Source: Candidatus Magasanikiibacteriota bacterium | GTDB taxonomy: Bacteria > Patescibacteriota > Patescibacteriia > Magasanikbacterales > GWA2-37-8 | Length of the DNA stretch: 64,000 nt | Assembly (NCBI GenBank): GCA_963802255.1 | Contig: CAWDHY010000002.1 | Location: 83,984 to 147,983 of the forward strand | Direction: 5' to 3' | Part shown: piece after piece, positions 1 through 64,000 of the stretch | Layout: each line of letters begins with the position of its first letter | Numbering within the stretch: the first letter of the stretch is position 1 | Made by a program: the position numbers and the translations under genes | Notes under the pieces: generated by a model | The model's input: only the letters and a program-made list of their open reading frames with translations | Database searches by the model: none | Told to the model about the DNA's origin: nothing

Positions 1-453
1 AAGATGCCGCAGATAATCCATAGTAACTTCGTAGGTTGGTAAAAGGTTTGTTGAGTCTTCATTTTCTTTTATTAGGCCGCGCATAAGCAAATTTCTGAGA
101 ATCAAAGCGCAATTTACCCCGCGAATTTGCTCTAATTCCGGCTTAGTAATCGGCCCGCAATAGGAAATAACTGTCAATGTTTCGAGTTGCGGACGGGTTA
201 GTTCACCACTGACTTCTGCTTTTAAAAATTTTTCCGCAACCGTTCGATTTTCAGGATTTGACACCAGTTGCCATTCATCATTATTTTGCAAAAGAGATAC
301 GCCGGAATTTTGCGAATTATATTTCATCTTAAGCGATTGAAGCGCGTCAGTTACCATCGTTTCTTCCGCGTCCATTGCTTTAGCGATTTTTTTTAGTCCA
401 AGCGGCTTTGAAGCGACGAACAGTATTGATTCTATTTGTGAAATTATAGACAT
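1..453 (-). CDS. scpB: Segregation and condensation protein B (ScpB). Partial: the C-terminus runs off the window edge
   Basis: Manual minus-strand translation from ATG 453..451 to position 1 is open: MSIISQIESILFVASKPLGLKKIAKAM...PELEQIRGVNCALILRNLLMRGLIKE, a typical ScpB winged-helix sequence. It starts 2 nt after the scpA stop, in the conserved scpA-scpB order. Confidence 0.8.
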   Translation of the reverse strand, partial: MSIISQIESILFVASKPLGLKKIAKAMDAEETMVTDALQSLKMKYNSQNSGVSLLQNNDEWQLVSNPENRTVAEKFLKAEVSGELTRPQLETLTVISYCGPITKPELEQIRGVNCALILRNLLMRGLIKENEDSTNLLPTYEVTMDYLRHL

Positions 454-455
454 AT

Positions 456-1148
456 TTAAATTTTTGAAATTTCCAAATCGGCGAATGTTTTATTTTGGTA
501 TACGGCGGCATTTCCGAATTTAACCAATTCAAGAATAGCTAAAAATGAAATAATTACTTCTGTTTTATTTTCCGCACCGGCAAGAATCGTTGAAAAATTT
601 AATTTCTTATGCCGTTTCAGCAAGTCAAAGATTGAATCAATTTTTTGTTTTACACTTATCGCCCGGTCAATACTTATCTTCGGCAACGGATTAATCGGTT
701 TAAGGCGCTTTAATAAATTAACAAATGCCTGTTTTAAATCATCCCCTTTTGCGTTTACCGGCAAAACAAAGCCTTCCGCTTTTACCGGCGATTCTAAACG
801 CCCATAACCGACAACATTTTTATTCCATAAACGGTCAACATCGCGGCTGGCCTCGATGTAGCGCTTATACATCTTTAACTGATCGGCTAAAGAAGGCCCA
901 TCATCTTCTTCGGGCGATATTTGAGGTAGAAGATTTTTTGATTTCATGTAAACCAGTTTGGTTGCGATCACCAAAAAATCCGCCAGTTCCTCCGGACGCC
1001 TTTCCTCAAGTTTATTGAGGTAAGCAAAATATTGCTCCGTAACTTTGGAAAGAGCGATGTCATTAATATTTAATTTCTCCTGTTCAATAAGAGCCAGGAG
1101 CAAATCAAGTGGCCCGCTGAATTGTTCCAGCTTAATTTCCCTCATCAC
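456..1148 (-). CDS. scpA: Segregation and condensation protein A (ScpA)
   Basis: 230 aa ORF with N-terminal LDLLLALIEQEKLNINDIALSKVTEQY, characteristic of ScpA. Followed by scpB. Confidence 0.85.
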   Translation of the reverse strand: MMREIKLEQFSGPLDLLLALIEQEKLNINDIALSKVTEQYFAYLNKLEERRPEELADFLVIATKLVYMKSKNLLPQISPEEDDGPSLADQLKMYKRYIEASRDVDRLWNKNVVGYGRLESPVKAEGFVLPVNAKGDDLKQAFVNLLKRLKPINPLPKISIDRAISVKQKIDSIFDLLKRHKKLNFSTILAGAENKTEVIISFLAILELVKFGNAAVYQNKTFADLEISKI

Positions 1149-2536
1149 TTCAATTTTATATGCACATCGTCAAGCGCAGAATCAGGCATTGGCGATGGTG
1201 CACCCATCATCAAATCCCGCGAATCACCGGTTTTCGGAAAAGCGATTACTTCGCGTACACTATCTTCGCCTTGGAGTAACATAAGCAAACGGTCCAGGCC
1301 CAAAGCAATACCGCCGTGAGGCGGGACGCCGTAAGTGAACGCTTCAAGCATATGGCCAAAACGCTCTTTAATATCGTTTCCATCCACGCCCAAAATCTCA
1401 AAAATCTTTTTTTGCAACTCGGCATTGAAAATTCTTAAGCTACCACCACCGACTTCACAGCCGTTCAAAACCAAATCATAACAGTATGCGCGGACTTTTT
1501 CCGGTTCGCTATCCAGCATCGGTAAATCTTCGTTCATCGGGCGTGTAAACGGATGATGCGCGCTAACCAAGCGATTTTCCGTTTCACTTTTTTCAAACAA
1601 CGGAAAGTCCACCACCCAGGCAAAGGCTAGTTCGTTATTATCAGTTTTGTCTTGGCGTAAATCCGGCTTGTCCGAATTATATTTGTCTTTGGCTTCGGCC
1701 CAGGTCAATCGTGGAAACGGTTGGGCCATAATTTTCTTTTCCGGATATAATTTTTCCACCAGTTCAATCATCGCCTGCTCCATGAGCTGAATAATATCTT
1801 CCTGACTCAAAAAAGACATTTCCAAATCCAGTTGAGTAAATTCCGGTTGGCGGTCACCACGCATGTCCTCATCACGAAAACAACGGGCAATTTGAAAATA
1901 TTTTTCTACCCCGCCTACCATCAGCAATTGTTTAAACTGTTGTGGCGACTGTGGCAAGACATAAAAACTGCCTTTATAAATTCTGGACGGTACCAGAAAC
2001 TCACGCGCGCCTTCGGGCGTGCCCTTGGTCAAATCCGGGGTTTCAATTTCCCAATAGCCTTTTTCGGAAAAATAATTACGCAAAAATAGATTCACGTTGT
2101 GGCGCATTTTCAGATTATTTTTCATGCGCTCGGAGCGCAGATCCAAATAGCGGTATTTCAGGCGCAGTTCTTCGCTTATTTCTTTTGTATCGCTATCCAC
2201 GGCGAACGGCATGGGTTCGGATGCGGTGATAATGGAAATTTCTTTAGCCAAAAGTTCAACCGTGCCGGTTGGCATATCCGGGTTGACCTGTTTGGCACCA
2301 CGCGCCTGCACAATGCCGCGAATTTCCAATAAATATTCCAAACGAGCGTCACGCATTGCTTCCAGGGATTTTTCATCCAGTTCCGCCGGCACGCCGACCA
2401 CTTGGATAATTCCCTCGCGGTCGCGCAAATCAAAAAACGCGATTTTACCCATATCACGACGGGCATTCACCCAGCCTTTGAGCAAAACTTCCTCCCCTAT
2501 TTTATCAACTGTTTCAGTTGTATAAATTCTATTCAT
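1145..2536 (-). CDS. aspS: Aspartate--tRNA ligase, short form without the GAD insertion domain (possibly non-discriminating)
   Basis: 463 aa with class II AspRS motifs QSPQQFKQLLMVGGVEKYFQIARCFRDEDMRGDRQPEFTQLDLEMSF and GGGSLRI. It is about 130 aa shorter than the usual bacterial AspRS. Confidence 0.8.
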   Translation of the reverse strand: MNRIYTTETVDKIGEEVLLKGWVNARRDMGKIAFFDLRDREGIIQVVGVPAELDEKSLEAMRDARLEYLLEIRGIVQARGAKQVNPDMPTGTVELLAKEISIITASEPMPFAVDSDTKEISEELRLKYRYLDLRSERMKNNLKMRHNVNLFLRNYFSEKGYWEIETPDLTKGTPEGAREFLVPSRIYKGSFYVLPQSPQQFKQLLMVGGVEKYFQIARCFRDEDMRGDRQPEFTQLDLEMSFLSQEDIIQLMEQAMIELVEKLYPEKKIMAQPFPRLTWAEAKDKYNSDKPDLRQDKTDNNELAFAWVVDFPLFEKSETENRLVSAHHPFTRPMNEDLPMLDSEPEKVRAYCYDLVLNGCEVGGGSLRIFNAELQKKIFEILGVDGNDIKERFGHMLEAFTYGVPPHGGIALGLDRLLMLLQGEDSVREVIAFPKTGDSRDLMMGAPSPMPDSALDDVHIKLK

Positions 2537-2541
2537 ATATT

Positions 2542-3543
2542 TTATGCATTGCCAAACATTTCGGCGATTTCAACGAGCCGATGAGAATAACCCATTTCAT
2601 TGTCATACCAGGCGACAACTTTAACCAAATCGCCTTCAACCACATTGGTCATTTTTAAATCAACAATAGAAGAAAAAGGATTACCGACAAAATCTGATGA
2701 AACCAATTCTTCTTCGGTAGTCAAAAGAATATGATGAAAACGAGCGGTTTTTGAGGCGTCCGTCAAAGTCTGATTTATTTCTTCTTTAGTAGTTTTCTTC
2801 TTTAGTACAACTGTAATATCAGCAAGTGATACTGTCGGCACTGGCACACGAATGGAAATGCCGTCAAAAATTCCTTTCAAATCAGGAATAACTTCACCGA
2901 CCGCTTTGGCCGCGCCCGTAGTTGTCGGCACAATATTCTCGGCTGCCGCGCGGGCCCGGCGCAAATCTTTGTGCGGACCGTCCTGCAAATTTTGGTCAGA
3001 TGTGTAACCGTGCACTGTTGTCATCATCGCTTTTTCAATGCCAAATTTTTCTTCAAGAACCGCCATTACCGGGGCGATACAATTGGTGGTGCAAGAGGCA
3101 TTATTAATAACCAATTTTTCTTCCTTTGAAACTTCATCGCAATTCACTCCGCGCACATATGTCGGGATATCCCCTCCTTTGCCAGGAGCGGATAATATCA
3201 CCTTGCGTGCCCCGGCTTGAATGTGCAGTTCAGCCCCTTCCAATTTAGTAAATTTACCGGTGCACTCCAAAACAACGTCAACTTTCATTTTTTTCCAAGG
3301 CAGCACCGCCGGGTCTTTTTCGGCGAACACCGGAATTTTTTCGCCGTCAATAATAATGTTAGTTTCATCATAAGAAACTTCTTTGTCGTAAAGATCGTAT
3401 GATGTGTCATATTTAAGTAAATGGGCCAGAGTTTTTGGGTCGGTTAAATCATTGATAGCGACAATATCAATTCCCTTTTTTCCAAAGGCAATTTTAAACG
3501 CTTGACGGCCGATTCGGCCAAAACCGTTGATGGCTAAGTTCAT
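2542..3543 (-). CDS. gap: Glyceraldehyde-3-phosphate dehydrogenase
   Basis: 333 aa with NGFGRIGR Rossmann motif and the ASCTTNCIAP active-site signature. Confidence 0.95.
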   Translation of the reverse strand: MNLAINGFGRIGRQAFKIAFGKKGIDIVAINDLTDPKTLAHLLKYDTSYDLYDKEVSYDETNIIIDGEKIPVFAEKDPAVLPWKKMKVDVVLECTGKFTKLEGAELHIQAGARKVILSAPGKGGDIPTYVRGVNCDEVSKEEKLVINNASCTTNCIAPVMAVLEEKFGIEKAMMTTVHGYTSDQNLQDGPHKDLRRARAAAENIVPTTTGAAKAVGEVIPDLKGIFDGISIRVPVPTVSLADITVVLKKKTTKEEINQTLTDASKTARFHHILLTTEEELVSSDFVGNPFSSIVDLKMTNVVEGDLVKVVAWYDNEMGYSHRLVEIAEMFGNA

Positions 3544-3623
3544 ATGGATTATAAATGATTATTTGGAATTAAATCTATATTATTATAGCGGGAAACAAAG
3601 GTGGTGGCAAGGAAAGGTTTAAA

Positions 3624-3652
3624 TAAAAAAAATCCCTCGCCTTAGCGGGGAT
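3624..3652 (-). terminator. Rho-independent terminator downstream of the RlmI-like gene
   Basis: Hairpin ATCCCTCGC-CTTA-GCGGGGAT with an A-run on the plus strand (a T-run on the minus transcript). Confidence 0.55.
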
Positions 3653-3658
3653 AGCAAG

Positions 3659-4855
3659 CTAAACGACCCTCGCAAACAAGCACTTCAGATATTCCCCTTC
3701 TATAAACGAAACCAATTCCGGATGGTCAATGCCGTGAGTAAATGTTTCTAAAATCTGCACTGTTTTTCGGGTACGGCCGGCAGCTTCGGATACTGTGTAG
3801 CGGAAATCCTGAAGAGATACATGCATTGAGCAGGAAGCTGTAACCAAAATTCCCTCGGACGATAATAGCCGAAAAGCCATTTCATTTATTTTTTTATAAC
3901 CCATCAAACCTTCATGAATTTTACGACGGTCTTTAACAAAGGCCGGTGGGTCTAAAATAATAACATCAAAATCTTCGCGGACATCCGGATCTTTTTGTAC
4001 CAAATCAGTCAGATAATCTTTAACATCGGCACAAACAAATTCGCATTTTTTGGTATTCAAGCCGTTGAGTTTAACATTTTCCTCAGCTAGTTCCAGAGCC
4101 TCTTCCGCTGAATCCACACTTACCACTTTTTTTGCTCCGGCCGCGAGCGCGTAAACGCTGAACCCGCCGGTATAACTGAAACAATTTAAAACATTTTTAC
4201 CATCAACATATTTTTGAAGCGCGGCTCGCTTATCACGCTGGTCCAGAAAGAACCCTGTTTTTTGTCCGCGCGCCACATCCACCCAAAACTTCAAACCATT
4301 TTCCGTAATTTTAATTTTGTCCGGAACATCACCGGAAACAATGCCGGTTTTTGCCCCTGTCTTTTCCTCTTTTCTCCCGCCGACATCCGAACGCTCATAA
4401 ATCCCCTTCGGTTTAACAACTTTTTCCAATGCGTCAATAATCGTCATTTTCCATAACTCAATGCCGGGATTGTGGAATTGGACACATAAGTAGTCACCAT
4501 ATTTATCCACAATCAGTCCGGGCAACAAATCATTCTCGCTGTTTATCAGGCGATATGAATCAGTTTGTTTGGATTCAATATAATCGCAACGCGTCTTAAA
4601 GGCAGAACTCACGCGCCTCATAAAAAAACCCAAATCAATTTTTTCCTCTTCATTCCAGCTCCAAAGCCGAACCGCCATCTGAGAATATGAATTGAAATAT
4701 CCTTGTGCCAAAAATCCATCGCGCTCATCATAGAGCGCGACCGGCATTCCGCTTGATATACCTTCAGGCAGACGTTTTATTGCCCCTTGAAATACCCAGG
4801 GATGGCGGCCGAGAATAGGGCCAACACGATTTTTATGAATTATAAGTTTTATCAT
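3659..4855 (-). CDS. RlmI-like class I SAM-dependent rRNA methyltransferase with an N-terminal PUA-like domain
   Basis: 398 aa. The N-terminal HPWVFQGAI motif and the central GQKTGFFLDQRDKR...VLNCFSYTGGFSV...VDSAEEALELAEENVKLNGL are typical of 23S rRNA m5C1962 methyltransferase RlmI/RlmK. Confidence 0.7.
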   Translation of the reverse strand: MIKLIIHKNRVGPILGRHPWVFQGAIKRLPEGISSGMPVALYDERDGFLAQGYFNSYSQMAVRLWSWNEEEKIDLGFFMRRVSSAFKTRCDYIESKQTDSYRLINSENDLLPGLIVDKYGDYLCVQFHNPGIELWKMTIIDALEKVVKPKGIYERSDVGGRKEEKTGAKTGIVSGDVPDKIKITENGLKFWVDVARGQKTGFFLDQRDKRAALQKYVDGKNVLNCFSYTGGFSVYALAAGAKKVVSVDSAEEALELAEENVKLNGLNTKKCEFVCADVKDYLTDLVQKDPDVREDFDVIILDPPAFVKDRRKIHEGLMGYKKINEMAFRLLSSEGILVTASCSMHVSLQDFRYTVSEAAGRTRKTVQILETFTHGIDHPELVSFIEGEYLKCLFARVV

Positions 4856-4935
4856 AACACTGAAATTCTATCTAATTTTTAGCTAAATAACAAGGGCTAT
4901 TCGGGTAAAGCCTGAACATCAGCCGCTTATACTAA

Positions 4936-4969
4936 TAAAAAAAGCCGGCGGTCATTACCCCGTCCGGCT
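4936..4969. terminator. Bidirectional stem-loop terminator
   Basis: AGCCGGCGG-loop-CCGTCCGGCT hairpin with an A-run upstream and a T-rich tract downstream. Confidence 0.45.
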
Positions 4970-5006
4970 TTGGTCTTTTAACCAGAAAAATGAACACGAT
5001 CTACTT

Positions 5007-5321
5007 CTATTCACACTCAACAAACATGCGCCGCATTGCCGGCGAGGACGGCACGCGCTTCGCGAACGCTTTTCTTGTCTTCTTGCGCATTGCACTAAGA
5101 GCGATCTTCTTGATCTTTTCCAGCCGTTCTACCACTTCACGCCTTTTTGGTCTTTCGGATTTCAATTTATCCGAAGCGGCTATAAGAACAGCATGCCAAT
5201 GAGCGAACTCGAACTGTCTAAAATATTCCTCTGATAACCTGTCGAAATTTTTAACTACTGTCGGACCAAACGTCTCGAAATCGACGACCAAATGGCTGGC
5301 CACTCTCTTACGCTGAGACAT
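5007..5321 (-). CDS. Hypothetical small basic protein (orphan)
   Basis: ORF track 5007..5351. The internal Met (MSQRKRVASHLVVDFE...) is preceded by AAGGAGG with a 6-nt spacer, so the likely start is near 5321. Arg/Lys-rich, GC locally about 47%. No recognisable domain. Confidence 0.45.
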   Translation of the reverse strand: MSQRKRVASHLVVDFETFGPTVVKNFDRLSEEYFRQFEFAHWHAVLIAASDKLKSERPKRREVVERLEKIKKIALSAMRKKTRKAFAKRVPSSPAMRRMFVECE

Positions 5322-5451
5322 ACCTGCCCTCCTTTTTTCTTTTACAATCAAGACCGATTTTTTCCGAAGATTGTCCGAGATTATATCTTATTAGAAAAAA
5401 ATGTCAAATTTTTACAATATATAATTAATAATGAAATTATTTTTACAAAAT

Positions 5452-5488
5452 AAAAAAATCCCCGGCTCTATACCGGAGATTTTTTTAA
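5452..5488. terminator. Stem-loop terminator between the orphan gene and tsf
   Basis: ATCCCCGG-CTCTATA-CCGGAGAT hairpin flanked by A7 and T7 runs. Confidence 0.5.
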
Positions 5489-5495
5489 AATTTAT

Positions 5496-6350
5496 TTATT
5501 TCATCTGTTCAGCTACTTCTGCCGCAAAATCACACTGTTTCTTTTCAATCCCTTCTCCTAACTCATAGCGCCAAAACGCCACGACAGTTGCACCCGCTTC
5601 TTCAGCTAATTTGCCGACGGTTTTTTCTTCGTCCTTAACATACGGCTGTTCCAAAAGACAGATTTCACCGTAATACTTGTCCATCTTTCCTTTGACAATA
5701 TTTTCAATGATATTTTCCGGTTTTCCTTGCGCGCGCAATTGTTCTGAAGCAATCTCTTTCTCCTTGTTAATTTCTGTCGCATCAACTGATTCACGGTTCA
5801 AATATTTCGGATTGGCTCCGGCGATATGCATGGCGATATCTTTTGCCAGATCTTCATTTCCTCCGGCCATTTTTACCAAGACTGAAATTTTTCCACCCAT
5901 ATGAATATAACTGCCGATGATTTCCCCTTCTCCTGCCTCAACAACCTGGAGACGGCGTAAAATTATCTTTTCACCGATTTTTGTAACAGCTTCATTAAAT
6001 TTGTTCTGAAGTTCCGGGATAGCCATTGCCTCTTCAACTGTGGCCGGTTTTTCTTTTACGGCGATATCAGCAATTAAATTAACCAAATTCTTAAAGTCAT
6101 CACCTTTTGCCACAAAATCAGTTTCAGCATTTACTTCAATAACCGCGGCTACATTGCCAGCCACTTTAATTGCTGTTAATCCTTCCGCCGCAATTTTATT
6201 ATCTCTTTTCGCCGCTTTGATAATCCCTTTTTTACGCAAAATTTCCGTGGCCTTTTCCATATCTCCTTCTGACTCATCTAAAGCCTTCTTACAATCCATC
6301 ATCCCTGCGCCGGTCATTTCGCGCAATTTTGTAATGTCTTGAGTTGTCAT
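5496..6350 (-). CDS. tsf: Elongation factor Ts
   Basis: MTTQDITKLREMTGAGMMDCKKALDESEGDMEKATEILRKKG is the canonical EF-Ts N-terminus. The true start is taken at the internal Met (ATG at 6350), not the upstream in-frame extension in the ORF track. Confidence 0.9.
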   Translation of the reverse strand: MTTQDITKLREMTGAGMMDCKKALDESEGDMEKATEILRKKGIIKAAKRDNKIAAEGLTAIKVAGNVAAVIEVNAETDFVAKGDDFKNLVNLIADIAVKEKPATVEEAMAIPELQNKFNEAVTKIGEKIILRRLQVVEAGEGEIIGSYIHMGGKISVLVKMAGGNEDLAKDIAMHIAGANPKYLNRESVDATEINKEKEIASEQLRAQGKPENIIENIVKGKMDKYYGEICLLEQPYVKDEEKTVGKLAEEAGATVVAFWRYELGEGIEKKQCDFAAEVAEQMK

Positions 6351-6410
6351 ATAAATATTATTATGGTGTTGCCGAAAAAATATTTTCAGCATCCCCCTTC
6401 ATAAAAAATT

Positions 6411-7193
6411 TTAGTCGGAACCTTCTTTTCTTATCGCTCTTCGTGGCTGAGGTTTTTCAATCTCAGGTTTTTTCTCATCTTTTGGCGCTTCCATCTTTTT
6501 TCTTTCAAATTCCTTTTTACCTTCGTTTATCGCTTCAGCCAAAAGATCGGCCATAATTTTAATTGAATTTACCGCGTCATCGTTTGCCGGAATCGGATAG
6601 TCCGCGTCATGCGGGTTAACATTGGTATCGCAAATGCCGATTACCGGTACATGCCTGCGGGTTGTCTCCGCTAAAGCGGTCTTTTCCGTGCGCATATCGG
6701 CGATATATATTGCATCCGGCATTTTTTCCAAATTAGACAGACCAACCAAATATCTATCCATTTTTTCCAAATCTTTTTTGAATTTTACCTGTTCTTTTTT
6801 GGTGTATTTTTCAACTTCTCCTGAAGCCATTTGTTCGTGCATGCTGTGATATTTTCTCAACCGGCGTTTTACTTCTTCAAAATTGGTTAAAAGTCCGCCG
6901 ATCCATCGTTCAACTAAATATGGCATCCCGCAAGAATCAGCTGCGGCTTTTATCAAGTCGCGGGTCTGGCGTTTGGTGCCGACAAATAAAATAACCTTGC
7001 CTTCAGCGGCGAGGTTCTTCGCGTAATCAAGAGCCTTCTCGAGCATTTCGAGAGTTTTCTCCAGATCAATAATATGAATTCCCCCGCGAGCGCCGTATAT
7101 ATACGGTTGCATTTTGGGGTGCCAACGGGATTTCTGATGACCAAAATGAATTCCGGCTTTCAGTAAATCCAGCAAAGACGGTAGCTTTGACAT
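6411..7193 (-). CDS. rpsB: 30S ribosomal protein S2, with a Lys/Glu-rich C-terminal tail
   Basis: MSKLPSLLDLLKAGIHFGHQKSRWHPKMQPYIYGARGGIHIIDLEKT is the canonical S2 N-terminus. The start is taken at the internal Met (7193). The rpsB-tsf operon order is conserved. Confidence 0.9.
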   Translation of the reverse strand: MSKLPSLLDLLKAGIHFGHQKSRWHPKMQPYIYGARGGIHIIDLEKTLEMLEKALDYAKNLAAEGKVILFVGTKRQTRDLIKAAADSCGMPYLVERWIGGLLTNFEEVKRRLRKYHSMHEQMASGEVEKYTKKEQVKFKKDLEKMDRYLVGLSNLEKMPDAIYIADMRTEKTALAETTRRHVPVIGICDTNVNPHDADYPIPANDDAVNSIKIMADLLAEAINEGKKEFERKKMEAPKDEKKPEIEKPQPRRAIRKEGSD

Positions 7194-7320
7194 AGATGTT
7201 TTTCCTTTAACCTCCCAACCCTGCTCCGAGGATTGGCCCCAGAGAGGAAAAAAGTTTAGCCGTTTTCGGGCTAATCCGCCTTGGGCGGAGAGTTGGTGAG
7301 AGATGATTAACCCCGTTATA
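7194..7320 (-). promoter_or_regulatory. Candidate structured 5' leader of the rpsB-tsf operon
   Basis: About 130 nt untranslated region with several short hairpins (CCGCC-CAA-GGCGG, AGCC-CGAAAAC-GGCT) and GGAGG/AAGGA near the start. S2 autoregulates its leader in other bacteria. Inference only. Confidence 0.25.
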
Positions 7321-7357
7321 TAAAAACAGGTTATCGCGAGTATAACCTGTTTTTTGA
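7320..7357. terminator. Rho-independent terminator after the PP2C phosphatase gene
   Basis: AACAGGTTATCGCGAGTATAACCTGTT perfect hairpin flanked by A5 and T6. Confidence 0.7.
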
Positions 7358-7374
7358 ATTTCGTCAAGAGGTCT

Positions 7375-8337
7375 TTAGGCAGCCTTTTCATCTTTCAAAT
7401 CTTCCTCATCAAGCTCAATTTCTGATTCTTCAAAGCCCTGAAAATCAACCCATGCTACGGTTATGTCATCCTTTTTATTCGCTCTCTTGTTATTTTCATC
7501 AGTCTGAGCGGCTATCCCATTCTCAATCAGCGCTTTTTTGATTGCACCGGCGCCCTTTGATTCATTACCGCGAATAATTTTTTCAATATTTGCATCGGTA
7601 GTTGAATCTGTTAAGCCGTCCGAACAAAGCAAAATTTTATCGCCCTTTTGCAATTTTACGGTATTTATACTCATTTCCCTATCATCAATATTTTGGCCTG
7701 CTAGACCGCCGAAAGTAACATTTCTTAAACTGCCGATAGTCATTTCTCCGGCCTTGCGGTTACTTCTAATTACCATACCCATTATTCTTGAAAGTTGGGG
7801 ATTTTCCGAAATATTATTCTTTTTAACGTATTCACTTAAGGTTATTGATAAAACCTCGTCATTTTGATCGTCAATATTAAGCTTCAATGAATCATTTAAA
7901 AAACTTACAAAAGAATGCTCCTTACTGATCTTTTCCAATTTCCCTTCTCTAAATAGATACGCGATGCTATCGCCGGAATTACCTACTGTTAACATTGGTT
8001 CTCTAGTTTTCTTATCAAGCCAAACTTCACTGCCAACAAATGTTGTGCCAATTTTACTATTCTCAGCTGATGCGGTCTGCTCTATTTTTATCCGGCTATT
8101 AGCCTGTAGCATCACTTCTTTCATTTGGTTTTCCGCAGACGCTTTATCTTTAGCGATATTTGATTTGGCATAGCATTTTCCAAATGTTTCTACACCGACA
8201 GAACTGGCAATATCTCCTCTGCCCGTACCTCCCATACCGTCAAAAACTCCGATTATTTCTACCGTTTTGCAATTCAATACAAGCATCCTGATTAACCCAT
8301 CCTTCAGCTTCTTTTCCGCGGGATTCAGCTGCGACAT
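7375..8337 (-). CDS. PP2C-family Ser/Thr protein phosphatase
   Basis: 320 aa with the GVFDGMGG metal-binding motif and a CSDGLTD motif typical of PPM/PP2C phosphatases. Confidence 0.7.
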   Translation of the reverse strand: MSQLNPAEKKLKDGLIRMLVLNCKTVEIIGVFDGMGGTGRGDIASSVGVETFGKCYAKSNIAKDKASAENQMKEVMLQANSRIKIEQTASAENSKIGTTFVGSEVWLDKKTREPMLTVGNSGDSIAYLFREGKLEKISKEHSFVSFLNDSLKLNIDDQNDEVLSITLSEYVKKNNISENPQLSRIMGMVIRSNRKAGEMTIGSLRNVTFGGLAGQNIDDREMSINTVKLQKGDKILLCSDGLTDSTTDANIEKIIRGNESKGAGAIKKALIENGIAAQTDENNKRANKKDDITVAWVDFQGFEESEIELDEEDLKDEKAA

Positions 8338-8533
8338 CAGCTACAAACTCCTTTTCATTCAGGTCTTCTTCATTCGTTTCATCTTCAAAGTCAGCTAAAA
8401 ACTCATCCTTGGCCGAAGGCTCTTTAAAAATCACTTCCGCGCCTTCAATCATAACCGGCCCGACAGGCCCTTTTTCCTGCGGCTTTTTTCCGAACAATTT
8501 GGCAAATCCTTCTTTAAACATAGGGGTTGACAA
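8240..8533 (-). CDS. Hypothetical acidic 97-aa protein. Possibly spurious, or overlapping the PP2C start
   Basis: ORF overlaps the 5' about 100 nt of the PP2C ORF in another frame. Acidic composition, no recognisable domain. Confidence 0.25.
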   Translation of the reverse strand: MSTPMFKEGFAKLFGKKPQEKGPVGPVMIEGAEVIFKEPSAKDEFLADFEDETNEEDLNEKEFVADVAAESRGKEAEGWVNQDACIELQNGRNNRSF

Positions 8534-8557
8534 TATTATTTTTTATGCTATGATTAT
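8527..8557 (+). promoter_or_regulatory. Candidate sigma70-type promoter for rpmE
   Basis: TTGACA, 16-nt spacer, TATGAT, about 80 nt upstream of the rpmE ATG. Confidence 0.4.
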
Positions 8558-8633
8558 AGCACTTTTAAACATATAAATATAGCATATTTTGACCAAAAAG
8601 TCAATAGTTTCGCTAAAAATACAATAATCTTCT

Positions 8634-8918
8634 ATGAACAAAGATATCCATCCAGAGTTTCATAATGACTGTGTGGTTACCTGCGCCTGCGGGAACACCT
8701 TTAAAACCGGCTCAATATTAAAGGAAATACGTGTAGAACTGTGCAATATGTGCCACCCGTTTTACACCGGAAAACAAAAATTCGTTGATACTGCCCGTCG
8801 GGTGGAAAAATTCCAAGAAAGAGCAGGCAAGCAAACCGCGGCTTCAGCAGAAAGAAAAGGTAAAAAGGTAAAAAAGGCCACTTCTGCGGCAAAAAAGAAA
8901 GCAAAAAAGAACGAATAA
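8634..8918 (+). CDS. rpmE: 50S ribosomal protein L31 (zinc-ribbon form) with a Lys-rich C-terminal extension
   Basis: [27 protein letters not shown]...[12 protein letters not shown] matches L31 with both CxxC pairs. Confidence 0.9.
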
Positions 8919-8925
8919 TCAATAA

Positions 8926-8952
8926 AAACAGGCCAAATTTGGCCTGTTTTCT
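8926..8952 (+). terminator. Rho-independent terminator of rpmE
   Basis: AACAGGCCAAATTTGGCCTGTT hairpin followed by a T-run. Confidence 0.75.
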
Positions 8953-9025
8953 AATATTGACAAATAGCACAAAATGTGCTACGGTTAAGTGCCAATAAAA
9001 ACGTTCATTGACAAAGGAGAAAAAC

Positions 9026-10279
9026 ATGTCGTCGCGTACAGAATCGCTGTCCCGCGGTGACATTTCACTGCGGAAATTAAGGTCAATTAAGAACCATTTC
9101 GCGCTGGCGTCAACAAAATGGATAACACTGGGAAACAGAATATTTTCCATCAGTGACAACAGCGAGAAGGATGAAAATCTGTCCACTCCGAAAAATCGCT
9201 TCGCCAACGACATTGGCTCAATCCTCAAGTCTGAGCAACGCGCCAACCCCGACAGAATAATAACCACATTCGTGTCGGAAATGGGACTTTATCGAAGGGA
9301 CCTCATAGCCCTTACGGAGCGACTCATGCCACAGGCTCTGAGAGAGAAGCTGTGGCCTCTCAGCGAGGATGAAGTTCCAAACGACCCGATAGAACTGCTT
9401 ACGCGAGTCCTTTCAGTTCAATCAGAAGACTCCGTAATTGACCGCGGAACATTTGAAGCGATGCGCGCTCTTGAATTCACCGGGGATTATTTCTTCCTGA
9501 CCACGCAAGTAAACGGGTGGAGGCATGCCGCACCGAAAGCAGACGGCAAAACGCGCGTCACGGATTTTGTGAAATGGCTGAGTGCTGAAGGTGTTATTGA
9601 AGAAAAGAAGCTTGCCATTTATCTTGACCCAAAAGATGAATGGCGATGCGCCGGCGTTGAATTTGACGAACAAGATAAACGACGCCGGAAAAATCACCTT
9701 AAACGCCTTCTGCGCACTGTTGAGGTTCTGAAAATGAAAGCGCTGTTCGGCGACCATGTTCAGGCAATTGTTCAGGCGAGAGCAAAAGACTACATGTCTG
9801 CTTTTGCCAGGCGATTCAGGGACCCACAAGCGCATTTGTTTGAAAGCGTGCCGGACATGTACGGTCTGCGTTTCACCTATCTTGATAAAAAAATGATGAA
9901 AAGAGGTGTGGCGTATCTTGCCGCCCGTGCCGCCATCATCCAAAGTGATGGGTCGGTGAAGAATGTTCAAATTGCGAACCGGCATTCGCACAGAAAACTC
10001 TGCATTCAAAGCCAGTATCTCTATTTGGACGGACGCCGGCGCGAAGTTCAGCACATGCCGGCAAAAAATCTGTACAATATTGAATACTCGCTGGGTCCGG
10101 AAAACCACAGCCTTTACCATTTGCGCTGGTACACAGACTGCCAGTACCCGGGCTTATTCTTTCACCTTTTTCCGCCGGAAATCTACGGCATCAATTGGTC
10201 AGATCCGGTTATCCGACAAGAGATGGAAGCTCACGTCAAGGAGGAAACTCTCCGGAAAATCGAACGAGACCAAACATGA
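9026..10279 (+). CDS. Hypothetical protein with a divergent C-terminal RelA/SpoT-synthetase-like (RSD-like nucleotidyltransferase) region. Locally GC-elevated
   Basis: AAGGAG RBS 6 nt before ATG 9026. Residues about 245-400 contain, in the right order and spacing, RAKDYMSAFAR (compare RxKxxxSxxxK), DMYGLRF (compare DxxGxR) and REVQHM...EYS...HLRWY (compare EVQIRT...EYG..HWRY). Gene GC is about 50% against about 40% for neighbours. The motif assignment is inference. Confidence 0.45.
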   Translation: MSSRTESLSRGDISLRKLRSIKNHFALASTKWITLGNRIFSISDNSEKDENLSTPKNRFANDIGSILKSEQRANPDRIITTFVSEMGLYRRDLIALTERLMPQALREKLWPLSEDEVPNDPIELLTRVLSVQSEDSVIDRGTFEAMRALEFTGDYFFLTTQVNGWRHAAPKADGKTRVTDFVKWLSAEGVIEEKKLAIYLDPKDEWRCAGVEFDEQDKRRRKNHLKRLLRTVEVLKMKALFGDHVQAIVQARAKDYMSAFARRFRDPQAHLFESVPDMYGLRFTYLDKKMMKRGVAYLAARAAIIQSDGSVKNVQIANRHSHRKLCIQSQYLYLDGRRREVQHMPAKNLYNIEYSLGPENHSLYHLRWYTDCQYPGLFFHLFPPEIYGINWSDPVIRQEMEAHVKEETLRKIERDQT

Positions 10280-10292
10280 CCGCTCTCTCCTT

Positions 10293-10341
10293 GCGCCCCG
10301 TTGCTAGAGGTTATATACTGATAGCAGCGGGGCGCTTTTTC
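10293..10341 (+). terminator. GC-rich rho-independent terminator after the RSD-like gene
   Basis: GCGCCCCGTTGCT...AGCAGCGGGGCGC long stem followed by TTTTT. Confidence 0.7.
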
Positions 10342-10348
10342 TTTAAAT

Positions 10349-11800
10349 ATGCAACAAAAACAAATTTTACAACATTTGCTTAGAACACTGAAAAAAAACT
10401 GTCCGTCCGAAGATTTAACGGATGTAAAAAGAGCATACGAATTTGTTCGGACGGCCTACGGAGATATGCGACGGGCTTCCGGAAATAAGCAAATTGAACA
10501 TTCTGTAAATGTGGCAACCCTTCTTGCAGAATGGAAACTCTCACCGGATATTATTATCGCCGGATTACTTCATGATATTTTGGAATATTCCAATTATTCA
10601 GAAGATGACATCCGCCAAAAATTCGGACAAAAAATTGCCCGGCTGATTGTCGGTGAAAACCGATTGGATAGCTTAAAATATTGGGGTAAAGAGAGATACG
10701 CGGAAAATTTACGGAGGATGTTCATGGCCATGGCGGAAGACGTCCAAATTATTTTTATTAAATTTGCCGACCGCATTGATAATTTAAAGACGCTCAGCTA
10801 TTTACCGCCGAGAAAACAAGAACGTTTGGCGATGGAAAGCATGCAAATTTATGCCGCCATCGCGAACCGTTTGGGCATGAACAAAATAAAACGGGAACTT
10901 GAAGATTTGTCCTTTTCTTATTTGAAGCCGAAAGAATATGAGGAAATTTTTGAGGTGGTCTCTAATTATTATCATGATGACGGAAAAAGCATGAAAATAA
11001 TTGAAAGTGTCCTGCATGAAGGAGCTAAAACTGCAGGCATTAAAATACTGAATATTGATAACCGGATAAAAAGTTTATACAGTTTGTATGAAAAATTTAA
11101 ATTCCGCAACCGCGACGTAAAAAATGTATATGATATTGCGGCATGCAGGATAATCGTACCGACAATCAGCGATTGTTACGCCATGCTTGGACTGATTCAT
11201 CGCTATTGGAAACCGTTGCCGGGACGCTTTAAAGATTATATTTCCCAGCCAAAACCTAACGGCTACCGGTCTTTGCACACAAATGTATTTTGTGAACGAA
11301 AAGTAGTGGAGTTCCAGGTGCGTACGCCGGAGATGCATGAGGAAGCCGAGTTCGGTATCGCCGCCCATTGGATTTATAAAGAAAAAGAAAAAAATATTAC
11401 GGAAAATATCAGACGGCATACCGTCTGGCTGAAAGAACTGTCGGAAATCCAAATGGAACTGAAAAATAATTTTTCTGTTCCGCAAACAATCCGCTCGGTA
11501 AAAATCGATTTATTTCATAATAGAATTTTCGCCGTGACGCCAAAAGGAGATGTCGTCGACTTGCCCGAGGACGCTACGCCGATTGATTTTGCCTATTCCA
11601 TCCACGCCCAGCTTGGCAATTATTTTCAAAAAGCAAAAGTTAACGGTAAAATTGTACCGATCACGCACAAAATTAAATCAAATGATGTGGTTGAGATTTT
11701 TAAAAATGACAAACCGACGGCAAAAAAATCATGGCTTAAAATTGCGGTGACGAGAAGGGCAAGAAATGAAATCAGGGATTTTTTAAAAATGAAACATTGA
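10349..11800 (+). CDS. rel: Bifunctional (p)ppGpp synthetase/hydrolase, short Rel/SpoT form (HD + synthetase + TGS domains, no ACT domain)
   Basis: HD motif LLHDILEYS. Synthetase motifs [24 protein letters not shown] and [25 protein letters not shown]-terminal TGS-like [27 protein letters not shown]. Ends with a TGA stop. Confidence 0.85.
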
Positions 11801-11810
11801 AGATATATTT

Positions 11811-12863
11811 ATGATAAAAAAGTATCAGGAAATTAAAGATAAATTTGAAGAGCTTGAAGCCGGATTGCAAAATAAGGCGGTGCTTGAGGACCCTGAAAAA
11901 CTCAAAAAAATATCACAGGAATATTCCGACGTCAAACCGGTAGCAGAAAAAATTCTCGCGCTGTATGGTTTGGAAAACAGTCTGGCTGAGGCGGAACTGA
12001 TAATTGCTAAAGAAGACGATGAAGAATTTAAGGGCTTGGCCTATGCTGAAACTGAAGATTTAAAAATTCGGATTGAGGCATTAAATGCGGAACTTGACGA
12101 ATTAACGCGGAAACGAGACCCGATGGATAAGAAGAGCGTTATCGTCGAAATCAGAGCGGCTGCCGGAGGAGACGAATCAGCACTTTTCGCAGCGGAACTT
12201 TACAGAATGTACACTAAATACGCAGAAAATCATAAATGGAAAACTTCATTGGTCGACGCGAGCATGATCGGTATTGGCGGTTTCAAAGAAGTAATATTTA
12301 CGATAAAAGGAGAAAATGTTTATCGCGATTTAAAATATGAAATGGGTGTCCATCGTGTCCAGCGTGTGCCGGAAACTGAAAAATCAGGGCGCATTCATAC
12401 TTCAACGGTAACGGTTGCCGTTTTGCCGGAAATTGAAGAAACTGAAATGAAAATTGACCCGAAAGATTTGCGTATCGATACTTTCTGTGCCGGAGGTCAC
12501 GGCGGGCAAAGCGTTAATACAACCTATTCGGCGGTTCGCATTGTTCATGTACCTACAAATACAATGGTTCAATGCCAAGATGAGAGGTCGCAGGCCGCAA
12601 ACAAGGAAAAGGCAATGCGCGTGTTGCGCTCGAGAATTTTCGAGGTGGAGCGTGAAAAACGTGAAAAAGAATTATCCAGCCAAAGAAAATCCCAAATTGG
12701 CTCCGGCGACAGAAGCGAAAAAATACGTACTTACAATTATCCTCAAGACCGTATTACCGATCACCGCATTAATCAAAACTGGAATAACATCAAGATAGTT
12801 CTGGAAGGCAATATAGAACCGTTAATAGAAGCTCTTCGGGATGCGGATTATAAGAATCAGTAA
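11811..12863 (+). CDS. prfA: Peptide chain release factor 1
   Basis: [19 protein letters not shown] with the GGQ motif. [17 protein letters not shown] carries the PxT (RF1-type) tripeptide. The N-terminus is typical of RF1. Confidence 0.9.
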
Positions 12864-12873
12864 AACCGGATAT

Positions 12874-14340
12874 ATGTGGAAAAAAATGAAACCACATTTT
12901 CCGCTACTTCTTATTCTTGCTCTGGCGACAGTATTAAGGCTTATCGCAGTATTTAAATACGGCGATTTTTGGGACGATGAAATGTTTAATTTCATTTATA
13001 GCCAAAAATCATGGCCTCAAGGATTTATTTATTGGCTTTGGGAAACCAATCCCCCGCTACATTTGCTGATATTAAAAATTTGGTTCTATTTTTTTCCGGC
13101 TATTGAATTTTTCGCCCGTCTGCCAAGCGTTTTAGCCGGCGTTGCCTCCGTATATGCTATCTACCGGTTCGGTTGCGAAATATTTAATAAAAAAACCGCT
13201 TATATTGCCGCATTTTATCTTGCAGTACATTCTTATAATATCTTTTGGTCCGCAACTTCCCGCGTTTATGCCATTTTTATGCTTTTGGTGTTATGTTCAT
13301 CCTGGTTTTTTTACCGAATATTTTTCACTGATACCGGCAAGCACGGACGGAAAAAACTTGCCATAATAAACTTATTATTAATTTTTGCGCATTTAAGCTC
13401 ACTATTTTTTTTAGCCGGCCAATTTATCGCTTTGCTCGCCATTAAAGGGAAAGCCAGTGTTATTGAGTGGATAAAGATAAATATATTTCCATTTATCGCC
13501 GGGTTTATCTGGATTTCAGCATCATTCATTATTAAATCAGGAAATAATTTAGGGCAAGCCTGGTTTTTAAATATGTCACACTCAATAAGAAGTTCAGTCA
13601 ACCCGCTGATAAACATGTTCTTCGGACTATATCCGCTTATTGCCGGAGCGATACTCGTTGGGGCGGCTATTCTGGCTTTGCTGTTAATGATGATTAAAAA
13701 AATATCAGCTAAAGATACTCTATACTTATTGCTGATAATTATAGCAACCACACCAATCATTTTTTCTTTTGCCTGTAATGTCTGGCATATTAAATTCTTT
13801 ATCAGTGCGCTACCTCTTTTTGTTCTCGCCCTTGCCGAAGCAATTTCAGTAAAAATAAAATTTATTCCCGCATTAATTTTAATTTTATTAATTTGTTTTA
13901 CCGGTTTATACAGGTTATTTTTTATCCTTCCCCTGACCGACTGGAATAACGTGCGAGAATATTTTGTCAGCCATGACAATGGTATAAATACGGTTCTCAT
14001 CTACAACAATTATATTCATAAATCACAAATTGACCGCTATTTACCCGGAAATATTTCAAACCGTTCAATACCTTTACTGCTCTATGAAAATATAAGCTGG
14101 GATAATATGGTGGTAAAAAAGAATTATTTATTTTCATCATTAGACGAAGAAAAAAAAGATGACTGGTATGAACATAATAAATTAAACGATTACGCGCGGA
14201 TAATTCTTTTGCAAGGAGAGTACAGTTATATGAATAAACTTAACCGTATTCTGGAAAAAAACGGCTGGGAAATAGTTGACGGTCCAAAACGGGCGCGCGT
14301 TAGCGGCAGTTACAATTTGTATTATTATGAAAAAAATTGA
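12874..14340 (+). CDS. GT39/GT83-like (PMT/ArnT-type) polytopic membrane glycosyltransferase
   Basis: Multiple transmembrane helices. The N-terminal region LRLIAVFKYGDFWDDEMFNFIYSQKSW...ARLPSVLAGVASVYAIYRFGCEIF resembles dolichyl-phosphate-mannose / 4-amino-arabinose transferase families. Confidence 0.6.
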   Translation: MWKKMKPHFPLLLILALATVLRLIAVFKYGDFWDDEMFNFIYSQKSWPQGFIYWLWETNPPLHLLILKIWFYFFPAIEFFARLPSVLAGVASVYAIYRFGCEIFNKKTAYIAAFYLAVHSYNIFWSATSRVYAIFMLLVLCSSWFFYRIFFTDTGKHGRKKLAIINLLLIFAHLSSLFFLAGQFIALLAIKGKASVIEWIKINIFPFIAGFIWISASFIIKSGNNLGQAWFLNMSHSIRSSVNPLINMFFGLYPLIAGAILVGAAILALLLMMIKKISAKDTLYLLLIIIATTPIIFSFACNVWHIKFFISALPLFVLALAEAISVKIKFIPALILILLICFTGLYRLFFILPLTDWNNVREYFVSHDNGINTVLIYNNYIHKSQIDRYLPGNISNRSIPLLLYENISWDNMVVKKNYLFSSLDEEKKDDWYEHNKLNDYARIILLQGEYSYMNKLNRILEKNGWEIVDGPKRARVSGSYNLYYYEKN

Positions 14341-15217
14341 GGATTTAAAAAAAATATTTGCGCATAATAAGCTTGCCGAAGCTGATATCCTTATTGCGGA
14401 TGCGCTCGGCCGGGATCGCGCTTATGTTCTTGCGCATCCGGAAAAAATGCTGACTATCTGCCAATACTTAAAAGTTATTCGCGCTTTCCGCCTTTTTAAA
14501 AAAGAATGGCCAATCGCATATATAATCAAAACTAAGGATTTTTTTAATTTAGATTTTACCGTCAATAAGCATGTTCTGATACCGCGTCCTGAAACTGAAT
14601 TGCTGGTTGAGGAGGTTTTAAAACAAATTAAAAATCTCCGGACAACAAAAAATAGCGCCACACTGATAGATGTCGGCACCGGCTCCGGATGCATTCCCAT
14701 AAGCATTGCTAAAAATACAGAACAGCCATTAAACATTTTTGGTACTGATGTTTTTCGCTCCGCATTATGCGTAGCGAAAAAAAATGCCAAACGCCATAAT
14801 GTGCAAATTAAGTTAATGCGCGGTAAATTGTTTAAACCTTTCTTAAAAAAATATTCTGCGTTTATCGGCCCCGGCTTCGATGTCTTAATCACAGCCAATC
14901 TTCCCTACCTAACCGACAAATGGGTGGCGCATGAACTTTCAATACGGCGGGAACCGCGCTCTGCACTGGTTGCCGACAACTATTCCGGACTTTCTCTCTA
15001 TGAAAAATTATTAATGCAAATTATTCCGCTTTTTAACGCTAAACCTGATAGTATTTCAATTTTTTTAGAAATTGATCCCCGGCAGTCAATCAGCGCACTT
15101 GAAATGTGTAAAAAATATTTTTCGACTGATAATGAAAGTGCAAAACAAGTAAAAATTGAAATAAAAAAAGACCTCGCAGGCCGTGACAGATTGGTTATAA
15201 TAAAAACCCATTATTAA
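14327..15217 (+). CDS. prmC: Release factor glutamine N5-methyltransferase (PrmC/HemK)
   Basis: LIPRPETELLVEEV, IDVGTGSGCIPISIA SAM-binding motif and NLPY (a variant of NPPY). Genomic association with prfA. Confidence 0.75.
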   Translation: MKKIEDLKKIFAHNKLAEADILIADALGRDRAYVLAHPEKMLTICQYLKVIRAFRLFKKEWPIAYIIKTKDFFNLDFTVNKHVLIPRPETELLVEEVLKQIKNLRTTKNSATLIDVGTGSGCIPISIAKNTEQPLNIFGTDVFRSALCVAKKNAKRHNVQIKLMRGKLFKPFLKKYSAFIGPGFDVLITANLPYLTDKWVAHELSIRREPRSALVADNYSGLSLYEKLLMQIIPLFNAKPDSISIFLEIDPRQSISALEMCKKYFSTDNESAKQVKIEIKKDLAGRDRLVIIKTHY

Positions 15218-16257
15218 TTTGATACGGTAAAGACGGATTTTTCCGGCACAATCATTATCCACGTTTTCCCCGGTTTAAGATTAATTTCCGCCCCATCTCT
15301 GTCAAAGTATCTGGTCCTGTCTGTCAGAGTATCTTTTTTCCATACTGACCTGATCATAAGGCCATCACGGAACAACCTTGATTCTCCTTCTCCAATTGTC
15401 GCAATTTTTCTTCTTCCGACCGCATCAATTACCGTTACTGTTGCAAATTGGACTATAATATTTGAAGCTATTATGGAAGCATTGTTGCTGTCCAAAAATA
15501 ATTCTCCGTTTAACTTTCGTTCATACGTACCGGACGCCTGATTATATTGCCAGCCAACGACAAATCTTTTTATATATTCAACATCAAAAGAGGAAATATT
15601 TTCTGTTCCTGTCGCAGGTATGATATCGCTAAAATTCCATATGGGCCATTCCGGATACGCACGCTCAGTGCCGTAATCAATAAAATACTCATTCCATTTT
15701 TCACTGCTGGTAAAAAGATTGTATGGAGCATACCGTGTTATATCGCGCCAGAAATACGGGCCCCGAAAAAATTCATTAGCATCAAAAATTTGCCTTTGCT
15801 TAATTTCAGACAATCCCTCCTGCGATCCGCCACAATGCATATAGAGAGCGTCTCCATATTCTTGCACCCAATCCAAATAATACGGGCGGGCGCTCCGGAC
15901 CGGCCCCACTTTTTCGGCTTCCGTATACTCAGGATAAATTGCCATGAACCGGCTAATTCCGCCCTCAACCGGCGCCTCATAGACAACCGGCGCTTCGTTA
16001 AGACCTGATAAGGGATAGGCGTCAGGATTATTATCTATCATTACTCCGACTATTTTGGGTGAGACATATTCTTCTTTTTCTACAGGCAGCCCTGTCAGGC
16101 GGCTTTTATAGGGATTTTCTTTTGCTGTCTCCGACGGCACGACATTCGCCTCATTATTATCGTGATTGATAAAAAAAATAACATAAAATATTACGCAAAT
16201 AACTGCCACAAAAAGGGTGATGGCGGAAATCATTAAAATTAAATCACGATTTTTCAT
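15214..16257 (-). CDS. DUF3048-family (YerB-like) secreted or membrane-anchored protein
   Basis: N-terminal transmembrane helix. VGVMIDNNPDAYPLSGLNEAPVVYEAPVEGGISRFMAIY matches the DUF3048 N-domain signature. Confidence 0.6.
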   Translation of the reverse strand: MKNRDLILMISAITLFVAVICVIFYVIFFINHDNNEANVVPSETAKENPYKSRLTGLPVEKEEYVSPKIVGVMIDNNPDAYPLSGLNEAPVVYEAPVEGGISRFMAIYPEYTEAEKVGPVRSARPYYLDWVQEYGDALYMHCGGSQEGLSEIKQRQIFDANEFFRGPYFWRDITRYAPYNLFTSSEKWNEYFIDYGTERAYPEWPIWNFSDIIPATGTENISSFDVEYIKRFVVGWQYNQASGTYERKLNGELFLDSNNASIIASNIIVQFATVTVIDAVGRRKIATIGEGESRLFRDGLMIRSVWKKDTLTDRTRYFDRDGAEINLKPGKTWIMIVPEKSVFTVSN

Positions 16258-16275
16258 ACGCCTATAATAATATCA

Positions 16276-16310
16276 TAAAAAACAAAAACACGGAAAGGCA
16301 GCTTTCCGTG
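16276..16310 (-). terminator. Rho-independent terminator of rplY
   Basis: CACGGAAAG-GCAG-CTTTCCGTG perfect hairpin with a T-run on the minus transcript. Confidence 0.75.
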
Positions 16311-16326
16311 TTTATATTCCAATATA

Positions 16327-17022
16327 TTATTTTTCGTCCTTTTTTTCTTCCGTCTGTCCTTTCGCCTCTTCTGTGGCGTCTCCGTCTTCTTCCGCTTTCT
16401 TTGCGGCCGATGATTCAATCTTGGTAACATCTACCGTAGCGCTTGATTCAGCTTCCATCGCATTAATCTGTTCTTCAGTCAACGCCGGTTGTGCTTTTAC
16501 CACTACGGCGTCAGCTGACGGGTCGATAATATTTAAACCAGCCGGCAAATTTAAATCTGATACTTTTATGGAATGGTCAAAAGTAGCCAAAACAGAGAGA
16601 TCTACATCAATATGGTTAACCAAATCTTTCGGCAAACATTCAACTTCAACTTCCTCAAAATTCTTTACCAGTGTACCGCCCAATTCTTTGATAGCCGGCG
16701 CTTCACCGACAAAGACTAATTCCACATTTGCGGTAATCGGTTTGCTCATATCTATTCTTCGTAAATCGACATGAATCGGCCGGCCCTTAACCGGATCAAA
16801 CTGGACACTGTGAACCAAAACCTTACCGGCGTCTTTATTTTCCACCACCAAATCGATCAAACTGGATTCACCGGCTTCATTATATAATTTTACAAAATCA
16901 GAATAAACAAGAGATAGCGATTCGGCTTCTCCGCCGGCTCCATAGATAACCGCAGGCAAAAGACCCTCGTTTCTGACTTTTTCACCTTTTATTTCACGTT
17001 TTGTAGCAGACAATTTATACAT
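16327..17022 (-). CDS. rplY: 50S ribosomal protein L25/general stress protein Ctc, with an acidic C-terminal tail
   Basis: MYKLSATKREIKGEKVRNEGLLPAVIYGAG...VHSVQFDPVKGRPIHVDLRRI is the canonical L25 sequence. Confidence 0.9.
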   Translation of the reverse strand: MYKLSATKREIKGEKVRNEGLLPAVIYGAGGEAESLSLVYSDFVKLYNEAGESSLIDLVVENKDAGKVLVHSVQFDPVKGRPIHVDLRRIDMSKPITANVELVFVGEAPAIKELGGTLVKNFEEVEVECLPKDLVNHIDVDLSVLATFDHSIKVSDLNLPAGLNIIDPSADAVVVKAQPALTEEQINAMEAESSATVDVTKIESSAAKKAEEDGDATEEAKGQTEEKKDEK

Positions 17023-17023
17023 A

Positions 17024-17359
17024 TCACACTTTCTTTATAATTAAATCATTATTTATATATTTTCTTCCTTCAATTAATTCATCAATGTCAAGCGGCTGTA
17101 AAACGTGAAGCCGTTTTGCGTCCTCAAAGTTTAAGTCGCTTACCATGCCAATAGTACTTATTCCTCCCTGCATCACCAAAACCATCGCTATAAAATTTCC
17201 ACGGCATGATTCACAAGAAATGTGCACCAAATTCGCTTTTTCATTTTGCGCAAACAACCTTGCCTTTTCAGGTACATATGCCACGCCGCAAACCGGGCAT
17301 TTATTTATAAATTTTAAGGCTTCCTGCCATGAAAGCCGACCATTTTTTGCCGGGAACAT
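17024..17359 (-). CDS. Hypothetical small zinc-ribbon protein
   Basis: 111 aa with CPVCG...CESCRG paired CxxC motifs. Confidence 0.45.
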   Translation of the reverse strand: MFPAKNGRLSWQEALKFINKCPVCGVAYVPEKARLFAQNEKANLVHISCESCRGNFIAMVLVMQGGISTIGMVSDLNFEDAKRLHVLQPLDIDELIEGRKYINNDLIIKKV

Positions 17360-17437
17360 AAGTGCCGATATACTATATAATTATTGGATTTTTGTCAATC
17401 CCATTTGCATAGAGCCTGTCAAGAAACGGCAAATTGG

Positions 17438-17755
17438 CTATTTATTCGCTTCACCCGCATTTTTTTTGCCCACCTTAACCAAATAATAGCCAATGACAAC
17501 AACAAGGACAGTTATTAATGCCGCATACACAAACTTGGCCAAAATACCTCCCGTTTCCATCGGAAAAAATATGTCAATAAGACCCTTAATTGCTTCATTC
17601 CAGGCTAAACCCGCAACTAAACCAAAAGCAGCCATAATATAGCCAAGTGTTTTTTCTCTGGCTTCACGGCGGATAGATAAACCGTCTTTTTTTAATTCTT
17701 CAATTTTATTATTTTCATTGTCCATATGCTCGGGTGGCGCAGCGAGCATTCTCAC
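17438..17755 (-). CDS. Hypothetical small membrane protein
   Basis: 105 aa with two predicted transmembrane helices (MAAFGLVAGLAWNEAIKGLIDIFF, FVYAALITVLVVVIGYYLV). Confidence 0.45.
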   Translation of the reverse strand: MRMLAAPPEHMDNENNKIEELKKDGLSIRREAREKTLGYIMAAFGLVAGLAWNEAIKGLIDIFFPMETGGILAKFVYAALITVLVVVIGYYLVKVGKKNAGEANK

Positions 17756-17770
17756 TGCGCCAATAATTTT

Positions 17771-19825
17771 TTATTGTAGATCAAACTCTTTAATTTTTTC
17801 CCATTTGCTTTCGTCCAGCACGGTAATATTTTCATTTCCGATCAAATACATGTAATCATCCAGGTAAATAGCCCGCTGCACCTGCGTATCACTTACCGCT
17901 TTTTTGAGTGATAACTCATCATTGTCATATCCAAACACATACCCGCCTTGTCCCCCCGGAATAAAAAATACTTTATGCTTTTCATCTAAAAGAAACGCAT
18001 GATGATTGTTAATAGCTTCGGACCAATACTCGCTTAAAATATATTTTGATGTTTCTTTCGGATTTTCCGGAGAAGTCGCGTCAAAAATCGACAATTTTAC
18101 TTTTCCATCTTCACGCCCAATACCAAGTACCTTGTGATTTCCGAGCGGGTGTAAATATGAAGAGAATCCCGGAATTTTCAGCTCTCCGCGCAGTACGGGA
18201 TTTTTAGGATTAGCTAAGTCTAAAACATAAAATGGATCTGTTTCCCGAAAGGTAACCACATATCCCCGGTCACCCAAAAAGCGCACTGAATAAATACGTT
18301 CGGTTTCGCCTAAATCTTTCACCGACCCAACGACCTTCAAATTATTGTCGAGCACATACACATCACTTACTGTTTTTCCACTGCCGCCAAATCCTCCCAT
18401 TCCCCACCAACGTTCTCCGACTGTCATAGCAACGCGCAAATTCTTTTCGTATTCATCAAGCGAAAATTGGTTAAGTGGATGGCCTGGTACAATCTCGGCA
18501 ATCGCTTTAAAATCATTCAGAGAAATTTTTACTATGCCGGTCATATCCAATTCTCTCCGATGGTTCAAATAAAACTTGTCCATCCGATTGGACATTTCAT
18601 TTTGCATTTTTAGCATATCGTCATTATCAAGCGAATTGGTATATTGTTGCAAAATGGATTGCAATTCTGTTTGTTTTGCATTCGCGCTTAAATCGTATCC
18701 TTTCACCTTGTTAAGGCGTTCCATCACCCAATCCGGCACCAAATCTTTATTTTCGGAGAAGAAATCATAAGCAACTTTTACTGAATCTATCTCTGTCTGA
18801 AAAGTCAGATAAATTGCGTTTTCAGACATATAAAAAACGGTCTGCCCGGATGAACCGACGAAAGCTGTCTTCTTCTCCACTGCTCCGGTCTTGGTATCCA
18901 TTACCAAAAAATTATAGGTAACATCAGCGCCTGAAGCGGAAGTCGGATAATAAATATCAGTACAAGCGATACTAACCTCGTCTTTGCCAACGGTCAGAGG
19001 CACTATCGGACATGGCCTTCCATAATCAACACCACTTTGCGTTGTCAGATAAATTTTATTGTTCATCAAACGGGCGCCAACCAAATTTTCACGGTCGCCC
19101 AATTTGGCAGACCATAATTCTTTCGGGCTGGTTTTATCTGTTACATCATAAGCGTAAATTTTGTTATCACCGGCGAAAACCATCAAAATATTTCCATCCA
19201 GTAAAAGATTCCCATTTTTATCAATCTTGGAATCTTCTTTCATTTCAGCGGGGGGGAATGCGGTAATTAATTTCGTCTCTCCCTGGTTATAGTATGGCGG
19301 GGCAATCATCTTTTCCGCCGAACCGGTCATCGGTGTGGCGCGTAAATATGGATAATATCCGCCAAAACGCGAAAAATATATTTCTTTGCCGTCTGTTTTG
19401 ACAATATCTGGCTCGTCAATACCGGCAACTTGCACATTTGTTTCCGAAACACGGCCTGCCGATGGGGCTGAACTGTCCATGACAGCAGATCCTTTTTCTG
19501 ATATTCCCATTGCTACAGGCTGGGCCATATCTACCGCCATTTCGCGGACGGCAACTCCGCCACCAATACCAAAACTATAATTATTTGTCTGTTGTGAATG
19601 ATCAGCCAGATATTTTTTAAACTCGTCAACAGAAACAAATTTTTTCACTTCCGCTGTTACACCGGATAAATTATCCGCCCCTGAATTTCTTCCAATTATA
19701 CTGTTTTCCAGTACAAATTTTAAGTCACCCCGGGTGGCGGCAAAAACAAGAATCCCCCCGCAAATAACAAAAATCACCGCCAAAATGGCAAAGCCGATTT
19801 TTGTTCCAACTTCTCTGTGAAACAT
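17771..19825 (-). CDS. Membrane-anchored, secreted beta-propeller domain protein
   Basis: 684 aa. N-terminal transmembrane helix, then long extracellular region. C-terminal part (ETDPFYVLDLANPKNPVLRGELKIPGFSSYLHP...) resembles the 'beta propeller domain' family of secreted archaeal/bacterial proteins. Confidence 0.5.
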   Translation of the reverse strand: MFHREVGTKIGFAILAVIFVICGGILVFAATRGDLKFVLENSIIGRNSGADNLSGVTAEVKKFVSVDEFKKYLADHSQQTNNYSFGIGGGVAVREMAVDMAQPVAMGISEKGSAVMDSSAPSAGRVSETNVQVAGIDEPDIVKTDGKEIYFSRFGGYYPYLRATPMTGSAEKMIAPPYYNQGETKLITAFPPAEMKEDSKIDKNGNLLLDGNILMVFAGDNKIYAYDVTDKTSPKELWSAKLGDRENLVGARLMNNKIYLTTQSGVDYGRPCPIVPLTVGKDEVSIACTDIYYPTSASGADVTYNFLVMDTKTGAVEKKTAFVGSSGQTVFYMSENAIYLTFQTEIDSVKVAYDFFSENKDLVPDWVMERLNKVKGYDLSANAKQTELQSILQQYTNSLDNDDMLKMQNEMSNRMDKFYLNHRRELDMTGIVKISLNDFKAIAEIVPGHPLNQFSLDEYEKNLRVAMTVGERWWGMGGFGGSGKTVSDVYVLDNNLKVVGSVKDLGETERIYSVRFLGDRGYVVTFRETDPFYVLDLANPKNPVLRGELKIPGFSSYLHPLGNHKVLGIGREDGKVKLSIFDATSPENPKETSKYILSEYWSEAINNHHAFLLDEKHKVFFIPGGQGGYVFGYDNDELSLKKAVSDTQVQRAIYLDDYMYLIGNENITVLDESKWEKIKEFDLQ

Positions 19826-19906
19826 ATGATTTAATTAATTACTTAAAATAATTTTTATGTATTAATAACGTTTTAGCAGAAAAAAAGTGACTAATAACGT
19901 TTGAAA

Positions 19907-22900
19907 CTATTGCCGGCCGGACTGACTTCCGCCTCTTAACACATCCATGGCTATTTTATACTCTGCTGTTGTTTCATCGTTTGAGCCCATCATATAAGAA
20001 TTACTCTTATACAAATGATCAACATCCGCCAGGGCGTTTGCTTCTTGCGGTGTATCTAATATACCAACGACACCTTCAATTTTGTAATGAATCTTTTCGC
20101 CGTCATACAAATACTCAACATTGTTATATGAAGTACGCACACCCGGCTCCAATGTTTCCCGTAAAGCAGTCATTCTTTCATAAAAATTTCCACCCTTTTC
20201 AAAAAATCTGTTAAAACCAATTGACTTGTGCTCGGTTTCACTTAACACATCTTCTTGTTGTGGCGCAATTTTAGACGCTCCCGCCGTTACTTCTTCTTTC
20301 GCTATTTGCGACTGGGCCCTCCTTACTATTTCTTCATATGTTTTTGGTTCATCCTGTCCCGATGCTTCAGTAGCAGACGAAACGGCCGTCGTTGTTTCGG
20401 CTACTGCAATCGGTTTATCATAACCTACCTCGTCCAAAAATTTCTTTTCAAACATTTCATCCGGGTGCGCTCCGGCTGACTGACTGGCATCACGTATTGA
20501 AGCGTGCAAACTGTTTAATATTGCCTGACGCTCATCAATATCACTTGTCTGTTTCAACGCTTCATTAAAAACACTGACTCTGACTAACTCATTCTTCATT
20601 ACCCAGTCATCTATTTTTGTACCCCAGTTGAAACCAACATTTACCTTTATTGTTCCACTATCCTCATCAATATAATCCGGTATAAAATCTTTTTTTACAA
20701 TGCCGTTGTGTGACAAATTAACATCATATTCTTCATAAAGCCGCTGAGTAGCCGGAGATACATTTAATTTGTTAGCCCACAATCCGGTATTTTCTTGATC
20801 GAAACCAATTCTTACACCATCGTAAACTACTATTTCCGGCTTTCCCCCCACCCATTCTGTCACATCAACCCGATGAATTTTACTTCCATCCGACAATTCA
20901 TACACCGGTCCGCGTTCTCTAGCCTGCATTCTATAAGCCATAGCATCATCATAATCTTCATTTCTCACCAACCTTTCATATTCCGCCTGTTCAGCGTCAG
21001 TCATAAATATCGGCTGACCGGTTTTGGCGTCAATCAGTTCCTGCACCGGGTCTACTTTGTCTCCGGTTTCGGCAACAGATTCCTCAGCCAATTCAGCCGG
21101 CGGTTTGGGAATTTCTCTGTATAATCTACCGCCCACATCAACACTACCATCTTTATGCAATACAAGAAACTGCGGACGGTCTTCATGAAATACAAAATAT
21201 TTATCAGCTAAGCCCTGCTGTTGAGCAATTACGCTTGCTTCATGGCCGGCCCAGCGTTGAATTGACTGTTGATCATTAAGGTCACCTTCGTAACCAAAGG
21301 CTTCAGGGTTAATTTTTAATTGCCTTTGAAGCACTCTCTCCAGCCCGTCTCCTTTATGAATTTGCGTTGATTCAAATATCTCTTGTGGCGAATGGCCGTT
21401 CATAATGGCCTGAGAAAATTCCGTTATTGCTTCCGGCCGTCCGTTTGCCAGAGCAAGCACATTGTCCATGGCTGATATTTCTTCCGGTGTAATTCCTCCT
21501 TCGGCCAGCTGCTGAAGAGCCATTAAACTTACACCGGCTCCTTCAAGCTGCCCAAATTTTGTGACCGCCTGATTCAACTGGTCCGGATCCATTTCCGCTG
21601 ATTCCAAATGAAATTTTTGTAAAATAGCCATTTCCGGAGAAATTCCATGTCCGCCACTTTCCGCTGACACGATATGCTCTTCCATTACAGGCGCATGAGT
21701 GGCTTCACCTCCAAAACGACTTGAAATTGTATCTATCGGGTGGGAATAAAACTGTATTGTTCTCTCGGCATTTGTAATAAAATCGTCTTTGATGGCACAA
21801 GTTATACCCTGCTGCTCAATTTTACTGATAAACGCTTGAAGTGTATCAGCCGGAGACATCGAATCTGTAAGCGCCAAGCCGTATATGCCAAATCCTCTGG
21901 CAACAGTTCCAACAGCACGCATAAAATCGATTACCCTGCCCGTACCTTTTGTTTCCTTTTTTGCGCCCATAAATACCAGACTGCGGGCAGTTTCAACAGC
22001 CGCATTAACCGTTAAATCCTTTAGTACATACCCGGCTTTTGACTCCGGTGACGTCTCTTCTTCAGAGGTTCGGCCGGATTTTTTCTTTTCAAATTCCCGT
22101 TCGGATTTGAGCATCCGCTCACCCACTGACATAGCCGCATAAACCGCTCCACGTACCATAGACATCCCGGTAGCGGTTAGAGCAGTATTTAATAAATCCT
22201 TTGCCAGTGTCATGCCGGATACCTTATTTTTCATGTAAACCTTAAGAAGCGATTCAACTTTTTTATCGCGATCCTTTTCCGCGTCTTTGGCGGACGAAGA
22301 ATATTCCGTGGCAATACGCTGTAAATTTTTTAATATCGCCGCTTTATCTTTTGCGTCAATATGGGTTGAATTATCAATTTTTTCTTTCAGAGCGCCTATT
22401 TTCTCCTCAATTTGCCCGTTAGTATCAAAAACTTCTTTCATTACTTCACCAATACTTCCCTTTTCAGCTTTCATTTCACGTGCGCTAAGGCGCATTTTAT
22501 GAATATCGCCAAAGCCAAATTCCTTTTTGAATGCTCCTGTTAAGGCACCAACCATATCAGTAGCGGTTTTTATACCGAACACCGAGGTAACCGTTTTATA
22601 TGCGACGTCAACGGCAATTTTACCGGTTTCCTTATTGGCCACAATACCAATTTTTTCTTTTGTCCTTTGCCACCACGATTTTTTTACCTCTTCTTCCGGC
22701 TCTAAAACCTGCCCGCCTTCTTTTTCTGCCGTTGTTCCGGTTCGATTTGCCTCCGTATCATTTCTCCACGGCGTTGCTTTTGGGTCAGCCATCAACCATT
22801 CATAGGCGACATTCATTTCATATAAACGGTATTCAAATATGTCAAGCGACTCCTGAATAAAATGTCCGGGAGTTTTCTGATTAACCATTTTTTTCTTTTC

Positions 22901-24418
22901 CGCTTTTATTACGGCCGGACTAATTATTTTTTCGGCGACGATTTTCTTCTCCTGAGCAAATTTAGCCTTAATTTTTTTTAAATCTTTGGAAAACTCTTCA
23001 AAAAATCGTGGATACTTTTCCTTTACCGATTCTATTTTTTTCTGATAACCAGCAATTATCGTTTCCACCCTTTGCACATATGCTTCCATTTGCGTTTCAT
23101 ACGATTCTTCAACATTGTCCGGTTCATTAATTATTTTTTCTTTCTTACTTCCCTCGCTTTCTCCCCCCGCTTCCCCATTCCCGCTTTCTTCCCCCGATTC
23201 CCCATTCCCGCTTTCTCCTTTATTATCATCAGACACTGCTGCCACCGGCTTCTCTGATTCTTTCTCAGGATTCCATTCTTCAAATTCTTTAACTGTGACG
23301 GTTTTAACCAAAAAGTGATCACGGACTGGATCGACAATTTTTCGCACAATAATATCAAGGCCATCCGGAGTGCGCTCTACAATTTCCCAACCATCTTCCA
23401 TCTCACCTGAAGATCGTTTTATTTTTATATATTGCTTTTTATCATTCTCCGGGGTCTTAGAAGGTTCATTAACAGCCGACTCTTCAATAGCATTAGCCTG
23501 AGAAATTAACGGTTTGTTGATTTCTTTTTGTTCAGCTTTCTTTTTTCTTTTCTCTTTTTTATTAATTATTTCTTTATCCTCTTTTTTTACGACTTCTTCT
23601 TTAATCTCCGGAGAGGATTCAATTTTTAGCGCTTCTCCTTCGAGTGCAAACAGATGTTCTAACTTTTTTAACTTTTCATATCGCGGACCCCACTTCATTT
23701 TATGAGCTGATGATTTATCCTTAAACAATTCGGCAAAACTTAAATGCTGTCTGAGTTTAGTCAAAACATTATTTATTGCCAACTGTTCTCTCTCTTCACT
23801 AAATAATTTTTCACCGCTTAAGATTCTTGATAGTACGCCCTTCTCGGCGTCATCACCGGCCTCCGGTCTGTCAGAGAGCAGCTCTTGCGTATAATAATCA
23901 TAGATTGTCTGAAGGTCCTGCCTAGAAATTTCATTTTCAGGTTTCTTCTTTTCTTTCTTTATACTTTCGTCTAATAACGATTTTTCATTTAATACACTGT
24001 CAATTTCTTCTTTTAATTGACTAAACCTTTCTCTAACATTGCTCATTTTTTGCTTCCATTCGTCAATTCTCGTTTGAAAATGCTGGATTTCGATATTGCC
24101 AGACTCATCTTCAGCGTGTGCACCTACTGACTGAATTTCTTTTAATAACCTATCTAAAACTTCTTGCTGTTCCTTGAGACCGCTTATCCGATTTTCTTCA
24201 ATTACCCTCTGATATTGATCAATCTGTTTTTCCAGTTCATCGGCTGTAGCATAAGCTTCCCGCGACAATGAGCGCGCTTCCTGCCTCTTCTGGCCGCTTT
24301 CGCTTGTATCCAGATCTAATAACGCGTTTTCAATACTCGCTTGAACGTCAGAATCACCGGGCGCATTACCACCCTCTGCATCAGAAAATTTATTGACTCT
24401 TCCGCGTTTGTGCGCCAT
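19907..24418 (-). CDS. Giant orphan protein (about 1503 aa), coiled-coil and low-complexity rich, no signal peptide
   Basis: Continuous ORF. Probable start at MAHKRGRV (24418). Long Lys/Glu coiled-coil stretches and a GESGNGESGEESGNGEAGGESEGS low-complexity segment. No recognisable catalytic motif. Confidence 0.6.
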   Translation of the reverse strand: MAHKRGRVNKFSDAEGGNAPGDSDVQASIENALLDLDTSESGQKRQEARSLSREAYATADELEKQIDQYQRVIEENRISGLKEQQEVLDRLLKEIQSVGAHAEDESGNIEIQHFQTRIDEWKQKMSNVRERFSQLKEEIDSVLNEKSLLDESIKKEKKKPENEISRQDLQTIYDYYTQELLSDRPEAGDDAEKGVLSRILSGEKLFSEEREQLAINNVLTKLRQHLSFAELFKDKSSAHKMKWGPRYEKLKKLEHLFALEGEALKIESSPEIKEEVVKKEDKEIINKKEKRKKKAEQKEINKPLISQANAIEESAVNEPSKTPENDKKQYIKIKRSSGEMEDGWEIVERTPDGLDIIVRKIVDPVRDHFLVKTVTVKEFEEWNPEKESEKPVAAVSDDNKGESGNGESGEESGNGEAGGESEGSKKEKIINEPDNVEESYETQMEAYVQRVETIIAGYQKKIESVKEKYPRFFEEFSKDLKKIKAKFAQEKKIVAEKIISPAVIKAEKKKMVNQKTPGHFIQESLDIFEYRLYEMNVAYEWLMADPKATPWRNDTEANRTGTTAEKEGGQVLEPEEEVKKSWWQRTKEKIGIVANKETGKIAVDVAYKTVTSVFGIKTATDMVGALTGAFKKEFGFGDIHKMRLSAREMKAEKGSIGEVMKEVFDTNGQIEEKIGALKEKIDNSTHIDAKDKAAILKNLQRIATEYSSSAKDAEKDRDKKVESLLKVYMKNKVSGMTLAKDLLNTALTATGMSMVRGAVYAAMSVGERMLKSEREFEKKKSGRTSEEETSPESKAGYVLKDLTVNAAVETARSLVFMGAKKETKGTGRVIDFMRAVGTVARGFGIYGLALTDSMSPADTLQAFISKIEQQGITCAIKDDFITNAERTIQFYSHPIDTISSRFGGEATHAPVMEEHIVSAESGGHGISPEMAILQKFHLESAEMDPDQLNQAVTKFGQLEGAGVSLMALQQLAEGGITPEEISAMDNVLALANGRPEAITEFSQAIMNGHSPQEIFESTQIHKGDGLERVLQRQLKINPEAFGYEGDLNDQQSIQRWAGHEASVIAQQQGLADKYFVFHEDRPQFLVLHKDGSVDVGGRLYREIPKPPAELAEESVAETGDKVDPVQELIDAKTGQPIFMTDAEQAEYERLVRNEDYDDAMAYRMQARERGPVYELSDGSKIHRVDVTEWVGGKPEIVVYDGVRIGFDQENTGLWANKLNVSPATQRLYEEYDVNLSHNGIVKKDFIPDYIDEDSGTIKVNVGFNWGTKIDDWVMKNELVRVSVFNEALKQTSDIDERQAILNSLHASIRDASQSAGAHPDEMFEKKFLDEVGYDKPIAVAETTTAVSSATEASGQDEPKTYEEIVRRAQSQIAKEEVTAGASKIAPQQEDVLSETEHKSIGFNRFFEKGGNFYERMTALRETLEPGVRTSYNNVEYLYDGEKIHYKIEGVVGILDTPQEANALADVDHLYKSNSYMMGSNDETTAEYKIAMDVLRGGSQSGRQ

Positions 24419-24425
24419 ATTAAAA

Positions 24426-24608
24426 TTAATTAATTTTTTCAATTATTTTTGAAATATTCCGCAATTTTGTCTCATCTAAAAAACGAGTTATATCTCGGCG
24501 GATATCCCCTCCTTCATGTGCGAGCGCCAACAACTCACCATCCACTTCATTGATTAAATAGCGCAATCGTTCTAAACGCTCCCGGTATTTTGTATTTTTT
24601 TCCTCCAT
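24426..24608 (-). CDS. Hypothetical 60-aa protein
   Basis: Tightly packed ORF between the giant gene and the 110-aa ORF. Confidence 0.3.
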   Translation of the reverse strand: MEEKNTKYRERLERLRYLINEVDGELLALAHEGGDIRRDITRFLDETKLRNISKIIEKIN

Positions 24609-24615
24609 AAATTAT

Positions 24616-24948
24616 TTATTCCGGGCTACTGACTCTTTTGTCTAAATCTTCTAAATCATTGAGTGCTTTTTTTTGTATATCTGCCATATCGGCGCTGTAT
24701 TTTTCCGCCACATCCGTCAACCCCTGCTGAAGCGCATTGTCCGCTTGCCTTCCGGAATGTGCAAGATAATTTGTTTCCATTGCTGAAAGTAACACACCAA
24801 GCTGACTGGTGCTCATCTCCGGCAATAATTTAAGAATTTGTTCCTTTTCTTCATCAGGTAAATTTAGAGCGGCGATAAGAAATCCGATTCTTTTTCCCTT
24901 TTCAACAGCCGCTTTCTGGTCATTGTTTAATTTAATTTCTTGAACCAT
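24616..24948 (-). CDS. Hypothetical 110-aa protein
   Basis: ORF packed between the cyclase gene and the 60-aa ORF. Confidence 0.35.
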   Translation of the reverse strand: MVQEIKLNNDQKAAVEKGKRIGFLIAALNLPDEEKEQILKLLPEMSTSQLGVLLSAMETNYLAHSGRQADNALQQGLTDVAEKYSADMADIQKKALNDLEDLDKRVSSPE

Positions 24949-24982
24949 ATATTAATTTCTTTTAAAAAACAATTCCTGATAA

Positions 24983-26737
24983 TTAAAAATCAATAGTAAA
25001 TATATTTATTGGCTCTGCCCGCCCTTTTACCTGCGCACTACCAAGCGACCGCCAGTTATAATCACCCGTCGCCCTGTTTTTAACAATTTCACCGACGATA
25101 ATTTTTGTTTTATATTCTTTATTTAGTCCTTCAAGGCGAGAGGCTACATTAACCGTATCACCCATAACCGTATAATTTAATCTCAATTCGGAACCCATAT
25201 TGCCTACCACCGCCGGACCGGTATATAGTCCGATGCCAATATTGATAGGATCTTTGCCTTCTTTGGCAAATTCAGCATTCAATTCTTCCAGTTTTTTGAG
25301 CATGGTCACAGATGCCTGCAGGGCATGGTCTACCTGGTCGGGGTCGTCGATTGGCGCTCCCCAAAAAGCCATTATCGCATCACCGATATATTTATCCAAT
25401 ACGCCCTTGTGCTCCAAAACTTGCTCAGTCATGGCAGTGAAATAACGGTTTAAAATCTGCACCAATTTAACCGGGGGTGTCTTTTCCGACAATGTGGTGA
25501 AACTTCGGATATCGGAAAAGAAAACCGTAATCTCTTTTTCTTCTCCGCCCAGTCTCACCTTTGACGGGTCATCAACAATCTTTTTCACAACCTCCTTGGA
25601 AACATAGCGGGAAAAAATATCTTTTAATTGATGTTTTTCTTTTTCTCCGACAAAATAGCGATAGCCGAATAACGCAATAACTGAAAAGACCCAGGCTAAG
25701 GTCAGATGAATAATGTTTGCGGCCAAACCATTTTGGAATAAATAAATTACTATAAAAATTTGAGCGATGCCGATAAAAAAACTGGCCACTACCGCCCAGC
25801 GCAGACGACGAAAAAAACCGAAAAATAAAGCGGGTAAAAACGCCGCAAAAATTATCCATAAAGCATTATATGCTTTTGGCATCGGTGCAATGCGATATCC
25901 CTTGAGAATCATATTCGCAATATTTGCCTGCAATTCTACCCCGGGCATGTCATTTTCGCGACCAAAAGGGACAATTCTATTATCATGCAGGTCGGGCGCA
26001 GTCACCCCGAGAAAAACAATTTTATCTTTAACCAAATCTCCGGCTCCCTCTTCCATTAAACGCCAAAAAGGAATCATCCGTACTGACCCGGCGGGTGCGG
26101 CGAAAACAATTTTATTCACCAAATTTAACGTTGCCGCCTGCGGAATATCGGACCCGCTTTGTGCGACGGTTTCATACGCAATTGATTTATATATTTTTCC
26201 GCTTTGCCGACCGCGCACTTCCAGGGGAAATTTTCTGGCCACGCCATCTTTATCCACTATTATATTTACCTGTCCAAGCGATACACGCGGCGCGTTTAAA
26301 AGAACCCCAAGTGGTTCAATAAAAAAATCAGCCATCGGCAAATCTTCTTTTGAAAGAAAAAGATTATTTGCTTCCACTGAAAGAACCACCGGAAAATCTA
26401 TTTTTTCCAACTGGTCGCCGAGCAGAGCATCATCTTTTTCTCCATATCGCGACGGTTCTGCAAATAAAATATCAAAACCCATGGCGCGCGGAGGTGATTC
26501 GTTGATTTTTTGTAATGCTTCGGCAAAAACACTGCGTGGCCATGGCCATTGACCAATTTTCTGAAGCGACTCATTGTCTATGGCAATAATAACGAGACGG
26601 CTATCAATTTGCTTGTTCGAAAACAACAGATCTTCAAAAAAGTTTTCTGGCCCCGAAAAAATGCCGCGCCAAAAAAACCAGGCAAATAAAACCCCGACAA
26701 TTAAGCCAATCGGCGCGTAAAAATATTTCACTCTCAT
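24983..26737 (-). CDS. CHASE2-domain sensor with class III adenylate/guanylate cyclase
   Basis: N-terminal transmembrane helix, periplasmic CHASE2-like region, transmembrane segments, then cyclase domain: ITVFFSDIRSFTTLSEK...KYIGDAIMAFWGAP...GIGLYTGPAVVGNMGS...YTVMGDTVNVASRLE. Confidence 0.85.
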   Translation of the reverse strand: MRVKYFYAPIGLIVGVLFAWFFWRGIFSGPENFFEDLLFSNKQIDSRLVIIAIDNESLQKIGQWPWPRSVFAEALQKINESPPRAMGFDILFAEPSRYGEKDDALLGDQLEKIDFPVVLSVEANNLFLSKEDLPMADFFIEPLGVLLNAPRVSLGQVNIIVDKDGVARKFPLEVRGRQSGKIYKSIAYETVAQSGSDIPQAATLNLVNKIVFAAPAGSVRMIPFWRLMEEGAGDLVKDKIVFLGVTAPDLHDNRIVPFGRENDMPGVELQANIANMILKGYRIAPMPKAYNALWIIFAAFLPALFFGFFRRLRWAVVASFFIGIAQIFIVIYLFQNGLAANIIHLTLAWVFSVIALFGYRYFVGEKEKHQLKDIFSRYVSKEVVKKIVDDPSKVRLGGEEKEITVFFSDIRSFTTLSEKTPPVKLVQILNRYFTAMTEQVLEHKGVLDKYIGDAIMAFWGAPIDDPDQVDHALQASVTMLKKLEELNAEFAKEGKDPINIGIGLYTGPAVVGNMGSELRLNYTVMGDTVNVASRLEGLNKEYKTKIIVGEIVKNRATGDYNWRSLGSAQVKGRAEPINIFTIDF

Positions 26738-26739
26738 AA

Positions 26740-27900
26740 TTACCTCAGTAAAATAATTGGCAATGTAAGCGTGGTGGTGACCGACTGAATGACCGGAGCA
26801 GCTGCGCCAACAATTGGCGACAGAGTGGCGCCTGACACATCGGGTGAGGTAGTTTCAGTGTCAATTAGCGCTGCCGCTTCATCATCTAATAACGGGGATG
26901 ATGTTTGAATATCAGTAGGCGCTGTAGGTCCTGGCTCTACCAGCGGCGAACTGGTATTTGACTGTGTAATATTATTTAAAGAAGGATTAATCACACGCGG
27001 CAACATTCCTGATTGGCGCAATTTAAGCAATAACAACCGACGACGCTCTATCAGATCCAGCCGTATAATTCTTTTTATTTCAATATTTTCAACTCCTTTT
27101 TCGCGTAGCGCTTCAATTTTCCTATTCAACAGTTGATCAGCCGCCATTGCCCTTTTAACCCAGAGACGCAACGTGATATCATCTCCGGCGGCATCACGAA
27201 CTATTCCCTCCAGCATCACGCGGCGTAATCGCAAATCTGCCAATGTCTGTTTTTTTATAGATAATATTTTTTTAGCGGTAACCGGCGCACGCCCGAGTGA
27301 TTCACCGGTTGATTCATCTAACGCTTCAACTTCGACTGTATTTTCAGAACCGATTATTTGAGTTTCTTCATCGTTGTATTCCATACCAAAAGCCGTGCCT
27401 CGAACAGAAGCGACCGCGTTGTTCGTTTTAACTTCCCAATATGATTCTGGTGTAGCAAGTTCAATTATCTTTGACCAAACACGACCGGCAGCAAGCTGAA
27501 TTTTTACTTTCAAAGAATCGCTATCTTCAATGTAATCAGCCTGCTCAAATGTAATTTCAGAATCTGAATCAAGCTGAACCGAAGAACCATCCGGCATGTG
27601 GATATCCGCCAAACCTGTTGAGTCCGTTGAGATAACACTTCCATTAGAAATTTCATCGCCGGTCTGCAATTCTTGCCAGCCGTCTTCAGCTTTTATCCTG
27701 ACCTTTCCGTTTATTACTTCTATCCAGGGACGAGCAGTCGATTCATCGGTGAATATATCAACATTTTCTTCATTGTTCTGTGACAAAGACTGCTCTCCAT
27801 TAGCAATTTTTTCAGCCGGCTTCCTATATTGATCGGCCAGATAGAGAAACCCGAAAACCACAGCTGCCACGACAATAATCCCGTATATATATTTTGACAT
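26740..27900 (-). CDS. FecR-domain protein, membrane anchored
   Basis: N-terminal transmembrane helix. FecR-like region containing VRGTAFGMEY. Sits immediately upstream of the CHASE2 cyclase, a recurrent pairing. Confidence 0.65.
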   Translation of the reverse strand: MSKYIYGIIVVAAVVFGFLYLADQYRKPAEKIANGEQSLSQNNEENVDIFTDESTARPWIEVINGKVRIKAEDGWQELQTGDEISNGSVISTDSTGLADIHMPDGSSVQLDSDSEITFEQADYIEDSDSLKVKIQLAAGRVWSKIIELATPESYWEVKTNNAVASVRGTAFGMEYNDEETQIIGSENTVEVEALDESTGESLGRAPVTAKKILSIKKQTLADLRLRRVMLEGIVRDAAGDDITLRLWVKRAMAADQLLNRKIEALREKGVENIEIKRIIRLDLIERRRLLLLKLRQSGMLPRVINPSLNNITQSNTSSPLVEPGPTAPTDIQTSSPLLDDEAAALIDTETTSPDVSGATLSPIVGAAAPVIQSVTTTLTLPIILLR

Positions 27901-27993
27901 ATAATCTTATTTATTAATGCTTACATTATACCAGAAATGGCATTTTTTTCAAGCTATGTATCCGTACAAAAAATACTTAAAATATATAAATAA

Positions 27994-28022
27994 TTGACGA
28001 ATAATAACAATTATGATATAAA
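27994..28022 (+). promoter_or_regulatory. Candidate promoter for the acidic-protein gene
   Basis: TTGACG, 17-nt spacer, TATAAA. Confidence 0.4.
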
Positions 28023-28054
28023 CATTTTTACACGCATTTTTCAAAGTTACAAAT

Positions 28055-28068
28055 GCGCCAAATGGCGC
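28055..28068. promoter_or_regulatory. Perfect 14-bp palindrome GCGCCA-AA-TGGCGC between the promoter and the RBS (candidate operator)
   Basis: Read directly from the sequence. Lies about 20 nt upstream of the AGGGGG RBS. Confidence 0.35.
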
Positions 28069-28090
28069 CAACACAATTAGGGGGTATCCG

Positions 28091-28309
28091 ATGAAAAGAA
28101 AAAGACAGAGTAATGAACCGGAAAATGTCACCAACTTGTTTGATGACATGAGTGAGGAAGAAGGCAGAGAAGACGACGAGCACGATGGAAGGGACCCAGA
28201 GTACCAAGACGATTGCGAAGTCAATCTCGAGGACGAAATTCCAGATGCCAACTGGGACGAATGGGGAGAGGAAGACCCGTCGGCATATGACGACGGACCC
28301 CTCTATTGA
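28091..28309 (+). CDS. Hypothetical extremely acidic 72-aa protein
   Basis: AGGGGG RBS. Product MKRKRQSNEPENVTNLFDDMSEEEGREDDEHDGRDPEYQDDCEVNLEDEIPDANWDEWGEEDPSAYDDGPLY, roughly 40% Asp/Glu. Local GC about 52%. Confidence 0.5.
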   Translation: MKRKRQSNEPENVTNLFDDMSEEEGREDDEHDGRDPEYQDDCEVNLEDEIPDANWDEWGEEDPSAYDDGPLY

Positions 28310-28387
28310 GGGTAAAGCTCCGGTATCTCTCATCCTCGTATACACTTTTTCGGTCAAAACCGATTCACAAAATAATCCGCTCTTTAT

Positions 28388-28419
28388 CAGCCCCCAAATC
28401 TCCCTGGGGGCTTTTCTTA
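28388..28419 (+). terminator. Rho-independent terminator of the acidic-protein gene
   Basis: AGCCCCCA-AATCTCCC-TGGGGGCT hairpin plus TTTTCTTATT. Confidence 0.7.
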
Positions 28420-28448
28420 TTCAAAAATTAGTCGCTATAACAAAAATA

Positions 28449-28477
28449 TGGACAAAATGGTAAAAATGTGCTATAAT
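28449..28477 (+). promoter_or_regulatory. Strong candidate promoter with an extended -10
   Basis: TGGACA, 17-nt spacer, TGcTATAAT. The downstream ATG at 28506 has no obvious SD. Confidence 0.45.
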
Positions 28478-28505
28478 ATGGGGATAATTTACAAAAATCA
28501 TATTT

Positions 28506-29510
28506 ATGATAAGACGAATGGAAGGTGGATTTGACGCCCCAAATACGGTAGAAATTAGCAGGACGGCGGCTTTACAGCATGCCGAATATATCATTTCTAA
28601 AAGTGGAAAACTCAAGCCGTCGATGGACGACTTTATGAGGTATATAGCCAATGACCAAAGCGCTAAAAAGAAATTAAAACAAGATAAAGAAAAAACTGAA
28701 CAAAAACAACTGGAATTTTCAAGAAAAAGTTCAACAACGGAAGAAAAGGAAGTTAAAAAAATTAGCGATGCGACAGAAATCGTAATGCTCGAAATAATTG
28801 AAAAATACGGTAGCTTAGGCGACCAGGTCCATGCAACCATGACAAACCCGCATGATGATTTTTTTAATCATACCGACGCTTACGCGGAAATTTTCAAAGA
28901 CACGGAAGAAGGTGAAGAGGGCGACCCGCTGGTTATTGGTTTCGGATTTGATTTTACCACCGGACCAAACGAGGCTATCAGAAAAATCCGGGAAAATATT
29001 AAAAGAATTGAGATGAACCGGAGAGAACGGCCGCATTTAGATTATTTTGTATCTTCAAAGACAGAAATTGACGAGCATGGGCAAGAAGTTCCGTTTCGTG
29101 TCGGACATATGGAAATCGTACCGATAGTAATCGGCCTTGAACATCGCCATGCGAAAGAGCTGAATTTTTTGTATTTCTTGCTCTCAGTAGTTTCGGAAGA
29201 AAAAAAACGACTTAAATCAGGGCCGTTATACCAGGAAAAAAATAACGAATACCAAAAATTAAGAGCTGAAATATTGCGCCATCCGATTCGTCATATGATT
29301 GTCCAGCAAATAAACTGGCAAATGGGCAAATACCGCGAATTATTAGACAGGGACAATGAACTTGACCGGCTATATTGGGACAAAATAGATCAATTGGAAG
29401 ACGTACTCGCAGGCGCGTTGTCCGGACTATCAGCGGTGGAAAAAAAATCTGATTGGGAAAAAGACCATATTCATAACCGCATTAAAGAAGAAACAGCCCG
29501 CTCGTCCTAA
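28506..29510 (+). CDS. Hypothetical 334-aa protein (orphan)
   Basis: Continuous ORF with its own promoter. No recognisable motif. Confidence 0.5.
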   Translation: MIRRMEGGFDAPNTVEISRTAALQHAEYIISKSGKLKPSMDDFMRYIANDQSAKKKLKQDKEKTEQKQLEFSRKSSTTEEKEVKKISDATEIVMLEIIEKYGSLGDQVHATMTNPHDDFFNHTDAYAEIFKDTEEGEEGDPLVIGFGFDFTTGPNEAIRKIRENIKRIEMNRRERPHLDYFVSSKTEIDEHGQEVPFRVGHMEIVPIVIGLEHRHAKELNFLYFLLSVVSEEKKRLKSGPLYQEKNNEYQKLRAEILRHPIRHMIVQQINWQMGKYRELLDRDNELDRLYWDKIDQLEDVLAGALSGLSAVEKKSDWEKDHIHNRIKEETARSS

Positions 29511-30778
29511 CTTCTTAACTTCCTTTTCTGACGCTGAAAAGAAATGGCAAAACGATGAGCTTCGTCACGGACGCGAATTAATAAATTTTTATTTACGGAA
29601 ATCCAGTCCTGAACGGCTGGATTTTTGATTTTATAAATAAAGTCAGCCTTCTTGCGTTCCGGTCCTTTTGCGATACCGACAATCGGTATGTTCAACCCCT
29701 TGCCTTTAATTATTTTACTTGCGCGATTTATTTGCGGAAGGCCGCCGTCAACCAAAAAAATTGCGGGGAAGGGCCACTCCGTATGTTTCAGCCTCCTCTC
29801 AATCACCTCTCCCAAACAATCGACATCACTTTGGCCGGCGACTGTGTATATAATAAATTTACGATAATCATTTTTAACCGGGCCGTGATTATCAAATACA
29901 ACCATACTGCCAACCTTGCCGCTAGCACCAAGATTAGAAATATCATATCCTTCAATTCGTATTGCTTTTTTGAAACGCGAAAATTTTTCTCTGACAAAAG
30001 CGTCATTGATCAGGGCAATATCGCGTATGCGCTGTAGGGCTTTCTGCTGATCGCGCAAGCGTGCCGCTTCTTCAAAGTCTTCATATCTTGAAGCGGCATC
30101 CATTTCCTTTATAATATTTTTTATTAAATTAATTTTTTTTCCGCTTAAAAATAAAATAAGCGGCGAGATAACTTTTTTCCTGTAATCAGCGCCTGAAAGC
30201 TCACCAGTGCAAACACCCATACACTCCCCCATTTCCCGGTATAAACAAGCGCGTTTTGAGCCGGGTTTGCAAAAAGAAATATGAAATATCCGCCGTAATA
30301 TTTTTAAAGCGGCTTTTACATTCAAACCGGGATACGGCCCGAAAACGCGGCTGAATTTCTTGTCTAATTGATCCTTTTTAATCAGGCGTAATTCTCTCTC
30401 GCGTAATGTGGCGACTTTGGGATATTCTCCTTTCTCAATAACAAAATAATTCCAGCTTTTATCATCCTTCCACATTACATTATATTTGGGCCGATATTTT
30501 TTTATCAGATTCCCTTCTAAAATTACAGCTTCCAATACTGAATCAGTTATCTGGTATTTAACCAGGGATACTTCATGAATCATTAATTCTATCGGACGAG
30601 GGCTTTTTAAACCGCTAAAATAGCTTTTTACCCTATTTTTCAGGGAAGTCGCTTTGCCGACATAAATCAATTCATTCTTCTTTGAGTAAAATAAGTATAC
30701 TCCGGGCTTATTTGGAATTTTTTTTAACGACTGATTGTTTACCTTTAGCCCTCTTGACAATTTCATATTTTTTGACAT
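29507..30778 (-). CDS. uvrC: Excinuclease ABC subunit C, short form lacking the C-terminal HhH domain
   Basis: N-terminal GIY-YIG (PGVYLFYSKKNELIYVGKATSLKNRVKSYF), UVR motif (EDFEEAARLRDQQKALQRI) and endonuclease V-like region. 423 aa against about 600 typical. Confidence 0.75.
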   Translation of the reverse strand: MSKNMKLSRGLKVNNQSLKKIPNKPGVYLFYSKKNELIYVGKATSLKNRVKSYFSGLKSPRPIELMIHEVSLVKYQITDSVLEAVILEGNLIKKYRPKYNVMWKDDKSWNYFVIEKGEYPKVATLRERELRLIKKDQLDKKFSRVFGPYPGLNVKAALKILRRIFHISFCKPGSKRACLYREMGECMGVCTGELSGADYRKKVISPLILFLSGKKINLIKNIIKEMDAASRYEDFEEAARLRDQQKALQRIRDIALINDAFVREKFSRFKKAIRIEGYDISNLGASGKVGSMVVFDNHGPVKNDYRKFIIYTVAGQSDVDCLGEVIERRLKHTEWPFPAIFLVDGGLPQINRASKIIKGKGLNIPIVGIAKGPERKKADFIYKIKNPAVQDWISVNKNLLIRVRDEAHRFAISFQRQKRKLRS

Positions 30779-30806
30779 AATGGTAAGCGTAGAGAAAGGA
30801 GAGAAA

Positions 30807-31139
30807 ATGATTGATAATCTCGATCATGAAACGATTGTGTCGCAACAACTTCGCGAAGCGCTTTACCACTTACGACGCGCTGAAAAAACAAAGCGAAACG
30901 AAGCAGTGGTCAAGATCTACAAGAACATTGTAGCGCCACGACGACCGGGTTTGAGCGGTTTTATCACTGACCTATTTCGCGGCCGAATTATCATGCCAGG
31001 AAGAGAAGATTCAATCGCCAACGAATTAATCGCACGCCTTCGCGAATATGGCTACAACGCCATTAAAGTGACCAACCGAAAAACCGCAATTGTAAAGTTA
31101 ACTGTTACACTCCGCCATGCCGCTCATTCATCCGCCTAG
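30807..31139 (+). CDS. Hypothetical small basic protein (orphan)
   Basis: AAGGAGAG RBS before ATG 30807. Arg-rich, GC about 48%. Followed by a hairpin terminator. Confidence 0.45.
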   Translation: MIDNLDHETIVSQQLREALYHLRRAEKTKRNEAVVKIYKNIVAPRRPGLSGFITDLFRGRIIMPGREDSIANELIARLREYGYNAIKVTNRKTAIVKLTVTLRHAAHSSA

Positions 31140-31150
31140 GCCCATTCCCA

Positions 31151-31176
31151 AAGAGGCATCATCGCCTCTTTTTTCA
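31151..31176 (+). terminator. Rho-independent terminator
   Basis: AAGAGGC-ATCATC-GCCTCTT hairpin plus T6. Confidence 0.65.
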
Positions 31177-31178
31177 TA

Positions 31179-33746
31179 TTACTTCAATATCCGCCGTAAG
31201 TAAAAACCTGTGTAACTGCCGGCTTTTCTCGCCAGCTCTTCAGGCGTACCCGTCGCCACCACTTGACCGCCTTTATCTCCGCCTTCCGGGCCCAAATCTA
31301 TCACCCAGTCGGCATTTTTAATTACATCCAAATTATGCTCAATCACTATTATAGTATTTCCTTGTGAAACTAAACGCTGTAAAACTTCAAGTAATTTTCT
31401 CACATCATCATAATGCAGTCCTGTTGTCGGTTCATCCAGTAAATACAAAGTTCGCGTATGCCCGTATTTAGATAATTCCTTAGATAATTTTATCCGCTGA
31501 GCCTCACCGCCCGATAGCGTGGTAGCCGATTGCCCTAACGTAAGATAATCCAATCCGACCTCACTTAACATTTTTAGTTTATCGCTAATTTGCGGAATGT
31601 CTTTAAAAAATGTTTTTGCTTCAGCCACAGTCATTTTCAATATATCAGAAATATTCTTACCTTTAAAATGGACTGCCAACGTTTCCTGATTAAATCTTTT
31701 ACCTTTGCAAACATCGCAAATAATTTCCACACTCGGTAAAAAATGCATCTCAATTTCAAGTGTCCCGCGTCCTTCACAGTTTTCACATCTTCCGCCGGGA
31801 ACATTGAAACTGAACCGCCCCGGGCCGAAGCCGCGCATCCGTGATTCCGCGGTTGCAGAAAACAGTTCACGAATGTGATCAAAGGCCTTTGTATAGGTAG
31901 CCGGATTTGAGCGTGGTGTCCTGCCAATAGGACTTTGATCAATGGTAATAATGCCGTCAAGATACTCACTGCCGGTAATGGATTTAATTTTCCCCGCCGG
32001 CTTATTCATTCTAAAAAAACGATTCTGCAAATTGCGCTGGATGATATCGTGCATCAAAGTTGATTTTCCCGAGCCGGATACTCCGGTTAAACAAACAAAC
32101 CTACGCAATGGAATTTCAACATCAATATTTTTTATATTATGTTCGGCCGCACCTTTAATTTTTAATTTTGGAGTTGCGCCGTCAACTTTGCGTCGTTTCT
32201 CAGGTAAATCAATCTTTTTCTCCCCTCGTAAATATTGGCCAGTGAGAGATTTGACCGGGTCACCAAGGTATTCATGTTTTTTACCTTTTGTATCCGGCGT
32301 TAATATTCCTGCCAAAGGTCCTGAATAAACAATTTCTCCACCATGTTTACCGGCTCCCGGCCCAATATCCACTATCCAATCACTTGTCAGTATAGTGTCT
32401 TCATCGTGCTCAACGACAATAATCGTATTGCCGATATCGCAAAGATTACGCAACGTTTTAACCAGTTGCTCGTTATCTTTTTGGTGTAGCCCGATTGTCG
32501 GCTCGTCTAAAACGTATAACGCTCCGACTAGCCGGGTGCCAACTTGGGACGCCAGACGGATACGTTGAGCCTCACCGCCCGAAAGCGTTCCAGCGCGGCG
32601 TTCAAGAGTCAAATAATGCAAACCGACGTTAAACATAAAATCTAAACGATTATTAACCTCGCGAACAACTGCTCCGGAAATCTCCCTTTCTTTTTCCGCC
32701 AGATTATTTTCCAGATGACCAAAAAATTCCCGCGCTTCAGAAATCGTCATGGACGCAATCTCCCAAATATTTTTATTATAAACGCGCACGCTTAAAGCGT
32801 TGTCGTTAAGACGCTTACCCTGACATTTAGGACAAACTTCCTCGCTAAATAATTCTTTGGTGCCAAGGCCGGTACAAGCTTCGCAATATCCGTAAGGGCT
32901 GTTAAAACTAAAAAGGCGCGGCTCTATTTCCGGAAAACTGAAACCATCATGCGGACATGAATATTCGGTGCTAAAAATTCTTTCTTCCCTGTCAGGAAAA
33001 ATTACACTAATAAGCCCATTGGATAAATCAACCGCTGTTTCGATTGACTCAGATAACCGCTGTTCTGTTTCTTTGTCATTTTTTAATTTCTCGGCGCTGT
33101 CAAACAAAATCCGGTCAACCACCACCTCGATAGTATGTTTATTATTTTTTGATAAAATCACCCGCTCCCGCAAACTGTAAAATTTTCCGTCGATGCGCAC
33201 TTCGGCAAAGCCGGAATTATATAAATCATAAAGCATTTGATAATATTCTCCTTTTCTACCACGCACTACCGGCGAAAGAATAATTAGTTCGCGTATTTTT
33301 TTGCCGTCAGCGCTTGTCCGCGATACAATCTGTTCTTTTATTTCGTCCGAAGTCATCCGCTCAATTTTATGTCCGCAAATCGGACAGTATGGCGTGCCAA
33401 CGCGCGCAAAAAGCACGCGCAAATAATCATATATCTCGGTAATGGTGGCGACCGTGGAACGAGGGTTGGCGCTATGCGCTTTTTGGTCAATGGAAATGGC
33501 CGGCGACAAACCTTCAATTTCATCCACATCCGGTTTTTGCATCCCACCCAAAAATTGCCGGGCATAGGCGGAAAGTGATTCTACATAACGGCGTTGGCCT
33601 TCGGCAAAAATAGTATCAAACGCTAAAGAGGACTTGCCCGATCCGGACAGTCCAGTGAACACAATCATTTTGTTGCGCGGAATCTCAAGATTAATATTTT
33701 TAAGATTGTGTTCCCGCGCCCCTTTGATTATTATTTTTTCCTGCAT
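31179..33746 (-). CDS. uvrA: Excinuclease ABC subunit A, compact form (855 aa)
   Basis: [65 protein letters not shown]. Two ABC ATPase modules and zinc-finger Cys clusters. Confidence 0.95.
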
Positions 33747-33751
33747 GTATT

Positions 33752-34124
33752 TGTCATTCTGAGCGAAGCGAAGAATCCCTTAACTCCATTCTTCACTCAA
33801 ATCTTTCCACTGTGGATTAACAGTTTTTATCAAATTTGCCTTTTTCATCCTCAACCAGCCCTTTATTGTTTTTTCTCTCGCAATCGCATTATTTATGTCA
33901 GAAAAATATTCATAGTATACTAATCTTTTGCAACCATATTTTTTTGTAAATCCCTCAATCAAACCCTGCTTATGTTCGGAAATGCGTCGTTCCAAATTGT
34001 TGGTGACGCCAACATAAAGCGTACCGGTAGCGCTTGACAAAATGTATACGTAAAAATTGTAATTCCGCATATTTTTACGCAAGGGATCCTTCAGTCGCCC
34101 TTTTAGGACTCCCTCAGGATGACA
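33752..34124. mobile_element. Putative small mobile element: a GIY-YIG nuclease gene bounded by inverted TGTCATYCTGAG...CTCAGGATGACA repeat arms of the same family as the MITE-like repeats elsewhere in the window
   Basis: Left arm 33752..33779 tgtcattctgagcgaagcgaagaatccc abuts the ORF stop. Right arm 34082..34124 agggatccttcagtcgccc...ctccctcaggatgaca is the reverse-complement version, 11 nt upstream of the ORF start. Confidence 0.5.
33780..34070 (-). CDS. Small GIY-YIG nuclease family protein (YhbQ/COG2827-like)
   Basis: MRNYNFYVYILSSATGTLYVGVTNNLERRISEHKQG is a GIY-YIG motif. The start is taken at the internal Met (34070), because the upstream in-frame extension lies inside the repeat arm. 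Confidence 0.7.
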   Translation of the reverse strand: MRNYNFYVYILSSATGTLYVGVTNNLERRISEHKQGLIEGFTKKYGCKRLVYYEYFSDINNAIAREKTIKGWLRMKKANLIKTVNPQWKDLSEEWS

Positions 34125-34202
34125 TGGTGAACGATAGCCAAAAGCCCCGGCATCTTGCGATACTAGGGGGTCATAAAACAATACCTATATTTTCTCACAC
34201 TG

Positions 34203-36338
34203 TCAATGTTTCTTCAATTCTCTTACCTCATCCCGCAAAATCGCTGCCAGTTCAAATTCCAAATTCTTGGCCGCTTCGCGCATTTGCTTTTCTTTGTCTT
34301 TGATAATTTCCGCAATCGGGCGCGCGTCACCGATTGTATCTAGTTTCGCGATTGACTCGGCTTGTTTTTGCCGGAATGATTTCTTATTTTTATCTTTTGT
34401 AGAAGTAATTCCAAACTCTTCCAAAATATTTCTGATAGTCTTTTCAATCGTCTTTGGCGTAATTCCATGTTTCATATTATACGCCAGCTGAATTTTCCGG
34501 CGTCTTTCCGTTTCGCGGATGGCACGCTTAATTGAGCCTGTTATTTCGTCGGCATATAACACTACCAGCCCGTTGATATTGCGGGCGGCACGCCCGATTG
34601 TTTGGACAAGTGATGTGGTGCTGCGCAAAAAACCTTCTTTATCCGCGTCTAAAATTGCCACAAAAGAGACCTCAGGCATGTCTAAACCTTCCCGCAACAA
34701 ATTCACGCCGACAATCACGTCAATATTACCACGGCGCAAATCGGTAATAATTTCTATGCGCTCAACCGTCTTGATGTCGCTATGCAAATATTTTACTTTA
34801 ACTTTTTTCTTCTCAAGATACTCTGATAAGTCTTCAGCCATTTTTTTTGTGAGCGTTGTCACCAAAACCCGTTCTCCTTTTTTGACGCGCTCATCAATAC
34901 GGATAAGCAAATCTTCGATTTGGGATAGATGCGGTTTGTCATCCTGAGCGTTAGCGAAGGATCCCTCGATGGTAGATTTAAGGGATTCTTCACTTCGCTG
35001 CGCTTCGTTCAGAATGACAGACGAACCCGCTCGCCCCGTAACCGGGCGAATGATTACTTCGGGGTCAATTAAACCTGTCGGGCGAACAATTTGTTCAGCC
35101 ACCTGACGGCTTGCAAGAATTTCATATTCATCAGGCGTGGCTGACATGTAAATTGTTTTATCTGTTTTGCTTTCAAATTCAGCGTAATCAAGAGGCCGGT
35201 TATCTCTGGCAGAGGGCAGCCTGAAACCGTGTTCAATTAAGACATCCTTCCGCGATTTATCGCCGGCGTACATTCCGCGTATTTGCGGTACGGTTACATG
35301 CGATTCATCGATAATTGTCAAAAAACGGCCCCGATCCCCTGTTTTTTCAGTCCCATATAAAAAATAATCCAACAGGGTGAAAGGCGGCTCACCTGAAATG
35401 CGTCCGTCAAAATGTCGAGAGTAATTTTCTATGCCGTTACAGTAACCAATATTTTTTATCATTTCCAAATCATAATTCGTCCGGCGTTTCAGCCGTTCGT
35501 ATTCCAATACTTTTCCTGCTTTTTCAAATTTTTTGAGCTGTGATTTTAATTCTTCACGAATTTCTTTAAACGCTGTCTCTTTTACTCCCTCATCAACTAC
35601 ATAATGTTTTGACGGAAAAAGCCACAGATCACTTTGTGTTCTGACAACTTTTCGCGTAATTGGATCAATTACTTCAATATATTCAATTTTTTCCGAAATG
35701 CCAAAACGATAAATTTTTTCTTCATTTACCGGCATTATTTCAAATACCTGCCCATGAAGACGAAACGAACCGCGCTTTAAATCGGAATTTGTTCTTTCAA
35801 ATTGCATATCAACCAGCTGCTTCAACATATCCCTGCGATTTAGCGCGTCGTTAACCGACAAGTGCAAAACAATTTTTTCATATTCTTTCGGCGAACCCAA
35901 GCCGTAAATAGCGGAAACTGAAGCAACAATTATTACATCACGGCGCGTAAGCAAGGCTTGCGTGCAGGCGTGACGCAGACGATCAATTTCGTCATTAATC
36001 ATCGCCTCTTTTTCTATATAAGTATCCGTATTTGGTAAATATGCTTCCGGCTGATAATAGTCATAATAGGAAACAAAATATTCGACCGCGTTTTCCGGAA
36101 AAAATTCACGGAACTCATTACAAAGCTGGGCAGCCAAAGTTTTATTATGCGCTATTACCAACGTCGGCATTTGAACTTTTTCAATTACGCTTGCGGCTGT
36201 AAATGTCTTGCCTGAACCGGTAACGCCAAGCAAGGTTTGTTTATCAAACCCCTTATTTAAACCATCGACCAATTGGTCGATGGCCTTGGGCTGATCTCCA
36301 GCCGGTTTGTATTTTGAATGCAATTTAAATGCAGACAT
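34203..36338 (-). CDS. uvrB: Excinuclease ABC subunit B, carrying an in-frame repeat-element insertion
   Basis: GVTGSGKTF Walker A, helicase motifs and a C-terminal UVR motif. A stretch of about 27 aa (RAGSSVILNEAQRSEESLKSTIEGSFANAQDDKPH) lies where other UvrB have ...IDPEVEVRP-TKGQIDDL... Confidence 0.9.
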   Translation of the reverse strand: MSAFKLHSKYKPAGDQPKAIDQLVDGLNKGFDKQTLLGVTGSGKTFTAASVIEKVQMPTLVIAHNKTLAAQLCNEFREFFPENAVEYFVSYYDYYQPEAYLPNTDTYIEKEAMINDEIDRLRHACTQALLTRRDVIIVASVSAIYGLGSPKEYEKIVLHLSVNDALNRRDMLKQLVDMQFERTNSDLKRGSFRLHGQVFEIMPVNEEKIYRFGISEKIEYIEVIDPITRKVVRTQSDLWLFPSKHYVVDEGVKETAFKEIREELKSQLKKFEKAGKVLEYERLKRRTNYDLEMIKNIGYCNGIENYSRHFDGRISGEPPFTLLDYFLYGTEKTGDRGRFLTIIDESHVTVPQIRGMYAGDKSRKDVLIEHGFRLPSARDNRPLDYAEFESKTDKTIYMSATPDEYEILASRQVAEQIVRPTGLIDPEVIIRPVTGRAGSSVILNEAQRSEESLKSTIEGSFANAQDDKPHLSQIEDLLIRIDERVKKGERVLVTTLTKKMAEDLSEYLEKKKVKVKYLHSDIKTVERIEIITDLRRGNIDVIVGVNLLREGLDMPEVSFVAILDADKEGFLRSTTSLVQTIGRAARNINGLVVLYADEITGSIKRAIRETERRRKIQLAYNMKHGITPKTIEKTIRNILEEFGITSTKDKNKKSFRQKQAESIAKLDTIGDARPIAEIIKDKEKQMREAAKNLEFELAAILRDEVRELKKH
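34937..35019. repeat. MITE-like imperfect palindromic repeat (about 83 bp) inserted inside the uvrB reading frame
   Basis: tgtcatcctgagcgttagcgaaggatccct ... agggattcttcacttcgctgcgcttcgttcagaatgaca. The arms are reverse complements of each other and of the arms at 33752 and 34124. Confidence 0.65.
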
Positions 36339-36343
36339 ATCAT

Positions 36344-36529
36344 CTAATCTGTATTCGATTTATTTTTTGTATAAATTAAACGTCGTATCTTATCATCAAT
36401 TTCTTTAAGCCGTTTTTTATAATTTGGGTCTCTTGGATTTAAACGACGTTTCTGTCCTTCCAAACTTTTTAGGTCGTTCCCATCTTTCCTTATCGCCATA
36501 AACATACTTGCGTCAAATTTTTCCGACAT
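36344..36529 (-). CDS. Hypothetical 61-aa basic protein
   Basis: ORF packed with 4-5 nt gaps between uvrB and the upstream membrane-protein gene. Confidence 0.35.
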   Translation of the reverse strand: MSEKFDASMFMAIRKDGNDLKSLEGQKRRLNPRDPNYKKRLKEIDDKIRRLIYTKNKSNTD

Positions 36530-36533
36530 ATAT

Positions 36534-37025
36534 TTAAAATATTTTATCCGCTCCCACGGTGACGAGCAGGGTTAATATTGAAGAAATAAATATCCCGCCT
36601 AATACATATGGCCATGCCTTGCGAAACGGAATGCCAAATACAAAAGCAGCCAAGGCCCCTGTCCAAGCACCGGTAATAGGCAGTGGAATACCAATAAAAA
36701 TAAGTAAGCCAATCAAACCATATTTTTGATATTCTCCGCTAAATTTATTCTGAGCGCGCTGTAAGGCCTTTAGCCAACCTCTTGAGAGGATGCCGGACTT
36801 TTTATCAATATATTCGTGAAATCGTTTGGCAAAAAATAAAATAATCATTGCCGGAACGGCATTTCCAATAACTGATAATAAAACCGCTTTCCAAATCGGA
36901 AAATGGAATACTAAAATCGCGACCGGCAAAGCCAGACGCAATTCTCCGACCGGTGTCATCGCCATAAGAACTGTAGCAATTTCCGGCGGAAATGCAGAAA
37001 AAAACTGGGTAATTGTTTCCAACAT
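36534..37025 (-). CDS. Small multidrug-export-like (COG2426 family) membrane protein
   Basis: 163 aa, four transmembrane helices. The PVGELRLALPVAIL...VIGNAVP pattern resembles the Sm_multidrug_ex family. Confidence 0.5.
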   Translation of the reverse strand: MLETITQFFSAFPPEIATVLMAMTPVGELRLALPVAILVFHFPIWKAVLLSVIGNAVPAMIILFFAKRFHEYIDKKSGILSRGWLKALQRAQNKFSGEYQKYGLIGLLIFIGIPLPITGAWTGALAAFVFGIPFRKAWPYVLGGIFISSILTLLVTVGADKIF

Positions 37026-37055
37026 AACATGAAATTCGTATAATTCATTTTACCA

Positions 37056-37089
37056 GCAAAAAACGCGCCCGACAAGGCGCGTTTTTTTA
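37056..37089. terminator. Rho-independent terminator of groESL
   Basis: AACGCGCC-CGACAA-GGCGCGTT hairpin flanked by A6 and T7. Confidence 0.8.
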
Positions 37090-37104
37090 GAAAATAAATG
37101 CGAA

Positions 37105-38760
<1,656 letters not shown>

Positions 38761-39066
38761 TTATTCTAAAATTGCGACCACATCGCTTTTGTCTTCTTCT
38801 TTTCCGACAAATAAAATTTTAAATTCTTGTTCATCAATGCCGCGCCCTGTTTTAATATCCTCTCCGCCCCATTTCTTGTATAAAATTTTATCACCAACCT
38901 TTAAACCCAATTTAGCTATATATTCACCATTGCCCACGGCAATAATTTCACCTTCAGCCTTTTTTTCTTTATCAACAGTATCCGGCAAAAAAATACCTGA
39001 AGCGGTAACTTCCTCCTCCTTTGTCGGTTTGACCAGTACACGATCGCCCAATGGCTTGATATTCAT
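38761..39066 (-). CDS. groES: Co-chaperonin GroES
   Basis: [14 protein letters not shown]...ASGIFLPDT... is the canonical GroES sequence. Confidence 0.95.
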
Positions 39067-39100
39067 ATTATATTAAGATTAAATAATAAATGTTTCTAAA

Positions 39101-39127
39101 TTATCACTCAATAATGTTGAGTGATAA
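39101..39127. promoter_or_regulatory. CIRCE-like inverted repeat (HrcA operator) upstream of groES
   Basis: TTATCACTC-aataatgtt-GAGTGATAA. A perfect 9-N9-9 inverted repeat matching the CIRCE consensus TTAGCACTC-N9-GAGTGCTAA with a G to T change in each arm. Confidence 0.75.
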
Positions 39128-39160
39128 CGCGATTACATTTTAGCTCATTTTGATTAAATG

Positions 39161-40480
39161 TCAAGTCCTCTCCAATGGCAACCCGTCCACACTCTCATCT
39201 TTCGCTAAACCAAGGCCAAAAATGACCCAAAAAAGCGCCTGTCCTATGTATAAAGACCACAAAAAATGATCAAATATGCCGGCTACGAACAATGCAAAAA
39301 TAACACCGAGAAACAAAGGCCTCTTCTTCCAAATTTGAAAAACTAGAAAAATCACCAATGTATTTAAAATAATGTATCCAATCAGCCCAAGCTCGGTCAA
39401 TGATAATAAATATATATTATGCACCGGCTCATACGAACCAAAGGCTGGAGGTGAAAAATAACCGGCCATGGCATAAGTGTAAAGACCCGGACCGACTCCC
39501 ATAAAAATATTCTGATTCAAAATTAATGCATTTTGTCTGTATTGTTCCAAACGGGCATCGCGCGATATATTTTCAAATACTCCGTGGCCGGCTATCCGGA
39601 CATAATATGCCGAACAATAGAATGCCGAAATAACCAAAGCAACTGCAAAAACTGCAACCAGTTGTTCAATAACCGGTTTTACCTCGCCGGACATTTTTTT
39701 TATCTTAACTACGATAAAATAAACAATAGATCCCGCAATCATTGCAACTATAGCATTACGGGAAAATGAAAACATAATTCCGGCACCGATAATCATCTGG
39801 CCGATAAGGAAAAACGGGCGGTATCTCGGCTTGACATATTTGTAAATTATAAAACCTATTAATAACGCCAGAGCCAAATATACTCCAAGAGTATTCGGCC
39901 AGCCAAAAGCCCCGTAGGCCCGCAGCCATCGCTCCGATTCGGTCTGTACAACCGCCACACCGGTGTCAAAAGACCGGTGAGAAGCAATCCCCAGCCATTT
40001 GCTTGGTGCCGTCTCTTGGACGAAAAATTGAAGCACGGCCAGATAGCCCTGCAGCGTAGCAGAACTCCAAAAAGCCAAACTCATTTGTTTAAAATTCAAA
40101 TTCGAAACAACTAAACATATCATTAAACAAATTGAACCCAGCAATCGGCTGATAAATTGAGCACTTATTTCTTTTTCAGGAGAAGCCGAATAAAAATATG
40201 CGATTAAAATAGCAATCGCTACGCCAAGAACAAGCGCCGGCCACCGGCGCAATAAATGTGAACGGCTGATAATTTTTTCACGAAAATTTTTGTTTCCAAA
40301 AAGACGGACACCAGTAAGAATTACAATCAACCACAGCAATATTTCCGTGCCGTAGAAGCTTAACGTTCCATATTCCCAAGAATGCCCATTCAATTCAGCC
40401 AGTCCATAAATCCATCTCGTTTGCCAAGGAAGGAGAAAAAGAAATGTTAATATCAGCCAGTTAGTTATTCTTGATAACAT
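39161..40480 (-). CDS. O-antigen ligase-like (Wzy_C family) polytopic membrane protein
   Basis: About 10 transmembrane helices. FSFSRNAIVAMIAG and EPVHNIYLLSLTELGLIG resemble the O-antigen ligase domain. Confidence 0.6.
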   Translation of the reverse strand: MLSRITNWLILTFLFLLPWQTRWIYGLAELNGHSWEYGTLSFYGTEILLWLIVILTGVRLFGNKNFREKIISRSHLLRRWPALVLGVAIAILIAYFYSASPEKEISAQFISRLLGSICLMICLVVSNLNFKQMSLAFWSSATLQGYLAVLQFFVQETAPSKWLGIASHRSFDTGVAVVQTESERWLRAYGAFGWPNTLGVYLALALLIGFIIYKYVKPRYRPFFLIGQMIIGAGIMFSFSRNAIVAMIAGSIVYFIVVKIKKMSGEVKPVIEQLVAVFAVALVISAFYCSAYYVRIAGHGVFENISRDARLEQYRQNALILNQNIFMGVGPGLYTYAMAGYFSPPAFGSYEPVHNIYLLSLTELGLIGYIILNTLVIFLVFQIWKKRPLFLGVIFALFVAGIFDHFLWSLYIGQALFWVIFGLGLAKDESVDGLPLERT

Positions 40481-40484
40481 ATTC

Positions 40485-41418
40485 CTAATTTTTTAAATTC
40501 CACTGATCAAAAATCACTTTCCGCGAATCGTTTTCATGAAATTTCAATACGCCATCTTCGATAATTACCGAGCGATCACTTTTGGTCGCCACTTCCTTTA
40601 TGGACATTTTCAGGCGTGCCAGCTGAAACTGTTTTGCCTGTTTTTCCAAAATATTTCCATAACTGCCGAGCCACATTGTCTCCCACGCACGCTGCCACAG
40701 AGCGCCAGCCTTCCCTTTTGGAGCGGCATTCAGATACAGTGATTTGCTTTTACGGCTTACATTAGGCAAATAATCATTTGTCCAGCTGTTGGCTTTAAGA
40801 AAACTGAAGTATAAATTATCGGGATCATATATTGGTACCATCTGATGAAGCCAATATATAAAATGAATATCATTTTTTACGGCACAAAGAGGCTGAAGAT
40901 CTAAATTTTTTTCATCAACAAAAAATGACAGGCAAATTTTATTTTTGTGTTTTTTACCAAAAGTCCGTAGTCCCCAAAATTTCAAAATTAAATTCGTAAA
41001 AAACCGCACGAGCCAAATTCGGCCGGGAAAAGATATTATAAAAAAATCAATATCACTGCCGTCGTGCGCCAAACCGGATCCGACCGAATTGCAAACAAAA
41101 ACCGCCCGCAAAAACGGGACGGACCTAATTTTTTTTACAGCCCTCAAGGCAATTTTTAATTTTGATTCGCTGACAACCAGCCGTTGCCGACGGCTCTCCA
41201 CCGTGCTATGCACGACCGGCCACAAAATAGTACCCGTATTTTTCCTGATGCACTCCGCCAAAATTATTTTCTTCAGAAAACATTGAAAGAATAAAATCTT
41301 CATAACTTAATCGCGGCGGCTGATACAAATACGCAAATAGTTCTTCTTTGGTAAGAGGGTAATCAAACAAATCAAAGTAAGCGAGAGTTTTACGGATTGA
41401 TTCGTTAAGCGGAGACAT
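40485..41418 (-). pseudogene. Nucleotidyltransferase-domain protein split across two overlapping frames (candidate frameshift)
   Basis: ORF 41206..41418 (MSPLNESIRKTLAYFDLFDYPLTKEEL...) and ORF 40485..41303 (...GSGLAHDGSDIDFFII, a pol-beta-type NTase motif) overlap by about 98 nt in different frames. Probably one gene. Confidence 0.4.
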
Positions 41419-41421
41419 GGG

Positions 41422-42207
41422 TTATTTATTAACCACTTGCCCTTCAATAACATTATTTTTTTCTGATGGTGCCACAGGAGTGTCATTGCTTCCTTTTTTC
41501 AACATATATGTCTGCTGAGCAACGGTAAAGAGAGTGCTAAAAAGCCAATATAAAGTTAATCCGGCCGGTAAAGAAACGCCGATCAGAACTGTCATTAAAG
41601 GCATAAAATACAACATTTGCTTATTCATCATCGCCATCATGCCCTCATCTTTTGCGCCGGCTCCGGCATTTTTTGGCGGCTGCTTTGAAAGCATACCTTT
41701 AGCCTGCCAAAACTGCGCTAAACCCGCCAAAATTGCCAAGATATAATTTTTTGTCGCCGCCATATCCAAAAAGCCGAAAGAAATCGAATTTAATTTGCCG
41801 GGGTTGCTGACAAAACTATATAACTCCGTGGAAAATTTATCCGCCATCAAAGAATCACGCATCACCATGTATAAAGCTATCAAAATTGGGAGTTGAATAA
41901 GAAGCGGAAGGCATGAAGCAAACGGATTTACTTTATTTTCTTTATAAACAGCCATCAGCATCGCCGCCTGCTTCTGCTGGTCATTGGCATATTCTTTTTT
42001 GATTGCATCTATTTTTGGCTGAATATCCTGAATGGACTTTTGTGCTTTTATTGACTTTGACGTGAGCGGATATACAATCAAACGCACCAAAATAGTAATA
42101 ATGATAATTACCACGCCTACATCATGACCGGGAATAACATTATAAAGACCGACAAATAAATTAAATATCGGCTGATAAAGTATTCCGTGAAAAAGTGTTG
42201 AAAACAT
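41422..42207 (-). CDS. yidC: Membrane protein insertase YidC (short form)
   Basis: 261 aa with five transmembrane helices and the conserved VYPLTSKSIKAQKSIQDIQPKIDAIKKEY region. Confidence 0.8.
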   Translation of the reverse strand: MFSTLFHGILYQPIFNLFVGLYNVIPGHDVGVVIIIITILVRLIVYPLTSKSIKAQKSIQDIQPKIDAIKKEYANDQQKQAAMLMAVYKENKVNPFASCLPLLIQLPILIALYMVMRDSLMADKFSTELYSFVSNPGKLNSISFGFLDMAATKNYILAILAGLAQFWQAKGMLSKQPPKNAGAGAKDEGMMAMMNKQMLYFMPLMTVLIGVSLPAGLTLYWLFSTLFTVAQQTYMLKKGSNDTPVAPSEKNNVIEGQVVNK

Positions 42208-42212
42208 AAATA

Positions 42213-43502
42213 TTATTCTTTAGTTTCGTCATTTTTTTCTTCAACCTTTGCTGTCTCTTCTACTTTTTCAACTTTCTCGTCTTTCGCTGGTTCTCCGGCC
42301 TTTTCTGCTTCTTCAACCACCGGTTCTGCAACTGCAACTTCTTCACTGGATAATTCTTGCGTTCCACCCTCTTCTTTAACTTTTATTTTCCAGTCAGTCA
42401 AAGCGGATGCCAACCGGACATTTTGGCCGTTGCGTCCGATGGCCAAAGAGAATTGATCGGCCGCTACATATACCTCAGCCTCTTTTACATCATTATTTAT
42501 TTCAACGCGCATTACTTTTGCCGGAGACAAGGCGTTTCCGATATACACCGCCGGATCTTCGTTCCACTTAATTACATCAATTTTTTCTCCGCCCAACTCT
42601 TCAATAATCGTATTAATACGACCACCACGCTGGCCAATACATGAACCAATCGGATCAATTGAATTGTCATCTGTAAAAACAGCCACTTTTGACCGAAAAC
42701 CGGCATCGCGGGCAATTCCTTTTATCTCAATAGAACCATCACCGATTTCAGGAATTTCTTGACGAAAAATTTCTTCAACCATGCCGGAGCTGTTTCTGGA
42801 GAGTACTATTTCCGGACCGCGCACAGTCATATTTACGGCTAAGACAAAAAATTTCATACGACTGCCGGGCCGATAAAACTCACGGCTTGTCTGTTGGTCT
42901 GAAGGCATAATGGCCGTTACCTTACCCAAATCAACCAGCACTTTGCGCCCTTCCACGCGTTGAATCGTACCAATGATTATTTTTCCCTCTTGATCCTTAT
43001 ATGACCCATAAACCATATTACGCTCAGCCTCACGAATTTTCTGAATAATAACCTGTTTAGCTGTCTGCGCCGCCATGCGTCCAAAGTCATGCGGAATTTC
43101 AAGAGGTATTTCCAAAACATCACCAAGTTTAGCTTTTTTATTTACAGCTTTTGCTTCGGAAATCATCATCTCCGTTTTAGGATTAAAATGAGGCAGATCT
43201 GCCACCTCTTCTTCAGTCATTTCTCTTCCTTCTTCGCGCGCCTTTTCACGGCGTTCTGTCAGCTCTTCCTGCGCTTTTTCCAATACCTCCGGTTCAATAT
43301 CTTCAACAACAATTTTAACATCCCAAGCTAATGTATCGCCGGTTTCGGGATCAAATTTTACCTTGATATTCTGCTGTTTATTGCCGAAATCTTTACGATA
43401 AGCGGCCGCCAACGCAGCTTCAATTGTTTCCATCACGACTTCAAAAGACAGGTTCTTTTCTTCGCAAAGAGTCTGAATAGCTTTAGTTATTTCACTAGGC
43501 AT
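42213..43502 (-). CDS. nusA: Transcription termination/antitermination factor NusA, with an acidic C-terminal tail
   Basis: MPSEITKAIQTLCEEKNLSFEVVMETIEAALAAAYRK, S1 and KH regions (GSCIGQRGGRINTIIEELGGEKIDVI). Confidence 0.9.
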   Translation of the reverse strand: MPSEITKAIQTLCEEKNLSFEVVMETIEAALAAAYRKDFGNKQQNIKVKFDPETGDTLAWDVKIVVEDIEPEVLEKAQEELTERREKAREEGREMTEEEVADLPHFNPKTEMMISEAKAVNKKAKLGDVLEIPLEIPHDFGRMAAQTAKQVIIQKIREAERNMVYGSYKDQEGKIIIGTIQRVEGRKVLVDLGKVTAIMPSDQQTSREFYRPGSRMKFFVLAVNMTVRGPEIVLSRNSSGMVEEIFRQEIPEIGDGSIEIKGIARDAGFRSKVAVFTDDNSIDPIGSCIGQRGGRINTIIEELGGEKIDVIKWNEDPAVYIGNALSPAKVMRVEINNDVKEAEVYVAADQFSLAIGRNGQNVRLASALTDWKIKVKEEGGTQELSSEEVAVAEPVVEEAEKAGEPAKDEKVEKVEETAKVEEKNDETKE

Positions 43503-43598
43503 ATATAAAAAATGATTAACAAAAAAGCAACTTCATGATTGAAGCGCTTTATTAGTAATAATATAGCACGCTCCAACCAATTTGTCAAACCAACTAAA

Positions 43599-44369
43599 CT
43601 AAGGTGAAACCGTGGCGATTTTAACTTTTCCTTTTGGTGTTTCGCCAACAACCTTCACTTTATCCCCCACATCCAAAAATTTATACAATTTTTCTACGTC
43701 TTTATATGCGATATTTACACATCCGTGGCTCATCGGTCTTATACCAAATTGATTGTGCCAATAAGCGCCATGCAAATAATAACTGCGTTTGAACTCCAGG
43801 TTCCATTTTGTGTTTGGCAAATCATAACCTGGCCCGCGATAATGTACAATCGGGACTTTTCTTAATATATTGAATTCTCCTTTCGGAGTTTCCATACCGG
43901 TTAAACCTGTTGATACCGGTATTGTGCCAATCTTAACTCCGTTTAAATAATAATCCAGCGTCTGTGTTGTCCGGTTTACTTCCGCATAACGCGACACATC
44001 CCTGCTGTTTGGACCGGCGAAAGGATTGTATCCATTTTGGACTTCTTCACCATCAAGATAACCATCATAATCCGTATCGGAATTTGTTAAATCAGACCGT
44101 AGAGCAATTTCCAGATAGTCATTTAAACCATCAGAATCAGTATCAACAGCGGACAGTTTCGCTTTGTTCCCATGTAACGGAGAATATCCGTTTTGTATTT
44201 CCCAGCCGTCAGGATATCCATCTCCATCCGTATCTTTCAAATTCGGATTGGTGTGATATATCATCACTTCATCCTGATCTTTAAGACCGTCAGCGTCAAG
44301 GTCATATGGCGTTGAAGAAACGCTAAAACCAGCCAAAATTGTGGTTGTCGCAATTGTCGCTAAAATCAT
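43599..44369 (-). CDS. L,D-transpeptidase (YkuD domain) with N-terminal thrombospondin type-3-like Ca-binding repeats
   Basis: DxDxDG repeats (DLDADGLKDQDE, DTDGDGYPDGWE, DTDSDGLNDYLE), then C-terminal YkuD with catalytic SHGCVNI. Confidence 0.75.
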   Translation of the reverse strand: MILATIATTTILAGFSVSSTPYDLDADGLKDQDEVMIYHTNPNLKDTDGDGYPDGWEIQNGYSPLHGNKAKLSAVDTDSDGLNDYLEIALRSDLTNSDTDYDGYLDGEEVQNGYNPFAGPNSRDVSRYAEVNRTTQTLDYYLNGVKIGTIPVSTGLTGMETPKGEFNILRKVPIVHYRGPGYDLPNTKWNLEFKRSYYLHGAYWHNQFGIRPMSHGCVNIAYKDVEKLYKFLDVGDKVKVVGETPKGKVKIATVSP

Positions 44370-44395
44370 ATTTCTATGCTTCTCTCCCCTGTAAA

Positions 44396-45253
44396 TTACC
44401 TTAATATTATATCATTTTTCTCATCTGTTCGCCAAATTTCGGCACCTGTCCGCTCAAGCTTTCTGATAACCCGAAGTGAGGGGTGCCCAAAACGATTTTT
44501 TCCCACAGAAATAACAGCAAATTGTGGCGATACGGCGTTGATAAAGTCTTCCCCGGATGAGCTATCCGAACCATGATGGGCCACTTTTAAATAATCGGAT
44601 TTAAGCGATTCACAGCTTGATAAAATTGTACTCGTAGAACAATAATGCAATAAAATTTCATCTTCAGATTTTTCTTCAATGTCACCGGTAAAAAATACTG
44701 TCGTCGTACCATATATCAGACGAAAAGCCAGGGAACCGTTATTTTCAGAAAGCTGATTTGAATCTTTTTGCGGACCATAAAAAATAATTTTTGCCTCACC
44801 GTCATTCATCTCTTGATTTGCCACAGCCACACTTACCCGGGCGCCTTCAAGCGCCAGATATTTCTCCCAAACCTGCCAATACGAGTCCCCCTCTTTTTCA
44901 CCGCCATTGGTAATAATATTTTTTACTTCATATCTTTTTAAGACGTCAGAACATCCGCCATAATGGTCCATATCCGGATGAGTGATAAGAAGATAATCAA
45001 GAGTCCGGTCGTAAAAAGGCAAATACTCCCCCAATTTATGCAGCACATCACGGTTTGGACCGCAGTCAACAAGCATTTTGGCTCCACTGGGAAAACGAAT
45101 CAAAGCTGAATCACCCTGGCCAACGTTAAAAAAAACAACTTTAAAATCAGGCCCTGAAGAAAATTTTAAAAATAACAAAACAACAGCAACTATCAAAAAA
45201 ATTAAAGCTGCTGTTAATACTATTTTTGCGCGACCACTATCTGGTTCACCCAT
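44396..45253 (-). CDS. ComEC-type metallo-beta-lactamase-fold domain protein (detached C-terminal module of ComEC)
   Basis: N-terminal transmembrane helix, then FFNVGQGDSALIRFPSG...LITHPDMDH, the ComEC MBL domain signature. Confidence 0.7.
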   Translation of the reverse strand: MGEPDSGRAKIVLTAALIFLIVAVVLLFLKFSSGPDFKVVFFNVGQGDSALIRFPSGAKMLVDCGPNRDVLHKLGEYLPFYDRTLDYLLITHPDMDHYGGCSDVLKRYEVKNIITNGGEKEGDSYWQVWEKYLALEGARVSVAVANQEMNDGEAKIIFYGPQKDSNQLSENNGSLAFRLIYGTTTVFFTGDIEEKSEDEILLHYCSTSTILSSCESLKSDYLKVAHHGSDSSSGEDFINAVSPQFAVISVGKNRFGHPSLRVIRKLERTGAEIWRTDEKNDIILR

Positions 45254-45831
45254 AAATCTTTTTCTTTTACCAAAATTTCCTTCTCAATATTAAAGGCAAG
45301 AGATTGCAGCATCTCTCTGATTTTTTCCGGCCGATGATAATATGATTCAATTTTTATTACCCCTTCCGGTGTCGCAATTTCCGGAGGTTCTTTCTGGTTG
45401 ATATTTGTCAGTATCAGCCGACCGCCCTCTTTAAGCACTCGGTATGATTCATCAAAAAAACTCGACGGATCTTTCAGGTGGACAATCAAAAAAGCAGCCA
45501 AAATGTAATCAAATGAATTATCGGCAAATGGAAGAGATTCGGCATCTCCAACTTGAGTTTGTACAGCCGGTGCTTTCTTGTTCAGCTCTCTAAGCATTGA
45601 AGCGGATAAATCCAAGGCCGTAACTTTTGCTCCCAGCTTATTCAGCGGGACAGAAAGCCTGCCTGTGCCGGCACCAACATCCAAGACAGATTTATTTTTC
45701 ACTGTGCCAAAAAGAGGTAAAAGCAGGCCTTTTTCAAAGCTGTTTAAATATGCCTCCTTTTTGTCATAACCGGCGGCAGCCAAACCATAACCCTTCAAAG
45801 AAGACATTATTGTAATTTTTTGTTTTGCCAT
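45220..45831 (-). CDS. Class I SAM-dependent methyltransferase
   Basis: VLDVGAGTGRLSVPL SAM-binding motif, 203 aa. Located between the two comEC-derived ORFs. Confidence 0.8.
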   Translation of the reverse strand: MAKQKITIMSSLKGYGLAAAGYDKKEAYLNSFEKGLLLPLFGTVKNKSVLDVGAGTGRLSVPLNKLGAKVTALDLSASMLRELNKKAPAVQTQVGDAESLPFADNSFDYILAAFLIVHLKDPSSFFDESYRVLKEGGRLILTNINQKEPPEIATPEGVIKIESYYHRPEKIREMLQSLAFNIEKEILVKEKDLWVNQIVVAQK

Positions 45832-47231
45832 AAAAATATTCTATACAACAATAAATATAACATAATCATCAGCCACCAGGGAAGCTTGCACGGAACCGAC
45901 GACCATTCCTGACGGCCGATAATTTGAACGATGAACAATATATACTTTAATCCAAATCCCGTCACCCATGCAAGAATTTGCCCTATCGGATAAAAGATGA
46001 AACTTGAAATAAGCGATAAAAAACCGAATAGCATTATGTATGGAATAAGCCAAAGAACAAATAAATTGACCGGCAAAGCTACAACGGACAAACGGCCAAA
46101 ATGATATAAAATTAGCGGAAGAGTAGCTACAATAGCTGAAAAAGTTGTCTTAACAACACTATCTCCATTGGCTAGAAACAGTATCCCGGCAGTGGCGGCA
46201 AAAGAAAGCTGAAAACCGACATCCCAAATTAATACATACGGATTAACAAGTACCATGAGTGTGGCGGCAAAAATTAAAGCCGGACTGGCGCGCGACGGCC
46301 TGCCAAAATATTGTCCAAGAAGTACAACCGACCCCATAATGCCTGCCCGCACCGCTGATGCGGATGCTCCGGTAAAAATGACAAATATTATGATGCAAAA
46401 AAGAGCAACCCAAAGCGCCTGACGCCGATAAAATCCGGCCAAAATTAAAAGCGTCATAAGAGCAGCGGCAATAATCGTGATATTGTATCCGGATACGGCT
46501 ACAATATGACTTAGACCTACCCTGGAAAAATTATCCGTAATACTTTTTGGCATAGTGGCACGCTCGCCATAAAGCAAACCGCCGATAAGCGATGACTGCG
46601 GTTCCGGCCAAAGAACTGCAACTTTTCCGGCGACAATATTTTTTAGCGCAAAAATATACCCCAAAAATGTTTTGTTATGCCCGGTAAATTCCGCGACAGG
46701 ATTTACGCAAACCAACGAAACGCCCTGAGTCAGCAAATATTTATCATATTGAAAATCGCCGCCCGGCATTGAATAAGGTTCTTCTAAATAGCACCGTATT
46801 TTAACCGAATCTCCATAGCGATATTCAGGGTATAAAGGAAGCTTAATCAAAATTCTATCGGGAATTGTTTTGCTTCTTATCATATATTCGGCCTGACTCG
46901 TGCCAATTTTTGGTTCAGCGACAATTATTGCGTTAAATTCGAGTTCTTCGCCGAGATAATTTTGCATATCTGGTACAACCGATAAATAGCGCCAACAACC
47001 GGCTATTACTATTGCTAAAGAGATGAATATAAAACGCATTTTTTTATTTTTCCAATACCAGGCGATAAAAAATATGGCGACCAAAAGGAGTCTGTAAAAA
47101 AACATGACCCATTTCTTGTCCGTATTTATTAGTGACATAACCGCAATGCCGGCCAAAAAACAAAAACAAAACGCCAGAAACGTTTTGCTTTTTGAATTTA
47201 TTATTTTATCAAACCCCTCCCTCAAAACCAT
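45807..47231 (-). CDS. comEC: ComEC/Rec2 competence channel (DUF4131 + Competence domains) lacking the MBL domain
   Basis: Polytopic membrane protein. LSHIVAVSGYNITII and the multi-transmembrane competence domain pattern. Confidence 0.7.
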   Translation of the reverse strand: MVLREGFDKIINSKSKTFLAFCFCFLAGIAVMSLINTDKKWVMFFYRLLLVAIFFIAWYWKNKKMRFIFISLAIVIAGCWRYLSVVPDMQNYLGEELEFNAIIVAEPKIGTSQAEYMIRSKTIPDRILIKLPLYPEYRYGDSVKIRCYLEEPYSMPGGDFQYDKYLLTQGVSLVCVNPVAEFTGHNKTFLGYIFALKNIVAGKVAVLWPEPQSSLIGGLLYGERATMPKSITDNFSRVGLSHIVAVSGYNITIIAAALMTLLILAGFYRRQALWVALFCIIIFVIFTGASASAVRAGIMGSVVLLGQYFGRPSRASPALIFAATLMVLVNPYVLIWDVGFQLSFAATAGILFLANGDSVVKTTFSAIVATLPLILYHFGRLSVVALPVNLFVLWLIPYIMLFGFLSLISSFIFYPIGQILAWVTGFGLKYILFIVQIIGRQEWSSVPCKLPWWLMIMLYLLLYRIFLWQNKKLQ

Positions 47232-47233
47232 AA

Positions 47234-49720
47234 TTAGATCACTATGCTGACCAGTTTTCCTTTTACATAAATTACTTTCTTCGGTTCTCTTCCGTTAAGC
47301 CATTTTTGCACCTTTTCACTTGTCAGAGCCAAATCTTTGGCTTCCGATTCAGATATTTCCGCCGAAACTTCCAAAGTATCACGCAATTTGCCATTAACCT
47401 GTACAGCCAGAGTAATTTCAGAATCTTTTGCCAATTTTTCATCGTATTCCGGCCATTTTTCCAGAGCCAAACAGGATTTACAACCAAGCGTCTGCCAAAT
47501 TTCTTCACACATATGCGGGGCAAAAGGCGATAATATTAAAATCAGCAAACCATAATATTCACCGCTTATTTTTTCTTCCTTTGATATTTCATTTATCAGC
47601 TCCATCATCTTCGCAATCGCGGTATTAAAGCGTAGTGACTCAACATTGTGCGTTACTTTTTTGATAGTTTGATGCATTATCCGTGTCATTCTTTCCGGCA
47701 CCGTATATTCAGAATCAATTTTTTCCTGTAAATGCCAGATACGCTCCAGAAATCTGCGGACACCTTTAACCCCATTAGTGTCCCAGGGCTTATCCGCTTC
47801 AAGTGGCCCCATGAACATCTCATAACAGCGCATTGTATCAGCGCCAAATTCTTCAACCACATCTGTCGGATTTATCACATTACCCCAGCGTTTACTCATT
47901 TTATGATTATCTTCGCCCAAAATCATACCTTGATGGCGATGCTTCAAAAACGGTTCGTCAAAATCAATATAACCGGCGTCAAATAATACTTTTGTAAAAA
48001 ATCGGGCATACAAAAGATGGCTGTTAACATGTTCCGGACCACCCAAATAAAAATCCACGGGCATCCATGTTTTAAGGGATTCAGCGGAAGCAAATGCTTT
48101 GTCATTATGCGGGTCAAGATAGCGATAAAAATACCAGCTGGAACACATAAAAGTGTCCAGTGTATCCGGTTCACGATGCCAGCCTTTACCATATTTTTTC
48201 TCAACGCCCTTGTTAAAACTTTTTGAATAATTTAAAGGCGATTCACCGGTTGGCTTAAAATCAACATCATCGGGTAAAATTACCGGTAAATCTTCTTCCG
48301 GCACCGGATGTAATTCATTTTTATCGTCATAAAGAACCGGAATTGGCGCGCCCCAAAATCGCTGACGTGAAACAGACCAGTCGCGGAGTTTGTATTGGAT
48401 TTTTCGTTTTCCCTTCCCCTCTTTTTCCAGCCAATCAATAATTTTTTTTGATGCCTCTTTGGTAGATAGACCGTTTATGAAACCAGAATTAATTGAGACG
48501 CCTTCGCCGGTAAAACATTTTTTTTCAGCGCCCTCCTGGATTCCCGCCTGCGCGGGAATGACAACTTCTGTAATCTCCAAACCATATTTTTTGGCAAACT
48601 CAAAATCACGCTCATCATGAGCCGGAACGGCCATAATAGCACCAAAGCCATAAGAAGCCAAAACATAGTCGGCGATAAAAACCGAAACTTCTTCATTGTT
48701 GACTGGATTAATAGCCTTAACACCTTTCAGCTCTACGCCGGTCTTATCTTTTTGTGTCTGACGATCAAGGTCGGTTTTTAATTTTGTTTCGTTTATATAT
48801 TTTTCAACTTCATCCCAGTTTTGAATCTTATCTTTCAATTTATCTAACAACTTATGCTCTGGCGCTAAAACCATAAAAGTAGCGCCAAACAAAGTATCCG
48901 GACGGGTGGTAAAAACTTCAATTGTCATCCCCGACCCGGTCGGGGATCCAGAGGGTGACTGGATTCCCGCCGGAGCCTGCCCTCGACTACGATCGGGGGC
49001 GGGAATGACATTAAACGAAACCTCAGCGCCTTCACTGCGCCCGATCCAATCCTTCTGCCGTTTCTTTGTTTCTTCCGGCCAATCCAGTTTATCCAAATCA
49101 TTTATCAGCCGGTCGGCATAATCGGTAATTTTTAAATACCACTGTTCCATTTCGCGCTGTTCAACAATAGTTTCGCAACGCTCACACTTGCCATCTGTGG
49201 TCACTTGCTCATTGGCAAGAACCGTCTTGCATGAATCACACCAATTTACAGACTGTTTTTTTCGGTAGGCCAAACCGCGTTTGTAAAACAAAAGAAAAAA
49301 CCATTGCGTCCATTTATAATAATCCGGATTATGAGAACCGACTTCCCTACCCCAGTCGGCTGAAACTCCGAGCACCTTTATCTGCCGTCTAAACATATCT
49401 ATCGCCTGGTCGGTGCTTTTTCGTGGGTGAACATTAGTTTTAATCGCATAATTTTCCGCCGGCAAACCAAAAGCATCCCAGCCAATCACCTGCAAGACTT
49501 TTTTACCCGTCATACGCTTATAGCGGGCAAAAATATCACAAGCAGTATAAACTTCGGCATGGCCGACATGCAGGCCCGAGCCGGACGGATACGGCAACTG
49601 TGGCAAAATGTAATATTTATCGCCGCGCGAGGCGTCAATTGGCGTTTGGAAGATTTTTTCTTTTTCCCAGCGTTTCTGCCATTTTTTTTCAATTTTCGCC
49701 GGATTGTATGAATTGCCCAT
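47234..49720 (-). CDS. leuS: Leucine--tRNA ligase, carrying two in-frame repeat-derived insertions
   Basis: MGNSYNPAKIEKKWQKRWEKEKIFQ...PYPSGSGLHVGHAEVY...KMSKRWGN. The odd PAPDRSRGQAPAGIQSPSGSPTGSGMT and VIPAQAGIQEG segments correspond to palindromic DNA repeats. Confidence 0.95.
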   Translation of the reverse strand: MGNSYNPAKIEKKWQKRWEKEKIFQTPIDASRGDKYYILPQLPYPSGSGLHVGHAEVYTACDIFARYKRMTGKKVLQVIGWDAFGLPAENYAIKTNVHPRKSTDQAIDMFRRQIKVLGVSADWGREVGSHNPDYYKWTQWFFLLFYKRGLAYRKKQSVNWCDSCKTVLANEQVTTDGKCERCETIVEQREMEQWYLKITDYADRLINDLDKLDWPEETKKRQKDWIGRSEGAEVSFNVIPAPDRSRGQAPAGIQSPSGSPTGSGMTIEVFTTRPDTLFGATFMVLAPEHKLLDKLKDKIQNWDEVEKYINETKLKTDLDRQTQKDKTGVELKGVKAINPVNNEEVSVFIADYVLASYGFGAIMAVPAHDERDFEFAKKYGLEITEVVIPAQAGIQEGAEKKCFTGEGVSINSGFINGLSTKEASKKIIDWLEKEGKGKRKIQYKLRDWSVSRQRFWGAPIPVLYDDKNELHPVPEEDLPVILPDDVDFKPTGESPLNYSKSFNKGVEKKYGKGWHREPDTLDTFMCSSWYFYRYLDPHNDKAFASAESLKTWMPVDFYLGGPEHVNSHLLYARFFTKVLFDAGYIDFDEPFLKHRHQGMILGEDNHKMSKRWGNVINPTDVVEEFGADTMRCYEMFMGPLEADKPWDTNGVKGVRRFLERIWHLQEKIDSEYTVPERMTRIMHQTIKKVTHNVESLRFNTAIAKMMELINEISKEEKISGEYYGLLILILSPFAPHMCEEIWQTLGCKSCLALEKWPEYDEKLAKDSEITLAVQVNGKLRDTLEVSAEISESEAKDLALTSEKVQKWLNGREPKKVIYVKGKLVSIVI
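48538..48563. repeat. Partial palindromic repeat (one TGTCATTCCC terminus plus the ATTCCCGC/GCGGGAAT palindrome) in-frame in leuS
   Basis: ggattcccgcctgcgcgggaatgaca. Encodes VIPAQAGIQ on the coding strand. Confidence 0.5.
48923..49010. repeat. MITE-like 88-bp palindromic element with TGTCATYCC/GGRATGACA termini, inserted in-frame in leuS
   Basis: tgtcatccccgacccggtcggggatcc...ggattcccgccggagcctgccctcgactacgatcgggggcgggaatgaca. Contains two internal sub-palindromes. Encodes a segment of about 27 aa where E. coli LeuS has about 7 aa. Confidence 0.6.
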
Positions 49721-49776
49721 AAATCGAATTAGTGCTTAATATTATAGAAAAAATGCGGGTAAAAGTAAAGATGACA

Positions 49777-49813
49777 ATAAAAAACCCGCCAGAGGTCAAG
49801 CGACATGGCGGGT
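49777..49813 (-). terminator. Terminator hairpin within the 3' flank conserved between the two DUF1566-like genes
   Basis: ACCCGCCA...TGGCGGGT stem with a T-run on the minus transcript. Near-identical copy at 63223..63259. Confidence 0.6.
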
Positions 49814-49895
49814 AAATGAACGAATGTAGATTAAAGAGCGGATGTTGAGGCAGGGCTATATTTTCCCTCATGAATATGAGGGATGGCGACGGTTC

Positions 49896-51329
49896 TTACA
49901 GATCGCGGACGCAGCGGATGTAATACGATTCATACTCGATATCCCAGCACTGTTCGCTCACAGAACTGAATTCGAGGGACAGATAGCCGTCGGTGCAACT
50001 ATCCGAAGACCAGTAAAAATATTCGCAACTGCCGCCCATGGCCGGTGACCAGTAACAACCACCTGCACCAGGGCCCTCTCCCGATTCGCACGGGGGATCG
50101 TCGCAACCAGTAACGAGCTGGTACAGCTCAGAAAGAGCCGGCATCCTCCAGTCGTCATGACCACCGAGCAACAAGGTGTCGGCGCAATAGGTCTGAACAG
50201 CGGCCCAGGTGTAAGTTCCGTCAGGAGGCGTCAACTGCCACCCCAAGCCGTTCACCGAATCGATGTACATACCCGCTCCGACGGATGCGTCGTAGGGGGC
50301 TTCGTCCTCACAGGGCGCAGTCGGAACGGTGCAGTCGGCGGTGTTGGCGACGTCGTCGCCGTTAGCATCATTCGGGACGCCATCACCGTCGATATCGTCA
50401 TCCAATGCATTCGGCGTACCATCGCCGTCCATGTCGGCCGCCTGGTTAGCATCAGGCAAATCCGTTTCTTCGCCGGTCTTGCTCTCCAAGTAGTCGGCCA
50501 GATTCTGCACACAGTCAGCGATGGGATCCAGGGCGGCTTCGCCGTTTCTGAGGTACTGCTTGTATTCGGCGCTGATCACACCACTGGTCTGAAGTTGGCT
50601 TCTGATATCGTTGACAAGCTCCTGAAGCCGGGCATCGACTTCGTTGACATCGGCCGCTCTCAATTCAGCTGCCTTGCCAATGATGCAGCTGACCGCCATG
50701 ATGTACTGGTTGTCAGGGCTATCGACGCCGGTCAGATCCATTTCAGTGCCGTGTCCTACTAGGCCCCCAAGCGGGTGTTGAATGCCGAGTTCCTCGAACA
50801 AAGCGTCCTCGGACGCGGCGACCGCTTCGGCTACCACGGTGTAGGTGCCTTCGCGGAAGTCCTTTAGAGCGAGACCGGACGACATGTGAGTGAAGACGTT
50901 GAGATACGCCTCCTGCGGGTCGCCACCGATGATCTCGTAAAGAGCCCGCAGAGTGATGGGTGCGCCGGACAAACTGTCAGTGATCTCGTTGTAGTAAAAA
51001 CCTTCACCGATGAGTTCACACGGACCGGATGTCGCCGCCACCACATTGAACGCGCCAAGCTCGTCTTCGGTGGTCGTGGCGTAGTTGTCACCGGTCGGAG
51101 CACCAGCAGAGTCGAGCATGGAGACAGTCAGTGAGCTCCCCTGAATGAGGGGCCCCTTCTGCATGGCTCCGGTCAAAGTGACGGAGCCGGAATTGTTGTT
51201 GTCTCCATTTCCACCATTGTCATCATCACAGGAAACGCTCAACATGGCGAGACACGCCAACATCGCGAACAAATACTTCAACATTTTTCTACCTCGCTTG
51301 CGGGTTTTTGTAACCCGTTGGTTTACCAA
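49896..51329 (-). CDS. High-GC lipoprotein with thrombospondin type-3-like Ca-binding repeats and a C-terminal DUF1566-like (CLec-fold) domain
   Basis: Signal peptide plus lipobox (LSVSC). DMDGDGTPNALDDDIDGDGVPNDANGDD repeats. GHDDWRMPALSELYQLV and a terminal ...YYIRCVRDL resemble the DUF1566/Lcl-like domain. GC about 58% against about 40% elsewhere. Confidence 0.6.
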   Translation of the reverse strand: MVNQRVTKTRKRGRKMLKYLFAMLACLAMLSVSCDDDNGGNGDNNNSGSVTLTGAMQKGPLIQGSSLTVSMLDSAGAPTGDNYATTTEDELGAFNVVAATSGPCELIGEGFYYNEITDSLSGAPITLRALYEIIGGDPQEAYLNVFTHMSSGLALKDFREGTYTVVAEAVAASEDALFEELGIQHPLGGLVGHGTEMDLTGVDSPDNQYIMAVSCIIGKAAELRAADVNEVDARLQELVNDIRSQLQTSGVISAEYKQYLRNGEAALDPIADCVQNLADYLESKTGEETDLPDANQAADMDGDGTPNALDDDIDGDGVPNDANGDDVANTADCTVPTAPCEDEAPYDASVGAGMYIDSVNGLGWQLTPPDGTYTWAAVQTYCADTLLLGGHDDWRMPALSELYQLVTGCDDPPCESGEGPGAGGCYWSPAMGGSCEYFYWSSDSCTDGYLSLEFSSVSEQCWDIEYESYYIRCVRDL

Positions 51330-51396
51330 ACTCTATGAAAAAGTTTGGTTTTTGTTTTTTGCCTCAATCTTATTATATTGTAAAGGACGAACTAGT

Positions 51397-51489
51397 TGTC
51401 ATCCTGAATAAAATGAAAAATCTGTAATCTGTGATCCCGCATTCGCGTGAATGACAAGTAAAAAGATTCTTCGCTTTGTCCAGAATGTC
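51397..51489. repeat. Intergenic cluster of MITE-like repeat copies (one element with TGTCATCC...GAATGACA termini plus a degenerate family-A arm)
   Basis: tgtcatcctgaataaaatg...gatcccgcattcgcgtgaatgaca, then agattcttcgctttgtccagaatgtca. Confidence 0.45.
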
Positions 51490-51632
51490 AAGTATTTATG
51501 GAACTAATTCATCAATTCTATTAACTAACGATTGTACCAATTGTCACAATATAAAACGGATGAACTACTTATAATATACCTCTTTTATGGCTTTTGTCAA
51601 GAGTGTAACCCAATATTTCATCATATCTTAGC

Positions 51633-51657
51633 CAAAAACGCTCCGTAAATACGGAGC
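51633..51657 (-). terminator. Terminator of the giant surface-protein gene
   Basis: GCTCCGTA-AAT-ACGGAGC hairpin overlapping the TAG stop, with a T-run on the minus transcript. Confidence 0.6.
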
Positions 51658-54600
51658 GCTAATCGATCGCTGGCGGTGTTTCAGCTGGAGGAGTTTCAGG
51701 AGCGGGTTCAGGTGGCGGTGTTTCAGCTGGAGGAGTTTCAGGAGCGGGTTCAGGTGGCGGTGTTTCAATTACTGGTTCAACAACCGGTTCCGTTTCTTCC
51801 GGTTCAATAATTGGTTCATCGACCACCGGATCGGATGGTTCCGGATCATCTGAAGGAGAAAGAGGAGCCGTCACTCCACCATCTCCTCCAGTTGATTCCG
51901 GTATCGTTACCGGAATATCTGAACTAACTAAATCATTACTTATTTTACGTTTGGCGATCACCATCCAGTCAAACGATGCATTTGATGTACCGCCGTCTAA
52001 CTCTTTCACTTTAAAACCTTGTGCCGTCTTTTCAATCACCGCTACACCTTTTGCTTCAATGGAAGTCAAAGTAACACTGACTTTTATCGGAGCAGATTCA
52101 TCAATAATTTCCTGTGTGTCCGTGGCAAAAGTAATTATTGCTTCACCCATCTCTAAGACACCAGCTCCAGAAAGCGTAATCTCAGCCAATTCTGATGCCA
52201 TGCCATAAATATTTTTTTCACCCTGGCTGGTCGTCACTCTTGCGATAAGCAAACCATTTTCATCAATAGACCAGCTGTTATTTTTACCAATAATTTTTAA
52301 AACATTTAATATCGCATTTCCGGCTAAATCTAAAGCTCCGGTACCGGAATATGAAATAGTTCCTCCGCTCGCGCCAACACTTAAATCACCCGGATCAGTA
52401 CCAATATCAATACCTGTTTCAGCGGCAATAATCTGCACCTGTTGTTCCAGTTTTGCCGCTGCTTCTGTCTTGTTGTATACCCAACCCGTACGAATTAAGG
52501 TAATAATTTTTCCATCTGTAGAAACACCGGAATTTTCAAGCGCGATACCAATAATACCCACAACTTTTCGTGAATTGTCCACTTTTGGATCATATTTCAT
52601 CGCCTTTCCCGGTTCTGAAGCGGATACGAGCAAATCACCGCGCGATATTTCTCCATTTTCTAGAGAATATTTAACCGGCACCCGTCCAACCATTGCGAGC
52701 GGAGCTGTCTGGTCTGTTTTTCCATTGCCCACGATAATAGTTGGATTGGTTGAAATAACACCGGCCACTGTCGGCTCATAAGCAATGTTTGATTTTTGAT
52801 ATCTGTCCGCAGATGTCGGGTCTACCATCATCACATCACCGGCTTCAACTATTTCAGCCGGATTAATATCCACTTTTTCCGCCAAATCTCCAGGATTAGT
52901 GGAAGTACCAAGCACTGCGGATGCGGCATACATATTTCCGGCGCTGTGGACATCGCCATTTGCTGATACTGAAAAGACAGGATTGTTATTTGAGCGGAGA
53001 GATAAAATATAATTATCAGCCGTTGAAGTGTTAAAATTCAAAGCGTTGAAGATGAATGCGCGGGTGCCGGGGGTCGAGATGACTGAAGATTCAAAGATGG
53101 TGGAGGTAGAGAAAGAAAGCTTGTGGCCGGAAACAGCGCTCTCGGCTGTGGCCAGGAAATTAACATCACCGGTCAGATTGAGAGTATATGGTTCGGAGGC
53201 GGAACCGATGGTGAGCGACTGAGTTGAGGTAACGACATCAAAAGCCGTGTCCAGAGGTTCAATTATGTTTTGCTGGGCTTTAGCGACTTCGGTGAGGAAA
53301 CCGACATAATGGTCGTAATCTAAAGTAAGATACGGGTGCTCTTCATCACCTGATTGAGTAACTAGCTCGGGTAATACAGCTTGAACTTCCTGAGCAATCA
53401 TACCAACTTGACGCGATGTCGTCGCCGATTCATAACCCGGCTTGGAAGTGTCCCAGAAATAATATACACCGCGCAAACTCTTTAAAGCTTCGAGTACATC
53501 AAGAGAACCGGAAATGTCAGTAACATCCGTCTTAACCTCCTCGTCGGAATTTGTACAAGTAGTACCTGAGTAGAGCAAGCCGGCAGTACTAATACAAATA
53601 TAGTAGGCATTGGCTTTCTCTTTCCAATAGTATACATCGGCATTAATGTTACCAAGATAAATATCGTAAGTTGTTGATGCAACTGCATTACCCCCAATAG
53701 CAGTAGAGTATAAAGCATTTGCAGAGGTGTTATACCCAAGTGCTAAAGTATAGTTCGCGTTTGCATCAGAATCATAACCAACTGCAATAGCGTCGATTCC
53801 ATTCGCATAAGCGGCGTACCCTAACGCCAACGAATTGAGCCCCAGCGCACTGGCGCCATTACCGATCGCCGTGGCGTAGTCATCATCCACTTGAGCATCC
53901 GTACCTACTGCGGTAGCACCATTAACCTCTATACCAGTATCAACACTATACCCGATTAATACATTATTATCGGTTGAGGTTACATGGCTACCGACGCCAG
54001 TACCAATGGCAACGTTATATGCACCGCTATCATTATTTAATATTGCATCAGCACCTAAGGCGATATTGCCCGTCGCCAAGGAACCATATCTCATTGCCCT
54101 CGCTCCAATCAAAGTATTTGAAGTTCCTGTAAGTTCATAACCTGCTTCATTTCCTAGGGCGGTATTATTATTACCAGTTGTATTAGTATACAAAGCACTA
54201 TAACCAATAGCGGTGTTGGCATTGCCGACAGTAATTTGATAACCTGAGCGATAACCCAACGAATTATTTTTCTCGCCTGAACGAAGGTTCGCCATAGCAT
54301 CCATGCCAATGCCTACCGTATTCGCCATCCCAAAGTTCGTATTAGTTAACGCATTACGCCCAATTGCAATATTACCGTCAGTGGACGTGACACCGAATAG
54401 TGCCATGTAACCTATACCGATATTATTATTGCCGCTAATATTCGAAGTCAAAGAGTAGTTCCCCAATGCGACATTGTAATCACCGCTTGTATTTGCGTCC
54501 AACGTTCCATAACCTATAGCGGTGTTTTCCATTCCATTAGTGTTCGACATTAAAGCCGAGCCTCCGACAGCGGTGCTCATTAACCCCGTAGTATTATCGC

Positions 54601-56299
54601 GAAGCGACCAAAACCCAACAGCTGTGTTAAATAATCCGGTAGTATTAGCATTTAATGAACGATAACCAACTGCGGTATTAGAAGCGGCGGTGTTGTTCTG
54701 CAGGGCTTCATACCCAACTGCCACGTTGGCATAAGAAGACGTGTTGTTCAATAGAGACCTGCCCCCCAACGCTACATTATACGAACCGGTTATATTATCG
54801 CGTAAAGCGGCGCGGCCAAGGGCGGCGTTGTCAGCGCCCGTAGTATTGTAAGGCATGGTGCCATAACCGACAGCGGTATTGCTATCTCCCGTGACTGACG
54901 CTAAAGCCGCGGCTCCAAGAGCGGTATTATAATTGCCCGTAGCAGTAATCATGGCCGAAGCTCCGACGGCAGTATTTGCATTACCAGTGCTATTTAGAGA
55001 AAGCGCTTCAGAACCAAATGCGGAATTGGCGACACCGGTGGTGTTGCCGCGCATGGCTTTGTAACCGACTGCCGCGCTGGAAGTACCGGTGGTGTTGCTG
55101 TACAACGACTCATAACCGACGGCAGTGTTAGAAGCGGCAGTGTTAAACATCAACGCAGAATAACCGATGCCCACATTCCCCCAATTGGTTGTGAGTGTTG
55201 CCAACGCTCCAACACCGACTCCAACGTTTCTTGAGCCACTCGTTAAACCATATAACGAACCTATACCCACATTTTCATTGCCGCTGGTATTAAGATAAAG
55301 TGAATTATAACCAAAAGCAATATTAGAATTGCCGGTAGTATTTGCTGTTAACGCATTTGTACCGACCGCAGTATTCCAGCTCGCGGCGTATCCGGTATTG
55401 CTATACAAAGCTTTGGACCCAACAGCTACATTACCAACTCCTTCATCATTGGCGTATAATGCTTGATAACCAAGCGCGGTATTATTCATTCCTCTGCCTG
55501 ACAGCAAATTCACTTTATTATTATATAATGCTTGATAACCGACGGCGGTTGAAGAAGGACCGACTTCATTAAAAAGCGCTTGATAACCGACTGCGACATT
55601 GGCATTATGGTCAGATGAAGTGCCGATAGCCAAAGCGTTATAGCCCAAAGCAACATTAAAAGAACCATACAAATTACTATAAAGCGCATAATTTCCTAAA
55701 GCAATATTACTACTCCCTGTAATATTTTGAGGAAGCGTAGTGTCGCCTATTGCCGTATTTCCTTGCCCAGTGGTATTGGAATAAAGCGTCGTGTTACCTA
55801 TGGCAGTATTAGCTAAGCCAAGTGTATTTGAATACAATGCTGTATAACCAACTGCAGTATTGTTAAGACCAACGGTATTGGAATATAACGATCGATAACC
55901 AACTGCAACATTTCTTAAGCCCCCCATACCGCCAATTAAAGAATTAAAGCCATAATAATTATTCGCCAGAGCTTCGTAACCTATCGCCGTGTTTGAAGCC
56001 GCAGTATTTGAATACAAAGCGCCATAGCCGATAGCAACATTGGCCGGACTGCTTGTATTCGCGGTTAAAGATTTGTAACCAAAAGCGGTGTTGTAATACC
56101 CGCTTGTATTATTATATGCGGCGCTTACACCAAAAGCCGAATTACCATAACCGCTTGTATTATTCAATAAAGCTAGATAACCACTCGCGGTATTATTACC
56201 CCCAGTCATTGTTAAATTGCCGGAATTACCCACGAAATAATTATTTAGCGAGGTGGAAGCCATGGCAAAATTAACGTTGTTATATTTATAATAGGCCTC

Positions 56300-58000
56300 G
56301 GCCGATATATTTATACTTCCTTTTATGTCTACCTTATTAAGCGGGGTGGTGGTGCCGATGCCAACAAAGTCACCAATGCTGGTCAATCTCACCACCGAAC
56401 CGTCATCAGTCCAGCCACCAGATGTTGATATGGTAGAAGAATTTACCCAAGTCGGAGCAGCGGAAACGCCATTTGACATCAATACGTATCCAGCGGTACC
56501 CGCATCATAATTATTCCCCACTCTGATTGTACCCGTTACTGCCAAACTACCAGCGACAGATAAGTTAAACGCCGGAGTGGTGGTACCGATACCAACATTA
56601 CCACCGTTAAAATAAGAATTACCGTTGGCATTTAAATATATTTTTTCATCTGCATTACTATACATAGATAACAAACCCACTGTTGCGCCACTGGCATTTG
56701 TATGGTGGAGTTTAATAGCAATTCTATTATCATCCGTTCCGCTTAATAATATACCATCACCGCCGCTTGCCGATAAAACATGTAATTTGCTTGCTGGTGT
56801 GGTGGTACCAATGCCGACGTTACCGCCGTTAAAATATGACGCACCGGAACCGGCAACTTTAATATTTTCCGTGACACCTCCATATAATGATAGATAACCG
56901 ATGTTGCCGCTGGCGCCATTATAATACATTTTTGCCGCCACGTTGCTATTTCCGCTCAATAATATGCCATCGTTATCGCTGGTGACATTTACCTGTAATT
57001 TATTTGATGGAGTGGTCGTACCGATACCAACATTGCCACCAGTGAAATATGAATCACCTAAAGCGGTAATTACTGTTCTTGTAGCATTGGCCTCATATAA
57101 ATTCAGGCTACCTGCTGAGTTTACAGCGCTGGAATTTATCCAATTCAACTTGGCAACGAGTTGATCATAGCGCCCACTTAAAAAAATACCGTCATATTGC
57201 GTGTCTGTAAGAACATGTAACTTAGCTGCCGGAGTTGTCGTACCGATACCAACATTGCCACCATTAAAATATGACACACCTGAACCGGCAACTTTAACAT
57301 TTTCCGTGACGCCTCCATATAATGATAGATAACCGATATTGCCACTGGAACCATTATAATACATTTTTGCCGCCACGTTGCTATTTCCGCTCAATAATAT
57401 GCCATCGTTATCGCTAGTAACATTTACCTGTAATTTATTTGATGGGGTGGTCGTGCCGATACCAAAAACACTACTTACAAACGAACTACCTGTTGAACGC
57501 CCGGTCAATCGCACACTCTCAACACTGTTTTCAAAAACACTCATTCCACCAAATTCTAGACCGAGACCGGAATTATAGGAATTGCCTAATACAACATTCG
57601 GCGTGCCAGTTGGACTTAAAAGCACCACTCCATCACTCGCCGCTGCTTGTATCATTAATTTGTATGCCGGAGTTGTCGTACCAATACCAACATTGCCACC
57701 ATTAAAATATGACACACCTGAACCGGCAACTTTAACATTTTCTACGCCGCCTCCATATAATGATAGATAACCGATATTGCCGCTGGCGCCATTAAAATAC
57801 ATTTTTGCCGCCACATTGCTATTTCCGCTCAATAATATGCCATCGTTATCGCTGGTGACATTTACCTGTAATTTATTTGATGGAGTGGTCGTGCCGATAC
57901 CAACGCTATCAGTAATTGTCGTCAATCTCACCACCGTTCCATCATCTGTCCATCCGCCGGCTGAAGCGATTCCTAAAGAAGATGTAGCGATCCAAGTAAA
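56300..58000. repeat. Near-identical tandem repeats of about 400-435 bp inside the giant CDS
   Basis: The antisense ORFs at 56943, 57378 and 57777 begin with the identical peptide MLFPLNNMPSLSLVTFTCNLFDGVVVPIPTLPP. This reflects repeated GGNVGIGTTTP... coding modules on the sense strand. Confidence 0.6.
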
Positions 58001-61000
58001 ATTACTGCCGTTATAGGTTAACACATTTCCAACGGCTGATGGGGCGCTACTTGAAGCCAGATCAACCGGTGCAATTGAATTATTAATTATTTCACTTGAT
58101 CCAACCGCATTAGCGGATATGGTTAAAGCACCAGTGTTGGATATTGTTGCGTCACTGCTCATAGAAACAGCGGTTGCAACACCCGAGGCATTCCCAACCC
58201 AGATATATGCAGAGGCAAGAGCCGTGCTCATTAAACCGAGTGTTGAGGTGGAAACCCATGTTGGGGCACCGGCGGCATTTGACCTTAAAATCTGGCCGGA
58301 TGTGCCAACAGCGGTCGCCATATAAGATGTACCATTGGAATATGTTACTGAACCGGCTGCACCGATAGTTGAAGAGTTGGTACCGCCGCGTACGATAGGC
58401 AGAATCCCGGATGTAATTTGGCTGGCGGCAATAGCGATAGTATTTGTAGTAATAGAAGTAACGCGACCATAAGTATCAACTGTGATGTTCGGAGTGGTGG
58501 AAACTGAACCGTATGTTGATGCAGTGACGCCGGATGTAGCAAGACCAACAGTTGTAGCTGATGAACCATTATAGGAAAAAGTGGCAATGCCAGTACCTTG
58601 CGAAAGCGTGGCGTGAGTATGTGTAGAAGTGGAAAAAGTTGTTGAAGCAACCCAGGTGAATTGCGAATCTGAATTATACGCAAGCAAAGCCTGGTACGTC
58701 GGAGCGGTATTAGTCGCAGTTTTAAGCGGGGTGACTTTGCCGATGCCGATAGTTGGATTTGGATAGGTACCGGTCAGGTCTCCACCGGCAGCACCGGAGG
58801 CGGTGATGCCAAGAGTGGTGGTGTTGACCCACGACAAACCCGAACCGGTTGTCTGTAATATCTGACCATTACTTCCGGCACTGCCATTCGTTCGTAAAGC
58901 ACCGGTTAAGTTAGTGTCACCGGAAACAGTCAGTGGGTAACCTGGGGTCGTTGTATTAACGCCAACCTTTCCTCCCATAAGCGCAATCGTGTTGACTTGA
59001 GAAATTGTCGGATTATTCGTAGTACTGACATTCACTCCAAAAGAATAATTGCCACTGACAGTAAATGAGTTGCCAATAGCAACAGAGTTATAACCACTGG
59101 AAGTGACTGATTTGCCGATGGCATATGATTCATTGGTAACGACAGAGTTTCTACCAATAGCAACGGCGCCATAACCGCCGTAACCGGAAACAGTATTTTG
59201 ATAACCGATGGCCATGGAACTTTCTGAACCAGAAGCAATAATATTATCACGGCCAAGAACGACTGAATGATCACTATTTATCGTGTTATTATAACCAAAA
59301 ACCGAAGAATAATTACTGCCAACCGTATTATTTCTTCCTGATATTATTGAATACTGTCCGGTTGATGTATTGTATGCTCCGAAAATTGCTGTATATAACG
59401 CGCCGGAATTTACATTGTTATCACCAGCAGTAAACGCGTAATTTCCGCCGGAATTAATATTGTTGGAACCGAATACGGCTGAAAAACTACCACTTGAATC
59501 ATTGTCAGAACCTGCTACAAATGACGCCTGTCCGCTTGATGTGCTGTTATTGCCAATCGCAACGCTGGACAGACCAGTTGCTCTGGCATTATTACCGATA
59601 GCCGTAGCATAACTGTTTGAAGATTGCGCCTGATAACCTATGGCAACTGAATTAAGATTTTCCGCTGACGCAAGATTGCCAATCGCGATTGAATTATTAC
59701 TATAAGAATGAGCACCTGAACCCATGGCAATAGAACTGTAGCCGGATGCTATCGGAGAAGAACCGCCAATAGCTACAGCTAAATCATTTGTCGCCGCTGC
59801 TAAACTTCCCATGGCAATCGAATTCGTTCCTGTGGCCTGACTATTTAACCCCTGGACAAAGGATCCCGGCCCTAACGAAAAAGTATAGTTGTCGCCTACT
59901 GACAACGAACCAAGCGCGTTATCCCAAACAAGGGTATTTGTAGCATCAAAAAATCCGTCTGTATAAAATTGTATTTGTCCGTTTGCTCCGGCCGGTGAAG
60001 AAGTTGTATCTGTATCAGTGTCTACAAAACCAAGAGAAGATGTGGAAGACCAAGATAATATCCCACTTCCATTATTTAGTAAGACAGTATTAACATCGCC
60101 TTGAGTATCTGGCCAAAGATAAGGTATGCTCTTAATTCTTGTAATGTCGCCATCATCATCGACCCGGAATTGTTGTGACTCGCCGACATTTAATAACCCC
60201 GTTCCTGAATACGATGTCGTACCAATATTTAAACCGGGTAATATTGCCGATTTAGTCCATGCGGAAATAAATACTGTCGGTGCCACAGAGTTATTATATA
60301 AAGCTAAAAAGCCTGAGTGGTTACTGCCTATATTATAATGACCTAAAAATGTTGTTGGAGTTCCTCCCCCGGCAATAGATATTCCATCAAACAATCCGGC
60401 GCCAACAGTAGAATCAATAGTAAGTTTTGTTACAGGCGATGTAGTGTTAATTCCTACATTACCACCCATGAGAGCAATAATATTATTACCGGAAATTGTT
60501 GCCGGCGCTGTACTCGTGGCGTTAATGCCAAAAGAATAATTTCCACTAACTGTCATGTCATAACCAAAAGCTACAGAGCCGATTCCACTCACTGTATTAT
60601 TGTATCCGCCACCTATAAACGAGCCCCCGTTCGCACCACTAATATCATTGTAAGTTCCACCTCCAATAAACGAATTGGCCGCAAAGCCGCCGGTTGTATT
60701 AAATTGCCCGCCACCAATAAACGAATAATTCCCGGTTGCCGAATTTGAGTAGCCACCACCGATAAAACTATGATGGCTATCTATATTGTTGCTCTCGCCG
60801 GTGATAAAAGAATTTGAACCGCTATATGTATTGTTATAAATATTATTTGAGCTGCCAAAAACTCCGCTATTTTGTCCCGCGATGGTATTGTTGTAACCAA
60901 AAACATGAGAATAATCTGCCGTGACGGTATTGCTACCGCCCAAAGCGCTGGAATATGTTGAGGTGACATTGTTGAATCCACCGGCAACTAATACTGACTG

Positions 61001-61212
61001 CGCGGAATCAGTTAGATGATTGTTTGAACCAAAAACCGCGTTATATTGAGCGCTGGGGCTTAACAGTGAAGAACCAATGGTATTACCAAGACCTGTGATG
61101 ATTGAATAATATGCAGATGAAGTGTTCACCGCTCCGAACACCGCATTACCGGAACCGGCATCTTTATTTGATTCACCAGCAATAAAAGATGTGTAACCTG
61201 ATGCTAAATTAT

Positions 61213-63051
<1,839 letters not shown>

Positions 63052-63222
63052 AACAAATTCAAAAACCTTGGCTTTTTTGTATCCCTTTTCTCGTTAAAAA
63101 ATATATTACTTGCTCACATATATATTATACTCTCTTTTAGCATAAATTATTAGTAAAAAGTGCGAAGTTATCCACAATTTGAATAATGGGCCCCTACACA
63201 AAAATATTACAATTTTTTATAT

Positions 63223-63259
63223 AAAAAAACCCGCCAGAGGTTGGTGAAACATGGCGGGT
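63223..63259 (-). terminator. Terminator hairpin in the conserved 3' flank of the second DUF1566-like gene
   Basis: ACCCGCCAGAGG...CATGGCGGGT with a T-run on the minus transcript. About 75 nt nearly identical to 49780..49856. Confidence 0.6.
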
Positions 63260-63301
63260 AAACGAATGAATCTAGATTAAGGAGCGGGATTTGAGGCAGG
63301 G

Positions 63302-64000
63302 TTAAAGCATGGTGCGGACGCAGCGGATCGACGCCGATGCGACAGCATCGGCCTCATCTGTCCATACCGGGTAACCACCGTTGAAGGTGACAAGCCAAAT
63401 GTAGCCTGTGGTCGTTGACGAAGACCAGTTGCCTCCGGTGCATGTGCCGCTCAGAACCGGATTGAAGTAGCAGCCACCTGGTCCGGGGCCGTCAAATAGC
63501 GTGCAATGCGTACAAGCGCTGTCGCAAGTTGTTTCCAGACAAGCGTCACTCACTTCGCAGGCGCCATCCGGCACTTCGTTATCCGGACAACCACTGATGA
63601 TGGTCCGGTATTCCCAGACACTCGGCAAACGCCAATCGTCATAGCCGCCGAAATCGAGGTCTTCACAGAATGTCTGCGCATCTTCCCAGTTGTATGAACT
63701 GGCTGGCGGCTGAACCTGCCAGGCCAATCCATTCGCGTAGTCGAAGAACATGCCGGCACCGACACTGTTGTCGTAAGGCGACTCGTCCTCGCATGGGGCG
63801 GTGGGAACAGTACAGTCGGCAGTGTTGAGTACTCCGTCGCCGTTGTCGTCGTTTGGCACGCCATCGCCGTCAATGTCGTCATCGTAGGCGTTGACGAACC
63901 CGTCACCATCGTTGTCCGCCGCCTGATTGGCATCGGGCAGATCGGGGGCGTATCCCATCTTGGATTCAAGATAATCCTGGAGGTTGGACACACAGTCTTC
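63302..64000 (-). CDS. High-GC DUF1566-like / Tsp3-repeat lipoprotein paralog. Partial: the N-terminus lies beyond the window
   Basis: DNDGDGFVNAYDDDIDGDGVPNDDNGDG repeats. YDDWRLPSVWEYRTII and a terminal ...ASIRCVRTML, paralogous to 49896..51329. GC about 58%. Confidence 0.6.
   Translation of the reverse strand, partial: EDCVSNLQDYLESKMGYAPDLPDANQAADNDGDGFVNAYDDDIDGDGVPNDDNGDGVLNTADCTVPTAPCEDESPYDNSVGAGMFFDYANGLAWQVQPPASSYNWEDAQTFCEDLDFGGYDDWRLPSVWEYRTIISGCPDNEVPDGACEVSDACLETTCDSACTHCTLFDGPGPGGCYFNPVLSGTCTGGNWSSSTTTGYIWLVTFNGGYPVWTDEADAVASASIRCVRTML

Follow-up and report, generated by a model that had tools for sequence, protein, structure and literature searches.

The row of eight minus-strand genes analysed here raises the question of whether genes that lie so close together on one strand form a single functional system. 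The window is a 64,000-nt stretch of a Patescibacteria genome, that of a Candidatus Magasanikiibacteriota bacterium (GCA_963802255.1 CAWDHY010000002.1:83984-147983). The original prediction was that linkage of the genes reflects one signal-controlled envelope or attachment module.

Gene packing and transcription signals

Open reading frames were found for all eight genes predicted between 17024 and 27900, and each of the domains previously assigned in the region was confirmed: FecR, CHASE2 with a class III cyclase, the PF09826 beta-propeller, DUF5654, the zinc ribbon and rplY (Table 1). From FecR to rplY the intergenic gaps are 2, 34, 7, 7, 81, 15, 78 and 1 nt; the expected range of 2-40 nt holds for most of them, but not for the two of 78 and 81 nt. 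As predicted, no terminator intervenes downstream of the FecR/cyclase pair until the 12-bp-stem structure that follows rplY, at which the row ends.

Table 1. Features of the gene row, in window coordinates
Feature	Position	Strand	Remarks
Sigma-70-like promoter TTGAAA-16-TG-TATAAT (TGnTATAAT)	27925..27952	-	11/12 matches; 25 nt upstream of FecR start codon
FecR-domain protein, 386 aa	26740..27900	-	PF04773 E=1.6e-15
CHASE2 sensor fused to class IIIb adenylate cyclase, 584 aa	24983..26737	-	PF05226 E=2.7e-46; PF00211 (Guanylate_cyc) E=9.6e-26
s110, 110-aa acidic (pI 4.8) helical protein	24616..24948	-	no family
s60, 60-aa helical protein	24426..24608	-	no family
Giant cytoplasmic protein, 1503 aa, 169 kDa	19907..24418	-	ORF from ATG; identical to database protein P0001
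Type-A core of giant, residues 570-919	21662..22711	-	basic (pI 8.8), all-alpha, rich in small residues
Module 2 of giant, residues 976-1207	20798..21493	-	alpha/beta domain, common to type-A and type-B giants
Beta-propeller protein, 684 aa	17771..19825	-	PF09826 E=1.3e-105
DUF5654 small membrane protein, 105 aa	17438..17755	-	PF18898 E=1.3e-19
Conserved promoter TTGACA-17-TAGTAT	17370..17398	-	very short leader; serves zinc-ribbon gene and rplY
Cys4 zinc-ribbon protein, 111 aa	17024..17359	-	CPVCG...CESCRG in translation; 1-nt gap to rplY
rplY (L25/Ctc), downstream boundary gene	16327..17022	-	PF01386, PF14693
Intrinsic terminator after rplY	16286..16313	-	12-bp stem and T tract

Packing of this kind is no tighter than chance would give in this genome. 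Same-strand gaps have a median of 15 nt, and 70% of them are 40 nt or less. A neighbouring minus-strand run comprises about 22 unrelated genes, and no convincing intergenic minus-strand terminator was found in the 20 kb of it that were scanned. Thus tight co-directional packing is normal here, and is no evidence of function.

The transcription signals in the row are one strong promoter before FecR, no internal terminator, and a conserved internal promoter before the zinc-ribbon gene and rplY. Sites resembling the FecR promoter, with at least 10 of 12 matches, were present in four relatives, before FecR in L001 and L017 and before the cyclase gene in L023 and L015. The TTGACA and TAGTAT elements of the internal promoter and its ATCGGCACT leader are kept in non-coding DNA of the window and of L001, L006, L017 and L022. 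Because no terminator intervenes, the genes from FecR to DUF5654 may plausibly be co-transcribed in this genome, as far as sequence signals can indicate. With no promoter-like site between the cyclase gene and s110 in the window, expression of the cassette formed by s110, s60 and the giant probably depends there on the FecR promoter. L001, L015 and L017 have a promoter-like site of their own between the cyclase gene and the small gene. Upstream of the propeller gene, no promoter-like site was seen in the window or in four of the five relatives scanned; L006 has one weak site (9/12).

The single strong promoter, the lack of a terminator until after rplY and the lack of promoter-like sites before s110 and the propeller gene in the window all favour a reading in which the seven or eight genes are one module, the FecR/CHASE2 pair sensing an outside cue and making cAMP, which would control the giant and the extracellular propeller. 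The sites found between the cyclase gene and the small gene in the three relatives count against it.

Presence and absence of the genes in relatives

Relatives were compared within the syntenic frame uvrC ... rplY-DUF3048-prmC-PMT_2-RF1. In L001, L015 and L017 the genes again run cyclase-small-small-giant-propeller, at cyclase identities as low as 73%, and this recurrence, like the presence of envelope proteins as neighbours, is what a single module would give. However, these three relatives share the whole 25-kb synteny with the window, and conservation of gene order therefore adds no information.

Within the frame, FecR, the cyclase, the propeller and DUF5654 come and go independently of one another (tblastn). 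The constant elements are the zinc-ribbon gene with rplY, and the small protein and 60-aa protein with the giant. L022 has kept the cassette and the propeller without FecR or cyclase, L023 the cyclase and the cassette without FecR or propeller, and in L006 a Band_7 gene occupies the cyclase position. The FecR protein is 66% identical in L001 and 45% in L017, and is absent from L022 and L023 (tblastn). Cyclase identity is 69-89% in L001, L015, L017 and L023 (tblastn); L022 lacks the gene, and in L006 it is missing from the position immediately before s110.

The propeller matches PF09826 over profile positions 2-492 of 495 and is thus a full-length member. Its single N-terminal hydrophobic anchor, found by hydropathy scan, bears out the prediction of a membrane-anchored extracellular protein. 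It is 62-87% identical in L001, L006, L017 and L022, and is absent from L023 and from all non-syntenic loci. DUF5654 is optional, being present in L006 and L017 and absent from L001, L022 and L023. The zinc-ribbon protein (59-92% identical in L001, L006, L017, L022 and L023) is always encoded directly upstream of rplY.

Beyond the syntenic lineage, s110 and the giant occur in 10 distinct loci of other Patescibacteria without cyclase, FecR or propeller. Linkage of the eight genes beyond general synteny was thus not found: parts have been lost independently in L006, L022, L023 and L001. The proposal of one signal-controlled module is not supported by this comparison, since its parts drop out independently, the ten outside loci lack the partners, and the zinc-ribbon gene and rplY have their own promoter. 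Within the syntenic lineage there may nevertheless be a functional link between cyclase and cassette, because the cyclase gene adjoins the cassette in five of seven loci, with both core types.

The FecR protein and the CHASE2 cyclase

According to a hydropathy scan, the FecR protein has an N-terminal transmembrane (TM) anchor, an extracytoplasmic FecR domain, a Pro/Ser/Thr-rich tail and a hydrophobic C-terminal end. Leptospira Lsa33/LipL45 models match it in part, with scores far under the cut-off. The cyclase is laid out as a TM segment, CHASE2, three TM segments and the catalytic domain; the CHASE2 match covers residues 15-301 and the hydrophobic segments span 3-29 and 288-363, as in a TM-flanked extracytoplasmic sensor. 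The two genes had been taken for a recurrent FecR/CHASE2-sensor pair, and this agrees with their co-directional arrangement and 2-nt gap and with the known pairing of these domains (PMC5192318). They are adjacent in the window, L001 and L017, L023 having the cyclase without FecR.

Among solved structures, the cyclase comes closest to OaPAC and bPAC (E=6e-37), both photoactivated adenylate cyclases, and aligns with them in the motifs FFSDI, K(Y/F)IGD and YT(V/I)xGDxVNVAxRLE. Its FFSDI, KYIGD and GDTVNVASRLE match OaPAC and include both metal-binding Asp residues and the Asn/Arg transition-state residues. The Lys of DKYIGD and the Thr of NYTVMGD align with the K and T of OaPAC and bPAC that specify adenine. 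These roles are assigned from established knowledge of class III cyclases, in which adenine is specified by a Lys together with an Asp or Thr, the Thr marking subclass IIIb. Since the Lys/Thr adenylate signature is retained, the cyclase should make cAMP; of the two products predicted earlier, cAMP and cGMP, the signature favours the first and not the second.

Searches of the 64-kb window turned up no cNMP-binding domain, and neither the giant nor the rest of the window contains a GAF domain or other recognisable cAMP receptor. This again speaks against cAMP control of the giant within a single module, which on the combined evidence we consider unlikely.

The catalytic domain also matches PADLOC PycC models (best E=1e-31), as would the sensor of a Pycsar-like anti-phage system in which a neighbouring gene is the effector. 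The match, however, does not extend beyond the generic class III catalytic domain, and the Lys/Thr specificity pair and the best PDB relatives are those of adenylate cyclases. In addition, the protein bears an extracytoplasmic CHASE2 sensor, its neighbours have no cNMP-binding domain and no PADLOC match of any kind, and the gene keeps 69-89% identity at an unvarying syntenic position and is not part of a variable island. A generic-domain match, the adenylate signature and the lack of a cNMP-binding neighbour bring this explanation close to refutation.

The giant protein and its family

The giant consists of a charged coiled-coil N-terminal region (residues 1 to about 560), the type-A core, module 2 and variable C-terminal domains. 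A hydropathy scan found no signal peptide, as predicted, and no TM segment. Its earlier description as a coiled-coil protein fits mostly the N-terminal 560 residues or so, where the sequence is heptad-like; the remainder is a helical-bundle core with small alpha/beta domains. Its description as an orphan is true only at the BLAST level, at which two homologues were found among 5.8 billion proteins. Profile search yielded 322 cluster representatives, 203 of them at E<=1e-10.

Family members are 900-2400 aa long, have no signal peptide and were found in every lineage sampled. The core lies 10-1300 aa from the N-terminus, and an HMM built from three core sequences matched 142 of the 151 relatives listed. 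Type-A cores carry the motifs YKTxTSxxGxKxxTD, KVSGxxIAKDALNTALTATG, ETARxL and DFxKAxGTVARGFGI, and the window giant has the defining core of about 340 aa with YKTxTS...KVSGxxIAKDALNTALTATG...ETARxL...GTVARGFGI. Module 2, with the motif VHKGDGxERxLQRQLxxxPExFGxxGD...WAGHEA, is modelled by AF2 at a pLDDT of about 90 and gave no PDB fold match. The giant as a whole had no match in Pfam, PHROG, NCBIfam or PADLOC and no PDB fold match, and neither its fold nor its sequence significantly matched any characterised protein; none of 35 family members tested contained a Pfam domain. By these searches, the giant family is a large family of candidate-phyla-radiation bacteria, unannotated in the four libraries searched, and its named members are mostly from Patescibacteria. 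Its members diverge rapidly: the giant is 55% identical in L001, compared with 87-92% for neighbouring genes, and the cassette as a whole (55-62%) diverges much faster than its neighbours (87-92%).

The core is amphipathic as well as basic and rich in small residues, and type-B giants have hydrophobic, TM-like segments where the type-A core sits. Genes for membrane proteins often neighbour the cassette (Band_7, a Wzz-like protein, a TM protein with a weak PDZ match). Together with the topology of the giant, these features lead us to propose, tentatively, that it could be a membrane-proximal cytoplasmic scaffold, perhaps comparable to the large cytoplasmic helical scaffolds of wall-less or minimal bacteria, such as the HMW2-type coiled-coil proteins of Mycoplasma, or to those of eukaryotic adhesion sites.

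Two small ORFs followed by a long helical protein that lacks a signal peptide and has small-residue-rich helices also look like a prophage remnant, with a tape-measure protein behind two small assembly chaperones in the G/GT arrangement. Against this, PHROG gave no match, searches of 2.9 million viral contigs and, by tblastn, of 50,697 phage genomes turned up no relative, about 20 loci contained no other phage gene, and the cassette holds a conserved position between housekeeping genes. The searches of phage families, viral contigs and phage genomes effectively refute a phage origin of this kind.

Small partners of the giant protein

No match to s110 was found in any library searched. Each of the 15 distinct type-A loci has a homologue upstream of the giant gene, either adjacent or with only small ORFs between. 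In type-B loci, which have a different central region and the same module 2, a DUF5663 protein replaces s110 (3/3). The s110 HMM scores these DUF5663 proteins at E~0.007; s110 itself has no match to Pfam DUF5663 (PF18908) at E<=1 and does not reach the gathering threshold. The L017 protein in the s110 position just passes for DUF5663 (score 24.1, cut-off 23.7), and its counterparts in L022 and L023 carry a DUF5663 annotation. The second small protein, s60, is common to both cassette types: an HMM made from type-A loci only matched small ORFs of the type-B loci L022 (1e-16), L017 (1e-8) and L023 (5.5e-6). It is absent from L003, L007, L008, L010, L011 and L020.

The co-variation of partner and core suggests that the small protein binds the core, s110 being cognate to the type-A core. 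This co-variation is seen in three type-B loci of one lineage, which are not phylogenetically independent observations, and the loci inspected (15+3) are drawn from 322 family representatives.

Replacement of central domain and partner together between otherwise syntenic genomes would also follow if the giant were an effector, exported or injected into a host by a non-Sec route, with s110 and s60 as secretion chaperones and domains swapped under an arms race. Consistent with this are the small acidic helical proteins directly upstream (1-8-nt gaps), the missing signal peptide, the fast divergence and variable N- and C-termini of the giant, and its small-residue helices, which resemble buried hairpins and recall membrane-inserting toxins. 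However, Pfam, NCBIfam and PADLOC searches gave no domain of the toxin, enzyme, LXG, WXG100 or secretion-signal kind, and none of the loci has a secretion ATPase gene nearby. Nor is there a variable immunity-like gene consistently downstream, and each inspected locus has one cassette at a fixed chromosomal site beside housekeeping genes. We judge an effector role improbable.

Interpretation of the gene row

It seems to us rather likely that the row is a composite of four separately evolving units, with the family and partner assignments given above. The 10.9-kb row would be a lineage-specific juxtaposition in a genome packed nearly all head to tail. The first unit would be the FecR protein and the CHASE2-class IIIb adenylate cyclase, a transmembrane sensor pair converting an extracytoplasmic cue into cAMP. 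The second would be the three-gene cassette, in which s110 may bind the core as adaptor or chaperone and s60 may bind a part common to both core types. The membrane-anchored extracytoplasmic propeller, with or without DUF5654, would be the third, and the zinc-ribbon protein with rplY, under their own conserved promoter, the fourth. The first three units are probably read from the FecR promoter here, and their co-expression would be incidental and not a conserved functional coupling.

Much more speculatively, the cassette might encode a cytoplasmic apparatus that is associated with the membrane, specific to Patescibacteria and without parallel in the bacteria studied so far; it could, for instance, be a scaffold organising the cell envelope or the host-contact site. 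Core and cognate partner would be exchanged as a unit between close relatives, and in the window lineage the apparatus would have come under a promoter controlled by an extracellular signal and cAMP. We hold this to be a long shot.

Patescibacteria genomes are tiny, yet 3-7 kb of each inspected locus are devoted to the giant. Neither BLAST-level nor Pfam annotation detects the family, which is therefore currently filed as thousands of unconnected 'hypothetical proteins'. Once recognised, it offers a core domain and a second module, both defined, and two cognate small partners, and the rule of partner/core co-variation is a testable prediction of interaction. There is also a caution for genome scanning: in these genomes co-directional packing and missing terminators are uninformative on function, and only presence/absence variation inside a syntenic frame distinguishes real units from neighbours.

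Comparison with known systems

In the Burkholderia 'BiofilmReg' operon a FecR-domain protein is likewise paired with a CHASE2 sensor (PMC5192318), and here too the extracytoplasmic FecR-domain protein is encoded directly upstream of the CHASE2 transmembrane sensor. In BiofilmReg the sensor is a histidine kinase acting with a response regulator, but the predicted output here is cAMP. The pairs differ also in that the window FecR protein has no LysM domain, and FecR is dispensable in the relative L023. In having a class III cyclase as its output domain, the window protein resembles Sinorhizobium CyaD1, a CHASE2 adenylate cyclase (PMC5498481). Its catalytic domain is like those of OaPAC (5x4t), bPAC (5m27) and CyaC (1wc0), with E=6e-37 and conserved metal-binding Asp, Lys/Thr and Asn/Arg motifs. 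Unlike these enzymes, it would be regulated by an extracytoplasmic CHASE2 domain and four TM helices, not by BLUF or PAS.

DUF5663 (PF18908), DUF5654 (PF18898) and Beta_propel (PF09826) are uncharacterised families, of which the window DUF5654 protein and propeller are clear members. The giant has no sequence homology and no significant global fold match to HMW2-type proteins or to the helical-bundle arrays of talin and alpha-catenin. Its cassette resembles effector-chaperone, LXG-Lap and tape-measure/G-GT cassettes in that genes for one or two helical proteins of about 60-110 aa immediately precede that of a long helical protein, and in that one domain of the latter co-varies with a partner. 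It differs from them in having no LXG/WXG100, toxin or phage homology and no secretion or tail genes nearby, and in its fixed housekeeping neighbourhood.

Gene content, packing and transcription of the row

All eight minus-strand ORFs of the original prediction are present between 27900 and 17024, and its domain calls were borne out by Pfam matches to the FecR, CHASE2 cyclase, propeller and DUF5654 proteins (Table). The 110-aa, 60-aa, 1503-aa and 111-aa ORFs had no family match in Pfam. A hydropathy scan upheld the proposed topologies, with one N-terminal anchor each in the FecR and propeller proteins, 1+3 TM segments around CHASE2 in the cyclase, and no TM segments in the 1503-aa protein (the giant). 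The gene for rplY lies 1 nt past the Zn-ribbon gene, and its terminator was confirmed.

Gaps along the row are 2, 34, 7, 7, 81, 15, 78 and 1 nt; most fall within the 2-40 nt originally described, but two (81 and 78 nt) are larger. The median same-strand gap in the whole window is 15 nt, with 70% of gaps at 40 nt or less, and the stretch 29.5-61.5 kb has about 22 functionally unrelated genes on the same strand. The 20 kb scanned next to the row contained no convincing minus-strand terminator between genes, while recognisable promoters there precede nusA and groES. The packing of the row is not special: co-directionality, short gaps and missing terminators are the default for this genome, and say nothing on function.

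The window has a low GC content (about 41%) and consists almost wholly of housekeeping genes, including scpA, an asnS/aspS-type tRNA ligase, gap, tsf, rpsB, relA/spoT, prfA, prmC, uvrABC, groESL, yidC, nusA, comEC and leuS. Its nearest database relatives are metagenome-assembled Candidatus Magasanikbacteria (Patescibacteria/CPR). Scanning the window against Rfam and for tRNAs gave no hits. Side features are included in the Table, among them a GIY-YIG/T5orf172-type ORF that may represent a free-standing, homing-endonuclease-like gene.

The FecR start is preceded, at a distance of 25 nt, by a strong promoter-like sequence, TTGAAA-16-(TG)TATAAT. Another, TTGACA-17-TAGTAT followed by ATCGGCACTTATG, lies in the 78-nt spacer ahead of the Zn-ribbon gene, and the element TTGACA-17-TAGTAT-ATCGGCACTT-ATG is nearly base-for-base identical in the window and the related loci L001, L006, L017 and L022, five genomes whose proteins are just 60-90% identical. 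This conservation implies a putative promoter for Zn-ribbon and rplY with a very short leader of ~6 nt. In each of the five loci examined, promoter-like sites (at least 10/12) precede FecR or, in the absence of FecR, the cyclase. L001, L015 and L017 have further sites of this kind separating the cyclase from the small gene, which the window lacks. No such site was seen before the propeller gene in the loci examined, except a weak 9/12 site in L006. This distribution gives a two-promoter map for the window, in which the first promoter would most likely read FecR, cyclase, the 110-aa gene (s110), the 60-aa gene (s60), giant, propeller and DUF5654, and the second Zn-ribbon and rplY to the terminator.

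Table. Positions of features in the window and in related loci
Feature	Locus	Position	Strand	Remarks
FecR protein	window	26740-27900	-	PF04773, E=1.6e-15
CHASE2 + Guanylate_cyc protein	window	24983-26737	-	E=2.7e-46 and 9.6e-26
Beta_propel protein	window	17771-19825	-	PF09826, E=1.3e-105
DUF5654 protein	window	17438-17755	-	E=1.3e-19
Predicted promoter before FecR	window	27952-27925
Predicted promoter, Zn-ribbon + rplY	window	17398-17370
Spacer before Zn-ribbon gene	window; L001	17360-17437; 16783-16902
rplY terminator	window	16313-16286		12-bp stem
Giant/propeller gap	window	19826-19906		81 nt; holds two copies, 18 nt apart, of the direct repeat AACGTTATTA; matches neither promoter nor terminator
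72-aa ORF	window	28091-28412	+	divergent from FecR; no family; also called in two Logan contigs
Strong terminator	window	28389-28412		follows the 72-aa ORF as its own terminator
GIY-YIG/T5orf172-type ORF	window	33780-34181	-	133 aa; between uvrA and uvrB
PP2C-type phosphatase	window	7375-8337	-
RelA/SpoT	window	10349-11800	+	full length (HD + synthetase + TGS)
3217-aa ORF	window	51659-61312	-	YadA-head repeats, Peptidase_S74 (endosialidase-chaperone) domain, beta-roll matches
Collagen-repeat protein	window	61213-63051	-
Lcl_C-domain proteins	window	49896-51329; 63302-63991	-
Trio upstream of s110	L003	7075-9662		equivalents in L007, L008, L011, L016, L020; partial in L010
Band_7/SPFH genes directly upstream of cassette	L006; L018	219-959; 5945-6823		two unrelated contexts
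Weak Band_7-like protein upstream of cassette	L014	7462-8856
Type-B giants, same syntenic slot	L017; L022; L023	7467-12524; 4482-9500; 7461-13076

The giant belongs to a large family

The giant had been called an orphan, a description overturned by profile searching. A word-indexed search with the full protein gave two relatives, P0002, 55% identical at full length, and P0003, 28% identical across the centre; the alignment of the three is well conserved in the centre (residues ~574-910). A HMMER profile of residues 560-1503 of these proteins, searched against 1.84 billion cluster representatives, found 322 proteins at E≤1e-3, 203 at E≤1e-10 and 65 at E≤1e-30. The word-indexed search returned no matches with a 29-sequence core alignment; K/E-rich words probably swamp its 8000-candidate list, and it is likely to under-detect K/E-rich giant proteins. 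A metagenome scan with an 8-sequence alignment gave 8 loci.

Family members are 900-2400 aa long and have no N-terminal signal peptide or anchor; none of the 35 tested contained a Pfam domain. A ~340-aa type-A core (giant residues 570-919) is found in 142 of 151 listed sequences, 10 to 1300 residues from the N-terminus, with motifs YKTxTSxxGxKxxTD, GDI, KVSGxxIAKDALNTALTATGxxxLRGxxYA, ETARxL and DFxKAxGTVARGFGI. Module 2 (residues 976-1207; VHKGDGxERxLQRQL...WAGHEA) is usually C-terminal to the core. Named members come from Magasanikbacteria, Komeilibacteria and 'Patescibacteria group', with one MAG labelled Udaeobacter, a label taken as given. The giant, s110 and s60 had no matches in Pfam, PHROGs, NCBIfam or PADLOC, and nothing relevant was found in the literature on DUF5663, DUF5654, PF09826, cAMP in Patescibacteria or giant CPR proteins. 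A phage origin of s110, s60 and giant (together, the cassette) was considered and rejected, as PHROGs, viral contigs and phage genomes contained no giant relatives. It is noteworthy that the supposed orphan defines a large family, mainly in Patescibacteria, which is unannotated in every library searched and has cognate small partners.

Conservation of the cassette and of its neighbours

Eighteen distinct loci with family members were inspected and checked by tblastn, blastp and HMM searches. All 15 type-A loci (window, L001, L003, L006-L011, L014-L016, L018, L020 and L021) have an s110 homologue upstream of the giant, either adjacent or with only small ORFs between. An s60-type ORF separates the two in the window, L001, L006, L014, L015 and L016; L018 and L021 have a small ORF in this slot that scores weakly against the s60 model, and L003, L007, L008, L010, L011 and L020 have no s60-type ORF. 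Fusion of s60 into giants without a separate s60 was checked and rejected.

Six loci share the wider frame of the window (uvrC ... rplY-DUF3048-prmC-PMT_2-RF1), as far as their contigs reach. The order cyclase, cassette, propeller is kept in three relatives: L001 and L017, both with FecR and with the propeller followed by DUF5654 in L017 and not in L001, and L015, a short contig with the same local gene order as the window. In the others genes drop out. L023 has a cyclase without FecR, and no propeller; L022 has DUF5684 and DUF5661 upstream, neither FecR nor cyclase, and a propeller downstream; L006 has Band_7 in the cyclase position, with propeller and DUF5654 downstream. Within the frame lineage the cassette is kept in 7/7 loci (window included) and the Zn-ribbon+rplY pair in 6/6 whose contig reaches that far, and the remaining genes vary independently of one another.

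In 10 loci of other Patescibacteria the cassette occurs without any other gene of the row. Six of these 10 loci (L003, L007, L008, L011, L016, L020), and in part L010, instead carry a conserved trio upstream of s110: a Trp-rich multi-TM protein (~270 aa), a TM protein of ~350 aa that matches PDZ weakly, and a Wzz-like protein (~203 aa). The window encodes no homologue of any of them. The Band_7 genes next to the cassette may reflect a deeper association with membrane-microdomain proteins. A genome-collection scan with the propeller protein yielded no relative beyond the close one known before. Identity to L001 is 62% for s110, 59% for s60 and 55% for the giant, compared with 92% for Zn-ribbon, 89% for cyclase, 87% for propeller and rplY, and 66% for FecR, which places the cassette under a regime unlike that of the genes around it.

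The row is probably a composite of four units, of which the cassette is the only deeply conserved one holding the "large components". The observation behind the original prediction was largely right, but its reading as one signal-controlled envelope or attachment module is weakly supported: only one lineage links the cassette to cAMP signalling and to the propeller, and the link is repeatedly broken there. A better candidate for 'attachment' than the row is the segment 49896-63991, which resembles a surface-fibre or adhesin cluster: its 3217-aa ORF is flanked by collagen-repeat and Lcl_C-domain proteins, and GC reaches 0.52 at 50-52 kb.

Co-variation of the giant with its small partner

Type-B giants have module 2 and the C-terminus in common with the window giant (38-47% identity). 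Their central ~450 residues differ, forming another conserved region that contains hydrophobic, TM-like segments. The upstream ~108-aa gene in all three type-B loci encodes Pfam DUF5663 rather than an s110 homologue (s110 HMM E~0.007). A change in the giant's central domain is therefore matched by a change of small partner, s110 accompanying type A and DUF5663 type B; centre and partner have been replaced as one cassette. Because they co-vary, the sequences support physical contact of s110 with the core, as adaptor, assembly factor or chaperone. The s60 family is kept in type-B loci (1e-16, 1e-8 and 5.5e-6 with a type-A-only HMM); s60 would bind a region that the two types share.

Predicted structure and possible role of the giant

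The AF2 model of the core, built with 29 sequences, is all-helical, with 14 helices (pLDDT 77.6, pTM 0.66). For residues 920-1503 AF2 gave a series of small alpha/beta and helical domains, each modelled with confidence, with disordered linkers between them (pLDDT 76.6, pTM 0.42). The proposed coiled coil is only partly apt: heptad-like segments are concentrated in the first ~560 residues, and the rest is modelled as the helical core and the small domains. Foldseek comparison of both models with the PDB gave nothing significant (best, the FCHO2 F-BAR domain, E=0.059, TM 0.13), and PDB sequence profiles for the core, C-terminal part and s110 gave noise only. No relative of known function or fold was detected. 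The core is basic (pI 8.8) and Gly/Ala/Ser/Thr-rich; the remainder of the giant is acidic.

The giant could, tentatively and with low confidence, be a membrane-proximal cytoplasmic scaffold. The main alternative is an exported effector with chaperones. The scaffold is favoured by the lack of an export signal, the basic and amphipathic core, the TM-like segments at the equivalent place in type B and the membrane-protein neighbours.

The FecR/CHASE2 signalling pair

The small genome keeps several signalling systems besides cAMP, as the window also encodes a PP2C-type phosphatase and RelA/SpoT. PADLOC PycC models match the generic catalytic domain of the cyclase; Pycsar was rejected, since the neighbours have no cNMP-binding domain and the specificity residues are of the adenylate cyclase type. 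No cNMP-binding protein was found among the window ORFs scanned.

Among proteins of solved structure, the catalytic domain best matches the photoactivated adenylate cyclases OaPAC and bPAC (E=6e-37), with which the motifs FFSDI, K(Y/F)IGD and YT(V/I)xGDxVNVAxRLE align. By established class III nomenclature we infer a class IIIb enzyme with the Lys/Thr adenine-specifying pair, so that, of the cAMP or cGMP output first proposed, cAMP would be the expected product. FecR adjoining a CHASE2 sensor is a recurrent arrangement already described (PMC5192318), and CHASE2 cyclases such as CyaD1 are already known (PMC5498481). The FecR/CHASE2 pair is an ordinary member of this known kind.

Follow-up and report, generated by a model that had tools for sequence, protein, structure and literature searches.

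Patescibacteria account for much of bacterial diversity, and the proteins that distinguish them are mostly without a known function. The cultivated representatives are all epibionts attached to other microbes, as stated in an excerpt of one account (PMC12206443). In the excerpted text of Méheust et al. 2019 (Nat Commun 10:4173, PMC6744442), 106 families are enriched in the Candidate Phyla Radiation (CPR), most of them poorly annotated, and 20 families enriched in Parcubacteria are "primarily hypothetical proteins." The family described here is like these, by description only, in being, it appears, largely patescibacterial, poorly annotated, apparently vertical, and possibly membrane associated. 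A giant protein with a small-partner gene, however, is not described in that excerpt.

The giant protein resembles IpaB/IpgC-class and tape-measure pairs in that a small helical protein is encoded directly upstream of a long helical one with central Gly-rich hydrophobic helices. Unlike those pairs, it has no secretion or tail genes nearby, no sequence or fold match, mostly subtransmembrane hydrophobicity, and a partner without TPR; moreover, no frameshifted chaperone pair was noticed. A type III translocator with a class II TPR chaperone was rejected on hydrophobicity (maximum Kyte-Doolittle value of 1.09, family median of 1.32) and on the TPR-less partner. Similarity to LXG toxins with Lap/WXG100-like partners includes a large polymorphic protein, a helical N-terminal part, a variable C terminus, a ~100-aa helical upstream protein, and a monoderm-type bacterium, but the giant family is variable at the N terminus and conserved in the middle. 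Type VII LXG/WXG100 was likewise rejected, with no Pfam LXG or WXG100 match, an unconserved N terminus, and no FtsK/EssC-type ATPase among the window ORFs scanned or the related loci. Finally, likeness to EzrA, DivIVA, Scy/FilP, and the alpha-catenin, vinculin, and talin rods is limited to generic helical bundles. The giant protein has no sequence relationship to EzrA or DivIVA nor any Pfam match, lacks EzrA's N-terminal transmembrane anchor, and differs from such scaffold proteins in its invariant polar residues within Gly/Ala-rich core helices, its C-terminal alpha/beta domains, and its partner gene. EzrA (PF06160) and DivIVA (PF05103) were rejected because neither gave a Pfam match at E<=10 or in 40 relatives and the N terminus is hydrophilic.

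The window (the whole stretch of DNA analyzed, 64,000 nucleotides) contains the giant gene in single copy, preceded by two small ORFs:

19907..24418, minus strand: complete giant-protein gene, 1503 aa, stop codon included (ORF list and translation)
24426..24608, minus strand: 60-aa ORF between the partner and giant genes, 58 % identical in related locus L001
24616..24948, minus strand: ~110-aa helical partner gene (motifs EKGKxxGFLIAALN and LLxLLPxMSxxQL), with homologues upstream in related loci

The giant ORF begins with an ATG at 24418, has an in-frame TTG at 24442, and stops at 19907. The identical protein is present in NCBI/ENA (P0001), and three assemblies arrived independently at the same gene model. 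Candidatus Magasanikbacteria (Patescibacteria group) is the source of the closest homologue, in keeping with the reduced genome supposed in the original prediction. An orthologue of 1546 aa from another Magasanikbacteria genome (P0002) is 55 % identical, is collinear over 100 % of the length, and sits in the same gene order. Comparison of the two genes indicated purifying selection along the whole gene, strongest over residues 714 to 1213 (pN 0.04-0.14, with synonymous sites near saturation) and in the conserved core described below. Thus, the giant gene is not a fusion artefact; the ORF is intact and does not split into known-domain proteins.

The protein had been predicted to be an orphan, and that part of the prediction was overturned. 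A family profile was built on residues 563 to 1503, and an exhaustive HMMER search of 1.84 billion proteins recovered 391 clusters (50 % identity) at E<=1e-3, 205 at E<=1e-10, and 64 at E<=1e-30. Nine family members carry an organism name, of which eight belong to Patescibacteria (Magasanikbacteria, Komeilibacteria, Kerfeldbacteria, and "Patescibacteria group"); the family appears nearly confined to that group. Members are 0.8 to 2.4 thousand residues long and share a signal-less hydrophilic N terminus, a variable Lys/Glu helical region, a core, a KGDG module in about a third of cases, and variable C-terminal domains. The giant protein has the family core motifs (YKTxTSVxGVKxxTD, NKVSGxxIAKDALNTALTAxG..RG..Y, ETxRxL, and GTVxRGFGIxG) and the same-strand upstream partner gene. 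It matches a core profile of 86 members at E = 3.9e-121, a value that is partly circular as its own core is among the 86, and the profile seeded from the giant protein recovers the family independently of that 86-member profile.

The absence of an assignable domain, by contrast, was upheld. Searches of Pfam, NCBIfam, PHROGs, PADLOC, and PDB sequences gave no match to the giant protein, and a Pfam scan of 40 family members returned essentially nothing, one exception being an FtsK gamma (DNA-binding winged-helix) domain in one of the 40. Neither sequence nor fold pointed to a catalytic family, and with respect to anti-phage defence, no PADLOC model matched the giant protein, its partner, the 60-aa ORF, or P0003. 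The first word-index search found three proteins only, which together with the empty domain libraries might point to a true lineage-specific orphan or an annotation artefact. That reading is scarcely credible, however, given the 391 relatives, the full-length collinear P0002, the purifying selection, and the three independent gene calls. We conclude that the giant gene is almost certainly a genuine member of a large, undescribed protein family with a shared layout and an upstream partner. The family is new in the sense that it has no detectable relationship, in sequence or predicted fold, to a described family; mechanism is not part of that claim.

The small partner accompanies the giant gene consistently. 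In each of the six loci with DNA available upstream (the window, L001, L003, L006, L008, and L010), a homologue of ~100 aa is encoded immediately before the giant gene. The partner's own profile matches only the partner gene within the window, and the partner has no Pfam, NCBIfam, or PDB match. The 60-aa ORF is called as a gene in the public annotations of both the window's genome and that of L001. A 57-aa ORF, only 19 % identical, occupies the same position in L008, and no counterpart is present in L003 or L010. The 60-aa ORF may be a lineage-specific third component.

The wider neighborhood varies between loci and consists of housekeeping genes, and around the giant gene the neighbors are of housekeeping or envelope type (L25, UvrABC, EF-Ts, S2, NusA, LeuRS, and GroEL). 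These surroundings bear on whether the gene pair is a mobile-element remnant, either a prophage tape-measure gene with its chaperone or conjugative-element cargo. Tape-measure proteins are long helical proteins with hydrophobic segments rich in Gly and are encoded after a small chaperone gene, and several appear among weak BFVD matches. Those matches fall short of significance, however (E>=0.006, TM-scores <=0.1), PHROGs gave no match, tblastn against 50,697 phage records and 72,556 plasmids was empty, and the core pattern found nothing in IMG/VR. Moreover, all neighbors are housekeeping or envelope genes, the window has no tRNA genes, no integrase or tail gene is found among the ORFs scanned, and composition does not shift at the locus. 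A mobile-element origin is thus very improbable. A phage tape-measure protein with its chaperone was separately rejected as an assignment for want of a PHROG or phage tblastn match, a significant BFVD match, or a tail module.

Within the giant protein, the following regions were delimited:

23234..24418, minus strand: N-terminal Lys/Glu-rich helical region, residues 1-395 (alignment with P0002, AlphaFold model m84c6cd6fb501)
23147..23218, minus strand: Gly/Glu/Ser/Asn low-complexity linker GESGNGESGEESGNGEAGGESEGS, residues 401-424, predicted disordered (translation)
22739..23131, minus strand: second helical region, residues 430-560 (model and heptad-like stretches)
21713..22696, minus strand: family-defining all-alpha core, residues ~575-902 (profile coverage, model)
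21098..21637, minus strand: domain 2, residues 928-1107, six short helices and then an alpha/beta unit (pLDDT 88-98)
21152..21361, minus strand: "KGDG" module within domain 2, residues 1020-1089 (profile positions 451-510)
20843..21055, minus strand: domain 3, residues 1122-1192 (pLDDT 85-95)
19937..20239, minus strand: C-terminal alpha/beta domain, residues 1394-1494 (pLDDT 73-90)

The N-terminal half is Lys/Glu rich. It starts with a basic stretch, MAHKRGRVNKF, that is conserved in P0002, and the alignment with P0002 over residues 1 to 395 preserves the motifs DYYxQxLLSDR, GVLSRILSGEKL, and WGPRxEKLKKLEH. The region is modeled as nearly all helix at low confidence (pLDDT 47), with a small beta unit at residues ~329 to 385. 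The second helical region has predicted helices at 434-464, 470-498, and 517-544 (pLDDT up to 85), and heptad-like stretches occur at 427-500 and 521-548. Extended Lys/Glu coiled coils had been proposed. The N-terminal half is indeed rich in Lys and Glu and is predicted to be almost entirely helical, but the heptad-like stretches are short and the N-terminal model is of low confidence. The low-complexity linker was found as predicted, and its conservation is partial, the aligned P0002 stretch being Lys/Glu rich and not Gly/Ser rich. Also as predicted, there is no signal peptide or classical transmembrane helix. The N terminus is hydrophilic in the giant protein and across the family, and in 19-residue windows Kyte-Doolittle values peak at 1.09, with none at 1.6. 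Across the family, the N-terminal region has a median of 231 aa (10th-90th percentile, 60-830), is 26 % K+E, and spans a roughly 14-fold range of length, which fits the expectation for a spacer.

The core is the family's defining feature, and among the 150 top profile matches about 140 cover its ~300 aa. Its motifs run in the order KKSWWQRTKEK, YKTVTSVFGIK-TD, G-GDI, a Lys/Glu helical spacer, NKVSGMTLAKDLLNTALTATG..RG..Y......ER, KDLTVNAAVETARSL, DF..A.GTVARGFGIYG, and finally NAER...HP. Residues G615, N744, R756, Y760, E767, E809, and G844 are near invariant, and the model comprises 14 helices at pLDDT 80-95. Three core helices are moderately hydrophobic, with family-wide peaks at mean Kyte-Doolittle values of 1.0 to 1.2. 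A value of 1.6 is attained in only 5 of 86 cores, the other 81 falling below the transmembrane threshold (family median, 1.32), and 18 of 151 family members have one segment at >=1.6, mostly within the core.

Domain 2 is conserved in P0004-P0007 and also in eight proteins without the core. Its KGDG module reads IHKGDGLERVLQRQLKINPEAFGYEGDLND...IQRWAGHEASVIAQQQG...KYFVF...PQFLVL; the family form, "VHKGDGLERxLQRQL...W" (residues ~1013-1090), occurs in about a third of members. Profile positions 451 to 510 are covered by about 65 of 150 matches, 51 of 152 sequences have the KGDG motif, in every case after the core, and its K, G, G, R, and Q are invariant in alignment A9. A LysM peptidoglycan-binding domain (PF01476, beta-alpha-alpha-beta fold) was considered for the module and rejected. 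Domain 3, with the motif V.ELID.KTG.P.FMTDAEQAEY..L......DAM......GPVYEL.DG..IHR., is conserved in about 10 to 15 relatives. The C-terminal domain is modeled as a four-stranded sheet preceded by two helices and followed by two others and is conserved in P0002 and in the 86-aa fragment P0115. In the eight coreless relatives, domains 2 and 3 are kept and the core is replaced by a transmembrane-like Gly-rich region, which suggests that domains 2 and 3 sit beside the membrane. The link between the core and this transmembrane-rich variant is weak (hhalign probability of 16 %).

The short helices of domain 2 could also be read as a helix-turn-helix-like DNA-binding unit (residues 928-1018), such that the giant protein would be a nucleic-acid or nucleoid-associated tether that links DNA to the envelope or organizes the nucleoid. 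The FtsK gamma domain in one of 40 members and the conserved basic N terminus are consistent with such a role. A TetR-like match was also obtained for the model, putatively in this unit. No Pfam helix-turn-helix match was found even at E<=1-10, however, the segment is acidic overall (net charge of -12 over residues 901-1000), and in alignment A9 the short-helix subdomain is one of the more weakly conserved stretches. We consider a tether improbable.

What the giant protein does can be proposed at present only in outline. The favored proposal, at low confidence, is that it is a nonenzymatic scaffold that works with the small partner on or close to the membrane's inner face. The core would fold as stacked helical bundles, with the three Gly/Ala/Thr-rich, moderately hydrophobic helices forming either a buried center or a membrane-binding face. 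The variable Lys/Glu-rich region would serve as a spacer rod, the conserved C-terminal domains would bind a cellular partner, and the small upstream protein would be a stoichiometric subunit or dedicated chaperone of the core. Observations that favor a scaffold are the lack of a detected catalytic family, the hydrophilic N termini, the three hydrophobic peaks, the N-terminal length variation, and the eight relatives with domains 2-3 and a transmembrane-like region. Against a membrane position, a soluble bundle with the hydrophobic helices packed in its interior would be a simple alternative, and no direct localization signal was found in the giant protein. Moreover, near-invariant polar residues (N744, R756, E767, E809, and R841) lie inside the hydrophobic helices, and a ligand-binding, channel-like, or catalytic site of a kind that the libraries do not recognize would also fit. 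Taken as a whole, membership in an undescribed family combined with a scaffold and partner is the best explanation, held tentatively and at somewhat less than an even chance.

Alternatively, the giant protein might be an exported, membrane-inserting effector whose partner is a dedicated chaperone that keeps a semihydrophobic core soluble. Export would follow an unrecognized route, after which the Gly/Ala-rich helical hairpins would enter a membrane, perhaps the host bacterium's, and help form an epibiont-host contact or conduit. The family appears almost restricted to a phylum in which cultivated members are all epibionts (excerpt of PMC12206443), and a frequent link to the membrane or cell surface has been argued for CPR-enriched families of unknown function (excerpt of Méheust et al. 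2019, PMC6744442). The gene order recalls translocator-chaperone and tape-measure-chaperone pairs, with pairing in six of six loci. Moreover, 18 of 151 members have a segment of transmembrane-like hydrophobicity, relatives with true transmembrane-like segments exist, and C-terminal regions differ among members. On the other hand, neither the giant protein nor the family N termini have a signal peptide or known secretion signal, no neighborhood examined has secretion-system genes, and in 81 of 86 cores hydrophobicity falls short of the transmembrane threshold. Neither TPR nor any other known chaperone domain is present in the partner. Conservation is greatest in the core and domain 2, whereas polymorphic effectors usually conserve their N-terminal targeting region. 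Finally, housekeeping genes surround the giant gene, and synteny holds between genomes whose giant proteins share 55 % identity. An exported effector is thus rather unlikely. The key role in symbiont-host interaction supposed in the original prediction drew no direct support from any of these results. We speculate further, at long odds, that the giant protein and its partner are a Patescibacteria-specific machine in which the Gly/Ala-rich core switches from a chaperone-bound soluble state to a membrane-inserted one and builds part of an epibiont-host junction or conduit. If so, the pair would represent a type of cell-cell interaction device not seen before, with no relation to the translocators of known secretion systems.

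Patescibacteria genomes commonly encode conserved hypothetical proteins, and the finding of another such family is thus a moderate surprise to the specialist. What appeared to be a one-off "orphan" is instead a defined two-gene module with a family profile, domain boundaries, invariant residues, and a confident model that covers about two-thirds of the giant protein's C-terminal region, all of which can be used for genome surveys and experiments.

The giant gene encodes a real, conserved, multidomain protein that belongs to an undescribed family. It lies among the following genes.

Genes at the giant locus (window coordinates)
26740-27900, minus strand: FecR-domain protein, upstream of the partner and giant genes
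24983-26737, minus strand: CHASE2 sensor-adenylate/guanylate cyclase fusion, upstream of the partner and giant genes
24616-24948, minus strand: partner, a 110-aa ORF directly upstream of the giant gene
24426-24608, minus strand: 60-aa helical ORF between the partner and the giant gene, a gene call in public annotations
19907-24418, minus strand: giant gene, a 1503-aa open frame (ATG at 24418, stop-side end at 19907)
17771-19825, minus strand: PF09826 beta-propeller protein of 684 aa (E = 1e-105), directly downstream of the giant gene

An in-frame TTG lies eight codons 5' of the ATG. Public assemblies contain an identical protein with an identical gene call, and the 110-aa and 60-aa genes flank it there too. 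Moreover, an orthologue of 1546 aa from Candidatus Magasanikbacteria (GCA_026396515.1) shares 55% identity along its entire length, and the two loci have a gene order in common: FecR, CHASE2-cyclase, 108-aa, 60-aa, giant, PF09826 beta-propeller, 112-aa, L25, and DUF3048. When the giant gene and the orthologue were compared codon by codon, synonymous sites were near saturation and non-synonymous change was low, lowest of all across residues 714-1213 (80-91% identity, pN 0.04-0.14). The full-length orthologue in the same gene order, together with the low non-synonymous change, rules out a fusion artefact.

The original prediction called the protein an orphan, and indeed, apart from the orthologue, the first homology search returned a single distant protein, P0003 (28% identity, residues 574-975), which gave nothing usable in Pfam, NCBIfam, PHROGs, or PADLOC. 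Residues 563-1503 were combined with the orthologue and the core of P0003 into a family profile, the core being the all-helical region (residues ~575-902) that defines the family. With that profile, HMMER was run exhaustively over 1.84 billion representative proteins and found 391 relatives at E<=1e-3, 205 at E<=1e-10, and 64 at E<=1e-30. We conclude that the orphan and artefact readings are both contradicted. The best 150 of the 391 matches were 86-2432 aa long (median, 1132); ~140 of these 150 covered residues ~593-895, ~65 also covered residues ~1013-1075, and eight matched the post-core region alone. In a Pfam scan of 40 family members the only matches, one each, were to DUF4116, FtsK_gamma, and a phage scaffold, and thus the family has no Pfam model. 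The FtsK-gamma match in one member, a TetR-like match, and a basic N-terminus weakly suggest that the giant protein might act as a DNA tether.

The family appears, from the sequences recovered, to be almost confined to Patescibacteria. Nine members carry an organism name on the source record, and eight of the nine are Patescibacteria (three Magasanikbacteria, Komeilibacteria, Kerfeldbacteria, and "Patescibacteria group" entries). The sole other name is that of P0022 (HSR89015.1), a relative on a 234-kb contig labelled Candidatus Udaeobacter (Verrucomicrobiota); the label may reflect mis-binning or horizontal gene transfer. A genome-contig scan with the alignment A1 recovered the known orthologue alone, and a metagenome scan with the alignment A7 recovered five loci. 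Among published groupings, the nearest is that of the poorly annotated, CPR-enriched families in Méheust et al. 2019 (PMC6744442), to which the family is likened by description.

Apart from the orphan label, the initial description of the protein was borne out overall. The low-complexity linker GESGNGESGEESGNGEAGGESEGS is present at residues 401-424 of the translation. No 19-residue window exceeds a Kyte-Doolittle value of 1.09 and the N-terminus is hydrophilic, and thus there is neither a signal peptide nor a classical membrane helix. Searches of Pfam (E<=10), NCBIfam, PHROGs, PADLOC, and PDB sequences gave no meaningful match, in keeping with the claim that no domain could be assigned. The extended coiled coils fared less well: residues 1 to ~570 are Lys/Glu-rich, 34-45% charged, and predicted to be helical almost throughout, but heptad-like stretches are short and the model of the N-terminal half reached a mean pLDDT of only 47, too low for a fold search.

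Across the family, N-termini are hydrophilic in all members, and therefore signal peptides are absent throughout. The pre-core region is 26% Lys plus Glu with a median length of 231 aa (10th-90th percentile, 60-832), the post-core region has a median of 541 aa, and cysteine is nearly lacking (0.08%). The core starts with an amphipathic KKSWWxRxKEK and continues with YKTxTSVxGVKxxTD, GKGDI, a Lys/Glu helical spacer, and NKVSGxxIAKDALNTALTAxG..LRG..Y......ER..KA, and it ends with KDxxVNSxxETxRxL, DFxKAxGTVxRGFGIxGxA, and NFxxNAER...HP. Nearly invariant core residues include G615, N744, R756, Y760, E767, E809, and G844. Three core helices are moderately hydrophobic (family-mean Kyte-Doolittle, 1.0-1.2), and they reached the transmembrane threshold in only 5 of 86 cores.

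An AlphaFold2 model of residues 563-1503, computed from a 60-sequence alignment (mean pLDDT, 74), predicts four domains separated by stretches of low confidence and scant predicted secondary structure.

Domains predicted by AlphaFold2
Residues 582-902: core, 14 helices (pLDDT 80-95)
Residues 928-1107: domain 2, short helices followed by an alpha/beta unit with a KGDG motif (pLDDT 88-98)
Residues 1122-1192: domain 3, mixed alpha/beta (pLDDT 85-95)
Residues 1394-1494: C-terminal domain, alpha/beta (pLDDT 73-90)

Foldseek searches with the model gave a best E of 0.35 against PDB and of 0.006 against BFVD (TM-scores <=0.1). The matches in both libraries represent generic all-helical similarity, and none was to the fold of an enzyme, a transporter, or a known adhesin. 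PDB sequence and profile searches, made with the protein and with the alignments A1, A5, A8, and A9, gave compositional matches only, to ribosome recycling factor (E = 0.007), ferritin, and apolipoprotein A-I. A LysM identity of the KGDG module was rejected after profile and fold comparison. No catalytic domain was detectable in the giant protein.

Eight large relatives, none of them in the window, lack the core (P0010, P0012, P0015, P0021, P0024, P0041, P0062, and P0077). They keep domains 2 and 3 (the KGDG and PDG modules), and immediately N-terminal of domain 2 the core is replaced by a Gly-rich region of transmembrane-level hydrophobicity. That region carries a G.RGEFY motif resembling GKGDIY of the core. 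Profile-profile comparison of the two regions (hhalign) gave a probability of 16%, and homology between them is only suggestive.

The small partner gene is obligate in every locus checked. A homologue occupies the equivalent position in all loci with upstream DNA (L001, L003, L006, L008, and L010), and the homologues have the motifs EKGKxxGFLIAALN and LLxLLPxMSxxQL in common. The partner has no Pfam, NCBIfam, or PDB match, and PHROGs and PADLOC likewise gave nothing usable. The 60-aa ORF, for which Pfam, NCBIfam, PHROGs, and PADLOC returned nothing of use, is conserved within Magasanikbacteria only, with 58% identity in L001, the orthologue locus. A 57-aa ORF at its position in L008 is a weak positional analogue, at only 19% identity, and L003 and L010 have no ORF there. 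The FecR and CHASE2-cyclase arrangement and the position of the beta-propeller gene are kept in the orthologue locus only. Other neighbours are found in L003 (a Wzz-like and a multi-pass membrane protein), L008 (genes for Fpg and an SdpI-like product), and L010 (genes for phosphoglycerate mutase and DUF2178). Because the neighbourhood beyond the pair differs between loci, we conclude that the conserved unit is the giant and partner pair and not a larger operon. In the window itself, a strong promoter-like site is predicted 5' of the FecR gene (27952-27925, minus strand), and no terminator-like site is predicted in the intergenic regions preceding the giant gene or in the 81-nt gap between it and the beta-propeller gene. 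A DUF5654 gene (17438-17755, minus strand) between the beta-propeller gene and a 111-aa ORF is missing from the otherwise syntenic L001.

The giant gene is chromosomal, and nothing about it points to a mobile element. Housekeeping genes populate the window (EF-Ts, S2, NusA, LeuRS, GroEL, UvrA/B/C, ComEC, and L25), which has no tRNA genes or Rfam matches, and no composition shift was found at the giant locus. A prophage or plasmid origin was rejected, as phage, plasmid, and viral-contig searches found no relatives. A prophage tape-measure origin of the pair is likewise contradicted, as the pair lacks the defining features of that class. Neither protein has the hallmarks of LXG/WXG100 proteins, type III translocators, EzrA/DivIVA, or a PADLOC system. 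Elsewhere in the window lies a cluster of likely surface-fibre genes (49896-63051, minus strand), and GC is 0.52 at 50-52 kb versus ~0.41 elsewhere.

Surface-fibre cluster (window coordinates)
61213-63051, minus strand: collagen-repeat protein, flanking the 3217-aa ORF
51659-61312, minus strand: 3217-aa ORF, with a Peptidase_S74 domain (endosialidase intramolecular chaperone), a beta-roll match, and a repeat of the YadA head type
49896-51329, minus strand: Lcl_C-domain protein, flanking the 3217-aa ORF

What the pair does can be proposed only tentatively. The most economical reading is that the giant protein may be a non-enzymatic scaffold at or near the membrane, because it combines a helical-bundle build and a spacer-like N-terminal region that varies in length with moderately hydrophobic, Gly/Ala-rich helices, and because the core-less relatives put a true membrane segment before the same C-terminal domains. 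The main rival reading is that it could be an effector that is exported and inserts into a membrane, with its chaperone keeping it soluble, which would suit an epibiotic lifestyle; we consider this less likely, however, as neither a secretion signal nor a secretion-system context was found. In such a membrane scaffold, the partner would serve the core as a subunit or chaperone. Conserved hypothetical proteins are common in Patescibacteria. The pair is distant from described families by sequence and by fold in the libraries searched, and we regard this as the first time that a conserved two-gene module of this kind has been delineated in Patescibacteria.

Follow-up and report, generated by a model that had tools for sequence, protein, structure and literature searches.

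In the 64-kb stretch of DNA analysed here (the window), uvrB (711 aa; 34203..36338) and uvrA (855 aa; 31179..33746), both recognised by Pfam and both on the minus strand, are separated by 456 bp, in agreement with an earlier estimate of about 450 bp. On the same strand, downstream of uvrB and upstream of uvrA, this gap holds ssn, an open reading frame for a single-domain GIY-YIG nuclease of 96 aa (33780..34070, with its ATG at 34070). The product matches the Pfam GIY-YIG domain (PF01541) over residues 6-77 with E=6.7e-18; the other Pfam match, to T5orf172 alone, was weak and overlapped the GIY-YIG domain, and no extra DNA-binding domain was found by this search. In an alignment of 31 homologues, the motif residues Y19, R29 and E66 were invariant and Y9 was nearly so. 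A total of 3289 homologues were detected, and most of those among the matches listed are 94-98 aa long. The window contains one Ssn-like open reading frame (HMM E=1.3e-52; the runner-up had E=0.15). Another open reading frame of 96 aa, at 2176..2466, was considered as a second copy and rejected, as it is not GIY-YIG and the HMM scan gave no second Ssn. Solved structures significantly matching the protein were UPF0213 relatives only, UPF0213 being a sister GIY-YIG family. Neither the window protein nor a Burkholderiaceae homologue, used as the query, found a Neisseria protein among the matches listed.

The GIY-YIG catalytic domain is common to I-TevI-type homing enzymes and UvrC. Together with the position of ssn inside the uvrB-uvrA-uvrC cluster, this would be in line with a free-standing homing endonuclease or an accessory protein of nucleotide excision repair, and an NCBIfam search with the window protein did return a group I intron endonuclease, although its score of 22.3 bits is far under the cut-off of 56. 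Besides the catalytic domain, a link with mobile DNA is shared with the I-TevI-type enzymes. However, those enzymes have separate DNA-binding domains, cut double-stranded DNA, reside in introns or are free-standing, and lack flanking hairpin repeats, whereas the window protein has only 96 aa with no DNA-binding domain, and no intron or split host gene is present. Furthermore, relatives with the same uvr cluster do not have ssn, and close homologues of the gene lie in unrelated contexts. We consider both proposals highly improbable and rejected them. The original prediction had described uvrA and uvrB as a usually unlinked pair; their linkage is conserved in the lineage and not peculiar to this locus. 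The order cpn10-cpn60-(membrane protein)-uvrB-uvrA is maintained among relatives, and in the relative L081, whose contig reaches that far, uvrC is next after uvrA.

The ssn gene is enclosed by two repeats, here called arms. The upstream arm, TGTCATCCTGAGGGAGTCCTAAAAGGGCGACTGAAGGATCCCTT on the coding strand (34081..34124, minus), ends 10 nt before the ssn ATG, and the downstream arm, TGTCATTCTGAGCGAAGCGAAGAATCCCTT (33752..33781, plus, opposite to ssn), overlaps the TAA stop codon with its inner end. The arms are inverted with respect to each other and share an outer 12-mer, TGTCATYCTGAG, and an inner 12 nt, GAAGRATCCCTT; their middles are unequal, with 20 nt in the upstream arm, which has a loop insert, and 6 nt in the downstream arm. 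The whole arm-ssn-arm unit occupies 373 bp. A GIY-YIG open reading frame between inverted arms, as had been predicted from the sequence, is confirmed. The window has five occurrences of TGTCATYCTGAG with at most one mismatch, where 0.33 would be expected, and this count was not attained in any of 100 shuffles. A scan for structure, in which GTCAT had to be followed by a stem of 5 bp and a closing C, gave 11 sites in the window, compared with 0.98 +/- 0.92 in dinucleotide shuffles; the sites that belong to the repeat family are the two arms flanking ssn and the copies inside uvrB and leuS described below. Chance similarity of the arms was rejected on these two counts. These pattern and structural scans replaced a gapless search for inverted repeats over the whole window, in which no arm pair was recovered, as indels distinguish the arms from one another.

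Copies of the arm are also found inside genes. An inverted arm pair of 83 bp without an open reading frame lies in frame inside uvrB (34937..35019), within an additional stretch of about 30 aa, RAGSSVILNEAQRSEESLKSTIEGSFANAQDDKPH, of the protein. Another ORF-less inverted pair, of 88 bp (48923..49010), lies in frame inside leuS, where it codes for part of VIPAPDRSRGQAPAGIQSPSGSPTGSGMT; its position corresponds to a 22-residue gap relative to the solved LeuS of T. thermophilus (1h3n). The same gene carries a single arm, TGTCATTCCCGCGCAGGCGGGAATCCAG (48536..48563, minus), with an 8-bp stem and a folding energy of -9.2 kcal/mol. An intergenic cluster at 51397..51490 contains two or three degenerate arm remnants, which the structural scan did not pick up. 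The original prediction that the arm ends elements in uvrB, in leuS and near 51400 therefore holds for the uvrB pair. For leuS it was right in substance and wrong in sequence, because the stem there is perfect and G+C-rich (TGTCATYCCCG...) and not TGTCATYCTGAG, and near 51400 we found only the degenerate cluster. At least five of about nine arms in the window are intragenic. Two stem classes coexist in the window with one ssn gene, so that some of the arms may not be cognate to the window Ssn, and a second enzyme may exist elsewhere in the genome. The arm pairs fold well as single-stranded DNA (z = -3.1 and -3.9), and the arms flanking ssn, folded singly, are weak (-1.9 and -5.3 kcal/mol, z about 0), with stems that contain a tandem G.A/A.G mismatch. 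No Rfam family matched across 33000-35500.

This arrangement resembles one that has been described recently. Chenal et al. (2025, PMC11893778) defined the Ssn family, which is assigned to cd10448 and comprises GIY-YIG proteins with a single domain and a length of about 94 aa. Its prototype is N. meningitidis SsnA (NMB0047), and E < 1e-10 to this protein served as the criterion of homology. The catalytic GIY/YIG tyrosines and the metal-binding glutamate of SsnA are Y6, Y17 and E64 (PMC11893778); the residues of the window protein were matched to those of SsnA via the motif and not by direct alignment. The ssn genes are flanked by hairpin repeats, called NTS in Neisseria (CGTCATTCCCGCGMAVGCGGGAATCYRG) and SRM (Ssn-related motif) in general, and 42% of the Ssn homologues have repeats on both sides (PMC11893778). 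The window locus agrees with this description in the single GIY-YIG domain, in the size class of about 94-98 aa, in the inverted hairpin repeats on both sides, which start with (C/T)GTCAT and end with AATC(Y), and in the presence of dispersed copies. There are also differences. The host belongs to the candidate phyla radiation (CPR) and is Magasanikbacteria-like, a group unmentioned in the text of PMC11893778. The search pattern published for the SRM, HGTCWYN(0-2)YYVSBRHN(0-5)WNVSBRGN(0-2)RNCYNB (PMC11893778), matches neither of the arms flanking ssn, because it demands a continuous stem, and the stems of these arms, like those of their whole class, are broken by a tandem G.A mismatch (G.A/A.G positions); in the window it matches only the single leuS arm TGTCATTCCCGCGCAGGCGGGAATCCAG, which is almost the Neisseria NTS consensus. 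Several window copies form in-frame parts of essential genes; of the NTS copies in Neisseria, in contrast, only 2% are intragenic (PMC11893778).

Three features critical for cutting and binding by Ssn (PMC11893778), namely a GTC tag, a stem initiated by AT and a C directly behind it, are nevertheless retained by both flanking arms. Furthermore, all arms in the window read TGTC-AT...AT-C(C/T), which is the layout of the CGTC/TGTC-tagged REPs catalogued by Di Nocera et al. (2013, PMC3733652), with an unpaired tag, A-T and T-A as the first two pairs of the stem, a short loop and a short tail rich in C. Most of those REPs are inverted dimers; they include Neisseria dRS3 and Rickettsia RPE-4 and RPE-6, and copies occur inside uvrA, uvrB and tRNA-synthetase genes (PMC3733652). 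The window arms share with them the tag, the stem starting with AT, the short tail, the inverted dimers and the copies inside uvrB and a tRNA-synthetase gene. However, the four REP families have uninterrupted stems of 8-9 bp (PMC3733652), whereas in the main class of the window two positions are not Watson-Crick pairs and the loop is of 3 nt. We regard the SRM as equivalent to the CGTC/TGTC-tagged REPs.

To see how general the association is, we can turn to 80 genome loci from many phyla that code for homologues with 52-69% identity. The motif GTCAT[CT]C was present on the coding strand within 200 bp upstream of the gene at 50 of 78 loci (64%) and on the opposite strand within 200 bp downstream at 43 of 77 (56%), and 33 of 75 loci had arms on both sides; the background, taken from sequence at a distance of over 500 bp from the gene, was about 3% (0.033) per 200-bp window. 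Tandem arrays of several arms on a side are common among the loci, as are sides with no arm. The condition under which the original prediction would have given up the parent-element interpretation, GIY-YIG copies without arms and arms without an association with such genes, did not refute it, as homologues elsewhere do carry the arms. At eight of the fetched loci, with homologues 53-64% identical to the window protein, the repeats adjacent to the gene match the published SRM pattern, and at one of the loci, from Burkholderiaceae (L059), canonical NTS repeats, TGTCATTCCCGCGCAAGCGGGAATCCA, are found on both sides. These homologues provide an indirect bridge from the window locus to the published Ssn family.

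The hairpin itself was examined with 59 distinct 28-nt arms adjacent to ssn genes, picked by position and by the invariant GTCAT...ATC only. Covariation over the nine pairs of the hairpin was 0.399, compared with 0.155 in shuffles (0 of 500 reached the observed value), and slid partners gave at most 0.17. Seven of the nine pairs have compensatory changes, and stem variants such as ATTCT/AGAAT, ATCCT/AGGAT, ATTCC/GGAAT and ATCCC/GGGAT replace one another. Positions 10-20 and 11-19 form non-standard pairs in 41 of the 59 arms, and these are G.A and A.G in the class of the window. The covariation supports the hairpin. In their behaviour, the arms are REP-like, each being a hairpin module of about 28-45 nt that is complete in itself and often stands in tandem with others, and they do not resemble the terminal inverted repeats of one master MITE.

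From these comparisons, it is very probable that the window gene is a member of the Ssn family and that the arms flanking it are its cognate SRM hairpins, i.e., TGTC-tagged REPs. The proposed membership rests on size, domain, conserved residues and the geometry of the flanking repeats. The locus is largely explained by existing work: the arrangement is of the known NTS-ssnA-NTS type, and the basic finding is not new.

Each arm module would consist of an unpaired TGTC tag, a stem starting with AT, a loop in which inserts are tolerated and ATC(Y)C at the close. Purified Ssn from three Neisseria species and Wolbachia bound the repeat solely in single-stranded form and cut the DNA at a short distance, a few nucleotides, on its 5' side, on the motif-bearing strand only (PMC11893778); such cutting is the only activity known for the family. 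By analogy with these enzymes, binding of the folded hairpin by the window Ssn may be confined to single-stranded DNA, as it arises, for example, in replication, repair or DNA uptake, and may be followed by a cut located a few nucleotides to the 5' side of the tag. As the arms are inverted with the tags outward, the predicted cuts would fall just outside the unit, one on each strand.

Comparison with relatives shows that the uvrB-uvrA site is polymorphic. A promoter-like site (TTGACA, 17 nt, TATTGT) lies at 34178..34206 on the minus strand, overlapping the uvrB stop codon, and probably drives ssn and uvrA; its hexamers are identical in L081. It is followed by a conserved hairpin with a T-run, GACCCCCTAGTATCGCAAGATGCCGGGGCTTTTGG, in the window, in L081 and in the relative L083. 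The ssn unit is placed in the uvrA leader, 3' of this conserved promoter-like site. In L083, the leader runs to the uvrA start as an empty site (...GGCTTTTTTACTTGGACAC|ATGCAGG), and in L081, the site is occupied by an ORF-less arm pair of 88 bp, TGTCATTGCGAGCGAAGCGAAGCAATC...GCAATGACA. A comparison of empty sites, which the original prediction had called for, thus found one empty site and one ORF-less pair. The boundaries of the intergenic inserts in the window, L081 and L083 were read by eye, as MAFFT misplaced the 3' end. No target-site duplication or direct repeat was seen beside the window unit or the L081 insert, nor at the uvrB insert, and the window and L081 have very different arms at the site that they share. 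The insert of about 30 aa in uvrB is absent from the relatives P0123 to P0138 in the UvrB alignment. In L083, the codon that carries the arm pair in the window is occupied by an orthologous pair, which has diverged. In more distant relatives, UvrB has other arm-like inserts in this and other loops. The unit as a whole also changes its context. A homologue 76% identical to the window Ssn, with the same arm geometry, lies between dnaK and dnaJ (L084), and another, 79% identical and again with the same geometry, lies 3' of a methyltransferase gene (L085), where the downstream arm, TAAGGGATTCTTCGCTTTGCTCAGAATGACA, is almost identical to the downstream arm of the window.

How the arms relate to the gene numerically was estimated in metagenomes. 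A scan for TGTCATYCTGAGCGAAGCGAAGRATC gave 120 loci. Only 2 of 107 testable arms had an ssn open reading frame within 250 bp; thus, the repeats greatly outnumber the genes, as in the case of REPs. Inverted pairs accounted for 45 of 122 arms (63-179 bp, median near 88 bp), and the spacers within the pairs are unrelated to one another. Stop-free frames of at least 250 codons hold 28 of the 122. Conservation stops sharply at the T of TGTCAT, with only a pyrimidine preference at position -1, and the tail reads T/C and then C.

One possible explanation of these observations is that the arm-ssn-arm unit is an autonomous, IS-like transposon, with Ssn as the transposase and the ORF-less pairs mobilised in trans via single-stranded intermediates. 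The three unrelated contexts of the unit among close relatives (uvrB/uvrA, dnaK/dnaJ and after a methyltransferase gene), the empty site and the ORF-less pair at the same position in relatives, and the lack of the uvrB pair in P0123 to P0138 are consistent with such movement, as are the sharp edge of conservation, the excess of arms over genes and the frequency of inverted pairs with a median size near 88 bp. Chenal et al. also remarked on an IS-like layout, as a hypothesis only (PMC11893778). However, several observations argue against it: the missing target-site duplications at the uvrB-uvrA site and the uvrB insert, the many loci with zero or several tandem arms on a side, the unrelated spacers within the arm pairs, the wide difference between the arms of the window and L081 at their shared site, and the single ssn copy in 64 kb. 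Di Nocera et al. linked no dedicated transposase or other enzyme gene to the CGTC/TGTC REPs (PMC3733652). As Ssn cuts the motif strand only, an inverted pair would receive one cut per strand. To our knowledge, GIY-YIG enzymes hydrolyse DNA, and none is known to transfer or join strands. For these last two reasons, we put the transposon forward as a tentative proposal, possible but doubtful. The parent-element and MITE interpretation of the original prediction is upheld in part: the architecture is found across phyla, the unit occurs in different gene contexts and the site is polymorphic. The element is not a new candidate, though, the arms do not behave like the terminal inverted repeats of a master MITE, and no target-site duplication was seen.

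An alternative possibility could be that Ssn controls incoming DNA for the host, cutting transforming single-stranded DNA that bears the repeats and thereby shaping recombination, with the repeats kept for that role. In N. meningitidis, Ssn lowers transformation by DNA bearing NTS, and a knockout of ssnA has a 5-fold higher transformation rate, an effect that needs intact NTS repeats; this is the only in vivo function shown for the family (PMC11893778). The single copy of ssn in the window and its location in a DNA-repair operon, 3' of a conserved promoter-like site, would suit a host function. However, the gene content of the window is silent on competence, and the in-frame copies in essential genes and the shifting position of the gene fit selfish spread more easily. 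The proportion of intragenic arms in the window (at least five of about nine) also differs from the 2% of NTS in Neisseria (PMC11893778). For the organism studied here, we therefore regard host control as rather unlikely.

The likeness of Ssn and its arms to other repeat systems can be considered on the same evidence. In the REP/RAYT system with its REPINs (Bertels and Rainey 2011, PMC3116915), a single-copy nuclease gene likewise lies between inverted hairpin repeats, and dispersed inverted pairs occur without target-site duplication; the substrate is single-stranded DNA in both systems, in the present case as predicted by homology. By analogy, Ssn and its repeats would be a REP/RAYT-like system of a gene plus repeats. 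The likeness is one of layout only, because RAYT belongs to the HUH tyrosine transposases (IS200/IS605 family) and works through a covalent DNA intermediate on repeats with the tag GTAG, whereas the window enzyme is, by its family, a hydrolase of the GIY-YIG type, with TGTC as the tag of the repeats. The Rickettsia palindromic elements are similar in that in-frame palindromes add a peptide loop to essential proteins. However, RPE-1 is longer (about 150 bp), and its original description contained no flanked nuclease gene. With these systems in mind, one may speculate, with some doubt, that Ssn is the long-missing mobiliser of the TGTC/CGTC REPs, i.e., a GIY-YIG single-stranded DNA transposase, with the unit as the autonomous element and the ORF-less pairs inserting into uvrB and leuS in CPR bacteria.

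The locus adds a CPR member to a system of nuclease and repeats whose characterisation dates only from 2025. It is, in addition, a compact natural experiment, in which one and the same site is empty (L083), holds a repeat pair (L081) or holds the nuclease unit (the window), and the in-frame pairs in uvrB, missing from P0123 to P0138, and in leuS, likewise lacking in close relatives, add to this experiment. These states bear on the question raised in 2013 of what spreads the CGTC/TGTC palindromic repeats, which lack a known transposase. Furthermore, the published motif pattern misses a large and widespread class of repeats with a conserved tandem G.A mismatch, and this matters both for surveys of the repeats and for the choice of pairs of Ssn and target as tools for cutting single-stranded DNA. 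If Ssn does mobilise the repeats, the unit would be an autonomous element whose ORF-less pairs enter essential genes of CPR bacteria in frame.

The database version of the Ssn protein in the window (P0001, 133 aa; 33780-34181, minus strand) is assigned a TTG start, with the result that the upstream arm, one of the TGTC-tagged hairpin repeats flanking the nuclease gene, is read through as coding; most homologues begin at ATG. Heads or tails encoded by arms were also found in other database homologues (P0071, P0083 and P0014), for example ...EDPSLRSG, ...SNSARDDK and MSPDEVGAIEESL...; coding-sequence annotations often wrongly take in arms. In the alignment of UvrB from related Patescibacteria (A2), the proteins range from 667 to 803 aa in length, and in-frame inserts that differ among the relatives were observed in at least three loops (columns ~367-415, 520-563 and 608-623). 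Many of these inserts hold peptides of the translated-arm type, such as VILSGAKDL, SAPRNDN and VVTRSERRL.

We applied the published search pattern for the Ssn-related motif (SRM; Chenal et al. 2025, PMC11893778) to the window arms (among them those at 33752-33781, 34081-34124 and 34937-35019) and to the 80 loci of ssn homologues (L001-L080). It matched one of about nine window arms, and gene-adjacent matches were present in just 8 of the 80 loci. The pattern misses a widespread class of arms whose stems conserve a tandem G.A/A.G (CYGAGCG...CGARG). Inside leuS, TGTCATTCTTTCCGGCACCGTATATTCAGAATCAA (47685-47716, plus strand) satisfies the structural arm scan, and it may be an additional, diverged leuS arm or a chance match. 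A very large ORF with a GTG start (3217 aa; 51659-61312, minus strand) adjoins the degenerate arm cluster.

Between uvrB and uvrA, a promoter-like site followed by a hairpin and T-run lies at 34130-34206 on the minus strand, with corresponding stretches in two relatives (L081, ~7035-7120; L083, ~6225-6280). The promoter-like sequence is TTGACA-17-TATTGT and, in the window as in L081, it overlaps the uvrB stop. Next come a hairpin, whose loop is GCAA, and then the T-run (GACCCCCTAGTATCGCAAGATGCCGGGGCTTTTGG). The hairpin is near-identical across the window, L081 and L083, and had no match in Rfam (window 33000-35500); it may represent either a leader element of uvrA or the terminator of uvrB. 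In L083, uvrB is separated from the conserved uvrA leader by a 241-aa ORF on the opposite strand (5374-6099), which gave no match in Pfam and is absent from both the window and L081.

In the window protein, the Pfam GIY-YIG match (residues 6-77) is followed on its C-terminal side by the motif L-I-x-x-x-N-P-x-W-x-D-L at residues 80-91. Four of its residues (L80, N85, P86, W88) never vary in the alignment of 31 homologues (A1), and three more (I81, D90, L91) are nearly invariant. This motif may be a family-specific DNA-recognition element.

Follow-up and report, generated by a model that had tools for sequence, protein, structure and literature searches.

A TGTC-Tagged Palindromic Repeat Dimer In Frame in uvrB of a Candidatus Magasanikbacteria Genome, Adjoining an Ssn-Type GIY-YIG Gene

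The uvrB gene of a Candidatus Magasanikbacteria (Patescibacteria/CPR) genome contains an in-frame imperfect palindrome of 83 bp, which is very probably a non-autonomous selfish TGTC/CGTC REP dimer, tied to the adjoining ssn gene, tolerated as a loop of UvrB, and belonging to a class of repeats that hit the UvrB linker recurrently. The analysed stretch of DNA, 64,000 nucleotides in length, is referred to as the window, and its features are collected in Table 1.

The superfamily of CGTC/TGTC-tagged REPs comprises the families CGTC-1 to -4, the dRS3 units of Neisseria, and RPE-4 and RPE-6 of R. conorii (Di Nocera, De Gregorio and Rocco 2013, BMC Genomics 14:522; PMC3733652). According to the same study these REPs form head-to-head dimers, have intragenic copies that encode 20–30 aa, and favour the UvrABC and tRNA synthetase genes, in-frame copies being already listed in a uvrB homologue, uvrC, dnaE, and tRNA synthetases. 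More recently the superfamily of the Neisseria dRS3/NTS units was renamed Ssn-related motifs (SRM) and the Ssn proteins were described as single-domain GIY-YIG nucleases which are specific for single-stranded DNA and occur together with hairpin repeats (Chenal et al. 2025, Nat Commun 16:2388; PMC11893778).

The Palindrome in uvrB

The palindrome reads TGTCATCCTGAGCG...CGTTCAGAATGACA and includes two sets of inverted repeats, outer arms of 17 nt with 82% complementarity and inner arms of 14 nt with 86%, while with weaker pairing it reaches approximately 34931..35030. In RNA folding a stretch of 97 nt from uvrB gave −35.7 kcal/mol, compared with −20.4 ± 3.2 kcal/mol for 200 dinucleotide shuffles (z = −4.76), and 0 of the 200 shuffles folded as well. 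The sequence, the fold, and the Pfam domains are thus in agreement with the preliminary description, in which an 83-bp imperfect palindrome had been placed in an intact uvrB gene.

The translated segment is located, as had been quoted there, between PTGLIDPEVIIRPVTG and LSQIEDLL (example of a peptide spanning the insert: STIEGSFANAQDDKPHLSQIEDLLIR). At this position the closest insert-free orthologs (80–83% identical) have GKKGGLS, which bears out the short linker expected in other UvrB proteins and defines a net insertion of 93 nt, or 31 aa; the earlier figure of roughly 27 extra residues holds for the 83-bp core and falls short of this net insertion. Alignment with the solved UvrB structures covers residues 2–436 and 472–710 of the query and leaves residues 437–471 unmatched, and in the AlphaFold model the insert is a low-confidence loop between the two helicase domains, predicted to be disordered (pLDDT 29–40 for residues 437–469), with well-modelled flanks. 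Mapping on structures therefore places the insert in an inter-domain loop, as had been anticipated. Judging from the open frame, the uvrB copy is presumably translated, adding about 31 residues to the protein in the form of a flexible loop. The insert is absent from orthologs, the frame is kept, and the host gene is intact, which are the properties of an RPE-like “protein-coding palindrome”, and the likeness in behaviour to the in-frame palindromic elements of Rickettsia, pointed out in the preliminary description, is well founded. Its assignment of the palindrome to a different repeat family has to be withdrawn, because the arms read as TGTC-tagged REP units and the superfamily itself includes R. 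conorii RPE-4 and RPE-6 (PMC3733652).

Table 1. Positions of the uvrB palindrome, the ssn homolog, and further repeat units in the window.
Feature	Position	Strand	Description
uvrB	34203..36338	−	intact host gene, 711 aa, full set of UvrB Pfam domains
Core of the imperfect palindrome, in frame in uvrB	34937..35019	.	putative pair of TGTC-tagged REP / SRM units set head to head; encodes SVILNEAQRSEESLKSTIEGSFANAQDDK
Long arm, nearer the 5′ end of uvrB	34984..35019	−	TGTCATTCTGAACGAAGCGCAGCGAAGTGAAGAATC; TGTC tag, stem start ATTCT/AGAAT, irregular interior
Short arm	34937..34963	+	TGTCATCCTGAGCGTTAGCGAAGGATC; TGTC tag, AT-started stem of 5 bp and, past tandem G.A mismatches, 2 further pairs, 4-nt loop
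Tails and central spacer between the uvrB units	34964..34983	.	spacer differs between copies
Codons 437–471 of UvrB	34926..35030	−	105 nt, no counterpart in solved UvrB structures; core plus ~10 nt of altered flank per side
ssn homolog	33780..34070	−	96-aa single-domain GIY-YIG protein
SRM unit at ssn 3′ end	33752..33777	+	TGTCATTCTGAGCGAAGCGAAGAATC; start codon of uvrA 5 nt away
SRM unit at ssn 5′ end	34085..34124	−	TGTCATCCTGAGGGAGTCCTAAAAGGGCGACTGAAGGATC; degenerate interior
Whole repeat-ssn-repeat unit	33752..34124	.	373 nt
Single canonical SRM in leuS	48536..48563	−	TGTCATTCCCGCGCAGGCGGGAATCCAG; in frame, VIPAQAGIQ
SRM dimer in leuS	48923..49010	.	VIPAPDRSRGQAPAGIQSPSGSPTGSGMT; head-to-head, in frame, +22 aa vs T. 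thermophilus LeuRS
Intergenic SRM-like units	51397..51493	.	degenerate cluster

Repeat Units and Copies at Other Loci

By its sequence features the uvrB palindrome is identified as a head-to-head dimer of TGTC-tagged REP units, or SRM, in each of which an AT-starting stem stands between an unpaired TGTC tag and a short C-rich tail. Both uvrB arms, both units flanking ssn, and the leuS units begin with TGTC followed by AT. The consensus of the unpaired 3-nt tail is CCA, as in the leuS units; the arms in uvrB and the units beside ssn have CCC instead. The composition of two oriented hairpin units, as well as the adjoining Ssn-type GIY-YIG gene, had been overlooked in the preliminary description.

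The superfamily is defined by a stem of 8–9 bp, in which A-T and T-A are the first pairs, and by a loop of 4–5 nt (PMC3733652). A leuS unit has an 8-bp stem and a 4-nt loop (−8.9 kcal/mol, z = −4.3). When the uvrB arms are folded separately as single-stranded DNA, the short one forms 5 bp, G.A/A.G mismatches, 2 bp, and a 4-nt loop with a weak and not significant energy of −3.7 kcal/mol, and the long one forms an irregular, weak hairpin of −1.1 kcal/mol, also not significant. With such predicted energies the lone-arm hairpins appear weak, and the uvrB arms can be regarded only as candidate, unproven Ssn substrates.

The published SRM pattern, HGTCWYN(0-2)YYVSBRHN(0-5)WNVSBRGN(0-2)RNCYNB, which was built by hand from 29 genomes of 4 phyla (PMC11893778), matches neither the uvrB arms nor the ssn-flanking units, in which respect these differ from known SRM; only the leuS unit at 48536..48563 corresponds to it. 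Because the pattern misses the uvrB arms, a simpler detector was adopted, consisting of the tag, an AT-started stem, and C, with shuffled controls. It found 9 tag-plus-hairpin units in the window against 0.3 expected (maximum of 2 in 200 dinucleotide shuffles). Two of these (33074 and 47684) look like chance matches, and 5 of the 7 convincing units are located in coding sequence, a large intragenic share in comparison with the CGTC/TGTC-tagged REPs and with the NTS of N. meningitidis, which are intragenic in 2% of cases (PMC11893778).

Besides the dimers of uvrB and leuS, fifteen further head-to-head dimers were found in related loci, and related genomes carry in-frame dimers in uvrA. In one of these genomes (L060) the uvrA element is identical to the uvrB palindrome at 34 of 36 positions of the long arm and 27 of 29 positions of the short arm (93–94%), with an unrelated spacer; this copy is missing from uvrA of the window. 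No target-site duplication and no clean target motif were detected at 17 elements (16 dimers and the repeat-ssn-repeat unit), the junctions of which are blurred over 10–15 nt in comparison with empty sites; the target-site duplication and defined ends characteristic of a MITE or transposon are thus lacking in these repeats. At five junctions the motif GTTC(R)YC was observed 0–3 nt before the tag.

The preliminary description had named ordinary divergence as the alternative to be decided by alignment with orthologs, and the alignment argues for insertion, as close orthologs are devoid of the segment and nearly identical arms occur elsewhere. An explanation that dispenses with a mobile element, by an ordinary lineage-specific expansion of the linker or by an assembly artefact, is accordingly most improbable. 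The linker of Magasanikbacteria is already 6 aa longer than that of other bacteria and the site is length-variable, which would fit an expansion, but the palindrome is statistically significant and its near-identical arms recur at unrelated loci and around ssn. As to an artefact, a protein identical to this UvrB has been recorded for a 255-kb contig, and related inserts are present in independent assemblies.

The Adjoining ssn Gene

The ssn homolog, with its bracketing units, is located 78 bp past the stop codon of uvrB, on the downstream side. Its 96-aa product matched the GIY-YIG family in Pfam (E = 1.6e-17) and, marginally and over the same stretch, the GIY-YIG-related T5orf172 (E = 7e-4) and nothing else; NCBIfam gave only a sub-threshold match to a group I intron endonuclease model, and the search of solved structures returned only distant UPF0213 structures. 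A reading of this open reading frame as 133 aa from a TTG start is an artefact that runs through the upstream repeat.

Membership in the Ssn family was decided by comparison with a 94-aa ORF of N. gonorrhoeae, which is surrounded by seven exact NTS repeats and is 48% identical (E = 3e-26) to the protein of the window. This gonococcal ORF is probably the ortholog of SsnA, the 94-aa protein characterised in N. meningitidis (Chenal 2025, PMC11893778), and the 96-aa protein would accordingly be placed by sequence among the ~94-aa single-domain GIY-YIG proteins homologous to SsnA (Ssn family cd10448). The gene is bracketed by inverted units at 33752 (+) and 34124 (−), so that both the protein size of ~95 aa with a single GIY-YIG domain and the tagged hairpin repeats on the two sides of the gene appear to follow the Ssn/SRM arrangement. 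No further ssn genes were found within 3 kb of uvrB in 83 related loci (80 from the genome scan and L001–L003).

Since the same units bracket ssn, the uvrB copy looks like a gene-less miniature of the repeat-ssn-repeat unit. By homology with the characterised enzymes of Neisseria and Wolbachia, the ssn protein would be expected to bind the hairpin of one DNA strand only and to introduce a nick into single-stranded DNA immediately upstream of the tag. As a conjecture, the copying to new sites may proceed by Ssn nicking of exposed single strands, after which repair or recombination would copy a repeat-containing donor. The uvrB copy was inserted in the linker that joins the two RecA-like helicase domains; it keeps the frame and contains no stop codon, and it presumably persists because the loop is tolerated.

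The conserved site in a conserved gene and the adjoining GIY-YIG nuclease gene give the palindrome a superficial likeness to homing elements, and one may think of an intron- or intein-like element removed after transcription or translation, which would leave mature UvrB without the insert. Such removal is hardly credible: a self-splicing intron would need more than 83 nt, intein motifs are absent, Rfam at gathering thresholds gave no match across the whole window, and neither RNA nor double-stranded DNA serves as a substrate for the characterised Ssn enzymes (PMC11893778). Besides, the frame is open in every full-length ortholog listed, for which an untranslated element gives no reason, although full-length matches are biased to open frames. 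Owing to the lack of Rfam matches, the open frames, and the arms at other loci, the intron, intein, and ordinary-divergence readings were rejected.

Recurrence at the UvrB Linker

At least 19 of 120 UvrB orthologs carry the peptide signature of the repeat at the linker, and on a neighbour-joining tree they are dispersed, each standing beside insert-free sisters that share a 7-aa linker; the assessment relies on this tree, with peptide signatures for most orthologs and DNA for some. At the DNA level the linker inserts occupy all three reading frames, include both single units and dimers, and represent at least five stem subtypes. The presence of all three frames indicates recurrent insertion; therefore the repeats were inserted at the UvrB linker several times in Patescibacteria.

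A single ancient insertion, followed by vertical inheritance, divergence, and many precise losses, would make the hot spot an artefact of history, and it is improbable in view of these frames, unit types, and insert-free sisters with linkers of identical length. In addition, the insert-free L001 is nearer to the insert-bearing L003 (61% identity at third codon positions) than either is to the window (52–54%). What speaks for a single origin is that most linker copies are in one frame (VI...ND), that palindromes are prone to deletion, and that the inserts of the window and L003 have an equal total length (35 aa) and a common left flank GGTTCGTC; because of these shared traits the latter two copies could descend from one insertion event.

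It is likewise unlikely that the insert is adaptive, either by altering the activity of UvrB (mutator or altered repair) or by providing within the gene a target for Ssn, or a hairpin in the RNA, through which recombination, transformation, or uvrB expression is controlled. The mutator or altered-repair effect of REP inserts is a speculation of Di Nocera et al., who found REPs recurrently in nucleotide-excision-repair genes of unrelated phyla (PMC3733652), and NTS-gene-NTS arrangements modulate transformation in Neisseria (PMC11893778); the complementarity of the arms is also kept. However, the insert is absent from close relatives, its peptide is predicted to be disordered and varies in sequence between lineages, and the repeats are found in leuS, uvrA, and intergenic DNA as well.

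Recurrent insertion of selfish repeats points to the linker as a permissive site that filters insertions, perhaps supplemented by local spread out of the uvrB-uvrA spacer. Upstream of uvrA, one site exists in three states: empty in L060 and L003, occupied by an 88-nt gene-less dimer in L001, and by the repeat-ssn-repeat unit in the window. A bolder and for now rather doubtful proposal is that the UvrB linker, uvrA, and the uvrB-uvrA spacer constitute, in Patescibacteria, a genuine hot spot for the insertion of Ssn-associated repeats, where the filled, empty, and gene-carrying states in close relatives record movement; such movement could occur by local hopping from the spacer or between genomes via recombination.

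Comparison with Known Systems

The repeats of the window share with the CGTC/TGTC-tagged REPs the unpaired TGTC tag, the AT-starting stem, the short C-rich tail, the predominance of head-to-head dimers, the in-frame intragenic dimers of 20–30 aa, and the hosts UvrA/B/C and tRNA synthetases (PMC3733652). The leuS peptide VIPAQAGIQ is nearly the same as VIPAKAGI of R. conorii CGTC-1 (PMC3733652), and R. conorii RC0550 carries a repeat at residues 537–545. The repeats of the window differ in the host phylum, Patescibacteria being outside the five phyla listed in PMC3733652, and in the uvrB arms, where stems of 5 + 2 bp are split by tandem G.A mismatches and one arm has a duplicated interior of ~10 nt, unlike the clean stem and loop of the superfamily.

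Hairpin repeats beside a gene for an enzyme of single-stranded hairpins, together with scattered gene-less dimers, are also features of REP/BIME with RAYT transposases (REPtrons) and of IS200/IS605, whereas the enzyme here is a GIY-YIG nuclease and not an HUH/Y1 transposase. We know of no transposition chemistry for an Ssn-type GIY-YIG nuclease. Another related case is RPE-1, reportedly described by Ogata et al. and by Claverie and Ogata in 2003 as an in-frame palindromic repeat of Rickettsia genes. The uvrB insert is similar to it as an in-frame palindromic repeat in functional genes of a small-genome bacterium that would be tolerated as a surface peptide; compared by description, RPE-1 is a longer element and is kept apart from the CGTC units by Di Nocera et al. 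(PMC3733652).

Conclusions

In summary, a new kind of system is not revealed; the kind is already known and apparently was not reported before in Patescibacteria, so that these ultra-small bacteria are added to the range of the known selfish hairpin repeats and of the nuclease recently recognised as their partner. The genomes of Patescibacteria have little intergenic space, and many copies sit in essential or repair genes as additional protein loops. For annotation this means that the repeats lengthen proteins and create false N-terminal extensions, as in the 133-aa ssn reading frame. The empty, dimer-only, and gene-carrying states together with the repeated hits at the UvrB linker provide useful material on the spread of Ssn repeats. 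To our knowledge, nobody has shown a mobility mechanism for CGTC-REP/Ssn repeats. If the hot-spot proposal is true, these loci would be the first natural record of the movement of the repeat and ssn, and the mechanism of CGTC-REP/Ssn mobility would become testable.

Palindromic element in uvrB

An 83-bp imperfect palindrome inside an intact uvrB gene, as given in the preliminary description, is borne out by its sequence, arms, fold and host reading frame. The element reads TGTCATCCTGAGCGTTAGCGAAGGATCCCT cgatggtagattta AGGGATTCTTCACTTCGCTGCGCTTCGTTCAGAATGACA, and a repeat finder resolves an outer pair of 17-nt arms with 82% complementarity and an inner pair of 14-nt arms with 86%. Folding of the 97-nt stretch gives -35.7 kcal/mol versus -20.4 +/- 3.2 kcal/mol after shuffling (z = -4.76; none of 200 shuffles was as good). 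The host ORF, in a Candidatus Magasanikbacteria (Patescibacteria) genome, encodes a full set of UvrB domains, and a recorded 255-kb contig encodes the identical protein. Solved UvrB structures cover query residues 2-436 and 472-710, with 437-471 remaining without a match.

Among 120 aligned orthologs, those nearest to the window protein that lack the insert (P0003-P0017, 80-83% identity) carry ...RPVTGKKGGLSQIEDL... at the insert position, and at the DNA level the window uvrB is 93 nt longer than that of the related locus L001. A same-length, palindrome-free segment in close relatives would have pointed to ordinary divergence; these relatives are shorter here, and the proposed insertion stands.

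In the AlphaFold model of the window UvrB (53 aligned sequences; mean pLDDT 75.7) the inserted peptide maps, as had been expected, to a loop: residues 437-469 are the lowest-confidence stretch (block means 29-40) and lie between strand 427-431 and helix 473-486, where confidence is 84-86. The SATP motif lies on one side of the site and the LVTTLTKKMAEDL motif on the other, a position that we take to be where the two RecA-like domains of UvrB meet. All residues invariant across 53 orthologs are present in the window protein, and the insert is probably a tolerated, flexible surface loop.

Tagged repeat units and the neighbouring ssn gene

The CGTC-tagged REPs, whose tag is often TGTC, were defined by Di Nocera et al. 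2013 (PMC3733652) as units with an 8-9 bp stem starting with AT, a loop of 4-5 nt and a tail near CCA, which occur mainly as head-to-head dimers and were equated with Neisseria dRS3 and R. conorii RPE-6 and RPE-4. In-frame copies were described in a uvrB homologue, uvrC, dnaE and tRNA synthetases, the dimers encoding 20-30 aa; repair genes were strikingly frequent hosts, and a dedicated enzyme was not known then (PMC3733652). Later Chenal et al. 2025 (PMC11893778) characterized the Ssn nucleases, which consist of a single GIY-YIG domain and have about 94 aa; they bind a hairpin repeat (in Neisseria the NTS, CGTCATTCCCGCGMAVGCGGGAATCYRG) and cut single-stranded DNA just upstream. Ssn-related motifs (SRM) lie on both sides of 42% of ssn homologs, a repeat-gene-repeat layout which the authors likened to insertion sequences (PMC11893778).

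Each uvrB arm is an oriented unit consisting of a TGTC tag, a stem starting with AT and a C-rich tail, and the same unit form brackets the neighbouring ssn gene; the window resembles the Ssn/SRM system in having the gene of a 96-aa GIY-YIG protein enclosed by tagged units. Nine tag-plus-hairpin units were found in the window versus 0.3 expected (maximum of 2 in 200 dinucleotide shuffles). Of these nine units, those at 33074 and 47684 are probably chance matches. The published SRM pattern matches one leuS unit exactly and matches neither the uvrB arms nor the ssn-flanking units; single-unit hairpins are weak in the uvrB arms (-3.7 and -1.1 kcal/mol) and reach -8.9 kcal/mol in the leuS unit. The missing pattern match together with the weak lone hairpins makes the uvrB arms a divergent subtype of the tagged unit.

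Coordinates of the tagged repeats and associated features
Feature	Location	Remarks
Palindrome in uvrB	34937..35019	
uvrB	34203..36338 (-)	711 aa
ssn	33780..34070 (-)	96 aa
Listed ORF over ssn	33780..34181	133 aa, TTG start
ssn-flanking unit	33752 (+)	TGTCATTCTGAGCGAAGCGAAGAATC
ssn-flanking unit	ending 34124 (-)	TGTCATCCTGAGG...GAAGGATC
leuS	47234..49720 (-)	
Single canonical unit in leuS	48536..48563	VIPAQAGIQ
Head-to-head dimer in leuS	48923..49010	VIPAPDRSRGQAPAGIQSPSGSPTGSGMT
Degenerate cluster, 3 or 4 tagged units	51397..51493	spacer between ORF 49896..51329 and 3217-aa ORF (51659..61312)
uvrA-upstream site, L060	6117..6129	empty
uvrA-upstream site, L003	6282..6294	empty
uvrA-upstream site, L001	7110..7197	88-nt gene-less dimer
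uvrA-upstream site, window	33752..34124	373-nt repeat-ssn-repeat unit
GTTC(A/G)(C/T)C junctions, window	35020..35030; 34125..34135	
GTTC(A/G)(C/T)C junction, L003	~4471..4484	
GTTC(A/G)(C/T)C junction, L008	~4285..4292	
GTTC(A/G)(C/T)C junction, L001	~7100..7109	

The only clear Pfam match of the 96-aa product is GIY-YIG (E = 1.6e-17), a marginal T5orf172 match (E = 7e-4) falling on the same stretch. The protein is 48% identical (E = 3e-26) to a 94-aa N. gonorrhoeae ORF which, because seven exact NTS surround it within 1.4 kb, we take to be the gonococcal SsnA ortholog. Identity to GIY-YIG proteins of Planktothrix, Spirosoma, Rhizobium, Sinorhizobium, Azospirillum and Novosphingobium is 44-62%, and the closest solved structures, UPF0213 proteins, are far more distant (E = 1.6e-7). 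The closest plasmid-borne homolog (62% identity; Planktothrix agardhii plasmid NZ_LR882964.1, 18847..19131) has an MmeI-type restriction-modification gene on one side and drmA, the DISARM helicase gene, on the other; a search with the published SRM and NTS patterns found no unit within 600 bp of this homolog.

The longer listed ORF is a read-through of the upstream repeat: a translated unit makes up part of its first 37 residues (...SPCHPEGVLKGRLKDPL...), and the ATG at 34070 is where the GIY-YIG domain begins. Tagged repeats can inflate gene calls.

Dispersal and recurrence

Compared with T. thermophilus LeuRS, the leuS dimer contributes 22 additional residues immediately before the conserved FTTRPDT motif; leuS, an essential gene, is the second one in the window with in-frame tagged repeats. 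Among related loci uvrA contains in-frame dimers in L001 and L058 (one each), L009 and L060 (two each) and L018 (two plus a single unit). One L060 copy, encoding DVILNGAKRSEESLENNKGSFAIAQDDK, has an unrelated spacer and arms that agree with those of the window uvrB at 34/36 and 27/29 positions; both L060 inserts are missing from the highly similar uvrA of the window.

Just upstream of the uvrA start codon three states occur in related genomes: empty, gene-less dimer and repeat-ssn-repeat unit. The L001 dimer has the stem subtype ATTGC/GCAAT, different from the window units. No target-site duplication is visible at the junctions, where 10-15 nt are unlike the empty sites. Five junctions, located in uvrB and the uvrB-uvrA spacer, have a GTTC(A/G)(C/T)C motif 0-3 nt ahead of the TGTCAT tag; empty sites lack this motif, which may either belong to the moved unit or be there by chance.

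Exactly at the UvrB linker, 36 of the 120 orthologs are longer by 8 or more residues, and the translated repeat signature is recognizable in at least 19 of these. The insert-bearing orthologs are dispersed on the neighbour-joining tree, each beside insert-free sisters; at the DNA level the copies show stem subtypes TCATTCTGA, TCATTCCGA, TCATCCTGAG, TCATTGCGA and TCATTCCCGTG, and L008 has one single canonical unit. All three reading frames are used, T GTC ATT in most, G TG TCA TTG in L086 and CAT CCT GAG in L087, and the window is more distant from both insert-free L001 and insert-bearing L003 than these two are from each other. The simplest reading is therefore that insertion happened several times independently; a single event may account for the window and L003 copies, which have left flank and total length in common. 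An apparent frameshift in L060 uvrB (~4234..4300), directly after RPVTGKEGE at the linker, may result from an indel in the assembly rather than from a real mutation.

A second variable site of Patescibacteria UvrB lies near residue 331. There the window protein reads YGTEKTGDRGRF and exceeds solved structures by 9 aa, and 18 of 120 orthologs have 8-54 extra residues; some peptides are tagged-repeat (VIASEAKQS..., ...PPRNDN), others apparently of a different proline- and glycine-rich family (NPTQPPLGKG, PLTKGG).

Possible mechanism and novelty

Architecture, homology, dispersal, presence/absence states and recurrence at one site are established here; by homology with the characterized Ssn enzymes, the 96-aa protein would nick single-stranded DNA next to its own repeat. 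We know of no transposition chemistry of GIY-YIG enzymes, and the ends of the elements lack duplications. Our preferred guess is that exposed single strands would be nicked, that copying from a repeat-containing donor would follow, and that selection would retain only in-frame copies in permissive loops.

A search of one paper library found no paper joining terms for Patescibacteria or CPR with those for REP, MITE or palindromic elements. Earlier papers already cover this kind of element, along with how it behaves in frame, its preference for Uvr genes and the enzyme that partners it; new here are the host group, an arm subtype that is divergent and a recurrent site that is well documented.
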